Shown here: one piece after another, positions 1 through 64,000 of the stretch
How the letters are laid out: each line of letters begins with the position of its first letter
Numbering within the stretch: position 1 is the stretch's first letter
Assembly: GCA_904063045.1 (NCBI GenBank)
Contig: CAJFCJ010000023.1
Coordinates: 62,001-126,000, forward strand
Length of the DNA stretch: 64,000 nt
From: Dimorphilus gyrociliatus
Taxonomy: Eukaryota; Animalia; Annelida
Direction of reading: 5' to 3'
The notes under the pieces: model-generated
Told to the model about the DNA's origin: nothing
The model's database searches: none
What the model saw: only the letters and a program-made list of their open reading frames with translations
Made by a program: the position numbers and the translations under genes

Positions 1-1505
1 AGAATACTTTTCCAATTATCAATGACGATAGACGATATGTAATGAATGGACACGATACAGAATTGGACGAAGAAAATTATAAAACAGGTAGACCCGACTA
101 CCATTCAGGAAATCAGGATGTTTCCAAGGAGAATTATTCACCTGAGGAGAGAGGTCATTATAGAAACTATCATGAAGGAATTGATTTTGCTACTCCTGTC
201 AGCGCACAGCAAGATGATAGAATCAACGCTCTACCTGAGCAGCAAAAGCCTACCGAATCTATACAACCGGAAGGACAACGTATATTCAAAAGTGGAAAGC
301 TGATACGCTTGATTGGCTCAGAAAAGCCGCAAGACAATAGACTGCAAGATGAACTTTCTCAGGAAATAACACAAGCTGATAGTTTACCATCGCAGCATCT
401 TTCAACCTTTCGAAATGAACCTTTGCATGCAGCTCCTGGAAAGAGCCATGATGATTCACTTTTATCCGACAGTTTAGAGAATGAGTATGCCTATAATAGG
501 AAATATGCCGATGTAGGAGAGCCTCTTACTCATCCTCCACATGCAAGGCAAAATCTTGCTTTAGATCAAAATTCTGCTTTTGCCGATCTAGTAATAGGAA
601 AAAATCAGGAGAACACTACTAGCAAATTTTTAGAAAATTATCCTCAGTTCAAGGAATACCCTCCGCCACCAGAACCCCAAGTATCTAGATATATAGGAGG
701 AGAATCATACGCAGCCCCAGAAGAAAATTATGAACCTGCAAGAGTAGGAGAAAGACCTCTTGAAAAGTTGCCAATATTTGGCTTAACAGGAGCTAAAGCT
801 TTACAACAATCAAAAGACGCCGGAAATGACGAAGAATTTAGAGTAATTGACCAAAACGATCCATTGCAGAGGGATGATAGATATCCAGCTGAAGATTTTA
901 GAGAACGACGACGTCGTAATATTATTTCAAAAGATAAACAAATATCTGATTCACGTTCTTGGGAAACATGGAGGGAACCTCAGAAAATTGACGAACAAGA
1001 TGTTGGCTACGGACGTTTTAGTGAAGAACCACGTCAAGACGAAGATAATTTCAGAGATTATAGAATGTATTCAACTGAGATACCAAGGAGTAGTCAAAGA
1101 CAATCTGACCTTCAAATATGGCCAACTGAACCTATTGAATATTCGAAATTGAATGATAAATATTTAGATCAAAGTATTACAGAGATTATTGATCCCAACA
1201 GTACCGATGATCGTGGCATTCACGATGAAACAACATCTCATTTATCTAGAACATCATCAGTGGTTTTGGAAAATCGTCTTGAAAAAGTCACAGGTAAGTG
1301 ATGGAAAAGTATAAAAATTTTGTTTGCAAAATGTGTTTTCTGTTTAGAACTATTTGCAAAATCCCAAGATCCAAACAAAAGTCTCGAAAGGCTTAACAGC
1401 TTCTTGCAAAGGGATACAAGACCGGATATGGACGATGCCTTTATTGATCCAGAAAACCAAGAATTTTGGAACGACTTAAATAGAAAATTAAGAGAGGTTT
1501 GTTGA
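1..1505 (+). CDS. 3' part of an uncharacterised acidic, low-complexity (D/E/R/Q/Y/P-rich) protein; exons <1-1293 and 1348-1505
   Basis: The frame of ORF 42-1301 stays open back to nt 3, so the gene starts upstream of the window. Donor CAG|GTAAGT at 1293/1294 and acceptor TTTAG| at 1347 define a 54-nt intron that joins in frame (G+AA=Glu) to ...LFAKSQDPNKSLERL...FWNDLNRKLREVC* (TGA 1503-1505). No recognisable domain. Confidence 0.75.
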
Positions 1506-1682
1506 TTCTCTTTGTTTGCTACTCTATTAACAGAATTTTACTAATTCTCTTGATTGACAAAAACAACTAATATTTATTAATTTTATTTTGAACAAAAAGA
1601 TTTACTTCTTGAACTTAAATAGCAGGTGGTGGGCCTTATTTCAGACAAAACTGTACGATATCTAGTATCTCTTTTAGCATAT

Positions 1683-1756
1683 TTAGAATAATGATTTTAG
1701 TTCTGAGTTAATTGCTGTGTGCATTGTTGAATATGATGTTGCTTTCCGCGACACAT
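1683..1756 (-). pseudogene. Degenerate duplicated fragment of the amine-oxidase 3' end
   Basis: GTGCATTGTTGAATATGAT occurs exactly at 1719-1737 and at 1897-1915 (inside the oxidase CDS). The minus-strand translation SYSTMHTAINSELKSLF* parallels the oxidase's SYSTMHGAVDSGKREAR. Confidence 0.55.
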
Positions 1757-1815
1757 AAAGTTGGCAACAAGAAGTGTAGTCAAAGATTTCGATTTGAAAC
1801 GTGAGATATTACATT

Positions 1816-3180
1816 TTATATAGTGTATATAGGAATTTTCCGAGATTGGTAATCTATTATGCGACGTGCCTCACGTTTTCCGGAATCAACTGCGCCGTGC
1901 ATTGTTGAATATGATTGTGGTATAGTAGCTTCTCCAGCAAATAAAATTCTAGGAACACTTTTGTCATCAAGAATAGGATCAGAGTAGTTAGCATAATCGA
2001 CAGCTTGTGTTTCCATTGAAACGTAGCTGTAGCATCCTTTGAATAGTTCACTACTGCAAAAGTTATACCTAAAAACATGTTGAGGAAGAGGTATACTATC
2101 ATCATTAAGATACTTTCTTAATAAATTAGTGGACACTTTCATAAGTTCTTCATCAGTGACATTTTCATATTGTAGCGTATATGGACCAACTATCCAACCA
2201 GTTAATATATTTTGTCCAAAACTATCCTTGAAATAGCCTTGAATGGCATCTGTCCAATCTTTTGGGTCATCGGAAGGAATAAATGCAAAATGTTTAGAAT
2301 CCTTCCAAACAGGATTTTCATAGTACAGTGAAAATTTACCAACAAAACCAAAGCCTATTCGATTAATTGAATGTTGTTTCATCTTAGGAAGCGGAGGATC
2401 AAAGAGATGATTAGACTGTTTCAGAACACCCAGTGGAAGAGTGACGAGAACATGATCGGCGTTAAGTTCTAAACCATTTGAACATACAACCTTTACGGTT
2501 GAATTTTTTAGCACAATTTTTTCTACTTTGTGGTTTAGTTTTATTATATCTTTAGTTCTATTGGCTTTATAGATTCTATCTTGGAAATGGTAGCAAATTT
2601 TGGCTAGGCCATCATTAACGCATGTATTGTCTCCAGTACTGATATAAGGGTCGTTTATTGAAACATCTGTCAACAATGCTCCCATGTAGCTTTCATTCAT
2701 TCTGAGCAATTGTTTAAATACATTTTTAGCTTCAAGTAATTCATCGTCTTTGAAGTCTTTATAATATTTAGGGAGTTCTTTATCGAAATATTCAGCCACT
2801 GACATGTTTGGAGAGGCAGTGGAATTCTCAATAGCTTCTAATTCATTTTGTATTCTATAAAATAATTCACAGCATTTATTTGAAATTGCCTCTTTAATTC
2901 GTTTACCATTTGATTCATAAAAGCTACATTCTCGATAGCTCGAATTTGAAGTGTTGCATATCGCTTGTGCAATAGCATATGCAGAATTCTCTTTTGTATT
3001 GCCATGAATCCACTGAGCTCCCAGTTCTATCAATTTATCATAAATTTTAATGGTCTTTATCCTGCCTCCAATTTCACTACTAGCTTCCAATATCTTTACA
3101 TCAGCATTGGGATTTATTTCTAGAAGTTCAGTTGCAGCCGCTAATCCTGAGAGACCAGCTCCTATTATTATTATAGACAT
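1816..3180 (-). CDS. Flavin-containing amine oxidase, spermine oxidase / N1-acetylpolyamine oxidase (SMOX/PAOX) family, 454 aa, single coding exon
   Basis: FAD-binding IIIIGAGLSGLAAA...LEA...IGGRIKT, ELGAQWIHG, VLVTLPLGVLK, GFGFVGK (conserved Lys), GCYSY and C-terminal LFAGEAT...STMHGAVDSGKREARRI are all typical of the SMOX/PAOX branch. The ORF is uninterrupted. Confidence 0.92.
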   Translation of the reverse strand: MSIIIIGAGLSGLAAATELLEINPNADVKILEASSEIGGRIKTIKIYDKLIELGAQWIHGNTKENSAYAIAQAICNTSNSSYRECSFYESNGKRIKEAISNKCCELFYRIQNELEAIENSTASPNMSVAEYFDKELPKYYKDFKDDELLEAKNVFKQLLRMNESYMGALLTDVSINDPYISTGDNTCVNDGLAKICYHFQDRIYKANRTKDIIKLNHKVEKIVLKNSTVKVVCSNGLELNADHVLVTLPLGVLKQSNHLFDPPLPKMKQHSINRIGFGFVGKFSLYYENPVWKDSKHFAFIPSDDPKDWTDAIQGYFKDSFGQNILTGWIVGPYTLQYENVTDEELMKVSTNLLRKYLNDDSIPLPQHVFRYNFCSSELFKGCYSYVSMETQAVDYANYSDPILDDKSVPRILFAGEATIPQSYSTMHGAVDSGKREARRIIDYQSRKIPIYTI

Positions 3181-4164
3181 GACGCGTGGCGCTAAACTAT
3201 TGCCCTGATTTTTTATCAGAGACTATAAACTTTGAGAGGTTAAAGTATTCAGAGTGAAGCGCCAGCTAGTAGTCGGTTTCCTAAAATACAACATATATAT
3301 AATCATTTTATATATTTTATCTGAAAAAAAAAGCAGTATTGTCGATATTAAGAATTAAAAAGTAGTAAAAAAGAATTTTTAAAGGCTTTAGAGCTTGATT
3401 AAATTGTCTTATTCAAATCATTAGAAAACCATATACAATGGCTACAAGTCAACAAAAGTCTTTAAATCATGATTTATGTTAAATTCTTTTACAAAAAAAA
3501 GTAATTGTTTATTAAAAATGTTAACACCAATTTACAAATATTTATATTAAAAGCTAAAAAATTAGACTGATATATATATTTTTATAAGTAAAATTGCTAT
3601 GGTTACAGTAGATATCTAAACAACGGTACTTGTAATAAAATATTCATCATAAAAAATAAGAACTAAAAATTACAAGAATTTATCATAGCATATTTTAGAT
3701 TAAAAGTATTATTTATAGATTTTTAAAATAAACTCTCTATATTAATGTTGGTATTCAAGAGTTAAACAGTACTTTAATTTATCATTTGAATTGATATTAA
3801 TTTTAATTGATATCTAGTTTAATTATGAACAATATTAGTAAGTTTTTCAACGTTTTACAGTAGAAACAGTAAACAAAAAAAAGTAGAAGAGCAGTTTATT
3901 TTTCCCCTTCGCCTGCAAAAAACTGGACTCGCCTACATGGTCCATTCGTAGATAGAGAGTTGAAGCCGAGCCTTTAACATCTTCGCTGTTTTTCCAAAGA
4001 GAAAACAAAATGTGAAGAAAGAATACCTTTCTGTTGATTTTTTATAAATTTTTCTCTCTATCTCCTAAAAAACGACAACTCTAAATTTAAGTTGTGTGTG
4101 AGTGTTGGAATAAGTTTGCATCGTCTTTAGGAGATAACTTCTATTTCGATTAAAGTAAAAAAAT
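3181..4164. promoter_or_regulatory. Divergent (head-to-head) intergenic region shared by the oxidase and the giant muscle gene, including their 5' UTRs
   Basis: About 1 kb between ATG 3180 (-) and ATG 4165 (+). An in-frame TAA at 4156-4158 supports 4165 as the true start. No specific promoter element is proven. Confidence 0.5.
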
Positions 4165-7100
4165 ATGGCACAAAAAATGGATACTAGTGATTATCCTATG
4201 ACTGCTACAACCATTTCCACTGTTGCTGTACAAAGTGGAAAAGCCAAAATTATTTTGGCTATTTTAAGAGTAAGTTACCTATACATATACTTTAGTCTAC
4301 TTTTCTACAATTATAATTATATTACTATTGTTTCTAAAAATAGTTAATAAAACAATCATAATAATTGTTGCATAAGAGATTCTAAAATTAAAATCTCCCA
4401 AGAAGAAATAACATACTATAACTTTAATCATACCAAAAAAAAGCTTTAACATAAATTCTTATAATCATTCTATTTTTGCTCCAGTGAAAAATATTGGAAT
4501 TATTTTTAGTCTGTTAGATTTACACGTTCATGAATCATATCTAGAATTACTAAATATCATTTTAACATCCGTATCAACAATTTCAATTGCCAGACAAATA
4601 TCAAAGAGCTAATAAATATTTGTTATCATAAAAAATCTTATTAACACTATTAGTTAATTAATTAACTAGGAAATTTTCAACAAATATATTTATATAAATA
4701 TATAAATATACATATATTTATATAGAATGATAACTTAAAGTAAAAGTTGTTAACTCTTAAACTAAGTACACGTATGGATATGAGCGTATTTATATATAAA
4801 TATACTAGTATATAAAAATATACTAGATTCATATAAAGGAAAAGAAAGAAAGCCCTAGCGCAGCATAAACTTAAGCTAAAACTAGCTCCAGCAGACCTAC
4901 TGCAAATGTAGTAGGCCTAAGCAGACTGTCTGCGGTACGCTCGGCAACACGCAACTGCTAGATGGTATAAAGTTTCAGAATTCTTACTTTCTGACTCATC
5001 TTAGCGGTATGCAACTTCTTCTGCATCTTGTCAGAATTATTGCAGTGTTTAGTCATATGTGCAGACTGCAGAAGGTGTTTTCGTAGTCTTGCAGTGTGTT
5101 TGTCCTGGTTATTTATATCTCTTTGAAGTATTTTTATAATTCATGCTAGAAGAAGTAGAGTTATTCCTGAAATAGAAGGTTATATAAGCAAGTTAAACAG
5201 CAAGATTTACATTTTCTCCAATTAAAGGATTGTTTACACTTTACCATCGTGCTGGGTCTTGTTTCTAGCCTATATCTTATAAAATTATTTGGTCAATTTA
5301 AAAACATGCTTTTTAAAACATTCACTCTCGGATGAACAATGTTATTTATAACAATAAACTAGTATTAAAGTTTCATTTTCATAAAACATTTCATGAAAGC
5401 ATTAAAATTTAACATTTTAAATATAAATATAAAGAGAGCCGTTAAAGTTGAGTTAAGAATTTATCATAATATGTCAAAATAATTAGAATTAAAAATAAAG
5501 GTTATATCTATTTTGCTAAAAGTTACACCATCTTATCTGGGCAAGTAGATCAAATTTAAAAATAACATAAAAACCACTTCAAACATACTAAAGATTCCCT
5601 GTAGCAAGTCTACGGTTTTTTATGTAACATTCCTCTGATATCAGCCCAAGTATAAAAAAAGGAAGACTTGCAAAATTAACATTGATGACTAATTTTATCA
5701 TTTAATTCAGCATTCTATCATTTGGAAGATAATTAAAAAGTTTATACTTTTATAAGTATTTCATTGTTTATTTAATAACCACAGAGTAATGACTGGGTTC
5801 GAGTTCGAATTCAGCAAATGGAACCGGACCTTATGGATGCCGGTGTTTCACTCGATGAAGCCAGACGCTTGAGAGATCAGCATAATGACCTATTGGTTAA
5901 ATTGCAGGTTAATATTTAAACTTACTGAGTCCTTCGATGGTATAACTTTATTAACTTGTTTTTCTATTAATAGCAAAAGCAAGCTGATGTCATAAAGCTT
6001 TTACAACAAGCTGATGAGGCGGTTATAGCTGATCTTGAAAGACAAGGAGCAAGTGAAGATCAACAACAAATGCTTTACTCTGCTATGACAGAATCCTTGT
6101 CCGAAGCTTGGAAAGATTTAACTTCTCAGTTAGAATTAAGAAAGCTACTTTTAGAACAAAGTATTGCTTTCCACTCAGCGGCCAATTCTTTTAGGTAATC
6201 TATGAAGAAATAGTATTTCTCCCTTTTGATGATTCTACTATTTCGTTTTATTCATACTATAGTGCCCAGATGCAATCTGCCCAGAGTCAATTCAATAACG
6301 TTGGTATTGCCCATGATATTGAAACTGCTAGAAGACTTTTAGATCAGCATCAAAATTTCAAGAAAAATATCTTGGAGTCTTCAATGAATACTCTGCAAGA
6401 GGGGCAATCCCTTTTGTACAGGATAAGGGAAATGGGTATGCACGCTGATGTTCAAAGCAGACATGCGACGACGGCTGCTTGTTATGGAATTGAGCACTTA
6501 CTAGAATTATTGCAGGTTTGAATCAACTTTCTTTAAATATTGCTATTTATTTAATTGGAATATTGCATTATAATTTCAATTCTTATAGGATCGAAGACGC
6601 CAGCTGGATGAGCTATGGCTTCAAAGGAAAATTCAACTAGAACAGTGTTTACAAATGCTCTTATTAGATAAGGAAGTTCATAAAATTTCTGAATGGTTTA
6701 CATCGGTTGGAGATCAATATCTCAGCATAACCGATCTAGGAACAGATTATGCTTCTGCTGCACAGCTGCAGCAAAAGCATTATCAGTTTGAAATGCAAGC
6801 AAAGGTAATATACAAGCTCACCAAAGTATTATACATCTAACAAGTATTCGTATCGATATTATAGGAAATGGAGGAAACAGTCCTTCGACTTATTCGTACG
6901 GCTGATCAACTTGTTCACAGTTCGCACTATGACGCCGAAGGTGTTCAAAGACGCCTTAAACAAGTTGACTCGCAAAGTGAATCATTTATGCTAAAAATGG
7001 ATGATCGTAGGCGTAATTTGGCTATGGCAACATCATTTTTTTCTCAAGCAAAATCAACTCTTGGAAAATTAGCGGAAATCGAAAGACAAGTAAAAATGGA

Positions 7101-10100
7101 TGATAGTTCAACAATGGCTGATGCTTACCATGTTATTTCTACTGCTGTTGTCGAAGCAACAAGCTCTGCTCTACATGATGGTCGAGCTCTATTGGAGAGG
7201 ACAGGCCGCGGTGATTCCGGCTGTAAAGGAATTATTGATATGGTATATTTATATAAAATTATAATATTATATAACAATTAACATAAAAATGCATTTATAA
7301 TTAATGGTTAATTACACAGTTGGAAATAATTGAAACACGAGCTCATGATCTGTTGAAGAGTTGCGAATCAAAATGCGATACCAGCTCAAAAAGTCCTCAG
7401 TACTATGAATTTCAAGATAAATACACAGAATTATACACATGGTTAATTCGTATCGTTCAAACGATGTTAGAACAGGAATCTCAACTTGGAGACAACTTAA
7501 CTTCATCCAAAGACTTTTTAGATGCACACGAAAGGCTTTACGATGATATGCAATCTAAACAGTGCAATGTAGAGCGAATCGTCAAATTGTCTAACGATTT
7601 ACAAGGCTCGAGCGATATTGTCGCCGATGATGTTGACAGAAAGGTTTTCTGCTATATTTCAAAATCTTTTTCTTGATTTTAATCTTTGATTTTTCTTTAA
7701 GGTATCAACTTTAAGAGATCAATGGAATAGCCTACACGACTCTGTAGAAAGAAGAGTACATTTATCATTAGCCTATGTCGCCTTTCATAAGACAGCTATG
7801 CACTTATCTCAAAAGATGGATGCGCTTGAACAATTTGTTAAAATTGAAAAAGTCGATCCATCTACAATAACGGACGGATCTGTGAAACATAAGGAAGAAA
7901 CTTGGCAAGAAATGAATAAAGGATACAATGATGTTGAATCAAGTGGAAAATCTTTTGTTAATAATGCTGCTGAGGTTGTTATATAAAAAACGTTAATTAT
8001 ATATCTCTAACATTATTTTGAAAATAGTTGAATGAACGTTGGTTGGATACTCCTCATGCTGTTCGCGTAGTAGAGACGACTATTAGTAGATTAAGTCAAC
8101 GACGTCGTCTCCTCTCTGACTACTACGAGAATTGGCGTGTTCATGTGACTAGCGGACGAGAATTCAAGTCTCAATGGCACCAATTTATTCAAGATGCTAG
8201 AAAGGTAATATCTTTTATTCAATTTAAGTTTCACTGCTTGTCTCAGTTATTGTATAATATTTACGAATACGTGAAATCTTGCTGCGAAAAAGTCGTCAAA
8301 TGTAATAAAATTCAAATATTCTTAACAGACAATTGACAACATAATGCGCAAAGAAGACGACTTTTTCCCAGCAATTGCCGCCGAACTAGGCTCTTCGGCT
8401 TCGAATACTAACGAATATAGAAAAAAATTAGAAGAATTCAGACCATTTGTTCGGGTAAATATATATTTCTTTATTTATTTATTAACAGACAATCACTTGG
8501 ATAATGGAAGAGGAAAAAAATCTTTTTCGTCCTTATATCGCTGGTTATTTAGGCAAATCACCAAGCGATATTCAAACTATGAAGGAAAAACTTCACAAGT
8601 TTCAACCTATTGTTAAGGTTTCGAGAATCATCCGATTTTTTCAAACCAATACAAATTTACTACTTTTAATCATCAATTTTTTTGATTCTACTAATTTATT
8701 TATTTTAATAGAAAGCGCAAGAGGAAATTGAAGGTCATCTTAGAATGGCGGAAAAGCTGTCTTTGAAAGGGGATAGTCATGGTGAAAAAGAAAAGATTGT
8801 TAATGAACTCTTGAAAGTTCATTCTAGACTTTCGGCTCGTGTAAACGAGTATAATATACTTTTGAATATGACAAGTAGATTTTTCGAACAGCTAAATAAG
8901 GTTAGAAATTGAACGATTTTTGGACTTTTTTCAAGTGTAATAATGCTTTTAATTTTTGTAGCTGGATGAATTAATTTCAATGACTGAGAAGCAATACAAA
9001 GCGACACCTTTACCTAAGGATGTTGCCCATGCTGAAATTATGCTTCAACAGCATGAAAATAATAGACATAAAGTTTTAAAACAGATTGATTTCGTTGCCG
9101 ATGATGGAGAAACTATTGTGAAGCGTGTGAGGCAACAAGATTCAGAAGCTACTGCAAAAGACGAAGTTCAGAATGTCCTGCAGCTTACCGAAGATAGACG
9201 AGAGACGTGGGAAAGAGCTTGGGAAGCTCAACGTCGAAAACTGGAACAGAATTTACATATATGCCAATTTTATTTCGATTTAAAAACCGTAAGTTTTTAC
9301 TCTAGTAATTTTTTAGAAATTTTTATTATTATAACATGTTTTTATTCATTTCCATCAGCTGCATTCAGAGCTTGATGAATTACATCGTCAATTAGAGGCT
9401 AAAAAGGGCAACTACGGAACGTCTCTTTCATCTGTTAGGACTATTTCTGAAGCCTTTAAAGCCTTCGAATTAACGACTGAGCTCGTTAAGAAGAAACTGG
9501 ATAACTTTGAGCAGGCATCGAAGGAAGAACTTTCTTCAATCGACGATGCCGACTCCGCAAGTATTGAAAGAGAAATTGATTCGTTAAAGAGAAAGTGGCA
9601 AGCATTCTGGGATGCTGTTCAAATGTACAGAAGAGCTCTTGATGTTGCTGAAGATTTCTTCAATGAAATGGAAGAAGTAGGCATTCAATTTACTTATTAT
9701 TCACTCTTATTTAATTAACTTTATAAACTTAACCAGTGCGAAGAATTTATCAAAACTATTTACGACGTATCTTCTAAAATAAGAAAAGATGCCGTCAAAT
9801 GTACAACTTCTCAAGATGTGGCTTTACTATTGAAAACTTTGGATAACTTTAGAAAAGAGGGTTGTAACAAGCAAAATGAACGACTATCAAATATGGATGA
9901 TAGAATAAACATTGTTTTTGGATCTAGAGGGCAGAGTCGCCTAAAAAATATTGTTGACAGGTATGGAAACCAATATTAATTTTCAATAAAAAAAAATAAA
10001 TGTAATAGTGTCAACCTAAGGAGATTAGATTCTATAGATTAAAAATTTATCTTGAAGTCTTTCTTATATTTGTATGTCTTGACAGCTCGACTGTCGTTTA

Positions 10101-10441
10101 TTTTGTTAAATAATATTTTAAGAATTAAGTTTATGTTCAAGATAATCTTGCAATAATAATGTGCTGATTAATGTAATGTTAATGACTTAATCCACTTGCT
10201 CAAAATATTTATGCTATTACGCCTGATTAAATTTAATGACTATCTATCATACTTATTATAGGAATAATGAAGCCGTTAATCACCTTAGTCGCGTTGTGGA
10301 TGAGTTATCAGAAATCAATGATCACTTAATTAAAAAAGAACAGCTTGTTTCCGTAATGGAGCAGGTAGTTGACGCTCCGAAAACTGCTAAACCGAAAATT
10401 ACAAGTCCTTTACAAAATGCTCAGGTCACAGAAGGTCAAAG
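4165..10441 (+). CDS. N-terminal CCDC141/zormin/SESTD1-like spectrin-repeat rod (about 1,140 aa)
   Basis: Exons 4165-4269, 5785-5907, 5974-6194, 6263-6515, 6589-6804, 6865-7242, 7320-7643, 7702-7974, 8028-8204, [8329-8454 or 8489-8617], 8712-8900, 8962-9288, 9359-9676, 9737-9960, 10262-10441. Helical repeats with spectrin-type Trp and LG-x-x-x-A-x-x-L-x-x-x-H motifs. ATTISTVAVQSGKAKIILAILR, YSAMTESLSEAWKDL and LLELLQDRRRQLD match the recalled human CCDC141 segments TTTVSSVAVQAGDSKIVIAVIK, YDAMAETLGEAWAAL and LLELLQDRRRQLD. Confidence 0.88.
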
Positions 10442-13400
10442 GTAAGTTCAAGTAAATTTATTTATAGCCTGAAAAAAGTATATCATAAAGTAACCCTTTT
10501 CATAATTTTACTTATAATAATATTACAGAGTTGTAATGGAATGTCACATCCAAAGCGATGTTATACCGAAAATTGAATGGTATAAAGACAATATATTAAT
10601 ATCTTCTCCCGACTATCAACCGCACTTTCAAAATGGAAGAGCAACATTAACAATTGACGAAACTTTCCCGGATGATTCTGCAAATTATACATGCAAAGCT
10701 TTAACTCCAACAGGGAGTGCAGAAACTAGTGCCAATCTGTTTGTTAAAGGTATATGATAAACTTTTAAACTAACACTCACCTACTGTTATTCAGTTGTGC
10801 TAATTTTTTGATACATTAAATTCGTTTGTTAATAAAGCATTAGACCAAAATTCAATAGGTAAACTTAAGTAAATACCTGTAGAGGTATTATTATTTATAA
10901 TGAGTTTTAGACCTTTAAATATTCAGCCTACTTTTTTTACAAAAAAGTTTACCTGCATTTAGGCTATAAATACCATTAATTCATTATTTATCTAAGATAT
11001 TAAAATCATTTTGTTTACAAAAAAATATATTTTTACAGGGTTTAATTCAAACTAAACTATAAATGCTTTTACTTCTTGTTTATAATTGAGAAGGAATTAT
11101 TTTTAATTGCTTTGTTTTATTGATGATTGTTAGCATTCTCTAAATCAATACCTTTTTTTATAGGCTTAGCTTTATCTATACCCTATTTCTTTAAAAATAA
11201 GAGACAACTCTTACTTTTTATTATATGCTCAATTTATTCATTTTCAACTTTTCGAAACACGTTGAAAGTTTATACTGCATTGTAAAAAAAAAATTGTTTA
11301 ATGTATCAAACTCTTACACAAACTGATAACACAATTACTATGCACTCTAACTCTCCGCTTCTCACTTCTAATTTTTCTTAGAAACTCACCGTAAAGTAGA
11401 TCCTCCCGAATTCACCCGGCAGCTGCGGTCGGTATGTGAGGTACCGGAAGGTACCCAGCATGTTCTTGAGTGCCATGTTACCGGAATACCCACACCAAAT
11501 ATATCGTGGATGAAGAATAATGAGTGTATCGATGATGAACCGGAATACGTTATAACAAAGATCAACGGAACATGTTGTCTAAAGATCAGGAGAGCCACTC
11601 GGGAGCACTCCGCAAAATATACATGCTTAGCAGCAAATAACGGGGGTTCTGCTAGTAGTTCTTCAACTGTTCACGTTTTTCGTAAGTGTTCTTCGCAAGT
11701 GCACAATTCTATTTTTACCTTAGAATTCAAGAGTATCATTCAATCATCGATACAATGCTTTAAAATTATATTTGTAACCGCTTTTTTTGCTTTTTCCTAT
11801 CAATCTCTATCATTCATCTGCTATGATTTGTAACACTTGGAAGACGCAAAGGGAAAGTTGCATCTTTGAACAATGATAAATCCTTTAAGCAATTCTTATA
11901 AAGAATTTTGACAGTAATAGCTGAATTTTACACAAAGACCTAAATATTTAATGCTCTTCTGTTCATATTTATATTTGGTACTTGAAAAAAAATCTTTAAA
12001 TACTAAATATAAATAAAACTATAAAGAAACTCTGACGTTTATTAAAAGTAAAGTAAAACCGAATTTTTTTATAATGAATCGTAAAATTTTTATCAAAGAA
12101 AACTCTTAGATATTGTACGAAATCGGAAAATGAAAGATTTGTTTAAAAGCATCCTTTGCAAAAATTCCTTTAACCATTAAAGTTTTTCTAAAATTTTAAC
12201 TAAAGGTCAAAATACTATTCTTGCAGCGGTTGAAAAGCCCATAATTAGAAAACAACTACCGAATGTTGCTGCTACTGAAGGAAATCCCGTTAAACTCAAG
12301 ATGGACTTTAGCGGGAGACCACCTCCGCAGGTCACTTGGCTAAAAGGAGATAAACCAATACACAATTCTCACGTTCACAAGGTAAATAAAGCGTTAGGTC
12401 TTCTATTATAAATCATAATTACAACTCGCTTAAGACTAAATAAGGGGAGGTCGCAAGACTTTTAACACTTATACGATAAGTTAGTTTTTTAACTAGCTCA
12501 CTTATAGAAATCGTTTCAATGTTGTTTTTTCATTACAAGTCGTAGGGAAAGTCGGCGAAATTGAGTTAGGCCTGGATTGCAAATAGAGAAGACACACTTC
12601 AGTTATTGCATTTAATGTCGATACCTTTCACAAACTAGAGCTTTTTTTTATTAAATTTTCAACTTTTCTTATTAACTTGTAAAGAATTCTTAAAAAATTC
12701 CTTTTTTAATAATACTTTATAATTGTAAAACTTTTTAATTACATAATAGCTAGTGTCATATATCCAGTATATAAAATTTTTGGAAGATTATGTCACGCTG
12801 AAATATGATCCAATAATATGAAATCCATTAATCCGTTAATCCGTTAAGCTGTCTGCCAACTGCGTTTTACGGGAGGTGTTAGAACTGTTGTACCCTTAAA
12901 GTTTTGATCGGTATCTCTTCGATATTCGGTCCATGCAGATGTTTCAGACAATTTAATCCTTTTTAATCCAAAATCGGAGTGACCTTGTTAATAAACTTTA
13001 TTTTAGCAAATACTTATTTAATTTTATCAAATACATAAAGGATTAGGAATAATGTAGAATATTTATTCTAAGCACCCTTAAAGAGTTATGCTATATACCA
13101 ATCGGTCTAATGACCCTAGATCAAAAGCCGAATGAAAATAAAATAAGATTGAGATAAGAGTTTTCAAGCACTAAACTTACTCTTTAGAGATTTATTTTTC
13201 TCCATATATTCGCAAGGGTATACAATCCTAATAGGCATAGGTTGAAGAAAGACAACTTCTGTCTCCGAAACGAAGTTTAGAACGTTGCAATCTGACATCA
13301 TCCTTTTAAGTTAGACTGATCCTTAAAGAATAAAAATGAAAATTAATAATTATTTATAAGATATGCCAAAAATATTTAATAACTTTCAAAAAATCTTCAA

Positions 13401-16400
13401 TGGTATATTTACATTAATACTTATGACTATAAAAATTAATAATATATATAATTTATGTTATATTATAAACTGTATAGTCCAAAAAAGTATACATCAAGAC
13501 ACTTAGCGGTCTACTGCACGACTTTTGGGCGTATTCTAAAATGAAACTTACGAGGTTAAAAGTAGGCAATTGGGAATTTCTATTCAGCTGTCGCATACGA
13601 GTTTAATAAAAAAACGTACCCGATTATATCGCTTATCAATGTCGAAAAGAACTGTCAATATATTTGAATAGATATTGCATAAAAATTTGCAGCTAGTGCT
13701 CAAGGATAAACAATAACTGCTTATGACGCAGTGTTAAACAAATTTTACATTTTGACTTGACCTGACCCGACCTATCGGTCGTTGTTCTACCAATATCCTT
13801 GCAAGTAGTTTGTTGTATTGGGGCTACCAACTATTATGTGTGACACTAGGTGTTCCTATTGGAAAAAACAAATCGGAGGATTTGAAATGTTGTTTTAATG
13901 AGTTTAGTAGGATTTGTAACCCTTTTTAATTCGAATCAGTAGGAAACTTTGATCCCCTATTATTAATACGAATACTCAATAAAGATTTATAACAGAGTAA
14001 AAATTTAAGATAAGAAAAAAGATAAGTGTGTTGGTAAACATTGAATTAACTTAATAAAAAATCTAAACTTTTTCTTTTAGGTGTAAGCGTATTTAACAAA
14101 AACTATGTACGCAGGTATATTGTACTGTATTTACGTATATAAAATATAATATACCTTAATTGATTTGTAAATTTGAGACCTTATTTATGTAAAATTCTTC
14201 TGCGTTCAATTATAATTTGAACTATTAACCTGAAAAATCTATTTTTTATGAACAATTTGAATAAGCAGCAATTTTTACCGAGTTATTATTTAGTTTATTC
14301 TGTTACGCTCCTTATTGTAGTCTCTCTTTTCAGACCGTTCATAAACGAACGTTTATTTACGGATTGTGTTATGCGAATGTAAACAATCTGACGTTCTAGG
14401 CTATTTGAGTTTTACATTCTGAAAGTATCAAATATCGTTAAACTGATAAGAAATTTTTATAGACTCAATCTATTTTTCTTTCAAAACGATATGATCTTTT
14501 AGACAATAATATAACTTTGACGAGTTTATTCAACGATGATGGCTTAATATGTCAAGTAATTAGCATTGTATATGTAGTTAAAATACTTAGATTTTATCGC
14601 ATCTATTTATGAAAGATGATTATAATGGGTGTGTTTAGAGTAAAAGTTTACAAGCATTTCCTATCCTATTCACATGTTTGTTGAATAATCCGATTATTTT
14701 CACCGTTGATTAACTCCTTTTGAACTATATAATTGGAAAAGTACGAAAATAACACAAATTCTTCTTAGAAAACAGTCTACTTTAAACACTTAACAAACTT
14801 TACGAACAAGTGTCAAAACGTTATATTTCATAATAAAATATATAATTTAGATTTTTTTGCTCTCAATTCAATAGAAATATCTACATGCGAAACAAACCTT
14901 TACTTTTATCAGGTCGATTTCAGTTTGAAAAGTAAATTTAAGATTCAGATTGTAAATACTTGTACTAAATGTCAGCCTACGGTCTAGTTTTTATCGGTGA
15001 ATCAAATTTTAAGTATTATAATATACAATAATATAATAAAGATACAGTAGATGTATATTTATATTGTTATTTATTTTTGTATTTACTTCAATTTACTATA
15101 TATGCATATGTGCACAGTATGTGGATATATAGTACGTTTACTGTATGCAGTATACACACATATATATATATATACTGTATATAAATATATATATATAGTA
15201 TATATGACGATGGTTTTGAGTAAGCATTAGCTTTTAAAATTGAAAGAATATCGTATTATATTACAAGCGAAACTTGTTTCATAAATAGATCCCGCATGAC
15301 TCTGTTTTTAACATATATAAATATATATTATATCAGCCTTTTTTCAAGTTCAGGTACAAGCCTTGATATATATATATACTGTCTATATAGTATTTCATAG
15401 TATTTCGGCCTAGAATAAACTTCTCTTATTAGTTAATTTATGCAAAAATTTTTCTTTTATTATTATCTTTAAATTTTTTTGTGAAGATAGAATAAGAAAG
15501 GAAAATAATAATTTTTTATTAACGGGTAGAGCTTTCTTATGTGTTTAATTTACCGTGTAGATTTTTATTCGGTTTAAATACATTTAATATAGCCACCATA
15601 TATAGAGTTTTGATTTCTTTTACAAAAGAATTTTTAACTAAAAAGGAACCAACCAAAGTCCACTTTTAGTCGACTTTACTTTAAAATATCTTAGTTAGAT
15701 ATTATGGAAAAATTAAATAATATAATAAAATAACAACGACACTATTCTTATGCTAATAAATGGGAATTTAATGGGCAAACAAATGAATTTTTAGTCTCGG
15801 TTCCTCTTAAGATTTCTTTATCAACACCTATCAAAAATACACCAACTTCCTATTTGTTACTTCAAGTGACATTTAGGAGAAAGGCCTACTATCTCTAATA
15901 TATCTACTTTTGTATAGATCGTGTTTGTATGAAAAGGAATATGTTTTAGTTTTGCTCTTTTCAGGTCACGGTTGCTGAACATCAAACGACGTTGGAAATC
16001 GTTCGATTAACTCCTGCTGAATGCGGAACTTACACTGTTGTACTTAAAAATCTCGGTGGTGAAACAAGATCATCATGTCTTGTTTCCCTGTCCTCAGGAT
16101 CTATACCGTCGGATATAGATCATCAGAAGCCTCAAGTCTTGGAACCGCTACGTAACGTTGATCCGAAATTAGGCCAAACAGTTTTTCTGGAATGTATTAT
16201 AGCAGGAGCAACCGAATGCGAAATTACATGGTATCACCAAAACCGTCCTATTAGAGAAAATAATCGAATCAAATTTCTGTTCGACGGTGACAAATGTTGC
16301 TTGCGAATTAGTAGTCTTAAAAATGAAGATTACGGATCTTATATATGTTCAGCTACAAATTTACTTGGAACGGGTAAAACTCAATGCGCAGTTATCCCAC

Positions 16401-19400
16401 CTGTTAGGTCACCAGATCAAGCTGAGCCACCTCATTTTACACTTTTGCTCAAAGATCTCGAAGATTATGAAGGCGAAATGGTTAGATTCGAATGCTGCGT
16501 AAATGCATATCCAAATCCTACTATCAAATGGTTCAGGAATGGGAAACCAATTGAACATTCAAACGATTTTCAAATATCTAATATTAACGAATTACAAATT
16601 CTTACAATACCCGAAGCTTTCAGAGAAGATGGAGGAAATTTTTGTTGTGAAGCCAAAAACGTTGCAGGAGAAGCTAAATGCTATGCGACCCTCATTGTTA
16701 AACCTATGTCTGAGAAACATGTCATGAAAACCCGATTACTAGAAACATCTCAAACTGTAAAGAAAACTCTCGTTGGCGATCATTTGCAAAAACCGCCTGA
16801 ACTAGTTAGACCTTTTAATGATTTTAAGGCAAGACCAGGTAAACCTTGTAGAATGGAAGCGGAATTATCCGGAAATCCAGAGCCTACAGTTACATGGTAC
16901 TTTAACGATGAACCGATCGTATCACCCGATTATCAGATATCGAGAAATGGTAACGTTCACACTTTATACATACCTGAAGTTTTTGACGAAGACGCAGGGA
17001 GATTTTCACTTATTGCTGAAAATTCTAACGGTAAAGCCACCTGTACCGCTCTGTTAGTCGTTGTTCAAGACACTGAAATTGACGATATAACCGACAATGC
17101 ACAAGCCAGAGAGCATATGACTGTGCCAAGTATTGCGCAAAAGAGGGCGCTTTCGCCGAAACACTTCTCTCCTGTTGTTGGTTCTCCCCGGGGTCCCTCT
17201 CCCAGGGACCTCGGTAGGACATACCAACAAGTCGATCTTACAATGGAGGTTCCAATTCCACCTAAATTCCTAAAGGAACTAAAGAACATTACTGCGATGG
17301 AGGGAACTAGAGTGAAATTTGACGCAGCTGTAGAAGGCAAACCAAATCCAACGATAAAATGGTTTAAAGAAGGTAAAGAACTAAACGACACAGCCGACTT
17401 TGAAATATCTTATAGGAATGGAAGAGTCGAATTGGTAATTCCTGAAGTATTTTGTGAAGATTCTGGGAAGTTTGATTGCGTAGCAAGCAATAAAGCCGGA
17501 ACAAAAACATCTTCAGCTGAATTAATAGTCAAAGGTTAGTTATCTTACCATATAAATAGAGTTTCTTAAACTTTTCATTGAATATATTAGAATTACATTT
17601 AGGCTAGAGTAAAATAAGAAAGCACTTGAATTTGAAAAAGAAACTTAACAAGTTTCTACCTTAAGATGTATTGTAAATATTATTTTGAAAGAATTTAACA
17701 AATTTTATTTAGAATATAAAAGTAGGTAGAATTATTATAAAAGTTGTCGCCATAAAGTTTAGGCGAGAACCGTAAAATGCTACTTTGTATAAAAGTTTAA
17801 TAATCAGCGATCATTCTATTGGGATTTTAGTTTCTTTGTACCTTACTTCAAATTATTAATTAGATATTTTCTGGCTTTACAAAACATACCCGTGATTAAA
17901 TTTTTACAGTGTACGACTTTACTATAATAGGACAAGCGTCTAGGCTATATTGAATATAATTTATAGACTTTGAGTTGTAAAAGAAATAGACCAGGCCTAG
18001 GATATTATATGTGATATTTGCGGAATATAAGCTAAAGTGTTTGTAGTGTTGTTTATAATCTTGAACCGTTTTCTCCTTTGAATAGATCTTTAAATTTAAT
18101 GTGTTTTGTTAACTACTATATTCGGAGTTCCTAATATTTTTACTTTATTGTGTTATTAGCGACAAAAGCTCTTTATATCCGTTGCAATTAACCCCTTCCA
18201 TAGCCTCATGTCGACTTTTATAGCTTAAATGTTTTATTATTGTAAGGGTGATTATATAGATAATAGCGAAAGAAAATCCTATTCCTTATAAAAACACCAT
18301 AAATTACATACTTTTTGTGCTGCTTTCTCAATTGCTTTCAATGAAATGATGAATGTTCTCTCCTACTTTATCTTGATATCAAATCATCCTCTTTTTAAAT
18401 GTTACTACGACGAATTCCATAATAGAGAGTAATTGGTCATTATTTTCGTAGATAATAATAATTGTTGTAATAGGTCGCTTGTGTACACATATTCTACATT
18501 TGTATATTCTATTTATGTTATTAATATTGACTTTAAAAAGTTCAAAAAGTATTCAATCACTTGTGTTTAGAAAAGTATTTTTTCTTTCAGAAAATTCAAT
18601 TAAACTCGTTTTTGCACAAATTTTATTCACCTTAAATGTCTATATACAAGTTTTCAATTTGCGTCTTTCTTGCACCCAGTAATACTTCTAGAGTTAACTT
18701 TGAAAATAACCGGATCTTCGTAGCGTTTAATCATTGTTGGATCATATGATTTAGACTTTCTTTTACTCTTTAAATCCTCTTCCAGCATAGCATTTATATC
18801 CTTTGCCAATTTTTCTTGATTACTTGTCAATATTTTTAAAGTTTCCATTATGTGATCGAGCTTTTTGTTTATGACACTTAAGTCATGTTCTAAAGGATTC
18901 GCCATGAAGTTTTTTCTCTTTTATGATGGTTTTTCGAAATATCTTATTATCTTTTGCTGTAGAATGCTACTTTACCTTGTTTTGATGAAAGAATGACTGA
19001 ATAGTAATTTTATCTAGACTTGTAGAAATAAGTTTGCCAACAATTGATAAAAGTATTAATAGTTAATAGATCAAATTATATTGAAAGAAAGACAATTAAC
19101 TGTAATAATTTACCTATTATTATATTTTTGAGTTTTAAAGAATAATTGTAAAATCGTTTTTTTGCTATTTTATTGTAATCTCATTTTTTTTAAAATCTTT
19201 AACAGCGTCGTTAATTCCCCCATCGTTTATTGACCGCCTCCAATCTTCTGAAGTAAGGGAAGGCGATAAAGTTTTAATGACTGTTAAAGTTTCTGGAGAT
19301 CCACCTCCTGAAGTAACTTGGTACAGAGAGGCAACTAAGATTGTGTCCTCTGCTGATTTTGAAATTAAGACTGCAGGAAATGTAAGTTCCTTATATATTC

Positions 19401-22400
19401 CTGAAGTCTTCTATGAAGATTCTGGAAAATTTACTGTTGTTGCGGAAAATGAAGCTGGCATAGAACGTTGCACAGCCGAGTTAATTGTTGAAGGTAAAGT
19501 TTATAAATGAAATGAAATGCAATTATAATTCGTATTCAATATTCTTTGTTTAGCTCCGTCCGCTATCGAGGAGTCAGCTTCACCAAGCCCTCCAAGAAGT
19601 CCTTCTATCACTCAATCTCCAATGAGATTCGCTGCCCCACCAACAGCTCCACCAAAAATACCTGAACCCCCGTCGGCTCCGCCTATGTTCAAACCAACTA
19701 AACCAGTCCAATTCTTAAAGGTGATCCGCTTTTCTCATCTATTATGTAAGCATTGTAAAATGCGGAGGACTATTTGACGGCAAATAGTATTTTTTTGGAA
19801 TAAACTGCCTCTATTGTAAAGTTTTAGTCAAGCGAAATTAATACGGCAGATTAAATCTGAGAAACTGTTAAATTAATAATCCTAAAGCTTATATGTTAAC
19901 AACTCTTAATTCAAACTTTTCAGCCTTTGAGGGACACAAAAGTTAAAGAAGGTCAAAGGTGCACTTTGGAATGTATTGTGCCTCCAGCTACCCGGCCTGA
20001 TAAAATACAATGGTTTAGAAATGAAGTTGAGATTCATCCATCTTTAGATTATGATATCAGATATGATCAAGGAAAATGTTGCTTAACAATAATTGAAGTC
20101 TTTGTAGAAGATGCAGGAATATATAAATGCAGCATTACAGTCGAAGGCTTAACAAACTCTACGACTATGGTTCTGGACATAGAGGCTGTACCACCGCCAC
20201 CTCCTCCACCTCCTCCTAAGCCTATATCTTCTCCTGTTCAGCCACATAGAGCTCCTGTTTTCCAGAATACAATGCCTCATCAACAATTGGCTAGTGGAGC
20301 AAGTGCATATTTTGAAGTCCAAGTTAATGGACATCCTCCGCCTGTAATCTCGTGGACTAGAATGGGACATCCAATAGTTGATAAAGTCAGGTAAGTTAAA
20401 CGCTAAGGGATTAAAACTTTCTTAAATAATTCGAATTAAAAAAATTACTATATGTATTCATTCTCTAATCCAGATTTGACTCAACTTATGACCAATACAA
20501 AGGAATAACCACATTGACAATAAAAAATCTTAATCTCAGCGATGAAGGAGAATATACCTGTACGGCTGAAAATGCAGTAGGAGCATCATCTACCTCAGCA
20601 TGGCTACTTGGCCCAGATCGGTATAAATTATGGAGAGAGCAAGGAACTCATCCGTCACGAATGCCGGAAAGAATTCCTGAAACTCATAAACCAGAAGAAA
20701 GAATTACAACTGAAACATCCTCTCCTTTGAGAACGCCACAAGATTTTGTTGTATCAGATTTTGAAAGTCGACTTAGAAAAGACGTGGCTGAAAGGGACAG
20801 AATGGATGGCCAAGCCTCTATACCTAAGTTTGAAAATGTATTAGAAAACAAACAAACGCCTGAAGGGGGGGAAGTTTCTCTCATATGCAAAGTAAATGGA
20901 ACCCCTCTACCAAATATTGATTGGTATCATAACGGACGTTTAATTAGACCTTCACGACGATATGAAATGAAAATGAACAAAGAAGGCTTAGTAATGCTAA
21001 ATGTAAGTTTTTAAGAAATATTTAAAAAAAAGCACTTTCAATTTTTGAAATAATAATTGATAAATAATTTTAGCTGAGAATGGCATTGCCCGAAGATTCT
21101 GGATATTATACTTGCTGTGCAACCAATCTTGCTGGCAGAGACACTTGCTCTGCTGAGCTAAATGTTGGTCCTATTTCTGTAATTGATGAGAGTTCCTATG
21201 TCGCTCCTGACACATTGAAAAGAATGATGAAAAGGTAAATTACACATAGACTTTGATAACTTTTTATTTTTAAAATAATTACAGTCCTCAAGATGTAAAA
21301 GATAGTGGAACAGGAGGCATTTTAGAGAAACACTTTAAACCAGTTTTCCGCAAGATACCTTTGGATCAACAAGTACCAGAAGGAAAGATGGTTCGATTTG
21401 ACTGTGTTTTATCTGGCCGACCCATACCAGAACTTTTCTGGTACTGTGAAGGAAGACAAGTATTTGATGATGATTTGCATAAAATCGTTGTGAATGAAGA
21501 TGGAATTCATTCTTTAATTATTAATTCGACAAGTCCATCAGACGCTGGACAATATCTGTGCATCGCTAGAAATAGAGCAGGAGAAGATCAATTCAACGTT
21601 CACTTAAACGTTCAATGTAAGAAATTAAGTCGTTTTGTTGAAAGTGTTGATAATTTTATTTTAATATCAGCTCAAGGTGAAATATGCCCTCCAAGATTCA
21701 TTGAACGAATGTCAGCTATGCAAGTCAAAGAAGGAGAACCGGTGTGCCTTACAACTGAATCTGTAGGCAATCCTACTCCTATGATGTCTTGGCAAAAAGA
21801 TGGAAAACATATTAATATGGATGATATGAGATACCGAATTGAGACCAATGAAGGAAGAAGTTCTCTTCATATACCGGAAGCGACTGCTCAAGATAATGCA
21901 TGGTTTCAATGTACTGCCGCTAATTGTACCGGAACAGCAACAAACAGAGCTAGATTGATTGTACAAAGTAAGTATAGAATATCGATATTTTTGGGTATTT
22001 GAAGACAAGGCATTTCTATAAATCATCCAATTCATAGTCGAAACAAGAAAGAAGGAACCAGAGAAAAAATTAGTAATACCGAGGAAAACAACTCCTACTC
22101 CGTAAGTTTAATTTTAGTGTATCAATTACTTTTATTTTAATTCATCGAAGTCGTCATTTATATTATTTAATGCCTTTTTATTTCGTATTTACCATCCACT
22201 CGATTTTTCCTTATAAAAACCGTTTAAATGATCCTCCTAATCCCTTGCTAGTATTGGAGTACAGTCTTATCAAAGAATGGATAAATACTCCAGTGAATTA
22301 CATCAAAGTTTGGAAGATATTAGATCCTATCCACCTGTTGAAATGACTTTCAACTATGGTCCCCAGAGTTCTATGTCCATGCCTACATTATTTAGGCCTT

Positions 22401-25400
22401 CTGGTCTGCCTCAATCAATTTTAAGACCTGAAACTCCTTCCTACTTTTCCGATACTGACGCAGAAGTTCCTAAAATTACATATAAACTATCAAAGGGTGA
22501 GAGTGATTTAAAATCACTCGAACCTATGGTTCCAAACTGGACCGCAAAGCCTTTTAGAAGGTCTTCAGATACTCGAATGGACATCTACAGGTGTGAAAAG
22601 GACTTTAATGGTGATATTTATGAAGATTTAATCAAATTGATTTTTCAGTTCACTTCAAACTGATAACCCTACCATTATTAAAAAATCCCCCATGAAAAGA
22701 CCCGGTGACAGAAGGTGTTTGTTGTTTGTGGTGTTCCGTATCACAATGCAAAGTTCCTTAGGATTCTTAAAAAATGGCGTGAATTTGTTACTTTATTTTT
22801 CATAAAAGGCTTACAAAACCTTCTAATTAACAAGCCTATACAAATTGTGCCATTATAATAGAAATTCCTTATTTTTTGCCTATTGTGATATAAAATGTAG
22901 ACGATCAGATATGACCTCAATACCCATTCAAACAGAATCTCATTATTTTTTTTTATATTCAATTCCAGTCCGATGACACAACATATTCCTCCAAAGCGCA
23001 CTCCAACGCCAACTAGGTTGGAGCATAGTATTGAATTGTCCAAACTAAGTCAATCACCTGCACCTCTCGAAGAGTCCCGAGCTAAAATTATCATGACTCC
23101 ACCATCAACACCACTTAGATCACAATCGCCCGCTGTTGGCTTTTCTACACAACCCGCTTACCAACCAGTGGTTCCTCAAAGACCTTCAGCTCCAGTTCAT
23201 AGAGCTCCTACACCTATTCAGGCTGTAACTATGCCTGTGCAAAGGTCTCAAACTCCAGTCCAGCCTGCAACTTTTAGCCTTAGAATGCCGCAGAAAACAC
23301 CTGCGCCTGCACCTGAGCCTCCCAGACAAAGAGCTCCTACCCCAGTACAGGCTTTTACAATGCCCCTATACCAAGCTACGCAACCGGCCGCTCCATTAAA
23401 AGATAGCTCTTTAAGAAGGATGATAGACGAAGCTGAGAGGTGGGAAGCATACCTGCCCTGAAACTATCTTTCTTGCCTTTTACCCCATTAATATCTTTGG
23501 TTATTCCCCCATTTCATAACTTCCGCATATTTCCCCTTTTTGCTCGAAAACCCTTATTCTACGAAATATTAACATCTTCTCCCAAATTAAAAAAAATTTA
23601 CCTTTCCCAACGTTTTCAAATAATAAAAGTAATATTTAAAAAAATCTATTAACCAACTTTTACAGTAACAACTAATGCCTTCCTCTACTTATCAAATCAA
23701 TTTTCAAGTATAATAATATAGTTGTTATTATTTTTAACAGTACTGGTCAACCTCCTGCCAAGGAGCCCAGATATTCGGAAAGCCCAAGTTTATCTATTGA
23801 AGAATTGATAAAGGAAGGGAAAGAGCCTGAACCTGCAAAAGAGGATATGTTCGATAAAACTAGGCCAATACCTCCTAAATTTAAAGTAACAGCTTCTTAT
23901 TCAAAGAATTTTGATCTTAATTTTTAAATTCATATATTGTTTTTAATTTTAGACACAACTCAAATCAAAGATGAATCTTAAAGAATCTGATAGATGTCAC
24001 TTTGAAAGTCGACTAATACCCATTAATGATCCAGATTTAACTGTTGAGTGGTACAAAGATGGAAAATTATTGAGAGCTGGACATAAATTTAAACCGATGT
24101 ATGACTTTGGATACGTTGCATTAGATATTCTTTACACATACGCAGAAGATAGTGGTGTCTATTTATGCAAAGCAAAGAATAAATACGGAGAGGATACTAC
24201 ACAAGCTGAAATAAAATGTTTTCCAAAAGACAGTGTAATCGAGGAATCTCAGTTACCCGAAGGAATAGACACAGTTCAAAAGATGGAAGCCATGGAAGAG
24301 TTATGGCAAGCACCTGTTGGAGACAGAATCGAAGACGAGCAGGAACATACTGCACCCATATTTGATTTAGTTCCTGAACCAGTTCAATGTAAAGAAGGAG
24401 ATACAGCCAAATTTTTGGTGAAAGTTGCTGGATTTCCGAGACCCAGGGTTACATGGTGGGTTAACAGCTCAATAGCTGTCAATGTAAGTAGTTTAATAAA
24501 TATCATTTAGCTTTGAATATTATCTAAAAAGCAACTTATTGTAGGGTGCTAGATATAAGTTACATTATGACGGAATGCTATATTCCTTGGAAATGCCAAA
24601 AGTTAGAGAATATGATAACGGAACTGTTAAAGTTGTGGCGAGAAACTCATTTGGCGAAGCTGAATGTTCAACTTCTTTGCTCGTGATACCAAGAGAAGAC
24701 TGGAGATCTGCTCTGACGCCGGCTCCCCGATGTGAGCTATACTTTAATAATATTGACAAAGAAATAATAAATTTTAATTTATATACTTAATTGAATTTTA
24801 GCCACTGTTCAAGTCGAACTGGATAAGCACAAGAATGTTGAATTAAGAAGCGTTGAATTAGATGAAAAATTGAAGAAACCTAAAGCAACGGTATCCGAAT
24901 TGAGGGCATTTGAAAGAGGTAGTCATTAATATGGTAGTATATAGAGGTAAAAATTATTTGCTTATAAAATTTCCAGACACTCAAGACCGAGCCCGACTAA
25001 AGAAAGATGAAGAAGTACTTCAAGCGTATCAAAACATAAATTGGCAGCATGCTACAATGGCTCATCAAAAATCAACTGCAGAGTTGCGTGAACACTCACC
25101 GCTTCTTGATAAGGAGTCGATAGTTCACGTAGAAAGAGCCAAAGCTATGCTTCAAATGGTCTCCGAATATAGAGATGAAGCAGCAAACAGACAATTTCAA
25201 CATAGTAAACCCATTGAAAAGCAACCACCTACGTTTTTAATGCCTTTGCAATCAGTAGTAACCAAGGAAGGCGATGCCATCAGGTAAACTTTGACACTTT
25301 AATACTGTAGTTCGTTTCTAACTAATATTTTTATTGCTAAAGAATGGAAGTTCATTTTACTGGTCTTCCAACTCCTCAAATTCAGTGGTTTAGAGAGGGA

Positions 25401-28400
25401 TCTGAAATTCATTCTACGAGAGATTTTCAAATTTTTGCTTCCTCGCACAAGAGCACTCTCTACATACCTGAAGTATTTGCTGAAGATGCTGGCCTATTTA
25501 CCGTCAGAGCAACAAATCCTTTAGGTGTTGTGGAGTGCAAAGGATTTTTAACTGTTGATGGTAAAAAAGAAATTCTTTTGACTACAATGAAATTTTTAAC
25601 AACATTTGTTATCCAATTTTAGAACCTGATCCATCTCAGAGAGAAACTGCTCCTTTATTTACGGAGCATTTGCGTGATGTTTCTGTTCAGAATGGTCAGC
25701 CTGTAACTTTTGATTGTCAAGTTACTGCTCATCCAAAACCGGACGTTTATTGGAAAAAAGATGGTCATAAATTAACTGATTCTCCTAGATGGAAATTCGT
25801 TGTCGACGACAACCATTATACTTTATTGATTTACGAATCAGCACCTGGTGATAGTGGAACCTTCGAAATCACTGTTGAAAATCGCCTTGGAACGGCTACA
25901 AGTAGAGCTGTTTTGTCAATAACAAAGGAGACAGCTGTAAGAAAAATACTAAATGAACTTATTTGACTTGCAACTAATTAATGAAACAATTTTTTGATTC
26001 TAATAGCCCCGAAGACAAGAACAACCACTACAACCTCAAGCACCAATTATCGTTCAACCTATGAAAGACGCAACCGTTAATGAAGGATGCAGAGTTGTAT
26101 TCCTTACAGCTTTAACCGGAAAGCCTGGTATGCTGAGTTGTTGACAATCTTTGTTAAACAAAATTGCAATAATATTTAATTTTTAGATCCAGTTATTTCT
26201 TGGTACTGCAATAATCAACCAATAAAACCTTCGAAATACTTTCAAATGCAATCAACTCCCACCGGAGTTCATACTTTGACAATCGCAGAAGCTTTTCCCG
26301 AAGATGAAGGAAAGTACAAGTGCACAGCTGTAAATGCAGCTGGTGAAGCAAGTACAACTTCACAATTGAAAGTGATTTGTAAGTTGAGAATAAATATATA
26401 TCTAACATATAAATATTATTCGTTGCTAATTGAACAAATACTTTTCAGCCCTTTCTCAAAGTGATTCAGATGCATTTGATACTGCGTCATGGAAAGAGAG
26501 AGACCCTCCTAGATTTTTGTCTCCTGTTCAGGCTCAAGAGGCTGTAAAAGGTGAACCTGTTAAATTTGATGCTGTAATTGCAGGATGCCCGTCTCCCACA
26601 ATTACTTGGTTCCGCGAGGGAGTTCCTGTACCAGCACAAGGACGATTCAGACAGTTAAGAGACGGAAATAGATATAGTCTTTACGTTGAATCAACTCAGA
26701 TTCAAGATTCTGGTACTTTTACTTGTCAAGCGGTAAACGTAGCTGGTAAGGCTGTTTGCCCAACCGACTTGGTTGTTCATGGTATGTAATTTTAAATATC
26801 TTAATTACCTCCCCCAGTTTGGTCTCGTTTTGAATTTCCAAAACTGTTTTTGCTTGAGAGTGTTTGAATGAGCATGCTCGAAATTGAATTTTGTAGGGGT
26901 TGCATGTTTTAAAAATTTGTTTCAGAGCCTATAAGTTAACATAACATATACGATATTTATTTTGTATTTGCTTGTTTTTTCTGAATTTGGAAAGTTGGAA
27001 CTAATCGAGTTTTCCCAAAAAATTAAAAATTTGTAAGTTGTTGAATTATTCTAAAGAATTTACACATTGAATTGAATTGCATTAAAAGTATTTTAAAAAT
27101 TTATAGAACAATCAAGAGTCTCTCAAGCTCAATTTCTGTTGCATCAACCTCAGCAACAAAAGATTTTACCTCAAACTAAGACAATTCAACAAAAAACTGG
27201 CCCAAGAAAAAGGCAAGCGCCAGTAATTACTCAGCCTCCTCCACCTTTCTTAGAAGCTAGAGTTGGAACTATTACAAAGTTTGTAATCGCAGAAGTTGAA
27301 GTAATTATGTAATCGAAATGTTTTTGAAATTTCTTTTAGGCTTGTTGCTTTTATTGAAGCTTATCCTCCACCGAGATTTACCTGGTACATAAATAATGTA
27401 CAAATAAAACCTTCAAATCGTTTCAAGATTTCAAGTGATCAGAGAAGTGTAACTCTAATCATTATGAATACACAACCATCGGATGCTGGAGTATACACTT
27501 TGAAGCTTCAAAATGATGCTGGTGAAGCAGTTTGTACCACTAGCTTAAAAATTCCTGGCTATGAACCTCAACCTCAACGTCAACCTCAAGCTCAAAGAGA
27601 AACAACAAAGATTAAACAAGTCGTTGAAGAAACGCAAATGACTTCAATACCCCAACAAAGGGTCAGTGTAACATCCATTGCTAAAAAAGAAAAACCGAAA
27701 GTTGTACAAGGATTGAAGCCACAAACTCATGTAGTTCTTAATGAAATTGCAACTCTGGCTGTCCAAGTTGCTTCGGAAGTGAAAACTGTAATTCATTGGT
27801 ACGTAAATAATTTGGAGATTAGACCAAGCAACAAATACGTTATAAGAAATAAAGATGATTTTGCATATTTGGATATTAAAAATGTTCAATATGCGGATAG
27901 TGGAACTTATAAAATGAAAGCAATTTCTGAATTAGGTGAAACTGTTGAAACGACAACTTTGATAGTGAAAGGTATATCTTTACTTTTAAAATGTTTACTA
28001 TCTTAACTAACGTGAAATTAATGATTTTAGCTCCTGAAATAAAGGGTAAACCACCTAGATTTCTTCAAAATCCCAAACCTCAAACTATCTCTGAAGGGAA
28101 TAGATTAGTTATTGAATGTAAGGTTACTGGAGAGCCAATGCCTGATTTGTCATGGTCTCACAATAATAAATGCATTGACGAAAGAAATGACATTAAAATC
28201 GAATATGATCGTAAAGTTGGTTTATGTAGAGTTGTAATTGAAAAGGCTTTCATTGAGGATGCTGGCAATTATCGGTTTGTTATCTTCCTTTTGCCGTACG
28301 AATAGTTGTTTATCTTATTCCTATCTTTCATTTTTAGCTGCATTGCTAGAAATCAAGCTGGTCAAGCTCAAACATCTGTTAAGATCGTTCTACAGGCCAG

Positions 28401-31400
28401 GCCTTCTCAATCGCCTGTACAAGTTACCCAAGTCAGACGCTCTCCTGTTAGAAGATCACCAGCTAAATCGCCTAAAACCATTGTTGAACGAAGACATTCT
28501 AAAGAAAGAGTAATCAAGGAAGAAGGTGTTACAGAAACCAATGAGATTGAACAAGTGAAATTGATTAAGCATGTTGTTAAAGAATCAGAAAAGCGTGAAC
28601 CTCCAAAATTTTTGCAACCAATACAACCCCAAGTAGTTAAGGAAGAAAACAGTTGTAGTTTTTCTGCGCAGGTTAAGGGTATTCCTACTCCGACAGTAAC
28701 TTGGTTGAAAGAAAAGGTAATAAACAGTCAACATATACATTTTTACATTTAACCTAATAAAAACATATTTCCGATTTATTCAGTCCGAAATTGAACCATC
28801 TGAAAAATACAAGATAATTAGCGAAGACGAAACTCACAGCCTGACTGTTCTTAATTGCTCTGAAGAAGATGTAGCAACATACTCTTGCAGAGCAGCTAAT
28901 CCTGCTGGAAAAGCAACTTGTACAGCAAATATTGTTGTTATACGTGAGTATATATAGAAAAGATTTTCTCATTTACTCGTATTAATTTCTCAATTAGTTA
29001 TTCTTAAAATGACATATTAGCGTTTCTTTATGTAAAAGTATTGGTGTGTTATAAACAGTATGTTCGTCTTGAGAAACAAAAATTATGTATTCTGTGTTTA
29101 CATAATTTTGACTAGTTTTAAGTTTATTTGGGTTAAATTATATGCATAGTTTATGATGCTTAGTTTATTTGTGTTATAAAGCAATTTAGGTGCTTTTCAA
29201 TAGATAAATATATTGAATTATATTATTGTCATCATCTAACTTTTATTTATATTATTTTCGTGTGATTTTTATTTGTTTATTATTTATATTCAAGCATGTC
29301 TCGTATTTTTGAATTTTTCAGCTTTAAACTAATCATCTGCGCTAGAGTTGCGTAGAGAAAAGCATGGAATAATCCAAAATATCTTCATTCTTAAAATGTT
29401 TAGCATAATTTTGTCACTCAACAGCCCCTTTGCCTGAAAGTGAAGATTGCCCACCCATTTTTACGGAAATGCTTAAACCAACTAGGGCCTTGGATGGTCA
29501 AAGAGTTCAGTTTAGAGCAATAATTACAGGGCATCCAATGCCCGATATAAGATGGTTTCATTTGGATGATGAAATTTCCGATTCGGAAGATTTTATTTTC
29601 CAATATGACAAGGTTACAGGAGAATGTATCCTTACTATTCCAGAGGCTCTTGAGGCAGACTCTGGAAAGTACACTATTTTAGCAGAAAATTCAATAGGAA
29701 GAACGATGTGTTCTACTAGTTTGAGAGTGCTTAATTCTCCCCAAGAGGAAAGTGAGCCTATCCAAACAGATATAAGAGAAATAGAGCAGCCAACGTCAAT
29801 GACTGTTCAAAATTCAACGGATTTTCCAGAAGAATCAAAGACCATATTCTATAGTTCTACAAATCAAAAATCAAGTGAAATAGTTGAAACTACGTCTGAC
29901 ACAAAAAATCCTGCAAGCGAAATTCAAAGCACAACTGAGACAGTAGTAACGGAAAACCAAAATGTTTCCTCAGAAACTACTCAAGCAACTTTCAGCATTT
30001 CACAGCAAGCAAATACTGCTGAAATCTCTGAAACTAGTTCTATTCCGTGTCTAGATGAAGGTGAACCTATGCAAGTTGAAAGTAAAGATGATATTACTTT
30101 CGAAGAAACTGCAGATGCCTCCATTGCATCTTTCAAGGTTGACGAACAGGCAACTGAAATTCAAATAAATTTAGAAAATACAACAAACGCGGAAGAAAAG
30201 CCAACAAATCTTTCCGAACCGCAGTCAGTTGAAGAAGAAACCGTTCTTACGGTTAATGTTAGTGATATTCAGCTAGTTAAAAGCGATGAGCAACAGGTAG
30301 ACTCTCCTGTTGAATCAGATAAGCCATTAGAAAAAGACGATTTTGTTACTGCTCAAGTTCTAATAGAAAACGAAAATCAAAAATTGTCTCAATCAGACAA
30401 AACTGATATAGTGTCTTCTGTTCTAGAGAACAATCTAGAAAATCCATTAGAAACCACTGAAGCAACTTTGAAAATAGTAAAGCAAGAGCAAACGACCGAT
30501 GCTGATATTGATGAAAACGTTGCACATGCAGACACTAGTCAAGAAACTTTGAGAGTCGGAGAAGCAAAGGCAACAGTTTCACAAGAATTTACTACAGAGA
30601 TAGGTGATAATGAGCTGGATTTTTCAGAAACTGTTACATTTGATGTAACAGAAGCATTGGACGATACAAGTACAATAATGTCAGATCAAACTGATACTAC
30701 TGTTATTGAACAAGATATAGGAGAACCGGCAGAATTTATCACTCCTCTGTCACCTCTTATTGTTCCAATCGGAGATACCTGTGCATTTGTGGCCACATTA
30801 GAAGGATCACCCACTCCAAACGTCACATGGTATAGGAACAATGAACCTGTCACAATAAGTGAAAGGATAACAACATTTTTTAATAATGAAACCAAAGAAG
30901 CCATTTTAACTGTAGAAGATTGCTGCGAAAGCGATACTGCAGATTTTTGCTGCGTTGGAGAAAATAAATATGGAAGGGCTCAGAGTAGGGCAAATCTTGT
31001 TGTAATTCGTAAGTATATAAATATCAGAATAGGTTTAAAACAAAAAAGCACAGTATTTGCATGAAAAAAGTGTTTAGTAGAAAAGTTTTTGGTCTAAGAC
31101 GTAAATCTTACAGAACGGGATCAAAGTGATAATGGACATCAGGAGACAATATTGATTGAAAAACCAAGTTTAAAAAGCGAAAAGTCAATTATAAAGGAAA
31201 ATATAGTGGAAAATGTTAAATTCAACATTGATTTAACCACTAAAAATGCTGAATCAGAATCAATCCAACCAAAGCAAGAAATTGAAGAAAAAAGTTCTGT
31301 GTGCGAAGAAACTTTCGAAATGCAACTTGGTCCTAATATCCCGAAAGATATACCTGTTTTTACATTGGGTCAGCCGATTTCGTTTGATTTTAGTAATTGT

Positions 31401-34400
31401 AAGTTATCTGATGTAAAAATGGATATTGAAAATGAAGTGAATTGGCTTGAACGGTTTTTTTAGGTTTTTTTTACTCAGAAGAAAATGAGGATTGTGTTGT
31501 GTTTTTGTATTTTTCATACTTTTTAGCTTGTTCTTTAAATTTATAAACAAATATTTGTTTAATTCATTTTTATAATTTTTCTTTATTATTATTTTATTTT
31601 TTTGTGAATTTTTCTTTTTATTTTTCATTTAAATTATTTTTCTTACTTGATACTGAGATACTTTTTTTCAATAATAGCTAAAGATGCTGAAATTACAGTC
31701 ACTGAAAAGACTGTTTCTGTTAAGAAGGAACAGGTTACTGTAATTGGAGAAGAAGAAACAAGGATTACTGAATCTTCACCTCACTTTTCGAGACCTCTTC
31801 CGGCAGAAATTAGAATTCCAGAAGGTCAAGATGCTAAGTAATCATTTAATTTTTTTATAATTACAATTATTTTAAGAGTTTACTTATTAGTATGGAAACT
31901 TTCTATACTGCCGAGCCTAATCCGAAAATAACTTGGTTCATAAACGGAGTAGAAAGCCAACCTACTAACCGAATTCTTCATGTCCAAGAAAAACAAAGAG
32001 CCTGTCTTAGTATTTTGAAAGTCACCTTACAGGACTCTGGAGTATATCTCTGTAAAGCTATTAATTCTCTTGGCGAAGCAAGCTGTAGAACAAAATTAGT
32101 TGTAATTCGTAAGTTGAAAATTCTGATATTAAGCCTCTCGTTCTTCTATTTAAAAAAAATTTTCTAGCTCGAGACAAAACCAAATCTGGTGATGAAGGAA
32201 AAGCTGTAACAACCAGTGAAGAAACATTTAGTGTTTCTGAACCAACAACGTCAAAGGCAGCTATGAAAGAGACTGATAGGCCAACGTCTTTAGCACTGGA
32301 GCACCCGGGGGTTATGTCAGAGCCATGCGCAGTCATTAGCCAAAAAAGTGTCGCACCTCTAGAATTGAAGTCTACTGATCATGCTCCAAAATTTATTTTA
32401 CCTTTGGAAGATGTAGCTACAGAGGATGGCTCAAAAATTTATCTTTCAACTAAATACATCGGAAGTCCACGACCCAATATAACTTGGTTCTTTAATAAAC
32501 AGCCTATTCGAGAAAATCAAGATTTTAAAGTGAATACTTATCCCGATCAAAGTCGCTCTGATCTAATTATTGAAGAAGTCTATCCGGAAGACGATGGAGA
32601 GTATTCTGTTCTTGCTGAGAATCCTCTTGGATCGGACTATACAGTTTGTCACTTGCATGTTACCTGTAAGTTTATGAAAATAGTAATATAGTCAATAATC
32701 TTACATTATTTGTTAAAAGTTCCTAGTTCAAGTGATGAGGATACTCAAGAACAAACAATCAGAACTACTCAAACTATTCAGATGGAACAAGTGAGTGAGG
32801 TACCGGATTCTCAACACTCAGAAACTATAAATATTTTGCACAAACAAAAGGTTTGTAAAACTTTTGAATATGTTTCGTAACTCTTTATACTAAAAATTTA
32901 TTTAATAAAATAGCAAACTGTATCGCAAACAACTCAAGTTGTTATCCATCAAGAACCTCAACTTCGATCTGAGAAATTGACAGTTGAAGTTCCAGGTACA
33001 ACACAGCAAAGTGAAATAATCTTAGCACCACGGGCGAGACCTCTGCAAACTCAACAAACGTTTTCACAGACTCATTCTGTATTAGTACAGAATAAACAAC
33101 CACAAGTTTATTCTCAGTCTTTTGCTGTTGAATCTAAACAAGAGCCAACAACTCAAAGAGCTCAAATGAATGTATCGCAAAGAAGTATTTTAAAGGGTAT
33201 GAAAATGGAAGTTGAGATCGAAGATAAATCTCAAGTATCTACTATAGAGATACAAAGACAACAAGAAATTCTTCAAAAGCAACAAGTTTGTTATAATAAA
33301 TTTGAAGTGAAAGCTTTAATAATTTTATTATAAAACTTTTTCTTAGCTTGAGATGAAATTAGCAGGGAAACCACCTAAATTCATTCATGAACTCTATGAT
33401 ATGACAGTTATGGATGGAGAGGAGGCAAAACTGACTTGTAAAGTAACTGGATGGCCAGCACCGGACGTTGTTTGGTATAAATCAGGCCAGAGGGTTACCG
33501 ATACCCCCGATTTCAAACTGCATTATGCAAGGGAAAGTGGAGATTGTATTCTTCATATTCTGGAAGTTTTCCCTCAAGATTCTGCAGAATATCGCTGTGT
33601 AGCCGTAAACCCATATGGAAAAGATGTTACTAACTGCACCTTAACTGTTGAAGGTATGACTCTTTTCTGAAAATTGATATCAAATGTTAAAAATTACTAA
33701 TTTATAAAAAATTTTCAGTTTTTGAATATATTCAAGATAGTGAAGAGGCAACAGCTTCGCAAAGCGAAATATCCCCAGAAGAGCGTCTAAGAATGTCTGA
33801 CTCTGACACAGAGTTTTTCGAAAGAGCTCAGACTTTCATTGCTAATATGCAAAAAATGAGAGAAGAGATAACTTTGGAAATAGAAGAAAAACCGAAGGGT
33901 GAAGAAATTGAAGAAGAAGTTGTGACTCTTGCCAAAGTTCAATGGGCAAGGCGTCAAGAAGCTCTCATTGCCCAATTAAAACCAGAATTTGATCAAAATG
34001 TTGAGACTGAGGAAAGTTGGATGACTGAAGAGGGAAAGACAACCGAATTTACTGGATATGATTTATCAAAGTCTAAAAAATCAATCTTATCTCAAAGAGT
34101 TGGATATCAAACTGGACCACAAATCGAAGAATGTGGGCCAGAAGGTGCTTTACCAGAATCTTATCAATCGGAAGAGCGTATGGAAGATGAGCTTTCGATT
34201 TCGCGTAAAGAAGAACCCAAAGAGAGTAGAAGTTTAACTCAATCGGCTCTTCTTTCTGAAGAAGAATTCACGGAAGGTGTTCACGTTGTTCCAGAAGAAA
34301 CCAAACAGAGAGACACGTCTCCAGTTGAAATGCAGTTATCTAATAAAGAACTAAGAACTACCACTTTAGCAGGATCTGTTAAAGAAGAGTTACCATTGGA

Positions 34401-37400
34401 TCAACTCGAAGAAGGCGTGATAATTCAACACGAAAGACCCTCTGAAAGTGATATTGAAAAAGTCTATGAGACTAAAACAGTTTATGATAAAACTCAAACT
34501 CAAACAATTCTCCAAAAATCTCAAATTGATACTGAAGATTTTCAAGATGCTGTCGATGTGCCTCTAGAAGAAACGGAAGAAAGGTCTGTATCTCCAGTTC
34601 AAATGTCGATACCAGAGAAGAAAGGACAGTCAGAAACTCTCACCGTAGTATCTAAAGAAGAACTTGTTACGGATACCTTCGTTGAAGGCATTCAGGTAGA
34701 AGAGCAGAGAACTACTGAGAGAGAGATTTCTCCAACTACTTTGACAAAGCATGGACTAGAGGAGAAGAGACCTACTAGAACAGAAGTAGTTGAAGAAAAT
34801 GTAGATGAAGATGAGTTCCACGATGCGGTTGAAATTCAACCGGAACAGCCTACAAAGAAAGATATTGAAATTGATTTAGATGTTTCTGAAATCAAGGATA
34901 AGCCTGTTACTCAGACAGAAATTAAGAAAGAGGTTCAAGAAATTGACGAATTCAGAGAAACGGCCGACTTAGAACACGACAAAATGCAAGAAGATGTTGT
35001 AACTGCTATTGATTTACAGAAAACAGTAGTGGAGGGCAAAAAAATGACTCAAACAGCAATCCTTCAACAAAATCTGCGGGAGGATACCTTTGAAGAAGGC
35101 ATTCAAGTCGTACCTGAGCAACCCACAGAAGAAGAAACGAAATTGAAACTAGAGCAACCAGAAATAGAACATGAAAAAGAAAGCAGGATTTTACCTGTCG
35201 AAGAAAAAACTATAACTGATTCTTTCACTGATGTAGAAGAAGTTCCAACAGAGGGGGCCTCCGAACAACAGATATCTGTTGAACTCGAAAAATCTGAAGT
35301 TACTAAAACCATAGAAACTAAAACTGAAGCAGTTTCGGAAAACGTTACTGTTGAACTCTACGAAGACCACACAGATTTAGTTCCTGAAAAATCAACAGAA
35401 GATGAAATTAAGCTTGAACTTTCTGTTAGCGAACTGAATGTTAAACGAGAGACCAGAGTCGGAACTCAAGAGGAAAAACTCCAAACAGAAGAACTTCAAG
35501 AAGGAGTAGAAGTTACTCCAGAAAAGACAACAGAAGATCAAATTGATATTGAATATTCAACTACCCAGGATATTCCTAAGCAAGAAACTTTAGTGCAAGT
35601 AGTTAAAGAAGAACAAAAATCAGATACAATAGAAATTACTGATGAAGTTCCTCAGGAACAAACTCAACAAGATGAAATAATTGTCGAATTGGATACATCT
35701 GAAAAACAACCGAAATTGGAAACTCTTGTTCAGTCTGTAAAAGAAGAACTACGACCTGATACAATTGATGAAACAGCTGAAATATCTCAAGATATTTCTA
35801 AAGAGGAAGAAGTTGTACTGGAATTATCTGATTCGAGTAAGAGAGAAAAGGAGGAAAGTCTTGTTGTAGTTCAGAAAGAAATTACAAATCCTGATGTTAT
35901 ACAGGAGACTGTTGATATTTCTGAAGAAAAAATGAATGAAGATGAAATTATCGACAATTTTGTTAAATCTGAACTTGAGCAGAAAAAAGTGTCTCGAGTT
36001 TTGAAAACTGAAGAACATCATCCAGAACAATCAATTGAAGAGACTATGGAAGAAGCTTCTGAGCAGACAACTCCTCAAGAAATTAAAGTGGAATTGTCTG
36101 AAACCGAAGCAAAAACGAAATTAGAAGTTATGGTATCTCAGCAGAAAGAGAACTTCCCTGCAGACACTATTCAAGAACACGGACAGATTGAAACTGAAGA
36201 AACGTCAGTTGATGTCATTCCGAAATCTGAAATGGAAGATAAATCATCTGATAAACCAACATTAATGTCCGGGACTATGAAAACAACAATGGTTTTGCAA
36301 GCTTATGAGTCTACCGAAGATCTTGCAGCTGAGCAAACCAAAGAGCAAGATGTAGTTGTTAGATTGTCAACAACGGAGGAGGTTAGAGAAACTGAGCACA
36401 GCCGAACTCTTGTACAAAAAACTGAAGAACAAGAGCTAGAAACTGGAAATATTAATGAAACAAACACAGATATAACAAGTGAAAGTCAAATACCAGTCGA
36501 AACTGTTACTGCAGATACATCGCATAAGGAAACCAGTAGAAGTATCCAACAGAACGAGAGCTTACCAATCGAAGAGCTTAGTAGTATTAATGAAGAACAG
36601 TTTGATGAGACAACAGAAGAGCAAATAATAGTTAACCTAAGCAAACATAAATCTGACATTTTGCCTAGCCAAGTTGCTCCTGTCGTCGAACAAATAGCGA
36701 CAGAGAAAGAGGATGAAATTACCAGAGATGTGTCTGTTGAAAAGACTAAAGAGGAAGAAATTAAGGTAAACTTGGAGCAACATGAAATAAAGCAAAAAGA
36801 AATTTCCCTTACTGCAATGCTGGAAAAAGAACAAACTGTAGGTGAAGTTGATAAATTGTCAGATACAGTTGACGAAGAGAGACCAGTGGAAGAAGAAATT
36901 ACGGTCGACCTAGAAGCAGCGGGAGTTAGAGATAAAGAAAGAGCACTCACCAGCATGGTTGAGGAGAGACACTCGGAAGAAGAAACCGAAGTAACAAAAG
37001 AAGATTTGAAGGAACCTGGTGCAAATGAAGAAGAAATTCAAGTCATACTGGATACATCAGAAATTAAAGCAAAACCAGAGACTTTAACTAGGCAGCTTGA
37101 AGAAAGATTATCTCCTGAGGGGATTGAATCCGTTGTGGAGGAGCCCAAAGAGACTTCAGATATTTTTGACGTTAAAGTCGACTTATCAGCAGTGGACGAG
37201 AAAGTTAGAGCTCAGACTAGGGTCGGAACCGTTGAAGAAAGCATTAAAGTTGACGTAAGAACTTTATAGAAGTATTTTTTAAATAGTTTTAATTTTAATT
37301 CGCTTTCACAAAGATTTCCGAAGAACTTAATTTGAAGGAAATCAATCGGGAACAACCTGAGGGTACAGATGTTCCCAAAGAAACAGATTTAGCAACGAAA

Positions 37401-40400
37401 AGTTCACCAAATCCAACTTTGACAAAGGAACTTTTGTCAAATCTAACTATCGATGCTACAGCAGCTGGTCCTGAAGAATACGACGAAGAAGTATCCAGAA
37501 TAAATGAAATTCCCAAAGAAACTGTTACAGCAGATTCTTACTTACCTCAACATTCTCGTGTTGATCAAGTTCATGAAGGAGAACTACCTCAACAGGCAGC
37601 TCAGGAATTCTCAGACGCGCTAAAAGAAGTTAGAATGATCCCCGGAATTCATCTACCTGATTTTGAACCATCTGTCGTTGAAAGATACAGGTTTGAAGTT
37701 TGTTGTAGCTCTCTTAACTTAAATGAAATCGAATGTACTGATTGTAAGAAACATAAGGCAAGGTGCCACTGTAGAAGGAAAAATCCTAGATTTATGACTT
37801 TATAGACATTTTCTTACAAACAGTATTATGTTGTTTTGTTTTAACTGCTTAATTTATTTTCAATGAAAGCAAACTAACACATCTCCAGATTAGGAGAGAA
37901 ATTTAAAAGAGAAGATATATAATATTCCTTTTCCAATAGTATTTAAATTTATTAATTAAAATCTACTTTAAGCTTAACTTTATTATTAATATCATATTAA
38001 AAAATCTTAATCTTCTTCATCTCCAGTCTGGAGGTGTGATTTTCAAGCTTTTTTATTTTTTTTTTGGCTTATAACTTTCTTGACAATAAAGTTTTTTAGA
38101 TTTTTATTCTTTTTTTTTCTTGTTTGTTTTCTCATCAAATAATTTCTCTTTTAATTTTCATATTCTTTGTATTGTTATTTAAGACTTGAAACTCTTTTTA
38201 TCTAACAATAATATTAACTTTTTAATATTTTATTAATAGTAATTTGTGTATTAATCTCATCGACATAATCTTCTTCCGGTACTTTTATCATTGCCTCTTC
38301 AAACTCTTTCTTAACAAACTTCTCTCAAATTCACAAACTTATTTTATCTTATTTTTACAATATATAATATATGAAAACGAAGCTGGGTTTTTTTTTCTTT
38401 TAGATTTTTGTTGCAAAATTTTTGTTTTTCTTCCAATCAGATTTGAAACTAGAGTTAAATCTCGAAGTCCAAGTCAAGACTCGGAAGTAATTAGTGAAAC
38501 AGGTGAATCGAAAACCGCTATTAAAGAAACTGTAATTGAAACTTCTACAAAGAAAGTTGAAATTGTTGAAAAAGTAACTGAAGAAGTTGCAATGAAAATT
38601 AACCAGGATGAATCAAGAGCACCAACTGTTGAGTGCAATCTGCACGATATAACAGTTTCTGACGGTATGTATTTAAGATCGCTTTTCTAGTAAAGTTACA
38701 TTCTTTTACATCAATTTATAGGTGAAAAAGTTATATTTGAATGCGTTGTGAACGGAAATCCTGTTCCAGAGATAACTTGGTTTGTTGAAAATCAAGAAAT
38801 TAAACCGTCTATGGATTTTATTATTGCCTACGAAAGAGTAAATAGTCTAACCTACTAACTATTTTGTCGAGGTCTTATCAATATATTGCATTCTTTAGGG
38901 TATTGCTACACTGAAAATTATAGATGTTCTTACTGAAGACGAAGGAGAATATACTATTAGAGCTAAAAACTCTGTAGGTGAAGCTAGTAGTTCCGCATAC
39001 CTAACAGTTCTACGTAAGAAATATAATAGTTCTTCTTTTCGAAAGCTAAATTCATATTTCAACAGCACCATCAAATTCTGAATCGGAACCCGAGTCACCT
39101 CTCTACAAAACTGAAGTTACAAAAACCCTTAAAGCTGAAAACGTCGAAGAAGAAAGTTCTAAAGTAGAACTTGATCTATCAATCCGAAAACGTACAAGAA
39201 GGCATAGCCAAGAGCCTACTGCTCCCAAATTTATCACTAAGTTGGATAACAAAGAAATTTTTGAGAGTTTACCAATTACACTTATTTGCGAAGTGAACGC
39301 AAATCCGGAGGCAGAAATACAATGGTTTAAGAATGAAGTTTTAATTGAATGCAATGAACGCTATCTTATTGAATCTGATGGTGGTTTATGCGTATTAAGA
39401 ATTGAAAGATGCGATTTAGACGATGAAGGAGAATATAAGTGTGTGGCGAAGAATGAATTAGGTTCAGATAATACTTATTGCGAATTACTCGTGGAAAGTA
39501 AGTCAAACTTTTTTTCTTATTTAACATTTGCTATATCTATTTTCCCCTTTATCTTAAAAAAGCTTAGGCCTCTAATATTAGCTTTCTAAACTTAATTTCA
39601 AATTAAAAAAATATCGTATTGAAGTCCCTTATGTTCAGAAAAAGTATATTTCTGAAAGAACAAGCAAGCTGATTATTAGCCAACTGTATTAAAATTTCCT
39701 CCTCAGAAAGATTATTATTAAAAAAATGGGAAATTTTACAGAATTAATTCATCCCGATGAGCAAATATTAATCGAAGAAAATTACGATATCGAAGTAGAA
39801 ATCGATTTCAAATGGAACGCCAATTCGGCTGTTCGAAAAGCGTTTTTACAAACAATTTAACACGATTTGAACGTGTCTTCTGCAGTTTATCGATTTCGTT
39901 TTAATACGCTGCAATTATCAGCAACTTTTTATCAGTTTCTGTTTGATTTTATTTTCCATGACTTTTTTGAAGGTTTCTTCTGATCCAAAGTAGTTTATTA
40001 TTCATAAATATATTACAAATATAGAAAAATAGAAAAGCAAATCGGGCAATTAGACTTAGTATTTCCTATGCACAAATATGATTCTTTTTGCACTACTTTA
40101 CATATCATTTATTTTTAAAATGTGAATCATTTCGCAGTTGAGCATTTTTTTTTTCAATTTCTTTTCTTTTCTTTATATTCAGAGAAATTTTTCTTATTTC
40201 TTTATTTGAAAAAGGAAAAATATATTTAAGAATAAAATTAAGAAAGAAAAAATAACAAAATCTAGAGTTTTAGACGTGCGAACTGATACTGATTCTCATT
40301 TCCTCACTCTCAGCTTTTTACACTTTCAATTACCAATAATTATGAAATCTTTCATGCTTTTTTGTGTTTCATATAAATCTCTTTTCCTCTTTTTATTCCT

Positions 40401-43400
40401 CCTTTTCCCATATTTTTACGTTTGGCAGGTTTCACCTCATGTTGACCCTTATATTTTTACTCTTTTTTACATCTCTGTAAAGAGTGAGGAATTTACTTAT
40501 TGTATATATACACTTATATACATATACATTTTTGGTCAATTTTTCAATACAATTCTTACAAACAAAAAAATTTAATTGAATTTTTTTCACCGATAATTTT
40601 TTACTAGAATTTGAGAAACCTGCCACAGATAGATTTCCTCTTTTTTTCATTCTCTTTATTACTTAATCTTTTAATTTTTATAGATTTTTTAATTTTTTCG
40701 CAATTTTTTGATTTTATTTTCTAACTTTTCATCTTTTCTTTTTAGTTTTATTTATGGTTTTGCATTTTCTTTCTGTCATATTTATTATCAATTTAGTGTA
40801 TGGTATACAGTATATATACAGTATATACAGTATACTCTATACCTTTGCATACCTTTAGGTTATTTATTTTCTTTTTTATCAAAGTTATTTATAGTTTCTT
40901 TTATTGTTTCAGATTCCCTTTTTACCTGCATGACAAAATTATAACTACCCGAATAATTTTTGGATATAATCTATTCATTTTTAAGTTTATTTTTCTTATT
41001 CTTAGATATTTTATCTGAATTTATTAAATCTATATTTAAACCTTATTAATATGCTAGTACTGTGTGCTTGAGAATTTTGTATGAAAGAAAAAAAAGAATT
41101 TTTCATTATTATGGAAAGATTTCATAATTTCAACTACAACAACAAAAAAAAAGAGAATTTTCAAAACGAGACAAACTTTCCATGAAATATTTTTCATTTT
41201 GATTTATCAAATATTTTCAATCTTTTAGGAGAACTTGAAGAAAAGGAAGAGAAAAGATCAGAAGGTATTTCTTTACTTTAACTATTTCTTTCTATAAACT
41301 TTTCTACTTTAAATCTCTCTATTCAATTAAAGAAAGTATATCTTAGGTTTTCTATTCTCCTATTTCAAAATTTTTTGTATTGTATTCTTAAAAGTTGTTT
41401 GAGCACTCTTTCTTAAATTAACTATTTTAACTTTCTATGATATTCTTCATGTAAATTTAATTTATCTATACAAAACCAACAATTCATTTAGCTTCATTAA
41501 CTAAATCTAACGAGAGTGATAAGAAACCAAAAATCATAAAGAGTTTAAGAAATACGGAATGCAGAATTGGAGAATCAGTAGCCTTAAAGCTTAGAGTACT
41601 CTCGAAATATCCAACTCAAGTAAAATGGTATCTTGATAATGACTTATTGCATGCCGATGAGGACTTTAACTACAAATTATTAGAAGATAAAAAAGGTTCT
41701 TTTATTCTGAGATATAAGCACGTTGAAAAGTGCGATCTAGGTTTATATAAGGTAATTAATTAATATTAAGTTGAAAAAGAAATTTTTCACTTATTACTTA
41801 CATTTTAATTAATAACAAATATTTAAATTAAAACCTCCAAATTCATTAAAAAGGCTGTAGTGAAAAACAAATACGGATTTGTTGAGAGTACAGGATATTT
41901 GAAACAAAAAGGTTTGATCAAGCTTCATATGATCATTGCAATCTGATACTAATCCCTTAGTAGACTTATGATTAGCTTATTTGCGTAAAAATTTCCAGAA
42001 TATGTAGCTGGTTATGGGCTATTACCTGATGATGCTTATCTAGGATTAGAAACTATTGAGGAGCGGGTCGCTGTTAGCGCTTTAAAGCCTGAAACAGAGA
42101 AAAAACCTATTGAACAAATAGAAACAAAACTAGAGGATATCGCATCTAAACAGCCCAGCACATCACAAATTCTGTTAGATGCTCAAGAGGGCAAGGATCA
42201 GGAAAGAAGCCATTCTGATGAACAAAAACTTAAATTATCATCAGAAAAACACGGAAGTGTTACGATAGAATCAGAAGCTTTCCTTCGTGGAAGTGAGGCT
42301 GACAATCTTGTCACTCAAACTAGTAGTTCAAAGACAATAAAAATGTTTGTTAAAGATCAAAACATGGAAATGAACCTCGAAGGAGCAGATACCTCTGAGA
42401 GTGTTACTGAATTTGTTTCCACAGCCGAGTCCTACCAGGAGAGTCAAATGACTGAAGCCGAAAGGGCAAATAAAAAACTTATTCATGCACACCCAGAAAC
42501 ATCTGAAGTTGATGTAGAGAGTATAGAAGAAACAAAAATTGATGCACCTCTTTCAGAAGCTGAAAAAGGTGAACAACCTCAACTTGATGTAGGATCTTCT
42601 AAACGTATAACTGTTACAATGAAAACTATTACACAAAAGTATGAACTTAGTATTGATGATACTAAAGATATGTCCCCCGAGAAGGAGAGTGATAAACCAG
42701 AAATCGGCGAAATTCAAACGGATTTGGAAAAAACTGTTAAAAAAGTTACAGAATCTCAAGCCGGAATTGAAAAAGCAGAACTATTACTTGACACAACAGA
42801 AAAAGATATAGAAATTCCTGCTAAAGACACCTTAGTTCAAACATTTGATAATCAAGATATAACGCTTGAACTAGGCGAGCAAACAGCATCAACATTAATA
42901 AGTGAAGATATTCAAACTCAAACGAGAAAGTCTCAGGTTGTACCACAAGAGCAATCTATGTCCGATATTCAAATTACCGGTGTAATTGAAGGCATAACTG
43001 AAGGCACATCTGAACCTTGGAAGTATAGCACTATTGAAAAAGATGCTCCTCTTGTTGAACAAACTGCTGCCCAAGGAAAATTAGTCTCTTCCAAATTAGC
43101 AGATGTCCAAATAGCATTTTCAACGGAAGTTGCACACCCATCTTTGAAGCAAACATCTTTGGTAGCAGAGCAGATTGCCAGTGTATCTTCAGAAACAAAT
43201 GAAGGCGAGTTAACAGAAAGAAGTGAAGACAAAGCAGTTGTTGAGTCTATAGAAACAACTTTCACCACTGATCGTTTAATTAAAGATAAAGAGCAATCAT
43301 TAATTGAGATTCAGCAAACCAAATTATCTCAAGAATCATATGAACAAGGCGTTCACGTATACGAAGAGGAACCAGATATTACAGACGTTGAAGTAGCTAC

Positions 43401-46400
43401 ACTAACAGCTGCTTCGCAAGACAAAAAATTGACAAAATCAGATGAAATATCTGAAGAAGTACAAGTTGAATTAACGGACAAACAAAAATCCCTTCCTGAA
43501 AGTGAAGTTGTTAAATCAACAGATACAGATAAAGAAAAACTGGAAGCAGTCAGTATCGTACCCAAAGAAGAAACCAAAGTTCTATCTAAAAAAAGTGAGG
43601 TTGTCGTAGAAACTATATCAAAATCCGATTCGATAGAACTTTCTGAAGTAGCCCAAGAAGAAGTTATTGAATCAGAAGTTACAGAAGCTAAAATTGCAAC
43701 GAAAAGGCCTACAAAGGCTGCAGAACAAATATCTGATATCAATCTAGAGATAACAGACAAAAGTAAATCTCTAGAATCTACAGACGAAGCTAATCAAATT
43801 GTAGTCTCAAGCGAAACAACAAATGTTAAAATAGAAAAACCAAAGCCCACGCAAGCAGAAACAACTTTTGAGCAACAAAAAATAGAGAATACGGATAAAA
43901 GTGCTTCAATTGAAGTAACTGAACAAGCAGTTGAATCCAGCGAAGATGCTCAAGTTATTCAAAAACAATCCAGTCAAATTACAGAAACTAATATTTCTTT
44001 AATTAAGACTGAGATGAATATTGAATCAACCGATGCAGAATTACAAGCTAAACCGTCCGAAAGAGCAGATGAAAGCGAAATCACTTTAGATATTGGTCAA
44101 GCAAAATCTGACACGCCAGTAGAAACATCAACTGCGACTCTTCAAACAAAGATAATTACAGAATCGACATCTGTCGAACCCGAAATGAAACCAACAGAAA
44201 CTGCTGAGCAAAGTGAAATCACGTTAGAAATTGCTCAAGCTAAAACTGATAAAAAAATTGAGACAACCACAGCTACACTGGTCACAAAAATGATGACAGA
44301 GTCAACTGATGCTGAAATGGTTATTAAGCCATCAGAAACTGCCGAACAAAGTGAGATTACAATTGACATTGCAGAGGCTAAAGCAGATAAACCAATCGAA
44401 ACAACCACTGGAACATTTGTTACCGAATTAAAAACGGAATCTACTGATACTGAAATGGTCATTAAACCATCCGAAACAGCCGAACAATCTGAGACAACTG
44501 TAGATATCTCAACAGCCCAAACAGATAAACCTATTGAAACAACCACTGGAACATTTGTAACAGAATTGAAAACTGAATCTACTGATACTGAAATGGTTAT
44601 TAAGCCATCAGAAACTGCCGAACAAAGTGAGATTACAATTGATATTGCAGAGGCTAAAGCAGATAAACCAGTAGAAACAACCACTGGAACATTTGTAACT
44701 GAATTGAAAACTGAATCTACTGAAGCTGAAATGGTTATTAAACCATCCGAAACAGCCGAACAATCTGAAACAACTGTAAATATTTCTACAGCTCAGACAG
44801 ATAAACCAGTAGAAACAACCACTGGAACATTTGTAACAGAATTGAAAACTGAATCTACTGATACTGAAATGGTCATTAAACCATCCGAAACAGCCGAACA
44901 ATCTGAAACAACTGTAGATATTTCTACAGCTCAGACAGATAAACCAGTGGAAACAACCACTGGAACATTTGTCACTGAATTGAAAACTGAATCTACTGAA
45001 GCTGAAATGGTTATTAAACCGTCAGAAACAGCTGAACAAAGTGAGATTATGATGGAAATCGGTAAAGTTAAAACTGATAAGAAAATTGAGACGTCAACTG
45101 CAACGCTTGTTACTAAACTGACAACAGAATCAACTGACACTGAGCTACAAGCCAAACCTACAGAACAAGCGGAACAAACGGAAATTATTCTTGATATAGG
45201 TGAAGCAAAATCTGATAAACCAGTTGAGGCATCTACTGCTTTGTTAGTAACTAAGATAACAACAGAATCAACCGATTCGGAACTGCAGACTAAACCCTCA
45301 GAAAAAGCTGAGCAAAGCGAAATAATAGTAGAAGTTGACAAGGCCATAGCTGATCAGAAAATTGAAACCTCAACAGCTACTTTAATAGGCAAAATGATAA
45401 CAGAATCAGCTGATTCAGAAATTCTGATAAAATCTTCGGAAATAGCTGAAGAGTCTAATGTCGTAGTTGAGACTGCAAAATCTCATTCAGATAAACCAGT
45501 TGAAACGACAACGGCCACTCTTATATCAGATTTAAAAACGGAATCAACCGATGCAGATTTACAAAAAAATCCGTCAGAGATAGCTGAACAAAGCGAAATC
45601 ACACTTAACATTGCAAAAGCTAGATCCGACAAACCGGTTGAGACAACGACCGGAACATTTATCACAGAAATGAGAACCGAATCCACTGAAGCTGAAATGA
45701 CTATTACGTCATCAGAAACTGCTGAAGAAAGTGAAATTACTTTGGACATTGGTAAAGCTAAAACCGATAAGAAAATTGAGACAACCACAGCTACGCTTGT
45801 CACAAAAATGTCCACAGAATCTACTGACACAGAAATGGTTATTAAACCGTCGGAAACAGCGGAACAATCTGAAACAACTGTAGATATTTCTACAGCTCAG
45901 ACAGATAAACCAGTAGAAACAACCACTGGAACATTTGTCACTGAATTGAAAACTGAATCTACTGAAGCTGAAATGGTTATTAAACCATCCGAAACAGCCG
46001 AACAATCTGAAACAACTGTAGATATTTCTACAGCTCAGACAGATAAACCAGTAGAAACAACCACTGGAACATTTGTAACAGAATTGAAAACTGAATCTAC
46101 TGATACTGAAATGGTTATTAAACCATCCGAAACAGCCGAACAATCTGAGACAACTGTAGATATCTCAACAGCCCAAACAGATAAACCTATTGAAACAACC
46201 ACTGGAACATTTGTCACTGAATTGAAAACTGAATCTACTGAAGCTGAAATGGTTATTAAACCATCTGAAACAGCCGAACAATCTGAAACAACTGTAGATA
46301 TTTCTACAGCTCAGACAGATAAACCAGTGGAAACAACCACTGGAACATTTGTCACTGAATTGAAAACTGAATCTACTGATACTGAAATGATTATTAAACC

Positions 46401-49400
46401 GTCAGAAACAGCTGAACAAAGTGAGATTATGATGGAAATCGGTAAGGCTAAAACTGATAGAAAAATTGAGACAACTACAGCTACTCTTGTTGCTGAATTA
46501 ACAACTGAATCTGCTGAACCAAAGGATGAAGCAAAAGAACTGGAAATGGCCAAGGAAAGTGAAATTAAACAAGAAATTTCGAAAGCAAAAGCAGAACAGC
46601 CTGTGGAGTCAACAAGCATTTTAGAAACAAAAGCAATAACAGAAATGGCTGATACCGAATTTGTTGTAAAGAAAGTAGAAACAGCAGATGAAAGTGAAAT
46701 TTATCAAAGTACAGAAAAAGCCAATCAGGGAGAGGTGGTCGAATCAACTACATCTATGATAGTTACTAAAATGGAATTAGAGTCAACAGATTCTGGAATG
46801 GCCATTAAGCCATCAGAAAAGGCGGAAGAAACAGAAGTGTCATTCAATGTTGAGCATGCTACATCAGACAAACCTATTGAAACGATTGCGACAACTCAAG
46901 TCACTGAATTGAAAACCGAATCTGCTGATGCAGAATTAAAAATAAAGCAGTCTGAGACTGCCGAATTGCTTGAAACAGAAACAGAAACGGCAACTGTTCA
47001 AGTTAAAAAACCGCAGGAATCAAAAACAAATGTTTTTGTCGATGAAATTTCTGTAGAAACAGCAGAAACTACAGAAAATAAGTCACCTGAACAATCTTTG
47101 GAATCGGTCGCTGATTTGGAACTGCATAAATCTTCTGTCAAATTACCTGAAGGTTCACAAACAGTAACACAAATTACTGAAGTTGCTGTTCAAAAAACAA
47201 CAAAAGTTCAACAAATTAAGCCTAGTGAATCGGTCGAAGAGAGTGAAGTATCTATAGAAACTTCGGAAGCTACAGTATTGCATCCAAAAGAAGCTAACGT
47301 AAAAGTTCAAGAATCTGTCATTGCCACAGATATTACAGAATTTGCCGATGAAGTGAATAAGTCTGATTTAGCGAAACTGTCCGACATTAAGTCAGAAACT
47401 TCGACTGTCGATATATCCCAACCTAAAGAAACACAAGCTTCAGTTATGATAAAAGAAATGACCACTGAAGTAACGAGTGAAACTGTGGAAGAAAAACAAC
47501 CTGAAACTCAAACTGAATCAATTGTCAGCGTACAACTAGAAAAGTCTTCTAAAAATCTCCCACAAGAAAGTCAGACTGCTGCTCTGGGTGCCGAAATTAC
47601 ACTAGAAAGCTCAAAAGAACAAGCAGAGTTAACTGTTTTAGAAAAAGCGTCTGAAACTGTAAATGTTACGGACAATAAATTAGCAGCTGTAACAAGTCAA
47701 ACGGTTGAAAGTACTGCAGGTTTATTAGTAGCTGACTTATCCGTTGAAAATACTGATGCAACTATGCAACTAAAACCAACAGAAGAGGCAAAAGAGAGCA
47801 ATGTCGAAATGGCAACTGAGCAAGCCACTCTGGAATTGAAAAAGGAAACTCAAGTTTCCACTCAAGAAACAAATGTAACAGAAAATGTAACCCTTACGAA
47901 GCCTGACGACAAAGAGATTAAAACTTCAACGGAATCAACAGTAATTACTCAGTTAGAAGAATCTAAAGTGGAGTTTCCCAAAGAAACTAAGGTTGAAGTT
48001 GGAGAGGCTAAACTAAAACTTGAAGAAAGCAAAAAAACAAAACAAAAACCGGCTGAAAAAGTTGAAGAATCCTTTACTCAAGTCAAACTAAAGAAAGTTA
48101 AAAAAGATGTGAAACCAGCAATAACAAAAACACAAAAAAAATCTACAACAATTGAGGTATCTGACGAAACAGATGCGATTAAAACTGAGGAAGCAACTTC
48201 TTCTCAAGTGGTTACAGAAACTATGATTGCTTCTAAAAAAGAGAAGCCTAAAACAAAAAAAGGGTCAGAGGTATCAGAAGAAGTAGTTGTGTCATTAAAA
48301 AGTGCAGCTCCTTCGGAAACAGGTAAGGTTTCCCCAACCGAGAGTGAAAATACCCAATTGCATGGATCTTTAAGTCCTCTTGAAACTGCTCCAGAACCCG
48401 AAGAAACTGTTGATACTATGTCAATAAGTGAATCGAATGTATCTTTAAATATTGAAGAACAAAATTTAAAAACTGAGAAAGCCAATATTAATATTCCCCT
48501 GCACCTAACCACTGACACCCAAGACGTTTCCAAAGTGGTATTTGAGGCAGAACAACCAAACGTGGAAAACTTGGTTGAAACTTCAATTGATGAACCTAAA
48601 GGTGTAAAAGATTATAGTAGCGAGGTTACTCTTCCAGATAGTGTAGAAGAAACTATTGAATCAAAATTGGAAGATACAGAAACAAAACTTTCTAGACATG
48701 ATACTAGTTCAACTGAATATGTCAAAGCTTCAACCAAGAAGCAAAAAGAGTCAATATCAGACGTTCAAGAAGCAGTCACAATTTCCGAATCTTCCATCAT
48801 GGACGTAGATTACGAAAAGCCTCTTGAGAGTGTATCTGAATCAATTACAGTATCTGATCTATTGATTGCAGACAAGCCTGTTCAAGAACAGACTGTAACT
48901 TCAGAGACGACTATAACGACAAATGAACCTGTCGAAAATATAAACCAAATCACAGAAGTTGGGTTAGAAATATCCAGTGAAAAGGTAGCCCTCACGTCTG
49001 AAATTAATAAGCCAGAACAGCATTCCAGCGCAACTGCTGAATCATTTGAGGAAGGTCAAAGTGAGGAAATTAGTGAATACTCATCGTTGACTATACAGCC
49101 TAAAGAGGATGTAATAGATATAGATAAAGATATAAAGATTGATATTATTCAGCAAGAAACGACCGTAGGAAAGGGAAAGTTAATTGAAGAGATAGTAGAC
49201 ATCGATAAAGACTCTATAGTACCGAGTAAAGCTACAGAAGAGTTAGTTAAACCCTCAGAAACTGAAGAAAAAGTAATAGAAAAAATACCAGAGACTATAG
49301 AGTCAGCTTTAATAAGCGAGAATTTAGAATCAAACTTAGACATAGTAGAAGATGCTGATAACGAAAAAGTCAATGTTGTAAAAGATTCCAGCCTACCAAT

Positions 49401-52400
49401 TAGCAAAATTGGTGAGAAATGCATGAAAAATAAGTGGAATAAATATGATATTAATAGATATGAATTTGAATGAAGAAATTGCAAATTTTTACTTTTTTTG
49501 CTTGTTTATAATGGATGAACTTGCAAGAAAGTTGCAAATATTCTTTTTGGTTAAAAAATTCTTTACGTTTATTTCGTTTTGCGTCTTGAACAATAGCATA
49601 TATGTATTTTTATACATATATCGATATATCTACAGTTTTTGTTGTTATATTTTGAACGCGCTTGAACATATAGCCAATACCTTTATTAGAATTAGTTAGA
49701 TTAACACGCTTTCTCTTCAATCTTTGTTAACAGCACGACTATTCCAGATTACCTTAATTTGATGAAAATTTTTTTTTGATGCATTATTTTATTATTATTC
49801 ATCTTTTTTTTATACAGAAACAGCAGAAGCTTCGTTAAGTATCAAGTGAGTTTTTCTCTTCAACCTAAATTGAAAGTAATGTTAGTTCTTAAATTAAATT
49901 TTTTGCTATATTTGTTTTAGGCCAAAAACTCAAGAAAGTGAAACAACAATTGATATTAAACCTGAAAAAGAAACAATTGAGGAGAGTAGCACGGAAACGA
50001 CTTTGAAAGGTATTTTTGATATCTGATAGTGCTTCAAAAAGAACTTTTCTATTTAACTGATTGAAGTTTAAAATTCCCCAAAACACTAACAAATGCATGA
50101 TCCATCTATCTTTTCCTTCTATTTTAGCATCAAAACGACAAGATGAAGATAGAGAAGAGAGTAAAAGCATCTCTGTAACTGTTAGCAGTATGCCAGATGA
50201 CTTCGATAATTCTCTTGACGATATTACGTCAGAGTTTTCTATAGAGAAACCTGTTGACGAAGTTAAGAAAGACTGCACAACAATTTACATTTCTACTGCA
50301 AATTTCAAACCTGATAGTGATGAAGTCATGTCACTGCATGAAGGAGAAAGGGTTGAAATAAAAAATATTAACGAAAGTGATAAACTATGGCTTGTAAAGA
50401 AGTGGTTTAATACTAACTCTGGTCTTGTACCGTCAAAATATCTTCAAAGAAGACAAGATGTAGAGGATGCTGTTGACAAACAAATTCTAGCTTACGCAGA
50501 AAAGTTAGCAGTACCAGAAGAAACAGCTAAGCATAAAGGCTATCCTCAAGCAGCTCAAATTGTTAGACCTTTAAGTTCAGATAAGGTTAAAGACGGAGAT
50601 TCAGTTTACCTTGAATGTTCTATCGTAGCTAACCCTGAACCAATTGTTGTTTGGTTTAAGGAAGGTGTTCTTTTGGAAGCCAGTCATGAGTTTGAACAAG
50701 TCTTTGACGGTACACTTTGTAAATTGATGATAAAAGAAGTTTACCCTGAAGATACAGGATTTTACGGAGTATTAATAAAAAATCAATACGGATATGACTT
50801 TAGTGCTGCTGAAATAATAGTTGTTGAACGTGGTGCAAGTACAGGTATTAGAGTTTGAATGTGCCTTAACTTCATCTTTTTCCCCGAAAAAAGCATATTT
50901 TTACAATTTCTGTTCGATTATGTGTAATAATTATTGCTATTTGTTTATTAGGAAAAGAACCAGTAGAAGAGAAAATTAAACCAACTATGAAAACTAAACC
51001 TAAGGCTCAAACTGCTGATGAAAACGCAGATGCAACATTTACGTGCACCATTCTATCCAAACCTAAACCAGAGGTAAGTGAATTTTAAGTATTTTGGCTG
51101 AATAATGTTTTAATGATTAAGTAAAATCATTTCTATTCTGTATATATACTTTATTATGTACGAATGTGTCTTTGCATTAAATTAGGCTACTTGGATCTTC
51201 GAAGACAAAACTATCACTTTATCCGATAAATATAAACCGGACATATCAGAAACAGCCGAAAATACTTATAAGGTGTGCTTGGCCATTAAAAAGATTCAAC
51301 TATCAGATGCCGGAAGTTATAAACTTTTTGTTAAAAATACTGAAGGAGAATTAAAGAGTAGCGTGACTTTATTTGTGAACGGTTTGTTTAATTATTTAGA
51401 ATTATTTAGCTCTTAACAAAAGTTTGGTGATTAATGTAGAACGAAAAGACTCCAAAGACCTTCGTTCTCAACTAAAAAAGAAGACCGAAAAGTAAGTAAA
51501 TAGTTTGTGGTCCAATGTATAGTATAATTAATATTGTTTGGATTTGTTACCCCTTCCTTCGCATGAATAGAAACCCTCAGTTATCTAAAGACCAAGAACA
51601 AACAGATTTTCGTTCAGTTTTACGTAAAAGTTCAATGTGAGTGACTTTGAATGTTATATGTATTTATTATTTGCTATAACTATGCATATTACAATACTTT
51701 CTCCCGCTTTTCAATAATTTAACAAAAAGAGTAATGAACTGTAATACATTTTTAACTTGTCATGTCTTTATAATTGTCTTTTTTTTTTTACAGAAAAGAA
51801 CCCAAGAAGAAGGAACCAGAGGTAAAGGGTGGTGAACAGCATGATTTTAGAAATGTCTTGCAAAAAAATAGTAGCGAGGTTAGGGTGTGTTTTATCTTTT
51901 CTAGTAAAATTCTTCCCAGAAGATATGCTATTTTATAAAGTCTTAAGCATGACTCCTACTTTTTTCCGTCAAAAAGGAAGAATGCAAATAAAATAAAATC
52001 TATTCAATTTTTTTCTCCATATTTTAATATGCAATTGTTTTCTTTTTTCTTCAATCTAACACATTTTGTTGTCAATTGCATGCAGATATCCGACAATCAA
52101 AAATCCAAGTTTGAAGTGAAACAACATGACTTTAGAAACCTTTTAAAAACTGTAGAGGTTGTTATTAACGGTCTTTTTCATTGAATGAGAAAGCCCCGTT
52201 GTTATACTGTATAAGTATTTATGTATTATTTAATTCAACTTGCAGAAGGAGCCAAAGGTTGAAATTTCATTGAAAGATAAAACCATTAAGGAAGGTGAGG
52301 AAGTGACTTTTATTTGTCAATTGTCTGGAAACCCTTTACCTGATGTTTCCTGGTATCGTGAAGATGAATTAATATTTTCTAATGATGTTTATAATATGTC

Positions 52401-55400
52401 CGATAATGGCCGAGGGTTGCATGCTTTAAAAATCGGACTTGCTTTGGCTGGAGATGACGGCGTTTATGAGATACGTGGCAGAAATAACCTCGGAACTGTT
52501 AAAAGTTCTGCTGTTTTACGTATAATAGGTTTGTCCCATTACTAAAACTAAATTAATAATATTTACCTTTACCCGTTTTCTTACTAAAAAAATAAGATAT
52601 AAATGAATTTAAAGTTAAAATTGTTTGAATTAATACTTATATCTTGCTTGAGTAAGATGTAGTTCAAAAATAATTAACATAATCTTATTTTCTTTTCTTG
52701 TTTCATTTATAGACGAAGCGGCACTAGAAGAAAGTTCGGTAAGCTCTTCTGTCAGTTCTTATGATCCCAATCGCATTCAAACAGAAACATCGCATGACAT
52801 ATCCCGTAATGACAATTCTAAGCATGAAGATGACAATAGTTTTACTAACGAACCTTTAGCTATTCATGACAATGACATTATCCAGTCAAATATTGAAGAT
52901 TTAGTTCCCATCGATGTCACCGATAACACACACACAGAAAATGACTCAGTCAGTTCATATGAAAAGGAGTACGAAACTGAGTCGTTTGAGCCAGGAACAT
53001 TCACAAGAGATGATATTGAAGAGTTGGAAGAAGACGAAGCTGAAGCAGCAGATGAAGAACTCGTAAAAGAAACAATAGATGATACCAAAATAGAAACTGA
53101 ATCGTCCAGTGGTTCAAGCGCAAAAGAATTATATGAGAATTTTGATGAGGGATCAGAAGAAAAGCCACCGTTTGATATATGTGAATCAACAAGTGAAAGT
53201 GAACCAGCAAGTTCTTATATAAAAGAATTACATGCAGAAACTACAGGGGCACCAACTGAATATCAATTATCCCCAGTTGAACTATCAAAAAAAGAGAAAA
53301 GTGGAAAGGATAAATCAGTCGAAATTTCTGATGTAAAGGTCATATAGAAAGGATTAAAATTAGTCTCTCTTAGCTCTTCTATCTTTCCTGTGTATATAAA
53401 ATTTAAATATTAAAAGAAAAACATTCAACCTTCTTTTGCTTCAGACTTTCTTTAATAGAACCTGTTAAAAATATTATCCATCTTTACAGCTTCTTGATTA
53501 TCCCACATCAATAAATGTGGAGCTTTTAATAGAAAGAACATCTCAAACTTGCGCCTTTGAAAGAGAAACCAATATTGTTTTTATAAAAGATACTAAGGTT
53601 ACATTGTAGTAATATAGTTGTTAACCTTATGGTGTTTTTTTTTTACCTTGGAATATTTTACCCATAGTTGAAAAGTTTCTTTTATAATATTCAATATTTT
53701 GTTTCTGGATTTTTACCAGTTTTCTTATTTACCATACATTAAATTTCATTTTATTTTACCTGTTGTGTTTATTTTCTCAATATTTTACCTTTTATTAAAA
53801 TATTTTCAAGAAAATAGTAAAAGTATCTCTCATATTTATTTATAAACTTATTTAACAACAGAAACCAAAGGAGGAACCAAAAAGTAAAGAACCATCAAAA
53901 GCTCCTGAACTATTAGAGCCACTCGTAGATAAAAAACTGCCAAAAACCGGTGAAGAAGTGAAATTGACTTGTAAGATAAGTGGATATCCTAAACCGGAAG
54001 TTAATTGGTTAGATTTTTTGTTAGATAATTATTAAATGGTGTTAAATTTATTACTATCGTGTTTATGTGTTTTAGGTACTCGTCTGGAATTCTTATTTCG
54101 GATACTAAAAAGTTTACTAGAACCGAAAAAGGGGATACTTATACACTTATTATTAAGGACGTTCAAGAAAGGGATTGCGTGGAGTATACAATAAATGCCA
54201 AAAATGAGGCTGGGGAAGTTAATTCCAGTTGCATCATAATTTTGCCTCAAGGTTTGTTAATGTGCCTGTAATAGCCTGTAAGCTGCAAAACTGATTGGCT
54301 TTATTTTCTATTAAAATTAATTTTAAGACCTTTTCCTAACTATGATTTTTTATACGTTTTCGTGCACTTTTTTCTGATGCATTATCCAAATACAACGCAA
54401 CAATTTTTTATTTCAAGATTACTAAAAAAAAATATTTTTGTTCAAGTTGCTTGAATATTTTTTTTTTACCTTCGGTTCACGCGTGCACTTTTTGCTTTGA
54501 TTTTTTTTTCTTTAACAGTCTCGTCGAGTGAAATTAAGCTTTTTCCTCCCATACTTTTCACCCGTATATATTGTATTTTTATATGCATCCCCAGCATATG
54601 TGAACAAAACCATTCTTTGTATCAAAAAAGAAAGGAAAAATCTTTGTCTCTACAAGGAAAAATGTTGAACAGGGATAGCTTAAAAAAATGCTTTAATCCG
54701 TGTATTATTTCGTTTTTATAAGATAATAATCAAATAATTAGTGTAGTTCAAAAAAAAAAATAAACAAACAGCACAAAAACATAAAATATACGGCACTCTA
54801 TTAGACTCAAAACTGTTATCTTTATATTATGTTTTTCTCAAGCTAATCGGCTTTCTTCAACAAAAAATAGGCTTGGCTATAAAGGTGATTTTAGCCTAGT
54901 TATGTTATTTTTTTTTCTGGTAGTTATACTCTCAACCGTATATAGTATGCTATTGTTATTGCAAAGCTCTTTTAGGAAAGGAATTCAAAGTATTTTTGTT
55001 GTTGGTAAATTAAGGCTAATTTGCAATTGAAATTCATTACTTTTTTCGGTTGAAAATGATAGGTTTTTTTATTACTATACAAACTTACAATATATGGCTT
55101 TTTCTCTCTCTCTCTCTCTCTCTTTTTATGAAAGCGAATTGTTTAAATAGTTTTATAAACATTAAAGATAATTCTTCTTTCAGTAATTGAATTAAGCAAA
55201 AATCCTTTGAATAATCTTCTGTACAAAAGAGATATTCTTTTATCAGCTTCTTAGTTAAGTAATAAAACAGGAGGATTTGTATAACATAATTTTGAAATTT
55301 ACATAGAAATATGTCATATAAATATTAAATATATTCTTAACCACTTTCCCCTTTTCGGATATTGTCACTTATCTTCTCAAAACATATATTTAATCTTTGA

Positions 55401-58400
55401 GCAAAATTTTCAAGTTGAATATTCTTGAACTTTAAAAAAACAAAGAAAACAAAAGGAAATAAGTTAAATACAAAAATAGATACTATAAAAAAGACAAGTA
55501 ATGAATTATTAGCTATTTACAACTTGATTCAATAGTTGTATTGAATTTTAAAATAAAGCAAAAGAGATATACTCCTAGGGTTGATATATAATGGGGAATA
55601 ATATCTTATTGAACATGTTTACAAGACATTATCGACTAGAAGGAAAACGGGTAGTTTCATCTTTTCCCTCTCTCCACAAAACATTTCAATAGAGTAATTG
55701 AAAAAGTTTATTATCATATATAGTAGACAGGTGTTAGAACTTACGTGCTATTTACTAATAATTATAGATTTTGATATAGAGTTTTATGAAGAGAAAAATA
55801 GATCATTAAGAAAGGTGTTAATGAAGGTACATATTTGCAAAACAGAGATTGTTTTTATGATCATATGTGCCAAAAGACTAATATAAATTTTTATTATATA
55901 TAGATATAAGTTATATATATATATTTGAAATAGAGCCTTTGAATAAATTTCCTCTACTTTAATTATCTTTTAACGCCATCTATCAACTACGAAAAGGATG
56001 ACTATTAAATGCACAAGAGAGAAAGAGAGAGCGAGGGGGAAAGAGATAGAGATAGGAAAGTAAAAAGTGAAAGAGAGAAGAGGAAGGGCGAAAGATCTAT
56101 GTGTTAAAGTATTGCCATTGAATCAATTATATAATTATACAAAAGCAAAATGTAGTTGGCGCTGGCTGTATTATAAACAAATATTACGCAAATCAATAGC
56201 GGGGATACTGTTGTTTGAAGGAATGCAATAGCAGCATTAGAAATCTGCTGGAAGATGATTTCTTTTTTATCAAGTTAAATGACGACCCTAAAAAGAGGAT
56301 AGTGAATATTTTAAGCAAACTTTGGCCATTCGCCAACCAATTTATTCAATCAATTCTAAAGCAAGTCTGGACACGGTAACATTTAGCAAGGATTAACTGA
56401 ATATAGCTTTAAATCGTTGTGAAACAGTCTTAAGGCCATAAACGATCAATTTTCTTGGTGTAGTTTTGGATAGTTTTGTTTATGATATGGATAGTTTTGT
56501 ATAAAGAAAATAACAAGTTTTAGTGTTTCATATTAAATAGCTACAAAAAAATATTAACCATTATATCTTCATCAAATGAGAAAACCTACGAAATAAGATG
56601 AAAATCTATTCAAATGATAAGAATGAAGTTTACATAATCAACAGTAGAATTCAGTAGTTTAGCATTTTTCCGTCGAAATCCGATAGTAAAGATAAATACT
56701 TTTTTCAATTTGGATATTATTCTCCTTTGACAATAAAATATTCATACTGCCAAAAAAAAAAATGTTAGTGGAAATGCGGATTGTTCATATACAAATTGCT
56801 TTAACGCACGACGTCGAAGAAATTTCAATTGAAAAATTAATTTATGGTTTGTTCCTATGGAATAATAATTCTTTTCTCTTCTTTTATATATACATATATA
56901 TATAATTAATTGATTTTAATTAATTAATAAAATCCTTCCTCTTTGACATCTTCTACTTGTTTTTTTTTTTTTTTCTATTTGATTATATAATTTTTATTTA
57001 TGCATAGAAGATACAGACGTTTTTCCTTTTGACGATACTTAATTTGCTTTTAATAATACTATGATTTCTTAATTAATATATTAATATATTTCGTTTATCC
57101 TTATTATTTTCCAGTCTCTTCCTCCCCTTTCCCTTTGTTTCCCCTTCCCCTCCCCCTTATCTATCTTTCATATTTTAGCCTCTGTAACCAGTTTTCTGCT
57201 ATATTCTATACTATTCTAAATATATATCTATTTATATATTTACTCTCTACTAAGCGTAAAAATTGTTTTTCTTTCAATCCTTTAACAGAAACCAAAGAAA
57301 AAGGTTCAAGACCTGAATTTTTAGTTAAAATTAAAACAAGCCAGGTAGAAATAGGTCAAACTGCAGAATTTAATTGCAAAATTATTGGAACACCTACGCC
57401 CACTTTAACTTGGTTTTACAATGGTATGAGAATAGAAAATCAAGGACGATATCATTTCCTCTCGAAAGAAGAATTACAGGTAATTGACTATATTTCTACG
57501 CAAGAGTAATTTGAAATACTCAAAAATATTCCAACAACATTCAAGCGTATTTAAATGATACTTATCGAACTTTTTACCTTAAAAAGAGTTCGACGGTAAT
57601 GGACTATTTTAAAGCTACTAACACTTAATTAATTTTCTACAATAGATCTTAGAAATCAATGACATTACTACAACTGATGCCGGCCAATATAAAGTTGTGG
57701 CAAAAAATCCATATGGAAAAGTTGAATGTTCAGCTAATTTGCAAGTTGAAGGTAAATTGAATTTGTTTTTTCCTTATTTTAATTGATTTAGAAGATTTTC
57801 CTTTAAGTTTAATAATTAAAAATGATATATTTAAATAAACTATTACTAAGATTTTTGCTTGTCTGTGAGTTTTTTTTTTCAATACTAATTTGCATGATTT
57901 AGCCCCGTCCAAAAAAACCGATCTTCAGCCTCCTAATTTCGTCGTCTCTATGGAAACGAAAAACGTCGTTAATGTTGGAGACAGAGTTAAGTTATACTGT
58001 TCGGCAGCTGGAATACCGAAACCAGATGTAGTGTGGTATAGAAGTGGCAAGCAGATAAGAGACGGCGACGAAGGCAGATTTACGATTAAATATGATGAAG
58101 AAAGCGAAAAAAATGTTTGTGGTACAACGTTAATCGTTCTAGATATTCTACCAACTTACGAAGGTAGATTTACAGCAGAAGCGATTAACGAAGTTGGAGT
58201 GGCTTATACAGATGCTGATTTGATTGTTAGCGATTGTAAGTTTGAAGTGAAAAAAAAAAAGAATGATCTCCTTTTATTATTGTATTGCTATCAAAACCTT
58301 TATTAACTCTCGTATATTATTAAAATTATAACTTTATTAATCCATCCCTTTTTTTTAAAAAAAAAAGACAAAACAAAAAAAAACTGTTAACTGTTAAAAA

Positions 58401-61400
58401 GAACTTTAACTTTTTTTTTTAACATTTTTCTTTAAATAACAGTTTCAGATAATATGACCGAAGATAGCTTGGAAGGTACTATATACTTCCTCCATCAGCT
58501 CATAAAAAAAGCAAATTATACTTAGATTATATAAATTTATATATATATATATAAATATATTTATATATATATTAACATAACGCTTTAGTTGGATTAAGTT
58601 GTCTTACTCAGCTTTCATAAATAATCCATCTTTTCAAAGAATTGAACGATTATTTATAAATAGTCTCTATATTTTTGCTATCTATTTTCTTTTATCGAAC
58701 TTTAAATAAGCTTTATAATTCTTTTAAAGTTTGAAAGAAAACAAACACACCTATAATTAATATATGCAAAATAGTTGTATATATGATATATATTATACAA
58801 TTTTAATAAATAGATATACAGTATATCTATATATGTATATAAAGTACACATAAGCTGTTTTGAATAGCATCTCTCATATTGAAAAAAACAGCTTAATATA
58901 GATTTATTAATGCTTTTAATATGCACAAATAAATCTTTTGGTGTTGGTTGTTTTATACTTGTTTATTATATATGATATCTCTCTATTTACAGTATTATCA
59001 TTTAATAATAATCCGTTCTATTCAACATAACAGCTCCTACAAAAGTTAAAAAGGAGGAAGAAGCTAAACCACAATCACCTATGGTCCTTAAGCATCAAGA
59101 TAAGAGTCAGGCACCAGAATTTATCCAAAAATTGGAGGACATTGTTTGTTTTTCTTTTTTTTTTGTTTATTAAAAGCCAATATTTTACTATTTCTATAAT
59201 TTTTCGTATTTAGACAATCACCGAAAAAACAAAACTTGTTTTAACAACAAGAGTTACTGGAATACCTAGACCTAATCTTACTTGGTATATAGAAGAAGTT
59301 GAAATAAAGCAAACATTTAGAACGAAAATGACTTATACGGAAGATGTTGCAACTCTAACAATAAACAGTGTTGAAAAGAGACAAAAAGGATTATTCAAAT
59401 GCGTTGCCAAAAATACAGCAGGTTCAGCTGAAACTGTCTGTTATGTTAACGTTGAAGGTTTGTTTATTCTTATATATATATATTTCCCTTCTTTGCTTAT
59501 ACAAATAGAAACCTATTTGACTTCCAACTTGCAAGAAAAATAGCTTTTAACCATAAAATAAGTTATAAGATAATCAATATATATAGTCTATATATATATA
59601 TATATATATATATATGTAAATATATTATGTAGATTCAAAAGAAACGGTATCAGATGAAGAAGGTAAGAGATGTCGGATAAAATTAAAATATGAATCAGAA
59701 TAAACAAAACTTTTCAATTCATTCGAAAATCTTGAATGAATGAAATATAAATTTTGAACAAAATTTTTGATAATTTTTCTTTATCATATTTCAACGTTTC
59801 TATTAGAGCTTTTTTTTTAATAGAAAACGTTGATAATTGATTTGGTTTTCTTATTTTGTCGTTCGTTTCTCTTTTTCTTTAAATATATTTTTAATAGATT
59901 TATAGTCTTATTAAATTTTTTAATCATAATTTAACGAAACAATTTAATAAGGGTTTTAATCCTATTCTATTAATTACATAGATATAAAAGAACCTCCTGA
60001 ATTTACGAGACCCCTTGACGATAAAGAAGTAAGAGAAGGTCAAAGGGCAAGATTCGATTGTACGGTTTATGGATTACCTAAACCAGAATTTAAATGGTGT
60101 GTAGTCAATTTAAAAAGTTATTATTTATAACTAATGTTTTGTTTTGTTTTTTTAAAAAAACAAGGCTTCATAAAGGTGATGAAATATCGGAAAGTAATAG
60201 AATAAGAATGGAGTCGAAACACGTAAAAATATCGGACGAAACCAATTATACGCTGTTTATTGAAAAGACTACGGTTAATGATACTGGTAATATTTTAGCT
60301 GTTGCTAAAAATACTGCCGGAGAAGCTGAAAGTAAATGTGAATTGACTGTTCAAGGTAACTAATAAAGATACTTCATTACAATCTCTATAGTATTTATAG
60401 TATATTTATAGTGTTTTAATATGTTTTCTCTAATTCTAGTTAAATCCGAAATGCCTAAATTTTTAAAGAAACCAGATAATGTTGAATGCATGGAATTCGA
60501 TGATATTTCTTTCAAGGCTACTGTTAGAGCAAAACCTGCTCCTGAAGTTGAATGGTTTAAATCGGATGAAAAATTAATTCCTTCTGATAGAATAGTCTAT
60601 GAAAGTGAAGGTGAAGAATTTACTCTTATTATGAAAGAAGTAAAGAAGGAAGAAGCCGGTATGTTCTCTGTCAAAGCTACAAACGATCAAGGATCAATGA
60701 GCGCTTCTGCTAGACTTAAAGTAACAGGTACTTAGCTTGAAATATTTTACTGATATATGATATATACTGAAGATAGATATACAAATAATGACATTTAATT
60801 GTAACTTTTTAACTAATGTTCTTTAGCCGTAATCCCACCAAGGATTGTTAAGCCTCCTAAAGATACTATTGCACCTGAACAAGGGCCTGCCAAGTTCTCT
60901 TCTAAAATTACAGGCTTTCCAACACCCCAAGTACAATGGTAAATAACCAGAGATTAATCTCCTTTTTCAAACAAAATAAAACTCTGTTATTAACTTTTTG
61001 CTACATGTTAATTTAAGGTTTTTAGAGGGAACGCCATTGGTAGAAACCAAACAAATTCAAATGGAATTTGAACCAAAAACTAATATGTATCATTTAATTC
61101 TTACTGATGATCTTAAAGGAATGACTGGCACTGTTAAAGTTCTCGCTACCAACAAAGGTGGTAAAGACGAGAAAGAAGTTAGTCTTACAGTTACAGGAAG
61201 AGCTCCCTCCTTCATAGAGAAACCTTTGAAATGCACCGTCTTGGAAAGCGACACAGCCATCTTCTGCTGTAGAATAGATGGTGACCCCATACCAAAAGTA
61301 CAATGGTCAAAAGGAAAATGGAGAAAGATGGAGAATACATCGACTACTAGGGTACATTACAAAGAGCCAACAGATCAATACGTTCTCGAAATAGATAATA

Positions 61401-63327
61401 TTAAAAAGAAAGATGCGGGAACGTACACGGTTACTTTAACAAATGACTTTGGTGAGGAAACTACCTCAGTTACCCTAATTGTAACTGATAAACCAGAGGA
61501 AGCGGAAGATTGGAAGAGCTCCCTTAAGCATACTGAGGTAAAGGAAAAGGTAGATACAGAAGAGGAATATGATTGGAGAAATAAACTAAAGAAGGCTAAA
61601 GGAAATTTAGATGATGTAGAGGGAGAGGAACTTACATTCCAACTCAAAAAGGTTGAACAAACAGAACCTAAAGGTCAACTTAAAGAAGCCAAAATGGAAG
61701 TTGAAGAAACCCAAATGAAACCAACAACAATGAAATTTGAAAAGAGAGAACCTATAGAACTTTCCAAGAGAAAGGATCAAGATAAAAAAGAAAAGGCTCC
61801 AGTAGAAGAAGAAGCAATAGAAAAATCAAAATACCAAAGACAAAAGAAAGAACCAGCCGAACCTCAGGTTGAGGAGAAAGGATTTAAAATAGGAAAAGTG
61901 GAAGTAATAAAAATTTCTTTTCACTTAATTGACTTGATAAATTGCAAAAAAGTAACATTTTCTTTTTGTTTTCAGTATAAATTCATAAGAGAACTTACCG
62001 ATCAGAAAGTGAAAGAAACGGACTTTGCAGAATTCGAATGCGAAGTTAATAAGCCAAAAATACCCGTTAGATGGCTTATTGAAGGTGTTGAAGTTGTTCC
62101 CAGTCCAAAATATCAAATTTTTGCTGAAGGAAAAATTCACAGATTAGCTATTAATAAAACAAAACCAGAAGACGAAGGTCAAGTTATGTGTGAATTTAAA
62201 AATCTAACAACAACCGCAAACCTCTACGTTATACGTGAGTATATTAATATCTTAATATCATAATTAGGAAAGAGAAAACTTTCCTATTGGTTAAGCTATT
62301 GATTACATAATAATAGAAATATATATATAATACTGTTAGTCTAATAGAAACGTTCTAAACAAAAATTATAATTAAGAAAAGTCTCTTTAATTTGCTTAAT
62401 TAATTTATTCATTTATTTATTATAAAAATTTATATTAATTTGATTAATTTGCACAATTTTTGCACTGCTTTGTTCTTTTTGTTTTGTAAAAACACAGCCA
62501 TCATACCTGAATTTACTCTAAACTTTAACGATGAAAGAGTTGTTGAACATGCCGACGCTACTTTTACTTGTAAATTGAATGAAGATCTCGAAATAGACTG
62601 GTTTCACAAAGGTCAACCAGTAAAGAAGAATGACAAAAAATACAAAATTATTGATAGTGGGGTTGAGAAGACTTTAATGATTACTGATTGTCTCAAAGGA
62701 GACGCGGATAAAGTAAAAGCAGTTTGCCGTAACGTCAGCTGTGAAGCCAACTTAACGGTTGAAGGTTTGTTGAAAAAAGTGTCGTCTACATTGTCATTCA
62801 GAGCGTCCATGTTCTCGTTACGTTTTTTGTATAGATATCTATATTGCTTGAAGTGCTTTAACAAAAATGTGATCATTTACGCTATAAGTTTCAACAAAAA
62901 TCAGAACAATCAAATAGTCAAATAATCAATCAATTAATCAAATTTGCGCGTAAATTCTTCGGAAAAAATAAGGTCAAGTTCTGATAATGTTCGAGCGAAA
63001 ATACCTCTTACTAAATGCATGTTCCTCTATTCAGTGTTTTTTTTTTCTTTACAGCCTTTTCAACTGAATTTTCAAAGCCGTTAGAAAATACGAATTGTCG
63101 AGAGAATTCAACGGCTGAAATAGTTTCTTATACTTATCATTATCATCCTCCTTCCTCCATTTTGTGGTTTATAGATTCAATTCCAGTTGTTGAATCTTCC
63201 AAATATGAAATTAATTCAGACGGTTTGAAACATACGTTAAAAATTCATCGAGTATCCAAAATGGACGAGGGTCAAATAACAGTATCGTGTAACGATGAGG
63301 AATCAACGGCTAAATTAACAGTCGATG
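4165..63327 (+). CDS. ttn: Giant titin/sallimus-like sarcomeric protein gene (spectrin-repeat N-terminus, about 45 Ig, E/T-rich repeat regions, SH3); 3'-incomplete
   Basis: About 92 GT-AG exons traced by hand with consistent phase; the summed CDS of 35,239 nt ends in phase 1 at the donor GAT G|GTCAGT (63327/63328). I-set Ig motifs (P-x-F...C/V-x-G-x-P-x-P-x-(V/I)-x-W...D-x-G-x-Y/F-x-C-x-A-x-N) recur throughout. The symbol denotes family, not proven orthology. Confidence 0.9.
4334..4343 (+). promoter_or_regulatory. MEF2 consensus site (CTAAAAATAG) in intron 1
   Basis: Perfect CTA(A/T)4TAG 65 nt after the exon-1 donor of a muscle gene. The AT-rich background makes chance occurrence plausible. 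Confidence 0.4.
8329..8454 (+). CDS. Mutually exclusive exon variant A (42 aa, phase 0-0)
   Basis: TIDNIMRKEDDFFPAIAAELGSSASNTNEYRKKLEEFRPFVR; acceptor TTAACAG|ACAAT, donor CGG|GTAAAT. Confidence 0.8.
8489..8617 (+). CDS. Mutually exclusive exon variant B (43 aa, phase 0-0)
   Basis: TITWIMEEEKNLFRPYIAGYLGKSPSDIQTMKEKLHKFQPIVK is paralogous to variant A; same acceptor TTAACAG|ACAAT; only 34 nt from the variant-A donor. Confidence 0.8.
10262..17534 (+). CDS. First Ig array (7 I-set Ig domains)
   Basis: Exons 10262-10441 (3' part), 10529-10749, 11382-11681, 12227-12381 and 15965-17534. The third Ig is split by a 3.58-kb phase-0 intron (...NSHVHK|VTVAEHQ...). The last Ig (from about 17258) resembles titin Z1. 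Confidence 0.88.
18654..18905 (-). CDS. Nested antisense ORF, 83 aa, leucine-zipper/coiled coil plus basic patch
   Basis: Lies in intron 17535-19205. Heptad a/d positions L5, L9, I12, L16, I19, L23, L26, Q30, L33, I37, M40, followed by KSKRKSK. ATG in ttcATGG context, with a TCAGT Inr-like motif about 90 nt upstream on the minus strand. Confidence 0.45.
   Translation of the reverse strand: MANPLEHDLSVINKKLDHIMETLKILTSNQEKLAKDINAMLEEDLKSKRKSKSYDPTMIKRYEDPVIFKVNSRSITGCKKDAN
19206..24731 (+). CDS. Region colinear with vertebrate titin Z2 to I1, including Pro/Ser-rich linkers and one kettin-type Ig
   Basis: Exons 19206-19493, 19554-19720, 19924-20390, 20474-21002, 21074-21234, 21285-21616, 21671-21967, 22038-22101, 22252-22590, 22649-22714, 22969-23439, 23741-23885, 23953-24483, 24545-24731. 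Diagnostic strings: PPSFIDRLQS, HKIVVNEDGIHSLII, EPEKKLVIPR, HFESRLIPINDP...DFGYVALD, IEESQLPEG, PEPVQCKEG, REDWRSAL. Confidence 0.88.
24802..33653 (+). CDS. Second Ig array (about 13 Ig) with Q/P/T- and E/T/S-rich spacers
   Basis: Exons 24802-24918, 24977-25283, 25343-25560, 25623-25936, 26007-26127, 26187-26378, 26449-26781, 27107-27278, 27340-27971, 28031-28274, 28338-28716, 28784-28943, 29425-31008, 31114-31398, 31678-31837, 31891-32108, 32168-32665, 32720-32850, 32914-33285, 33347-33653; all phases are compatible. Confidence 0.85.
33719..37690 (+). CDS. Giant acidic elastic-type exon 33719-37254 (3,536 nt) plus exon 37314-37690
   Basis: Acceptor TTTTCAG|33719 (VFEYIQDSEE...), donor GAC|GTAAGA at 37254. 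E/T/V/K-rich with no Ig motifs; PEVK-analogous. Confidence 0.88.
34261..37250 (+). repeat. Cryptic, diverged 45-46-aa coding repeat (about 20 units)
   Basis: Recurring units such as DTFEEGIQVVPEQPTEEETKLKLEQPE..., EELQEGVEVTPEKTTEDQIDIEYS..., DTIDETAEISQDISKEEEVVLELS... (45 aa counted); visible at protein level only. Confidence 0.7.
37889..37922 (+). CDS. Candidate alternative terminal exon 1 (RLGEKFKREDI*)
   Basis: ACTAAC branch-like motif, then ATCTCCAG| acceptor. Phase 2 matches the donor at 37690. TAA at 37920-37922 and AATAAA at 38085-38090. Confidence 0.5.
38441..39497 (+). CDS. Two Ig domains plus linkers
   Basis: Exons 38441-38664, 38722-38837, 38899-39013, 39066-39497. Confidence 0.85.
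39742..39860 (+). CDS. Candidate alternative terminal exon 2 (KLIHPDEQILIEENYDIEVEIDFKWNANSAVRKAFLQTI*)
   Basis: TTTTACAG| acceptor in phase 1 matches the donor at 39497. Protein-like codons, TAA at 39858-39860, followed by about 1.3 kb of T-rich UTR-like sequence with AATAAA at 40231-40236. Confidence 0.6.
41229..41911 (+). CDS. 36-nt micro-exon plus a divergent Ig domain
   Basis: Exons 41229-41264 (RELEEKEEKRSE), 41492-41751 (KPKIIKSLRNTECRIGESVALKLRV...VKWY...DLGLYK) and 41854-41911. None appears in the ORF track. Confidence 0.75.
41999..49411 (+). CDS. Giant 7,413-nt exon, E/T/S/K-rich elastic-type segment
   Basis: Acceptor TTTCCAG|41999, in frame with ORF 42343-49473; donor ATT G|GTGAGA at 49411; phase 1-1. 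Confidence 0.9.
44023..46506 (+). repeat. 138-bp (46-aa) coding tandem repeat, 18 exact-period units plus further diverged units to about 47,050
   Basis: Unit starts (GAA of EST...) at 44023, 44161, ... 46369, 46507 at an exact 138-nt period. Consensus ESTDTEMVIKPSETAEQSETTVDISTAQTDKPVETTTGTFVTELKT. Confidence 0.95.
49818..51381 (+). CDS. Micro-exons, SH3 domain (about 50277-50450) and two Ig domains
   Basis: Exons 49818-49845, 49921-50009, 50128-50844, 50952-51073, 51186-51381. SH3 hallmarks MSLHEGERVEI, LWLV and GLVPSKY. An SH3 after the elastic region is also a feature of Drosophila Sallimus. Confidence 0.85.
51440..52157 (+). CDS. Four micro-exons each encoding a DFRxxL-type motif
   Basis: 51440-51491 (DLRSQL), 51571-51636 (DFRSVL), 51794-51878 (DFRNVL), 52086-52157 (DFRNLL). 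Canonical splice sites with continuous phase (1-2, 2-2, 2-0, 0-0) into exon 52246. Confidence 0.85.
52246..54251 (+). CDS. Ig, acidic spacer, Ig
   Basis: Exons 52246-52528, 52713-53338, 53490-53597 (symmetric, less certain), 53862-54007, 54076-54251. Confidence 0.8.
55103..55122. repeat. (TC)n microsatellite
   Basis: About 10 TC units in intron 54252-57288. Confidence 0.9.
56015..56095 (+). repeat. GA-rich polypurine tract
   Basis: AAGAGAGAAAGAGAGAGCGAGGGGGAAAGAGATAGAG..., almost pure purine; a polypyrimidine counterpart lies at about 57114-57170. Confidence 0.8.
56762..56846 (+). CDS. Candidate internal first exon (or cassette exon) MLVEMRIVHIQIALTHDVEEISIEKLIY-G
   Basis: ATG after an A-run, upstream in-frame TAA at 56693-56695. 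Donor G|GTTTGT (the same hexamer as several donors in this gene) in phase 1 matches acceptor 57289. Confidence 0.4.
57289..63327 (+). CDS. Distal Ig array (10 Ig) including an I80/N2A-like Ig and short constitutive-type Igs
   Basis: Exons 57289-57479, 57646-57751, 57903-58235, 58443-58475, 59034-59143, 59214-59457, 59633-59662, 59982-60096, 60165-60355, 60440-60727, 60827-60938, 61018-61903, 61976-62234, 62498-62764, 63055-63327. Confidence 0.87.
59589..59615. repeat. (TA)n microsatellite
   Basis: About 13 TA units just upstream of micro-exon 59633-59662; other TA-rich runs lie at about 15150-15205 and 58538-58570. Confidence 0.9.
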
Positions 63328-63944
63328 GTCAGTATACCAGAAAGAATGAGAGTTATAAAAAATCCGTGACTATTAAACAACCAGAAATCATTCACGATAG
63401 CTTTAGTTGTCGATTACATAGAAATTCAAATATGTATAAATCAGCCCATTTCGATTGTTTTACTATTCAAACAAATAAGAAGAATTATCAATTAGAAAAG
63501 TTTGAAAATAGGTTAAATACTAATTATAATAACCAACCGAAAAACATGATTAAACAATCCTCATTTATTGGTAAAAGAATTAATAGAAAATTTCAATATT
63601 TATATATTTATGAAATTCCTAATTATCTTTTAACAAAGATGAAAAATATTAAACCAAAATCGGTTTTAGATTACTTATCAGTTGTTGGTAAAAGTAATAA
63701 ATCTTGTCATTCGGATAGAATACCACCATGGAGAAAATGTACAAAATCAACTTATATTAGAGATAATAGTAAACAAATGATTTATCGTTTTGATCGAATT
63801 GAAAAAAAATCTTTTAAGAAAAAATTTCATAGGAAAAACTGTTTTTATTGGTTCGACTATTATCAAGGCTCTTCTCAACCTAAAATATACTTTAGGCCTA
63901 TACCCGCTATTCGTAAAATTCGTTATGCTTTTTTCATTAATTGA
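63328..63944 (+). CDS. Alternative basic C-terminal tail by read-through of the donor at 63328 (about 205 aa)
   Basis: The frame stays open for about 205 codons of very AT-rich sequence past the Ig-ending donor, to TGA at 63942-63944; K/N/I/Y/F-rich. Confidence 0.55.
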
Positions 63945-64000
63945 GTAAATAAGTACTAGTCGTCAATCGTATACGTTTATACATGTAAGGCCGGAGGGAT

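What the first reader, a model, noticed from the sequence alone, without database searches (positions are those of the whole stretch)
4165..24731. CCDC141-like spectrin rod and titin Z-disc region in one continuous reading frame
Seen: exons splice in phase with no stop from the spectrin-like rod (4165-10441), through Ig domains, into a titin-Z1Z2-like pair (about 17258-19493). Established (recalled): human CCDC141 lies immediately 5' of TTN on the same strand of 2q31, and Drosophila zormin (spectrin plus Ig) is encoded by 5' exons of the sallimus locus. The motifs here match CCDC141 at the N-terminus (STVAVQSGKAKIILA ~ SSVAVQAGDSKIVIA), middle (LLELLQDRRRQLD identical) and near its end. Inference: the ancestral bilaterian titin carried a spectrin-repeat N-terminus, and vertebrate CCDC141 and TTN arose by fission of such a gene, making CCDC141 the lost head of titin.
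Basis: partly seen in the sequence, partly recalled or inferred. Interest (0 to 1): 0.88.

Follow-up and report, generated by a model that had tools for sequence, protein, structure and literature searches.

The report
Annelid titin gene with CCDC141-like head
In this small marine worm, the counterpart of the vertebrate gene CCDC141 is the spliced front end of its giant titin-like muscle gene; this supports an idea published in 2025, so it is a solid new example and not a new discovery.

Summary
From the ATG at 4165, a chain of 31 canonical GT-AG exons reads 3,237 codons to 24731 without a stop, and the gene continues to the end of the window.

**RNA support.** Contigs from two independent runs of the same species show spliced joints at 9960|10262, 10441|10529, 10749|11382, 11681|12227 and 12381|15965. 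Depth is equal on both sides of the 3.6-kb intron. The 17534|19206 joint was not tested with reads.

**Rod identity.** Residues 6-1107 align end to end with mammalian CCDC141 (25% identity, E 1e-79). The N-terminal motif and LLELLQDRRRQLD both match. The rod carries Pfam DUF7799 and Spectrin_7. Kalirin and spectrin score far lower and are not collinear.

**Ig pair.** The two Ig domains at 17243-17533 and 19208-19492 are the most titin-Z1Z2-like of those tested. One-to-one orthology with Z1 and Z2 is not shown.

**Novelty.** The evolutionary reading is already published as 'connectitin' (Hanashima et al. 2025, PMC12198301; also PMC12657953). RefSeq 'titin-like' models of a scallop and an acorn worm already show the same fused layout. 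This is therefore a new, RNA-supported annelid member of a known kind. No SESTD1-like exons lie upstream in the window. Other first-stage notes on this window cover the duplicated exon pair and the Z1Z2 collinearity.

The parts
4165..4269 (+). Exon 1: start codon and the conserved N-terminal motif (TTISTVAVQSGKAKIILAILR).
   Evidence: This is the first ATG after an in-frame stop. The donor is GTAAGT. The motif is conserved in Saccoglossus, amphioxus, Trichinella, beetle, crayfish, scallop and mammalian CCDC141.
5785..10441 (+). CCDC141-like spectrin-repeat rod, exons 2-15: 5785-5907, 5974-6194, 6263-6515, 6589-6804, 6865-7242, 7320-7643, 7702-7974, 8028-8204, 8329-8454 or 8489-8617, 8712-8900, 8962-9288, 9359-9676, 9737-9960, 10262-10441. 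The last exon also begins Ig1.
   Evidence: Splice model. Pfam DUF7799, Spectrin_7 and Spectrin. Collinear with mammalian CCDC141 residues 5-1116. AlphaFold model of 6865-7242 is all-helical, pLDDT 81. Its only fold matches with TM over 0.5 are mouse and rat CCDC141 at residues 291-430. The 9960|10262 joint is seen in RNA.
8329..8617 (+). Duplicated exon pair 8329-8454 and 8489-8617, 34 nt apart. They are most likely mutually exclusive.
   Evidence: Both are phase 0 with AG and GT sites. 18 of 42 residues are identical between them. Both map to the same single position in every homologue. No read evidence was obtained.
10529..10749 (+). Ig1 (I-set), the first Ig after the rod.
   Evidence: Pfam I-set E 2.5e-15. 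RNA joint 10441|10529 in X5, X2 and X4.
11382..11681 (+). Ig2, a 300-nt in-frame cassette exon.
   Evidence: RNA joints 10749|11382 and 11681|12227, plus the skipping joint 10749|12227. X5 depths are 71 for inclusion and 126 for skipping.
12227..12381 (+). First half of Ig3.
   Evidence: Pfam I-set profile positions 3-51 of 90. RNA joint 12381|15965 in X1 and X5.
12382..15964 (+). 3,583-nt intron that splits Ig3.
   Evidence: Spliced out in X1 (483-nt contig) and X5 (1,193-nt contig). Depth is 193 upstream and 192 downstream. Depth is zero at 12400-12599.
15965..17534 (+). Large exon holding the second half of Ig3 and Ig4 to Ig7.
   Evidence: Open frame of 523 codons with four full I-set matches. 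X5 holds 100% of its sampled words.
17243..17533 (+). Ig7, a titin Z1/Z2-like Ig.
   Evidence: PDB search gives 125 bits to titin Z1Z2 (2a38): Z1 58 and Z2 66. Titin I65-I70 domains give 23-45 bits. Ig3b to Ig6 together give only 91 bits.
17535..19205 (+). 1,671-nt intron between Ig7 and Ig8. Not tested with reads.
   Evidence: Canonical GTTAGT..AG, phase 1. The joined product is collinear with Aplysia (51% identity over residues 1789-2032), Saccoglossus and scallop proteins.
19206..19493 (+). Ig8, a titin Z1/Z2-like Ig.
   Evidence: PDB search gives 116 bits to titin Z1Z2, best stretch on Z2.
19554..24731 (+). Proline-rich linkers and Ig9 to about Ig15: 19554-19720, 19924-20390, 20474-21002, 21074-21234, 21285-21967, 22038-22101(?), 22252-22590(?), 22969-23439, 23741-23885, 23953-24483, 24545-24731.
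   Evidence: Splice model. Pfam I-set. Collinear with scallop titin-like (residues 6-2693 and 2981-3237) and Trichinella Titin (residues 13-2665).
24802..64000 (+). Continuation of the same gene: more Ig domains, two very long Pfam-less E/T/K/V-rich exons (33691-37266 and 41989-49470, the latter with about 17 copies of a 138-nt repeat at 44188-46517), and an SH3-like domain in 50061-50855. No Fn3 or kinase domain was seen in the stretches scanned. The gene runs off the window.
   Evidence: Open frames, Pfam, composition, tandem repeats.
12719..17002 (-). Spliced antisense transcript. Minus-strand introns are 12982-13178, about 13321-13747 and 13322-16973. The last one joins an exon that overlaps the large Ig exon from 16974 on. 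It has no long ORF.
   Evidence: CT..AC joints and a loose end identical to 16976-17002 in X5, with depth up to 395.

Best explanation
This is the 5' third or so of one giant titin/connectin-type gene of the annelid Dimorphilus gyrociliatus. The organism name comes from earlier scan notes.

**Gene product.** Its own promoter and first exon (ATG at 4165) start a rod of about 1,125 residues made of spectrin-type three-helix repeats. This rod is the orthologue of vertebrate CCDC141 and insect zormin. The same mRNA runs on without interruption into a chain of I-set Ig domains. That chain includes a pair most like titin Z1Z2, then proline-rich linkers, long disordered repeat exons and an SH3-like domain. 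This is the layout of invertebrate I-connectin/D-titin.

**Shown.**
- The open spliced frame.
- RNA joints from the rod through Ig1-Ig3 into the large Ig exon, at equal depth on both sides.
- Orthology of the rod.
- Alternative splicing of Ig2.

**Inferred.**
- The rod anchors or positions the filament's N-terminus at the Z-line, costamere or nuclear envelope. In this worm that would be done by a covalent link. In mammals the separate CCDC141 protein does it by binding titin and nesprin-1.
- Vertebrates split one ancestral gene into CCDC141 and TTN.
For: - **Frame.** The 31-exon model has no stop, and an independent dynamic-programming model recovers the RNA-verified junctions.
- **RNA joints.** 9960|10262, 10441|10529, 10749|11382, 11681|12227 and 12381|15965 appear in two independent same-species runs. 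X5 depth is 193 before and 192 after the 3.6-kb intron, and zero just past the donor.
- **Ig3 is split.** That intron cuts an Ig domain in half, so the upstream part cannot be a complete protein on its own.
- **Selection.** 17 of 18 differences in related species are at third codon positions.
- **Rod versus CCDC141.** Residues 6-1107 match Moschus CCDC141 residues 5-1116, E 1e-79, with motifs identical. A family profile hits vertebrate CCDC141 at 631 bits, against kalirin at 402 bits (23% coverage) and spectrin at 327 bits. In the reverse search, CCDC141's best non-vertebrate hits are these rods, including the worm's at 305 bits. Fold matches to mouse and rat CCDC141 have TM 0.69. Pfam DUF7799 and Spectrin_7 occur in both.
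- **Whole-region collinearity.** Scallop 'titin-like' matches residues 6-2693 at 40% identity and residues 2981-3237 at 53%. Saccoglossus 'titin-like' matches residues 1-2243, and Trichinella Titin matches residues 13-2665.
- **Z1Z2 likeness** of Ig7 and Ig8.
Against:
- Contigs show adjacent joints, not one full-length molecule.
- Internal promoters or short isoforms cannot be excluded. Mollusc RefSeq 'CCDC141-like' isoforms end at positions matching worm residues 1384-1520.
- Both Z1Z2-like Ig domains prefer Z2, and no vertebrate titin sequence could be fetched for a domain tree.
- No Fn3 or kinase domain was found in the stretches of the window that were scanned, so the A-band part of a titin is not shown.
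- Muscle expression and the anchoring role are not tested.
Confidence: 0.85

Rival explanations
1. There are two neighbouring genes, a CCDC141/zormin-like gene and a titin-like gene. They are joined only by occasional read-through or conjoined transcripts, as reported for human FLJ39502(CCDC141)-TTN.
For: Human and fly precedents are cited in PMC12198301 and PMC12657953. Two introns that are unusually long for this genome (3.6 kb and 1.7 kb) could hold promoters or poly(A) sites. Mollusc 'CCDC141-like' isoforms stop near the matching position.
Against: Contig depth is the same before and after the 3.6-kb intron (193 versus 192 in X5; 5.4/4.2 versus 8 in X1). Depth is zero just past the donor. 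The intron splits Ig3, so a gene ending there would end in half a domain. All junctions are in phase. Scallop, acorn-worm and Trichinella models join the same parts.
Confidence: 0.1
2. The rod is a generic spectrin, kalirin or trio-type repeat region that was recruited independently. It is not the CCDC141 orthologue, so the resemblance says nothing about a gene split.
For: Kalirin/trio proteins were the best long hits for a single rod exon (E 1e-10). Spectrin repeats resemble each other in general.
Against: The kalirin hits are short, repeated and not collinear (at most 120 bits). CCDC141 aligns end to end over 1,100 residues from residue 5, with shared N-terminal and LLELLQDRRRQLD motifs. The two also share Pfam DUF7799. 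NCBI itself names the 40-42% identical mollusc proteins 'CCDC141-like'.
Confidence: 0.03
3. The continuity is an assembly artefact or chimera of the genome.
For: None found.
Against: RNA contigs from two unrelated studies and from related species carry the same joints. Independent genomes of other phyla show the same order of parts.
Confidence: 0.01

Closest known systems
'Connectitin' hypothesis: ancestral single gene SESTD1-CCDC141-TTN (Hanashima et al. 2025, J Mol Evol, PMC12198301)
   Same: A CCDC141-type spectrin rod lies directly 5' of, and is joined to, a titin-type Ig chain. The evolutionary conclusion (one ancestral gene, later split) is the same.
   Different: No SEC14 or SESTD1-type exons lie in the 4.1 kb upstream. 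An unrelated ORF and an amine-oxidase gene lie there instead. The paper says the gene 'diversified into three genes in bilaterians'. Here, and in scallop, acorn-worm and Trichinella models, the CCDC141 and titin parts are still one reading frame.
Drosophila sallimus (sls) locus with zormin 5' exons (Burkart et al. 2007, as cited in PMC12198301 and PMC12657953)
   Same: Spectrin repeats plus Ig domains are encoded by the 5' exons of the titin-like gene, and transcripts span both parts.
   Different: The fly sequence was not compared directly. A Drosophila titin isoform's N-terminus (residues 87-617) aligns with worm residues 2156-2708, downstream of the Z1Z2-like pair. The fly zormin/titin border may therefore not match the vertebrate CCDC141/TTN border.
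Vertebrate CCDC141 (e.g. Moschus berezovskii isoform X2, 1,527 aa; mouse E9Q8Q6)
   Same: The N-terminal motif, DUF7799, LLELLQDRRRQLD and about 1,100 collinear rod residues are shared. The rod is followed by I-set Ig.
   Different: CCDC141 is a separate gene that ends after one Ig, and it has about 290 extra residues between rod and Ig. The worm protein carries on for thousands of residues.
RefSeq predicted 'titin-like' proteins: Ylistrum balloti (7,355 aa, partial) and Saccoglossus kowalevskii XP_006823021.1 (6,732 aa)
   Same: The head-to-Ig architecture is the same from residue 1. Identity is 40% over worm residues 6-2693 (scallop) and 32% over residues 1-2243 (acorn worm).
   Different: These are computational models in other phyla. 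I found no paper describing them, and I did not check their RNA support.
Vertebrate titin Z1Z2 (PDB 2A38, 1YA5)
   Same: Ig7 and Ig8 score higher against Z1 and Z2 (58-66 bits per domain) than against I-band Ig domains (23-45 bits). They are followed by a unique linker.
   Different: Both prefer Z2. Six Ig domains precede them. Telethonin binding is untested.

Membership tests
CCDC141 / zormin family (rod) | Conserved N-terminal motif and Pfam DUF7799 (PF25075) near the N-terminus | tested here: met
   DUF7799 scores E 3e-12 on 6267-6518. The motif aligns with CCDC141 and 10 invertebrate homologues. Precomputed Pfam lists PF25075 for Moschus CCDC141.
CCDC141 / zormin family (rod) | Collinear spectrin-type rod of about 1,100 residues, and reciprocal best match | tested here: met
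   Worm residues 6-1107 match CCDC141 residues 5-1116, E 1e-79. The reverse search ranks the invertebrate rods, including the worm's, directly after vertebrate CCDC141. This was tested within the fetched set, not a whole proteome.
CCDC141 / zormin family (rod) | Rod followed by I-set Ig domain(s) | tested here: met
   Ig1 starts about residue 1130.
CCDC141 / zormin family (rod) | Lies immediately 5' of titin on the same strand | tested here: met
   Here it is the same reading frame, and it is spliced in RNA.
Titin/connectin, invertebrate I-connectin/D-titin type | Long tandem array of I-set Ig domains with unique linkers | tested here: met
   Pfam I-set matches run from 10400 to the end of the window.
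Titin/connectin, invertebrate I-connectin/D-titin type | Long disordered, repeat-rich spring exons (PEVK-like) | tested here: inconclusive
   There are 1,192-aa and 2,494-aa Pfam-less exons, E/T/K/V-rich (P+E+V+K = 37-41%), with about 17 copies of a 46-aa repeat. Proline is low, so they are not classic PEVK.
Titin/connectin, invertebrate I-connectin/D-titin type | N-terminal Z1Z2 Ig pair | tested here: inconclusive
   Ig7 and Ig8 are the most Z1/Z2-like of the Ig domains tested. Both prefer Z2 and they are not N-terminal. No domain tree was possible.
Titin/connectin, invertebrate I-connectin/D-titin type | Fn3 super-repeats and a C-terminal kinase | not testable with these tools
   None was found in the stretches of the window scanned with Pfam. 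The gene runs off the window at 64000.
Titin/connectin, invertebrate I-connectin/D-titin type | Expression in muscle and sarcomeric location | not tested
   Only whole-sample RNA runs were available.
Connectitin (single gene SESTD1-CCDC141-TTN) | SEC14 domain and SESTD1-type spectrin repeats at the 5' end of the same gene | tested here: not met
   tblastn with SESTD1-like N-termini of 8 homologues finds nothing before 4165, only weak cross-hits inside the rod. The upstream DNA holds an unrelated ORF end (3-1298) and a minus-strand amine oxidase. A site further upstream, outside the window, is not excluded.
Connectitin (single gene SESTD1-CCDC141-TTN) | CCDC141-type rod continuous with the titin Ig chain | tested here: met

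The most novel reading that the evidence does not exclude
**Timing of the split.** The CCDC141/titin split may be specific to vertebrates, or at most to chordates, and not a feature of bilaterians as the published model says. Annelid RNA, and gene models from molluscs, a nemertean, a hemichordate, amphioxus (as far as Ig8), Trichinella and arthropods, all keep head and Ig chain in one frame.

**An old joining point.** The start of exon 2 (worm residue 36) may be an ancient point where modules are joined. Predicted proteins of Owenia, Haliotis, Tubulanus and Octopus that carry a SESTD1-like part all begin to align exactly there. Proteins without a SESTD1-like part use the conserved 'TTISTIAVQ' first exon instead. 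That would make the kalirin-like layout of several internal promoters ancestral. It would also make the non-covalent CCDC141-titin binding seen in mammals the remnant of a former covalent link.
Probability: 0.4. Interest if true: 0.45.

Novelty: new member of a known kind. Interest (0 to 1): 0.3.

Why it matters
This gives transcript-level support, in a third major animal lineage (Spiralia), for the published idea that CCDC141 is the detached head of an ancestral titin. It also narrows when the split happened.

The worm has a very compact gene: about 60-nt introns and 3,237 codons in 20 kb. That makes it a convenient system for asking what a spectrin-type head does for a titin filament. The answer bears on why CCDC141 variants associate with human cardiac traits.

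It does not open a new question, because the concept and the fused gene models are already public.

Tried and rejected
- **Automatic exon model.** The first dynamic-programming model over-split the gene into 121 exons. A version with a per-intron penalty skipped real rod exons and invented an 81-nt intron inside the large exon. I therefore fixed the model by hand, using short-intron compatibility, homologues and RNA.\n- **Single-exon search.** A search of 1.84 billion representatives with one rod exon found invertebrate homologues and kalirin, but no vertebrate CCDC141. An alignment-based search was needed to reach it.\n- **Vertebrate titin.** The search meant to fetch vertebrate titin N-termini returned hemicentins, obscurins and nematode giants. 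No Ig-domain tree for Z1 and Z2 could be built.\n- **SESTD1.** The search for SESTD1-like exons upstream was negative.\n- **Loose ends.** Most loose contig ends inside the big intron map nowhere in the window, so they could not be read as alternative exons or promoters.\n- **CCDC141's single Ig.** I considered using it to place the fission point. I rejected this because Ig7 gave the highest scores of the worm Ig domains I queried against the PDB, including to non-titin proteins such as DCC, so CCDC141's best match to Ig7 says little.\n- **Fold search.** E-values are weak (0.3), as is usual for helical repeats. Only the TM scores and the matching positions are informative.

Full report
**What is in the sequence.** The window is AT-rich (26-37% GC) with very short introns. 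Earlier notes of this scan name the genome as the miniature annelid Dimorphilus gyrociliatus. On the + strand, open stretches with coding character run from 4165 to the end of the window.

I built an exon chain from canonical GT..AG sites, phase compatibility and short-intron preference. It has 31 exons from the ATG at 4165 to the donor at 24732. That is 9,712 nt and 3,237 codons with no stop. The exons are listed under 'parts'. Two small exons (22038-22101 and 22252-22590) are uncertain.

**RNA evidence.** Two RNA data sets hold the locus at 99% identity or more. X5 is a 2017 run of 'organism C' whose contigs lack the introns. X1 is a 2024 coral metatranscriptome. X5 and X1 hold 1.00 and 0.75 of the sampled words of the large exon. 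They hold 0.64 and 0.56 of the rod region with its introns.

Laid on 10200-16199, their contigs show these GT..AG joints:
- 10441|10529
- 10749|11382
- 11681|12227
- 10749|12227, which skips the 300-nt Ig2 exon
- 12381|15965, in an X1 contig of 483 nt and an X5 contig of 1,193 nt

One 1,460-nt X5 contig runs from 10749 back over 10262. Its continuation is identical to 9929-9958, at the 3' end of the exon that ends at 9960. Rod, Ig1, Ig3 and the large Ig exon are therefore joined in RNA.

X5 contig depth is 193 for rod and Ig1. It is 71 for Ig2 inclusion plus 126 for skipping. It is 192 for the contig that crosses the 3.6-kb intron, and zero at 12400-12599. This argues against a major terminator or promoter in that intron. 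The intron also cuts Ig3 in half.

Two related species (X2, X4; 90-95% identity) carry the 10441|10529 joint. By my count, 17 of their 18 exonic differences fall on third codon positions of the predicted frame.

It is supported only by collinear homologues.

**The rod is the CCDC141 orthologue.** Rod exons match Pfam DUF7799 (E 3e-12), Spectrin_7 (E 1e-7) and Spectrin (sub-threshold).

One rod exon, searched against 1.84 billion representatives, found collinear long proteins with the match at residues of about 285-450:
- Saccoglossus 'titin-like' (6,732 aa)
- Schistocerca 'titin homolog' (about 3,000 aa)
- Trichinella 'Titin/unc-89'
- an amphioxus protein

Kalirin/trio appeared as repeated, non-collinear hits in the same search.

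Further searches brought in mollusc proteins that NCBI names 'CCDC141-like', and then vertebrate CCDC141 itself at 631 bits. Kalirin scored 402 bits (23% coverage) and alpha-spectrin 327 bits.

Pairwise comparisons gave these results:
- Worm residues 6-1107 align in one piece with Moschus CCDC141 residues 5-1116 (25% identity, E 1e-79).
- TTISTVAVQSGKAKIILA aligns with TTVSSVAVQAGDSKIVIA, and LLELLQDRRRQLD is identical.
- In the reverse direction, CCDC141's best non-vertebrate hits are these invertebrate rods, including the worm's at 305 bits.

An AlphaFold model of exon 6865-7242 is all-helical (pLDDT 81). Its only fold matches with TM over 0.5 in Swiss-Prot are mouse and rat CCDC141 at the matching residues.

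**The Ig part is titin-like.**
- From about residue 1130 there are I-set Ig domains separated by proline-rich and unique linkers.
- Further downstream lie two giant Pfam-less exons rich in E, T, K and V. One holds about 17 copies of a 46-residue repeat.
- There is also an SH3-like domain.
- This is the layout of invertebrate I-connectin/D-titin. No Fn3 or kinase domain was found in the stretches of the window that I scanned.

Against solved structures, Ig7 (17243-17533) gives 58 bits to titin Z1 and 66 bits to Z2, against 23-45 bits to I65-I70. Ig8 (19208-19492) gives 116 bits to Z1Z2. Ig3b to Ig6 together give only 91 bits, and the two Ig domains of 21286-21966 give 82 bits. The pair is thus the most Z1Z2-like of those tested. 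It is also the best-conserved Ig stretch against Aplysia (51% identity). However, both domains prefer Z2, and I could not fetch vertebrate titin for a domain tree.

**The same architecture elsewhere.** The whole 3,237-residue product is collinear with these proteins:

| Protein | Worm residues matched | Identity |
|---|---|---|
| Ylistrum balloti RefSeq 'titin-like' | 6-2693 and 2981-3237 | 40% and 53% |
| Saccoglossus 'titin-like' | 1-2243 | 32% |
| Trichinella 'Titin' | 13-2665 | 25% |
| Aplysia | 2-1734 | 42% |
| Amphioxus models | as far as Ig8 | 28% (B. floridae model, worm 436-1946) |

Predicted proteins of Owenia, Haliotis, Tubulanus and Octopus, and an amphioxus 'kalirin-like' protein, carry a SESTD1-type part in front of the rod. 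Four of these begin to align exactly at worm residue 36, the first residue of exon 2.

In this window there are no SESTD1-like exons upstream. The DNA there holds the end of an unrelated ORF (3-1298) and a minus-strand amine oxidase (1816-3180).

**Comparison with the literature.** Hanashima et al. 2025 (PMC12198301) already proposed that SESTD1, CCDC141 and TTN descend from one gene, 'connectitin'.
- They equated fly CG15822, zormin and sls with the three human genes.
- They found the fused form in cnidarians and placozoans.
- They cited transcripts that span CCDC141-TTN and zormin-sls.

A second paper (PMC12657953) shows that CCDC141 binds titin and nesprin-1, and it calls zormin the CCDC141 orthologue. 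These are the only two papers in the library that use the term.

This locus adds three things:
- RNA-level proof in an annelid.
- The point that the CCDC141-titin part is still one frame in many bilaterians, whereas the paper's conclusion speaks of three genes in bilaterians.
- The hint that exon 2 is an old joining point.

**Verdict.** The locus is a new member of a known kind. The open points are:
- the untested joint at 17534|19206
- possible internal promoters or short isoforms
- one-to-one identity of Ig7 and Ig8 with Z1 and Z2
- where SESTD1 lies in this genome

Noticed in passing
window 8329-8617 (+): There are two similar phase-0 exons of 42 and 43 codons, with 18 identical residues, only 34 nt apart. 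Every homologue has a single copy at that position. Some homologues resemble copy a more (Owenia, Aplysia) and others resemble copy b more. This looks like a mutually exclusive pair enforced by an intron too short to splice. The pair was also noted separately by the scan (s1-082299).
   Followed up: partly
window 11382-11681 (+): Ig2 is a 300-nt in-frame cassette exon. RNA shows both inclusion (X5 depth 71) and skipping (depth 126). A related species (X2) shows the skipping joint.
   Followed up: yes
window 12719-17002 (-): A spliced antisense transcript without a long ORF lies inside the 3.6-kb intron. One of its introns (13322-16973) joins an exon that overlaps the sense Ig exon. In X5 its depth (up to 395) is about twice that of the sense gene. 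This recalls the antisense transcripts of vertebrate TTN.
   Followed up: partly
window 1816-3180 (-): An intronless 454-aa flavin amine oxidase gene (Pfam Amino_oxidase, E 9e-60) lies just upstream of the titin-like gene.
   Followed up: partly
window 3-1298 (+): A 432-codon open frame enters from the left edge of the window. It is low in complexity and has no Pfam match. It is the 3' end of an unrelated gene.
   Followed up: no
window 44188-46517 (+): About 17 tandem copies of a 138-nt (46-residue) unit, 75% alike, lie inside the 2,494-codon exon. The spurious Pfam 'NIL' hit probably comes from this repeat. It is a candidate elastic segment.
   Followed up: partly
window 50061-50855 (+): An SH3-like stretch (Pfam SH3_9, E 4e-4, below the curated cut-off) is followed by an Ig domain in one exon.
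   Followed up: no
window 21286-21966 (+): The first Ig of this exon matches the palladin (2dm3) and myotilin (2kdg) Ig domains at 92-93 bits. That is higher than the whole two-Ig exon scores against the titin Z1Z2 chain (82 bits).
   Followed up: no
P0188 and P0184 (Drosophila titin isoforms) versus worm residues 2156-2708 (window about 20474-21967): The N-terminus of these fly titin isoforms aligns downstream of the worm's Z1Z2-like pair. The fly zormin/titin border may therefore differ from the vertebrate CCDC141/TTN border.
   Followed up: no
run X1 (coral metatranscriptome, 2024): A coral metatranscriptome holds this worm's transcripts at 99% identity or more, so the worm or a very close relative was present in that coral sample.
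   Followed up: no
P0107 (amphioxus 'kalirin-like'), P0141 (Octopus CRAL-TRIO protein), P0109, P0110, P0119: These are public gene models that join a SEC14/SESTD1-type part directly to the CCDC141-type rod. In four of them the alignment to the worm starts exactly at residue 36, the exon 2 boundary.
   Followed up: partly

What the first reader, a model, noticed from the sequence alone, without database searches (positions are those of the whole stretch)
51440..52157. Cassette of four DFRxxL actin-binding-type motifs, one per micro-exon, in a titin-like protein
Seen: DLRSQL (51457), QTDFRSVLRK (51605), QHDFRNVLQK (51843) and QHDFRNLLK (52128), spaced 23, 27 and 26 aa apart. Two exons are symmetric (66 and 72 nt), and an in-frame alternative donor (GAG|GTAAAG at 51821) would drop motif 3. 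Established: DFRxxL motifs are the F-actin-binding elements of smooth-muscle MLCK (three copies about 28 aa apart, e.g. DFRSVL), and a DFRxxL has been reported in molluscan twitchin. Inference: a splice-tunable, multivalent thin-filament tether (1-4 motifs) downstream of the elastic region and SH3, acting as an adjustable brake or catch-like element. I do not recall this arrangement being described for titin/Sls. The cassette is invisible in the ORF track.
Basis: partly seen in the sequence, partly recalled or inferred. Interest (0 to 1): 0.82.

Follow-up and report, generated by a model that had tools for sequence, protein, structure and literature searches.

The report
DFRxxL micro-exon array in worm titin

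Summary
Four GT..AG micro-exons (51440-51491, 51571-51636, 51794-51878, 52086-52157; 52, 66, 85 and 72 nt) fill the linker between two I-set Ig domains, downstream of PEVK-like exons and an SH3.

- **Expression:** a 1737-nt RNA contig joins all four exactly as read.
- **Motifs:** they encode DLRSQL, DFRSVL, DFRNVL and DFRNLL, spaced 23, 27 and 26 residues apart.
- **Conservation:** a related species (83% protein identity) keeps exon sizes, splice sites and all four hexamers, while the introns drift.
- **Match to MLCK:** the motifs fit the wider consensus seen in 150 Ig giants (E-Q-x-DFR-x-[VL]-L-basic). Tandem arrays in the 318 proteins fetched occur only in MLCK-annotated proteins and two unnamed ones, never in those annotated titin, Sls, twitchin or obscurin.
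- **Splicing:** one low-depth contig from a second study skips exon B, uses the predicted inner donor after 51821 and skips exon D. It carries one extra A, which would shift the frame.
- **Indirect signs of regulation:** excess synonymous conservation, weak donors, and conserved GCATG just before both symmetric exons.

Actin binding and a catch-like role are inference only. I class this as a new variant of a known motif system. Earlier notes of this scan cover the same gene (CCDC141-like head, Z-disc colinearity) but not this cassette.

The parts
50126..50844 (+). Exon encoding the SH3-like domain plus one I-set Ig, upstream of the cassette.
   Evidence: The RNA contig's piece and the next joint set its boundaries. 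Pfam gives I-set at 2.4e-17 and SH3_9 at 3.7e-4, below the curated cut-off. The SH3 part matches SH3 regions of hemichordate and crinoid titin-like proteins.
51186..51381 (+). Second half of the Ig domain that precedes the cassette. It ends in a phase-1 donor.
   Evidence: Pfam I-set 4e-7. Joints 51071->51184 and 51380->51439.
51440..51491 (+). Micro-exon A, 52 nt. It carries DLRSQL seven residues after the Ig and has a consensus donor (GTAAGT). It is not skippable in frame.
   Evidence: Conserved as L001 1804-1855 with the same hexamer.
51571..51636 (+). Micro-exon B, 66 nt, a symmetric cassette. It carries EQT-DFRSVL-RK followed by S-S, making an R-K-S/T-S site kept in both species.
   Evidence: Included in the X2 contig and skipped in X1 contig 3. 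L001 1959-2024.
51794..51878 (+). Micro-exon C, 85 nt, carrying EQH-DFRNVL-QK. An inner in-frame donor after 51821 (GAG|GTAAAG) removes the motif.
   Evidence: The full form is in X2. The inner donor is used in X1 contig 3 (joint 51819+2 -> 52244+2). The inner donor sequence is identical in L001.
52086..52157 (+). Micro-exon D, 72 nt, a symmetric cassette carrying KQH-DFRNLL-KT. Its donor is weak (GTTGTT).
   Evidence: Included in X2 and skipped in X1 contig 3. L001 2524-2595. 17 of 18 conserved residues keep the same codon.
52246..52528 (+). Ig exon that follows the cassette.
   Evidence: Pfam I-set 5.8e-18. Joints. 86% identical ORF product in L001.
51561..51565 (+). GCATG element about 10 nt before the acceptor of exon B.
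   Evidence: Conserved in L001 at 1949. The region holds 4 GCATG against 0.37 expected.
52078..52082 (+). GCATG (TGCATG) element 8 nt before the acceptor of exon D.
   Evidence: Conserved in L001 at 2516.
24698..24715 (+). Single DWRSAL just after an Ig in the N-terminal part of the same gene. It is the counterpart of the lone DFRSVL of vertebrate titin.
   Evidence: In each of the seven vertebrate or lamprey titins compared, the best match of 24545-24787 is the Ig that precedes the DFRSVL or DFRAVL.
61571..61588 (+). Single DWRNKL followed by KK, in a charged linker after an Ig of the same gene.
   Evidence: Sequence only; not followed up.

Best explanation
The cassette is a real, expressed, conserved inter-Ig linker of a titin-like muscle gene. 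Earlier notes of this scan call the animal a small marine annelid; I did not verify that.

The linker is built from four micro-exons that each encode one copy of the MLCK-type D-F/L-R-x-x-L motif. It is Lys-rich and outside any Pfam-matched domain (not folded here).

Most likely mechanism, inferred from MLCK: each motif docks on one actin subunit of the thin filament. With copies 23-27 residues apart, the array would lie along consecutive subunits as a multivalent, salt-sensitive tether that can slide. That would couple the I-band part of titin beyond the PEVK-like springs and SH3 to the thin filament, adding drag or stiffness.

The DLRSQL copy and the first 28 nt of exon C are fixed. Exons B and D, and the distal 57 nt of C, can each be left out in frame. 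Splicing could therefore set the number of exact DFRxxL copies between 0 and 3.

Shown here: exons, expression, conservation, motif match, one skipping transcript. Inferred: actin binding, valency effect, physiological role.
For: **Exon structure and expression**
- X2 contig 7 (1737 nt, 100% identical) joins Ig-A-B-C-D-Ig at exactly the predicted GT..AG sites.
- A second study (X1) shows the Ig-to-A and B-to-C joints.

**Conservation** (genomic contig L001, from a species 83% identical in the SH3-Ig exon)
- Exon sizes are 52, 66, 82 and 72 nt, with AG/GT kept at every exon and all four hexamers identical.
- Exons are 79-87% identical at the nucleotide level against 57-68% for introns.

**Motif identity**
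- In the 150 best Ig giants from the 1.84-billion-protein search, DFRxxL occurs 33 times against 3.2 in shuffles.
- Same-composition controls give 3-7 hits.
- The consensus is [A/E]-E-Q-x-DFR-x-[V/L]-L-[K/R]-[K/R], which B, C and D fit.
- The rabbit MLCK actin-binding peptide reads QQV-DFRSVL-AKK, with motifs 28 residues apart (PMC4586593). This is the same hexamer as exon B.
- Arrays in lamprey, lizard and crinoid MLCK are spaced 26-32 residues apart (starfish 37). The echinoderm arrays start a few residues after an Ig, as here.

**Function of the motif in MLCK**
- Three motifs bind three actin monomers, with Kd 0.26 uM (PMC2196421).
- Five DXRXXL copies, including a DVR variant, target stress fibres (PMC2185581).
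- The 75-residue peptide diffuses along actin (PMC4586593).

**Tunability**
- X1 contig 3 joins A to the first 28 nt of C and then to 52246.
- Codons of conserved residues are identical in 55 of 69 cases in the micro-exons against 168 of 328 in the flanking exons (Fisher p = 1.4e-5).
- Conserved GCATG sits just before the acceptors of B and D.
- By eye, the donors of C and D match the donor consensus poorly, while A's matches it fully.
Against: - No binding data exist for this protein, and the motif is only six residues long.
- The first copy has L for F. In MLCK only F and V variants are documented in the papers read.
- Spacing of 23-27 residues is a little shorter than the 28-29 of MLCK.
- The only skipping transcript is one 306-nt contig at depth about 5 from a metatranscriptome. 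It has 9 As where exon A plus exon C give 8, which would shift the frame and stop in the next exon. It may be an assembly error or a non-productive RNA.
- The deep transcriptome X2 shows only the full form at these joints.
- Crinoid, butterfly and crayfish titin/Sls-like proteins with the SH3 lack any DFRxxL after it. The array is therefore lineage-restricted as far as sampled.
- Synonymous conservation and GCATG are indirect and could have other causes.
Confidence: 0.55

Rival explanations
1. The array is a constitutive linker. All four exons are always included in functional mRNA, and the skipping contig is noise: a mis-spliced, non-productive or mis-assembled RNA. The motifs may still bind actin, but nothing is tuned.
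For: - X2, the deep run, shows only the inclusion joints.
- The X1 skipping contig has depth 5.4 and one extra A that breaks the frame.
- X1 also holds an intron-containing piece (51505-51636), so it contains unprocessed RNA.
Against: - The skipping contig uses three canonical GT..AG joints at once, including the very inner donor predicted from the sequence alone.
- All the omitted pieces are in frame.
- The micro-exons show excess synonymous conservation.
- Conserved GCATG lies at both cassette acceptors.
- The donors of C and D are weak.
- The neighbouring exons of the same gene are alternatively spliced in X2 itself.
Confidence: 0.3
2. The DFRxxL copies are docking sites for a partner other than actin, for instance myosin, a kinase or phosphatase, or a chaperone. 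Alternatively they act as a phosphorylation-controlled switch, with actin playing no part.
For: - Single DFRxxL motifs sit after Ig domains in thick-filament proteins too, including twitchin-annotated proteins of mosquito, crinoid and acorn worm.
- Motif B is followed by R-K-S/T-S in both species, and the acorn-worm twitchin-like copy by KRRSS.
Against: - The only experimentally defined role of this motif is F-actin binding in MLCK (PMC2196421, PMC2185581, PMC4586593).
[quoted passage not shown] Its presence in twitchin therefore does not argue against actin.
Confidence: 0.12
3. The motifs are a chance feature of a charged, low-complexity linker and have no specific function.
For: The linker is Lys/Glu-rich, and the motif has only four fixed residues.
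Against: - Three exact copies fall within 92 codons, against 1.4 expected in all six frames of 64 kb.
- The hexamers are identical in a second species while flanking linker residues change.
- The motif is enriched tenfold across the family, with a shared extended consensus.
Confidence: 0.03

Closest known systems
DFRXXL / DXRXXL actin-binding array of smooth-muscle and non-muscle myosin light chain kinase (MYLK)
   Same: - Same core, and in exon B the same hexamer DFRSVL.
- Same upstream Q-rich and downstream basic context.
- Tandem copies about one per 26-29 residues.
- Sits in an unstructured stretch between Ig domains, as in long MLCK, where six Ig precede and others follow.
- A degenerate copy (DVR in MLCK, DLR here) sits beside exact ones.
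   Different: - The host is a titin-like giant with a CCDC141-like head, Z-disc-like Ig, PEVK-like exons and an SH3. It is not a kinase of about 1900 residues.
- Spacing is slightly shorter (23-27).
- One motif per micro-exon, with in-frame skipping options. I could not check the exon structure of MYLK here.
- Binding is untested.
Single D[FW]RxxL after the last Z-disc-side Ig of titin
   Same: - Same gene family and, in this window, the same gene (DWRSAL at 24698).
- The motif follows an Ig by a few residues.
- The flanking Ig is the mutual best match between worm and vertebrate titins.
   Different: - It is a single copy, not an array.
- It lies at the Z/I junction, not beyond the SH3.
- I found no paper that discusses it.
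Twitchin-actin tether of molluscan catch muscle
   Same: - A giant Ig protein that links to F-actin and is released by phosphorylation (PMC12040844, PMC7589332).
- Twitchin-annotated proteins fetched here carry a DFRxxL followed by basic/Ser sites.
- Motif B here is followed by R-K-S/T-S.
   Different: - Twitchin is a thick-filament protein with a kinase.
- It has a single motif, not an array.
- Its control is by PKA rather than by splicing.
- No catch physiology is known for this worm.
Kettin/Sls Ig-linker modules and the titin PEVK-actin interaction
   Same: A titin-family I-band segment that lies along or drags on the thin filament and affects passive stiffness. This rests on established knowledge and was not re-read here.
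   Different: Those use Ig plus 35-residue linker repeats or PEVK modules, not DFRxxL. The butterfly Sls and crayfish titin fetched here have no DFRxxL after their SH3.

Membership tests
MLCK-type DFRXXL/DXRXXL actin-binding array | Core D-F(V)-R-x-x-L hexamer. | tested here: met
   Three exact DFRxxL and one DLRxxL. The hexamers are identical in L001.
MLCK-type DFRXXL/DXRXXL actin-binding array | Three or more tandem copies about 28-29 residues apart. | tested here: met
   Four copies at 23, 27 and 26 residues. MLCK-annotated arrays fetched here range from 26 to 32 (starfish 37). The 28-29 figure is from PMC2185581.
MLCK-type DFRXXL/DXRXXL actin-binding array | Shared flanking context: E-Q-x before the motif, basic residues after it. 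| tested here: met
   Consensus from 33 motifs in 150 proteins. B = EQT..RK, C = EQH..QK, D = KQH..KT. A fits only on the basic side.
MLCK-type DFRXXL/DXRXXL actin-binding array | Binds F-actin, one motif per actin subunit, abolished by mutating the motif. | not testable with these tools
   Needs co-sedimentation of the expressed linker.
MLCK-type DFRXXL/DXRXXL actin-binding array | Host protein is a Ca/calmodulin-regulated myosin light chain kinase. | tested here: inconclusive
   No kinase domain lies in the window, and the gene runs on beyond it. The architecture seen is titin-like. I file it as the same motif system, not as an MLCK.
Titin / connectin / Sls family | Long tandem I-set Ig arrays with PEVK-like low-complexity exons. 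| tested here: met
   Ig ORFs run from about 11.5 kb to 64 kb. Charged repeat exons lie at 33793-37269 and 42343-49473.
Titin / connectin / Sls family | Orthology of specific domains to vertebrate titin. | tested here: met
   In the seven vertebrate or lamprey titins compared, the piece 24545-24787 best matches the Ig that precedes the titin DFRSVL. E is 1e-10 to 1e-13, against 1e-3 to 1e-6 for other Ig domains.
Titin / connectin / Sls family | SH3 domain after the elastic region, as in the SH3-bearing titin/Sls-like proteins fetched here. | tested here: inconclusive
   Pfam SH3_9 3.7e-4, below the curated cut-off. BLASTP to SH3 regions of hemichordate (4e-6), crinoid (1e-4) and crayfish (1e-4) titin-like proteins.
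Titin / connectin / Sls family | Ig/FN3 super-repeats and a C-terminal kinase. | not tested
These lie outside the window.
Regulated cassette micro-exons | In-frame skippable units with both forms seen in RNA. | tested here: inconclusive
   B (66 nt), D (72 nt) and the distal 57 nt of C are in frame. Inclusion is seen in two studies. Skipping is seen in one low-depth contig with a one-base anomaly.
Twitchin-type phospho-regulated catch tether | Actin link released by PKA phosphorylation next to the binding site. | not testable with these tools
   Only a conserved R-K-S/T-S after motif B is seen.

The most novel reading that the evidence does not exclude
D[FW]RxxL may be an ancient thin-filament docking motif of the whole titin/twitchin/MLCK family.
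- One copy at the Z/I junction is conserved from annelid to mammal and could explain the long-known attachment of near-Z-line titin to actin.
- This worm lineage has multiplied the motif by exon duplication into a splice-adjustable array inside the I-band spring. That would give titin a dial for thin-filament drag.
- The MLCK actin-binding head would then be a relative of such a titin array.
Probability: 0.3. Interest if true: 0.8.

Novelty: new variant of a known kind. Interest (0 to 1): 0.6.

Why it matters
How titin-family springs talk to the thin filament is still poorly mapped. A 2011 review notes that the actin and myosin sites of invertebrate twitchin had not been placed (PMC3114093).

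This cassette is a compact, testable candidate: a 92-residue linker with three exact copies of the motif whose only experimentally defined role is F-actin binding, in a protein where it has not been described. Splicing options would change its valency in clean steps.

The same survey shows that single copies of the motif follow Ig domains in vertebrate titin, fly titin and twitchins. The copy at titin's Z/I junction is shared between worm and vertebrates. That makes a general role for the motif in the family directly testable with simple peptides.

Tried and rejected
- **Word searches for relatives.** Searches with the SH3-Ig exon and with the Ig after the cassette each found only the one close relative. 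The lineage is thinly sampled, so I could not ask whether other annelids or molluscs have the array.
- **Large searches.** The big representative search, and a region search seeded with the crinoid titin-like SH3 region, ranked proteins by summed Ig matches. They returned few SH3-bearing titin-like proteins: crinoid, hemichordate, butterfly, crayfish. None has DFRxxL after the SH3. The one mollusc titin fetched (Elysia, partial) has no SH3 match and no motif.
- **Orthology of the flanking Ig.** I tried to tell whether the Ig after the cassette is orthologous to the Ig after MLCK arrays. The best hit in the starfish protein is indeed the Ig right after its array, but by about 2 bits only. This is inconclusive.
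- **Twitchin papers.** The papers that should state the DFRXXL in Mytilus twitchin are not held.
- **Chance.** Rejected as an explanation.
- **Left out.** The joined four-exon peptide was not searched, folded or typed. Exons were handled one by one by reference.
- **Taxon.** The taxon (annelid) comes from earlier notes of this scan and was not verified here.
Full report
**1. What is in the sequence**

Between two I-set Ig exons (51186-51381 and 52246-52528; Pfam 4e-7 and 5.8e-18) lie four short open stretches. Each is bounded by AG and GT:

| Exon | Coordinates | Length | Phase |
|---|---|---|---|
| A | 51440-51491 | 52 nt | 1 to 2 |
| B | 51571-51636 | 66 nt | symmetric |
| C | 51794-51878 | 85 nt | 2 to 0 |
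| D | 52086-52157 | 72 nt | symmetric |

- The preceding Ig exon ends in phase 1 and the following one starts in phase 0.
- One donated base plus 275 nt makes exactly 92 codons with no stop.
- Exact DFRxxL occurs 4 times in all six frames of the window against 1.4 in shuffles, and 3 of the 4 are here. HDFRN occurs twice against 0.02 expected.
- B and D are symmetric.
- C has an inner donor (GAG|GTAAAG, GT at 51822) that removes 57 nt in frame.
- A and the first 28 nt of C cannot be dropped without a frameshift.

**2. The exons are expressed**

Contigs of two public runs from two studies were laid on 50000-55000.

- **Run X2.** It is 100% identical and very deep, and its contigs are spliced, so it is RNA. 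One 1737-nt contig joins the SH3-Ig exon, the two halves of the next Ig, A, B, C, D and the following Ig. Every joint is at the predicted position and every intron is GT..AG.
- **Run X1.** This is a coral-reef metatranscriptome, 99% identical with five base differences. It shows the Ig-to-A and B-to-C joints.
- **X1 skipping contig.** A 306-nt contig in X1 goes from A straight to the first 28 nt of C, uses the inner donor, and lands on 52246. It therefore skips B, the distal part of C, and D.
- **Caveats on that contig.** Its depth is about 5. It also has one extra A at the A/C joint (nine As where the two exons give eight). That would shift the frame and end at a stop in the next exon. It may be an assembly or sequencing error, or a non-productive RNA.

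**3. Conservation**

The only close relative in the protein collection is 83% identical over the SH3-Ig exon. It sits on an 8.5-kb genomic contig, L001.

- L001 keeps all four micro-exons at 52, 66, 82 and 72 nt, with AG/GT at each.
- The four hexamers and the inner donor sequence are identical.
- Exon nucleotide identity is 79-87% against 57-68% for the introns.
- Among residues that are the same in both species, the codon is also the same in 55 of 69 cases in the micro-exons. In the flanking SH3 and Ig exons the figure is 168 of 328 (Fisher p = 1.4e-5). Such excess synonymous constraint is expected where RNA-level signals, such as splicing enhancers, overlap coding sequence.
- GCATG, the core of the Rbfox site (from established knowledge), occurs four times in 51382-52245 against 0.37 expected.
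- Three of these are conserved in L001: 10 nt before the acceptor of B, 8 nt before the acceptor of D, and inside C.
- By eye, the donors of C (GTTAGG) and D (GTTGTT) match the donor consensus poorly. A has the consensus GTAAGT.

**4. What the motifs are**

The exhaustive search with the SH3-Ig exon returned 150 Ig-rich giants.

- **Enrichment.** DFRxxL occurs 33 times in them against 3.2 in shuffles. Scrambled or substituted versions (FDR, RFD, DFK, EFR, DYR) occur 3-7 times.
- **Shared context.** The motifs share the context [A/E]-E-Q-x-DFR-x-[V/L]-L-[K/R]-[K/R]. B (EQT..RK), C (EQH..QK) and D (KQH..KT) fit it.
- **Tandem arrays.** Among all 318 proteins fetched, tandem arrays were found only in proteins annotated as smooth-muscle MLCK (monitor lizard, lamprey, a crinoid, a starfish) and in two unnamed ones.
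- **Spacing in those arrays.** In the lizard, lamprey and crinoid arrays the spacing is 26-32 residues, and the two starfish motifs are 37 apart. In the echinoderms the first motif follows an Ig by a few residues, as DLRSQL does here.
- **Rabbit MLCK.** Its actin-binding peptide reads QQV-DFRSVL-AKK, with motifs 28 residues apart (PMC4586593).
- **Function in MLCK.** Three motifs bind three actin subunits with Kd 0.26 uM (PMC2196421). The five DXRXXL copies of long MLCK include a DVR variant, lie 28-29 residues apart and target stress fibres (PMC2185581). The 75-residue peptide diffuses along actin (PMC4586593).

The worm linker is basic. By my count of the exon peptides it has a net charge of about +7 over 92 residues.

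**5. What the gene is**

- The window holds a long + strand gene: spectrin-like exons near 6-9 kb, Ig exons from 11.5 kb, two large charged repeat exons (33793-37269 and 42343-49473), an SH3-like domain, and more Ig.
- Earlier notes of this scan describe it as an annelid titin gene with a CCDC141-like head, colinear with vertebrate titin from Z1Z2 to I1, with FN3 super-repeats further on. I did not verify the taxon.
- I did find that the piece 24545-24787 (an Ig end followed by DWRSAL) has its best match in all seven vertebrate and lamprey titins compared at exactly the Ig followed by their single DFRSVL or DFRAVL. E is 1e-10 to 1e-13, against 1e-3 to 1e-6 for other Ig domains.
- The gene is therefore titin-like, and one copy of the motif at the Z/I junction looks orthologous from worm to mammal.
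- Single copies also follow Ig domains in fly 'titin', in twitchin-annotated proteins of mosquito, crinoid and acorn worm, and in a scallop MLCK-like protein.
- The SH3-bearing titin/Sls-like proteins of a crinoid, a butterfly and a crayfish have no DFRxxL after the SH3.
- As far as sampled, the array at this place is restricted to this worm lineage.
- Codon use and residues pair A with B (CGT for Arg, then Ser) and C with D (AGA for Arg, then Asn). This suggests growth by exon duplication.

**6. Mechanism and rivals**

- **Most likely (0.55).** A multivalent, sliding thin-filament tether in the I-band part of titin, with valency set by splicing between 0 and 3 exact copies on top of a fixed DLRSQL.
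- **Shown versus inferred.** The exons, expression, conservation, motif match and one skipping RNA are shown. Actin binding and any brake or catch role are inferred.
- **Rivals:**
  - The array is constitutive and the skipping contig is noise (0.3; this bears on tuning only).
  - The motifs dock another partner or act as a phospho-switch (0.12). Motif B is followed by a conserved R-K-S/T-S.
  - Chance (0.03).

**7. Novelty**

- The motif and its arrays are known from MLCK.
- I found no paper in the searchable library that mentions the motif in titin or Sls.
- No titin-, Sls-, twitchin- or obscurin-annotated protein among those fetched has an array.
- I class it as a new variant of a known kind: an MLCK-type array inside a titin-like spring, one motif per micro-exon, with splice options.

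Noticed in passing
window 24545-24787 (DWRSAL at 24698-24715): An Ig end followed by RE-DWRSAL-TPAPR. Its best match in the seven vertebrate or lamprey titins compared is the Ig followed by their lone QQRE-DFRSVL-RRAPEPK, at about residue 1700-1900 of N-terminal titin models. A single D[FW]RxxL at the Z/I junction therefore looks conserved from worm to mammal. I found no paper that mentions it.
   Followed up: partly
window 61571-61588: A further DWRNKL followed by KK, in a charged linker after an Ig of the same gene.
   Followed up: no
window about 52713-53338: The exon after the next Ig has two donors. It ends near 52738 (26 nt) or near 53338 (626 nt). The 600-nt difference is in frame and encodes an acidic stretch. 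Both forms are in run X2 and the short one is in X1.
   Followed up: partly
window 54251 to 54593 / 57289: The exon ending at 54251 joins either 54593 (contig depth 15) or, in a contig of much greater depth, sequence that matches 57289 onward. This suggests a block of exons that is mostly skipped.
   Followed up: partly
window 51491/51794 joint in run X1: The skipping contig has nine As where exon A plus exon C give eight. No genomic base explains it. The B-to-C contig of the same run has the normal start of C.
   Followed up: partly
window 51623-51634; L001 about 2011-2022: Motif B is followed by R-K-S-S (R-K-T-S in the relative), a basophilic-kinase-type site. An acorn-worm twitchin-like protein has KRRSS after its DFRSLL.
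   Followed up: no
window 1816-3180, minus strand: An intron-less 454-residue flavin amine oxidase gene (Pfam Amino_oxidase 9e-60) lies upstream of the titin-like gene on the other strand.
   Followed up: no
P0038 (3173 aa, source name unknown): A protein with five near-identical modules, each ending an Ig with '...LQLVTV..EE.V-DFRKQL-K.VKQEK', spaced about 340-780 residues apart. Here the motif is repeated once per large module rather than as a tight array.
   Followed up: no
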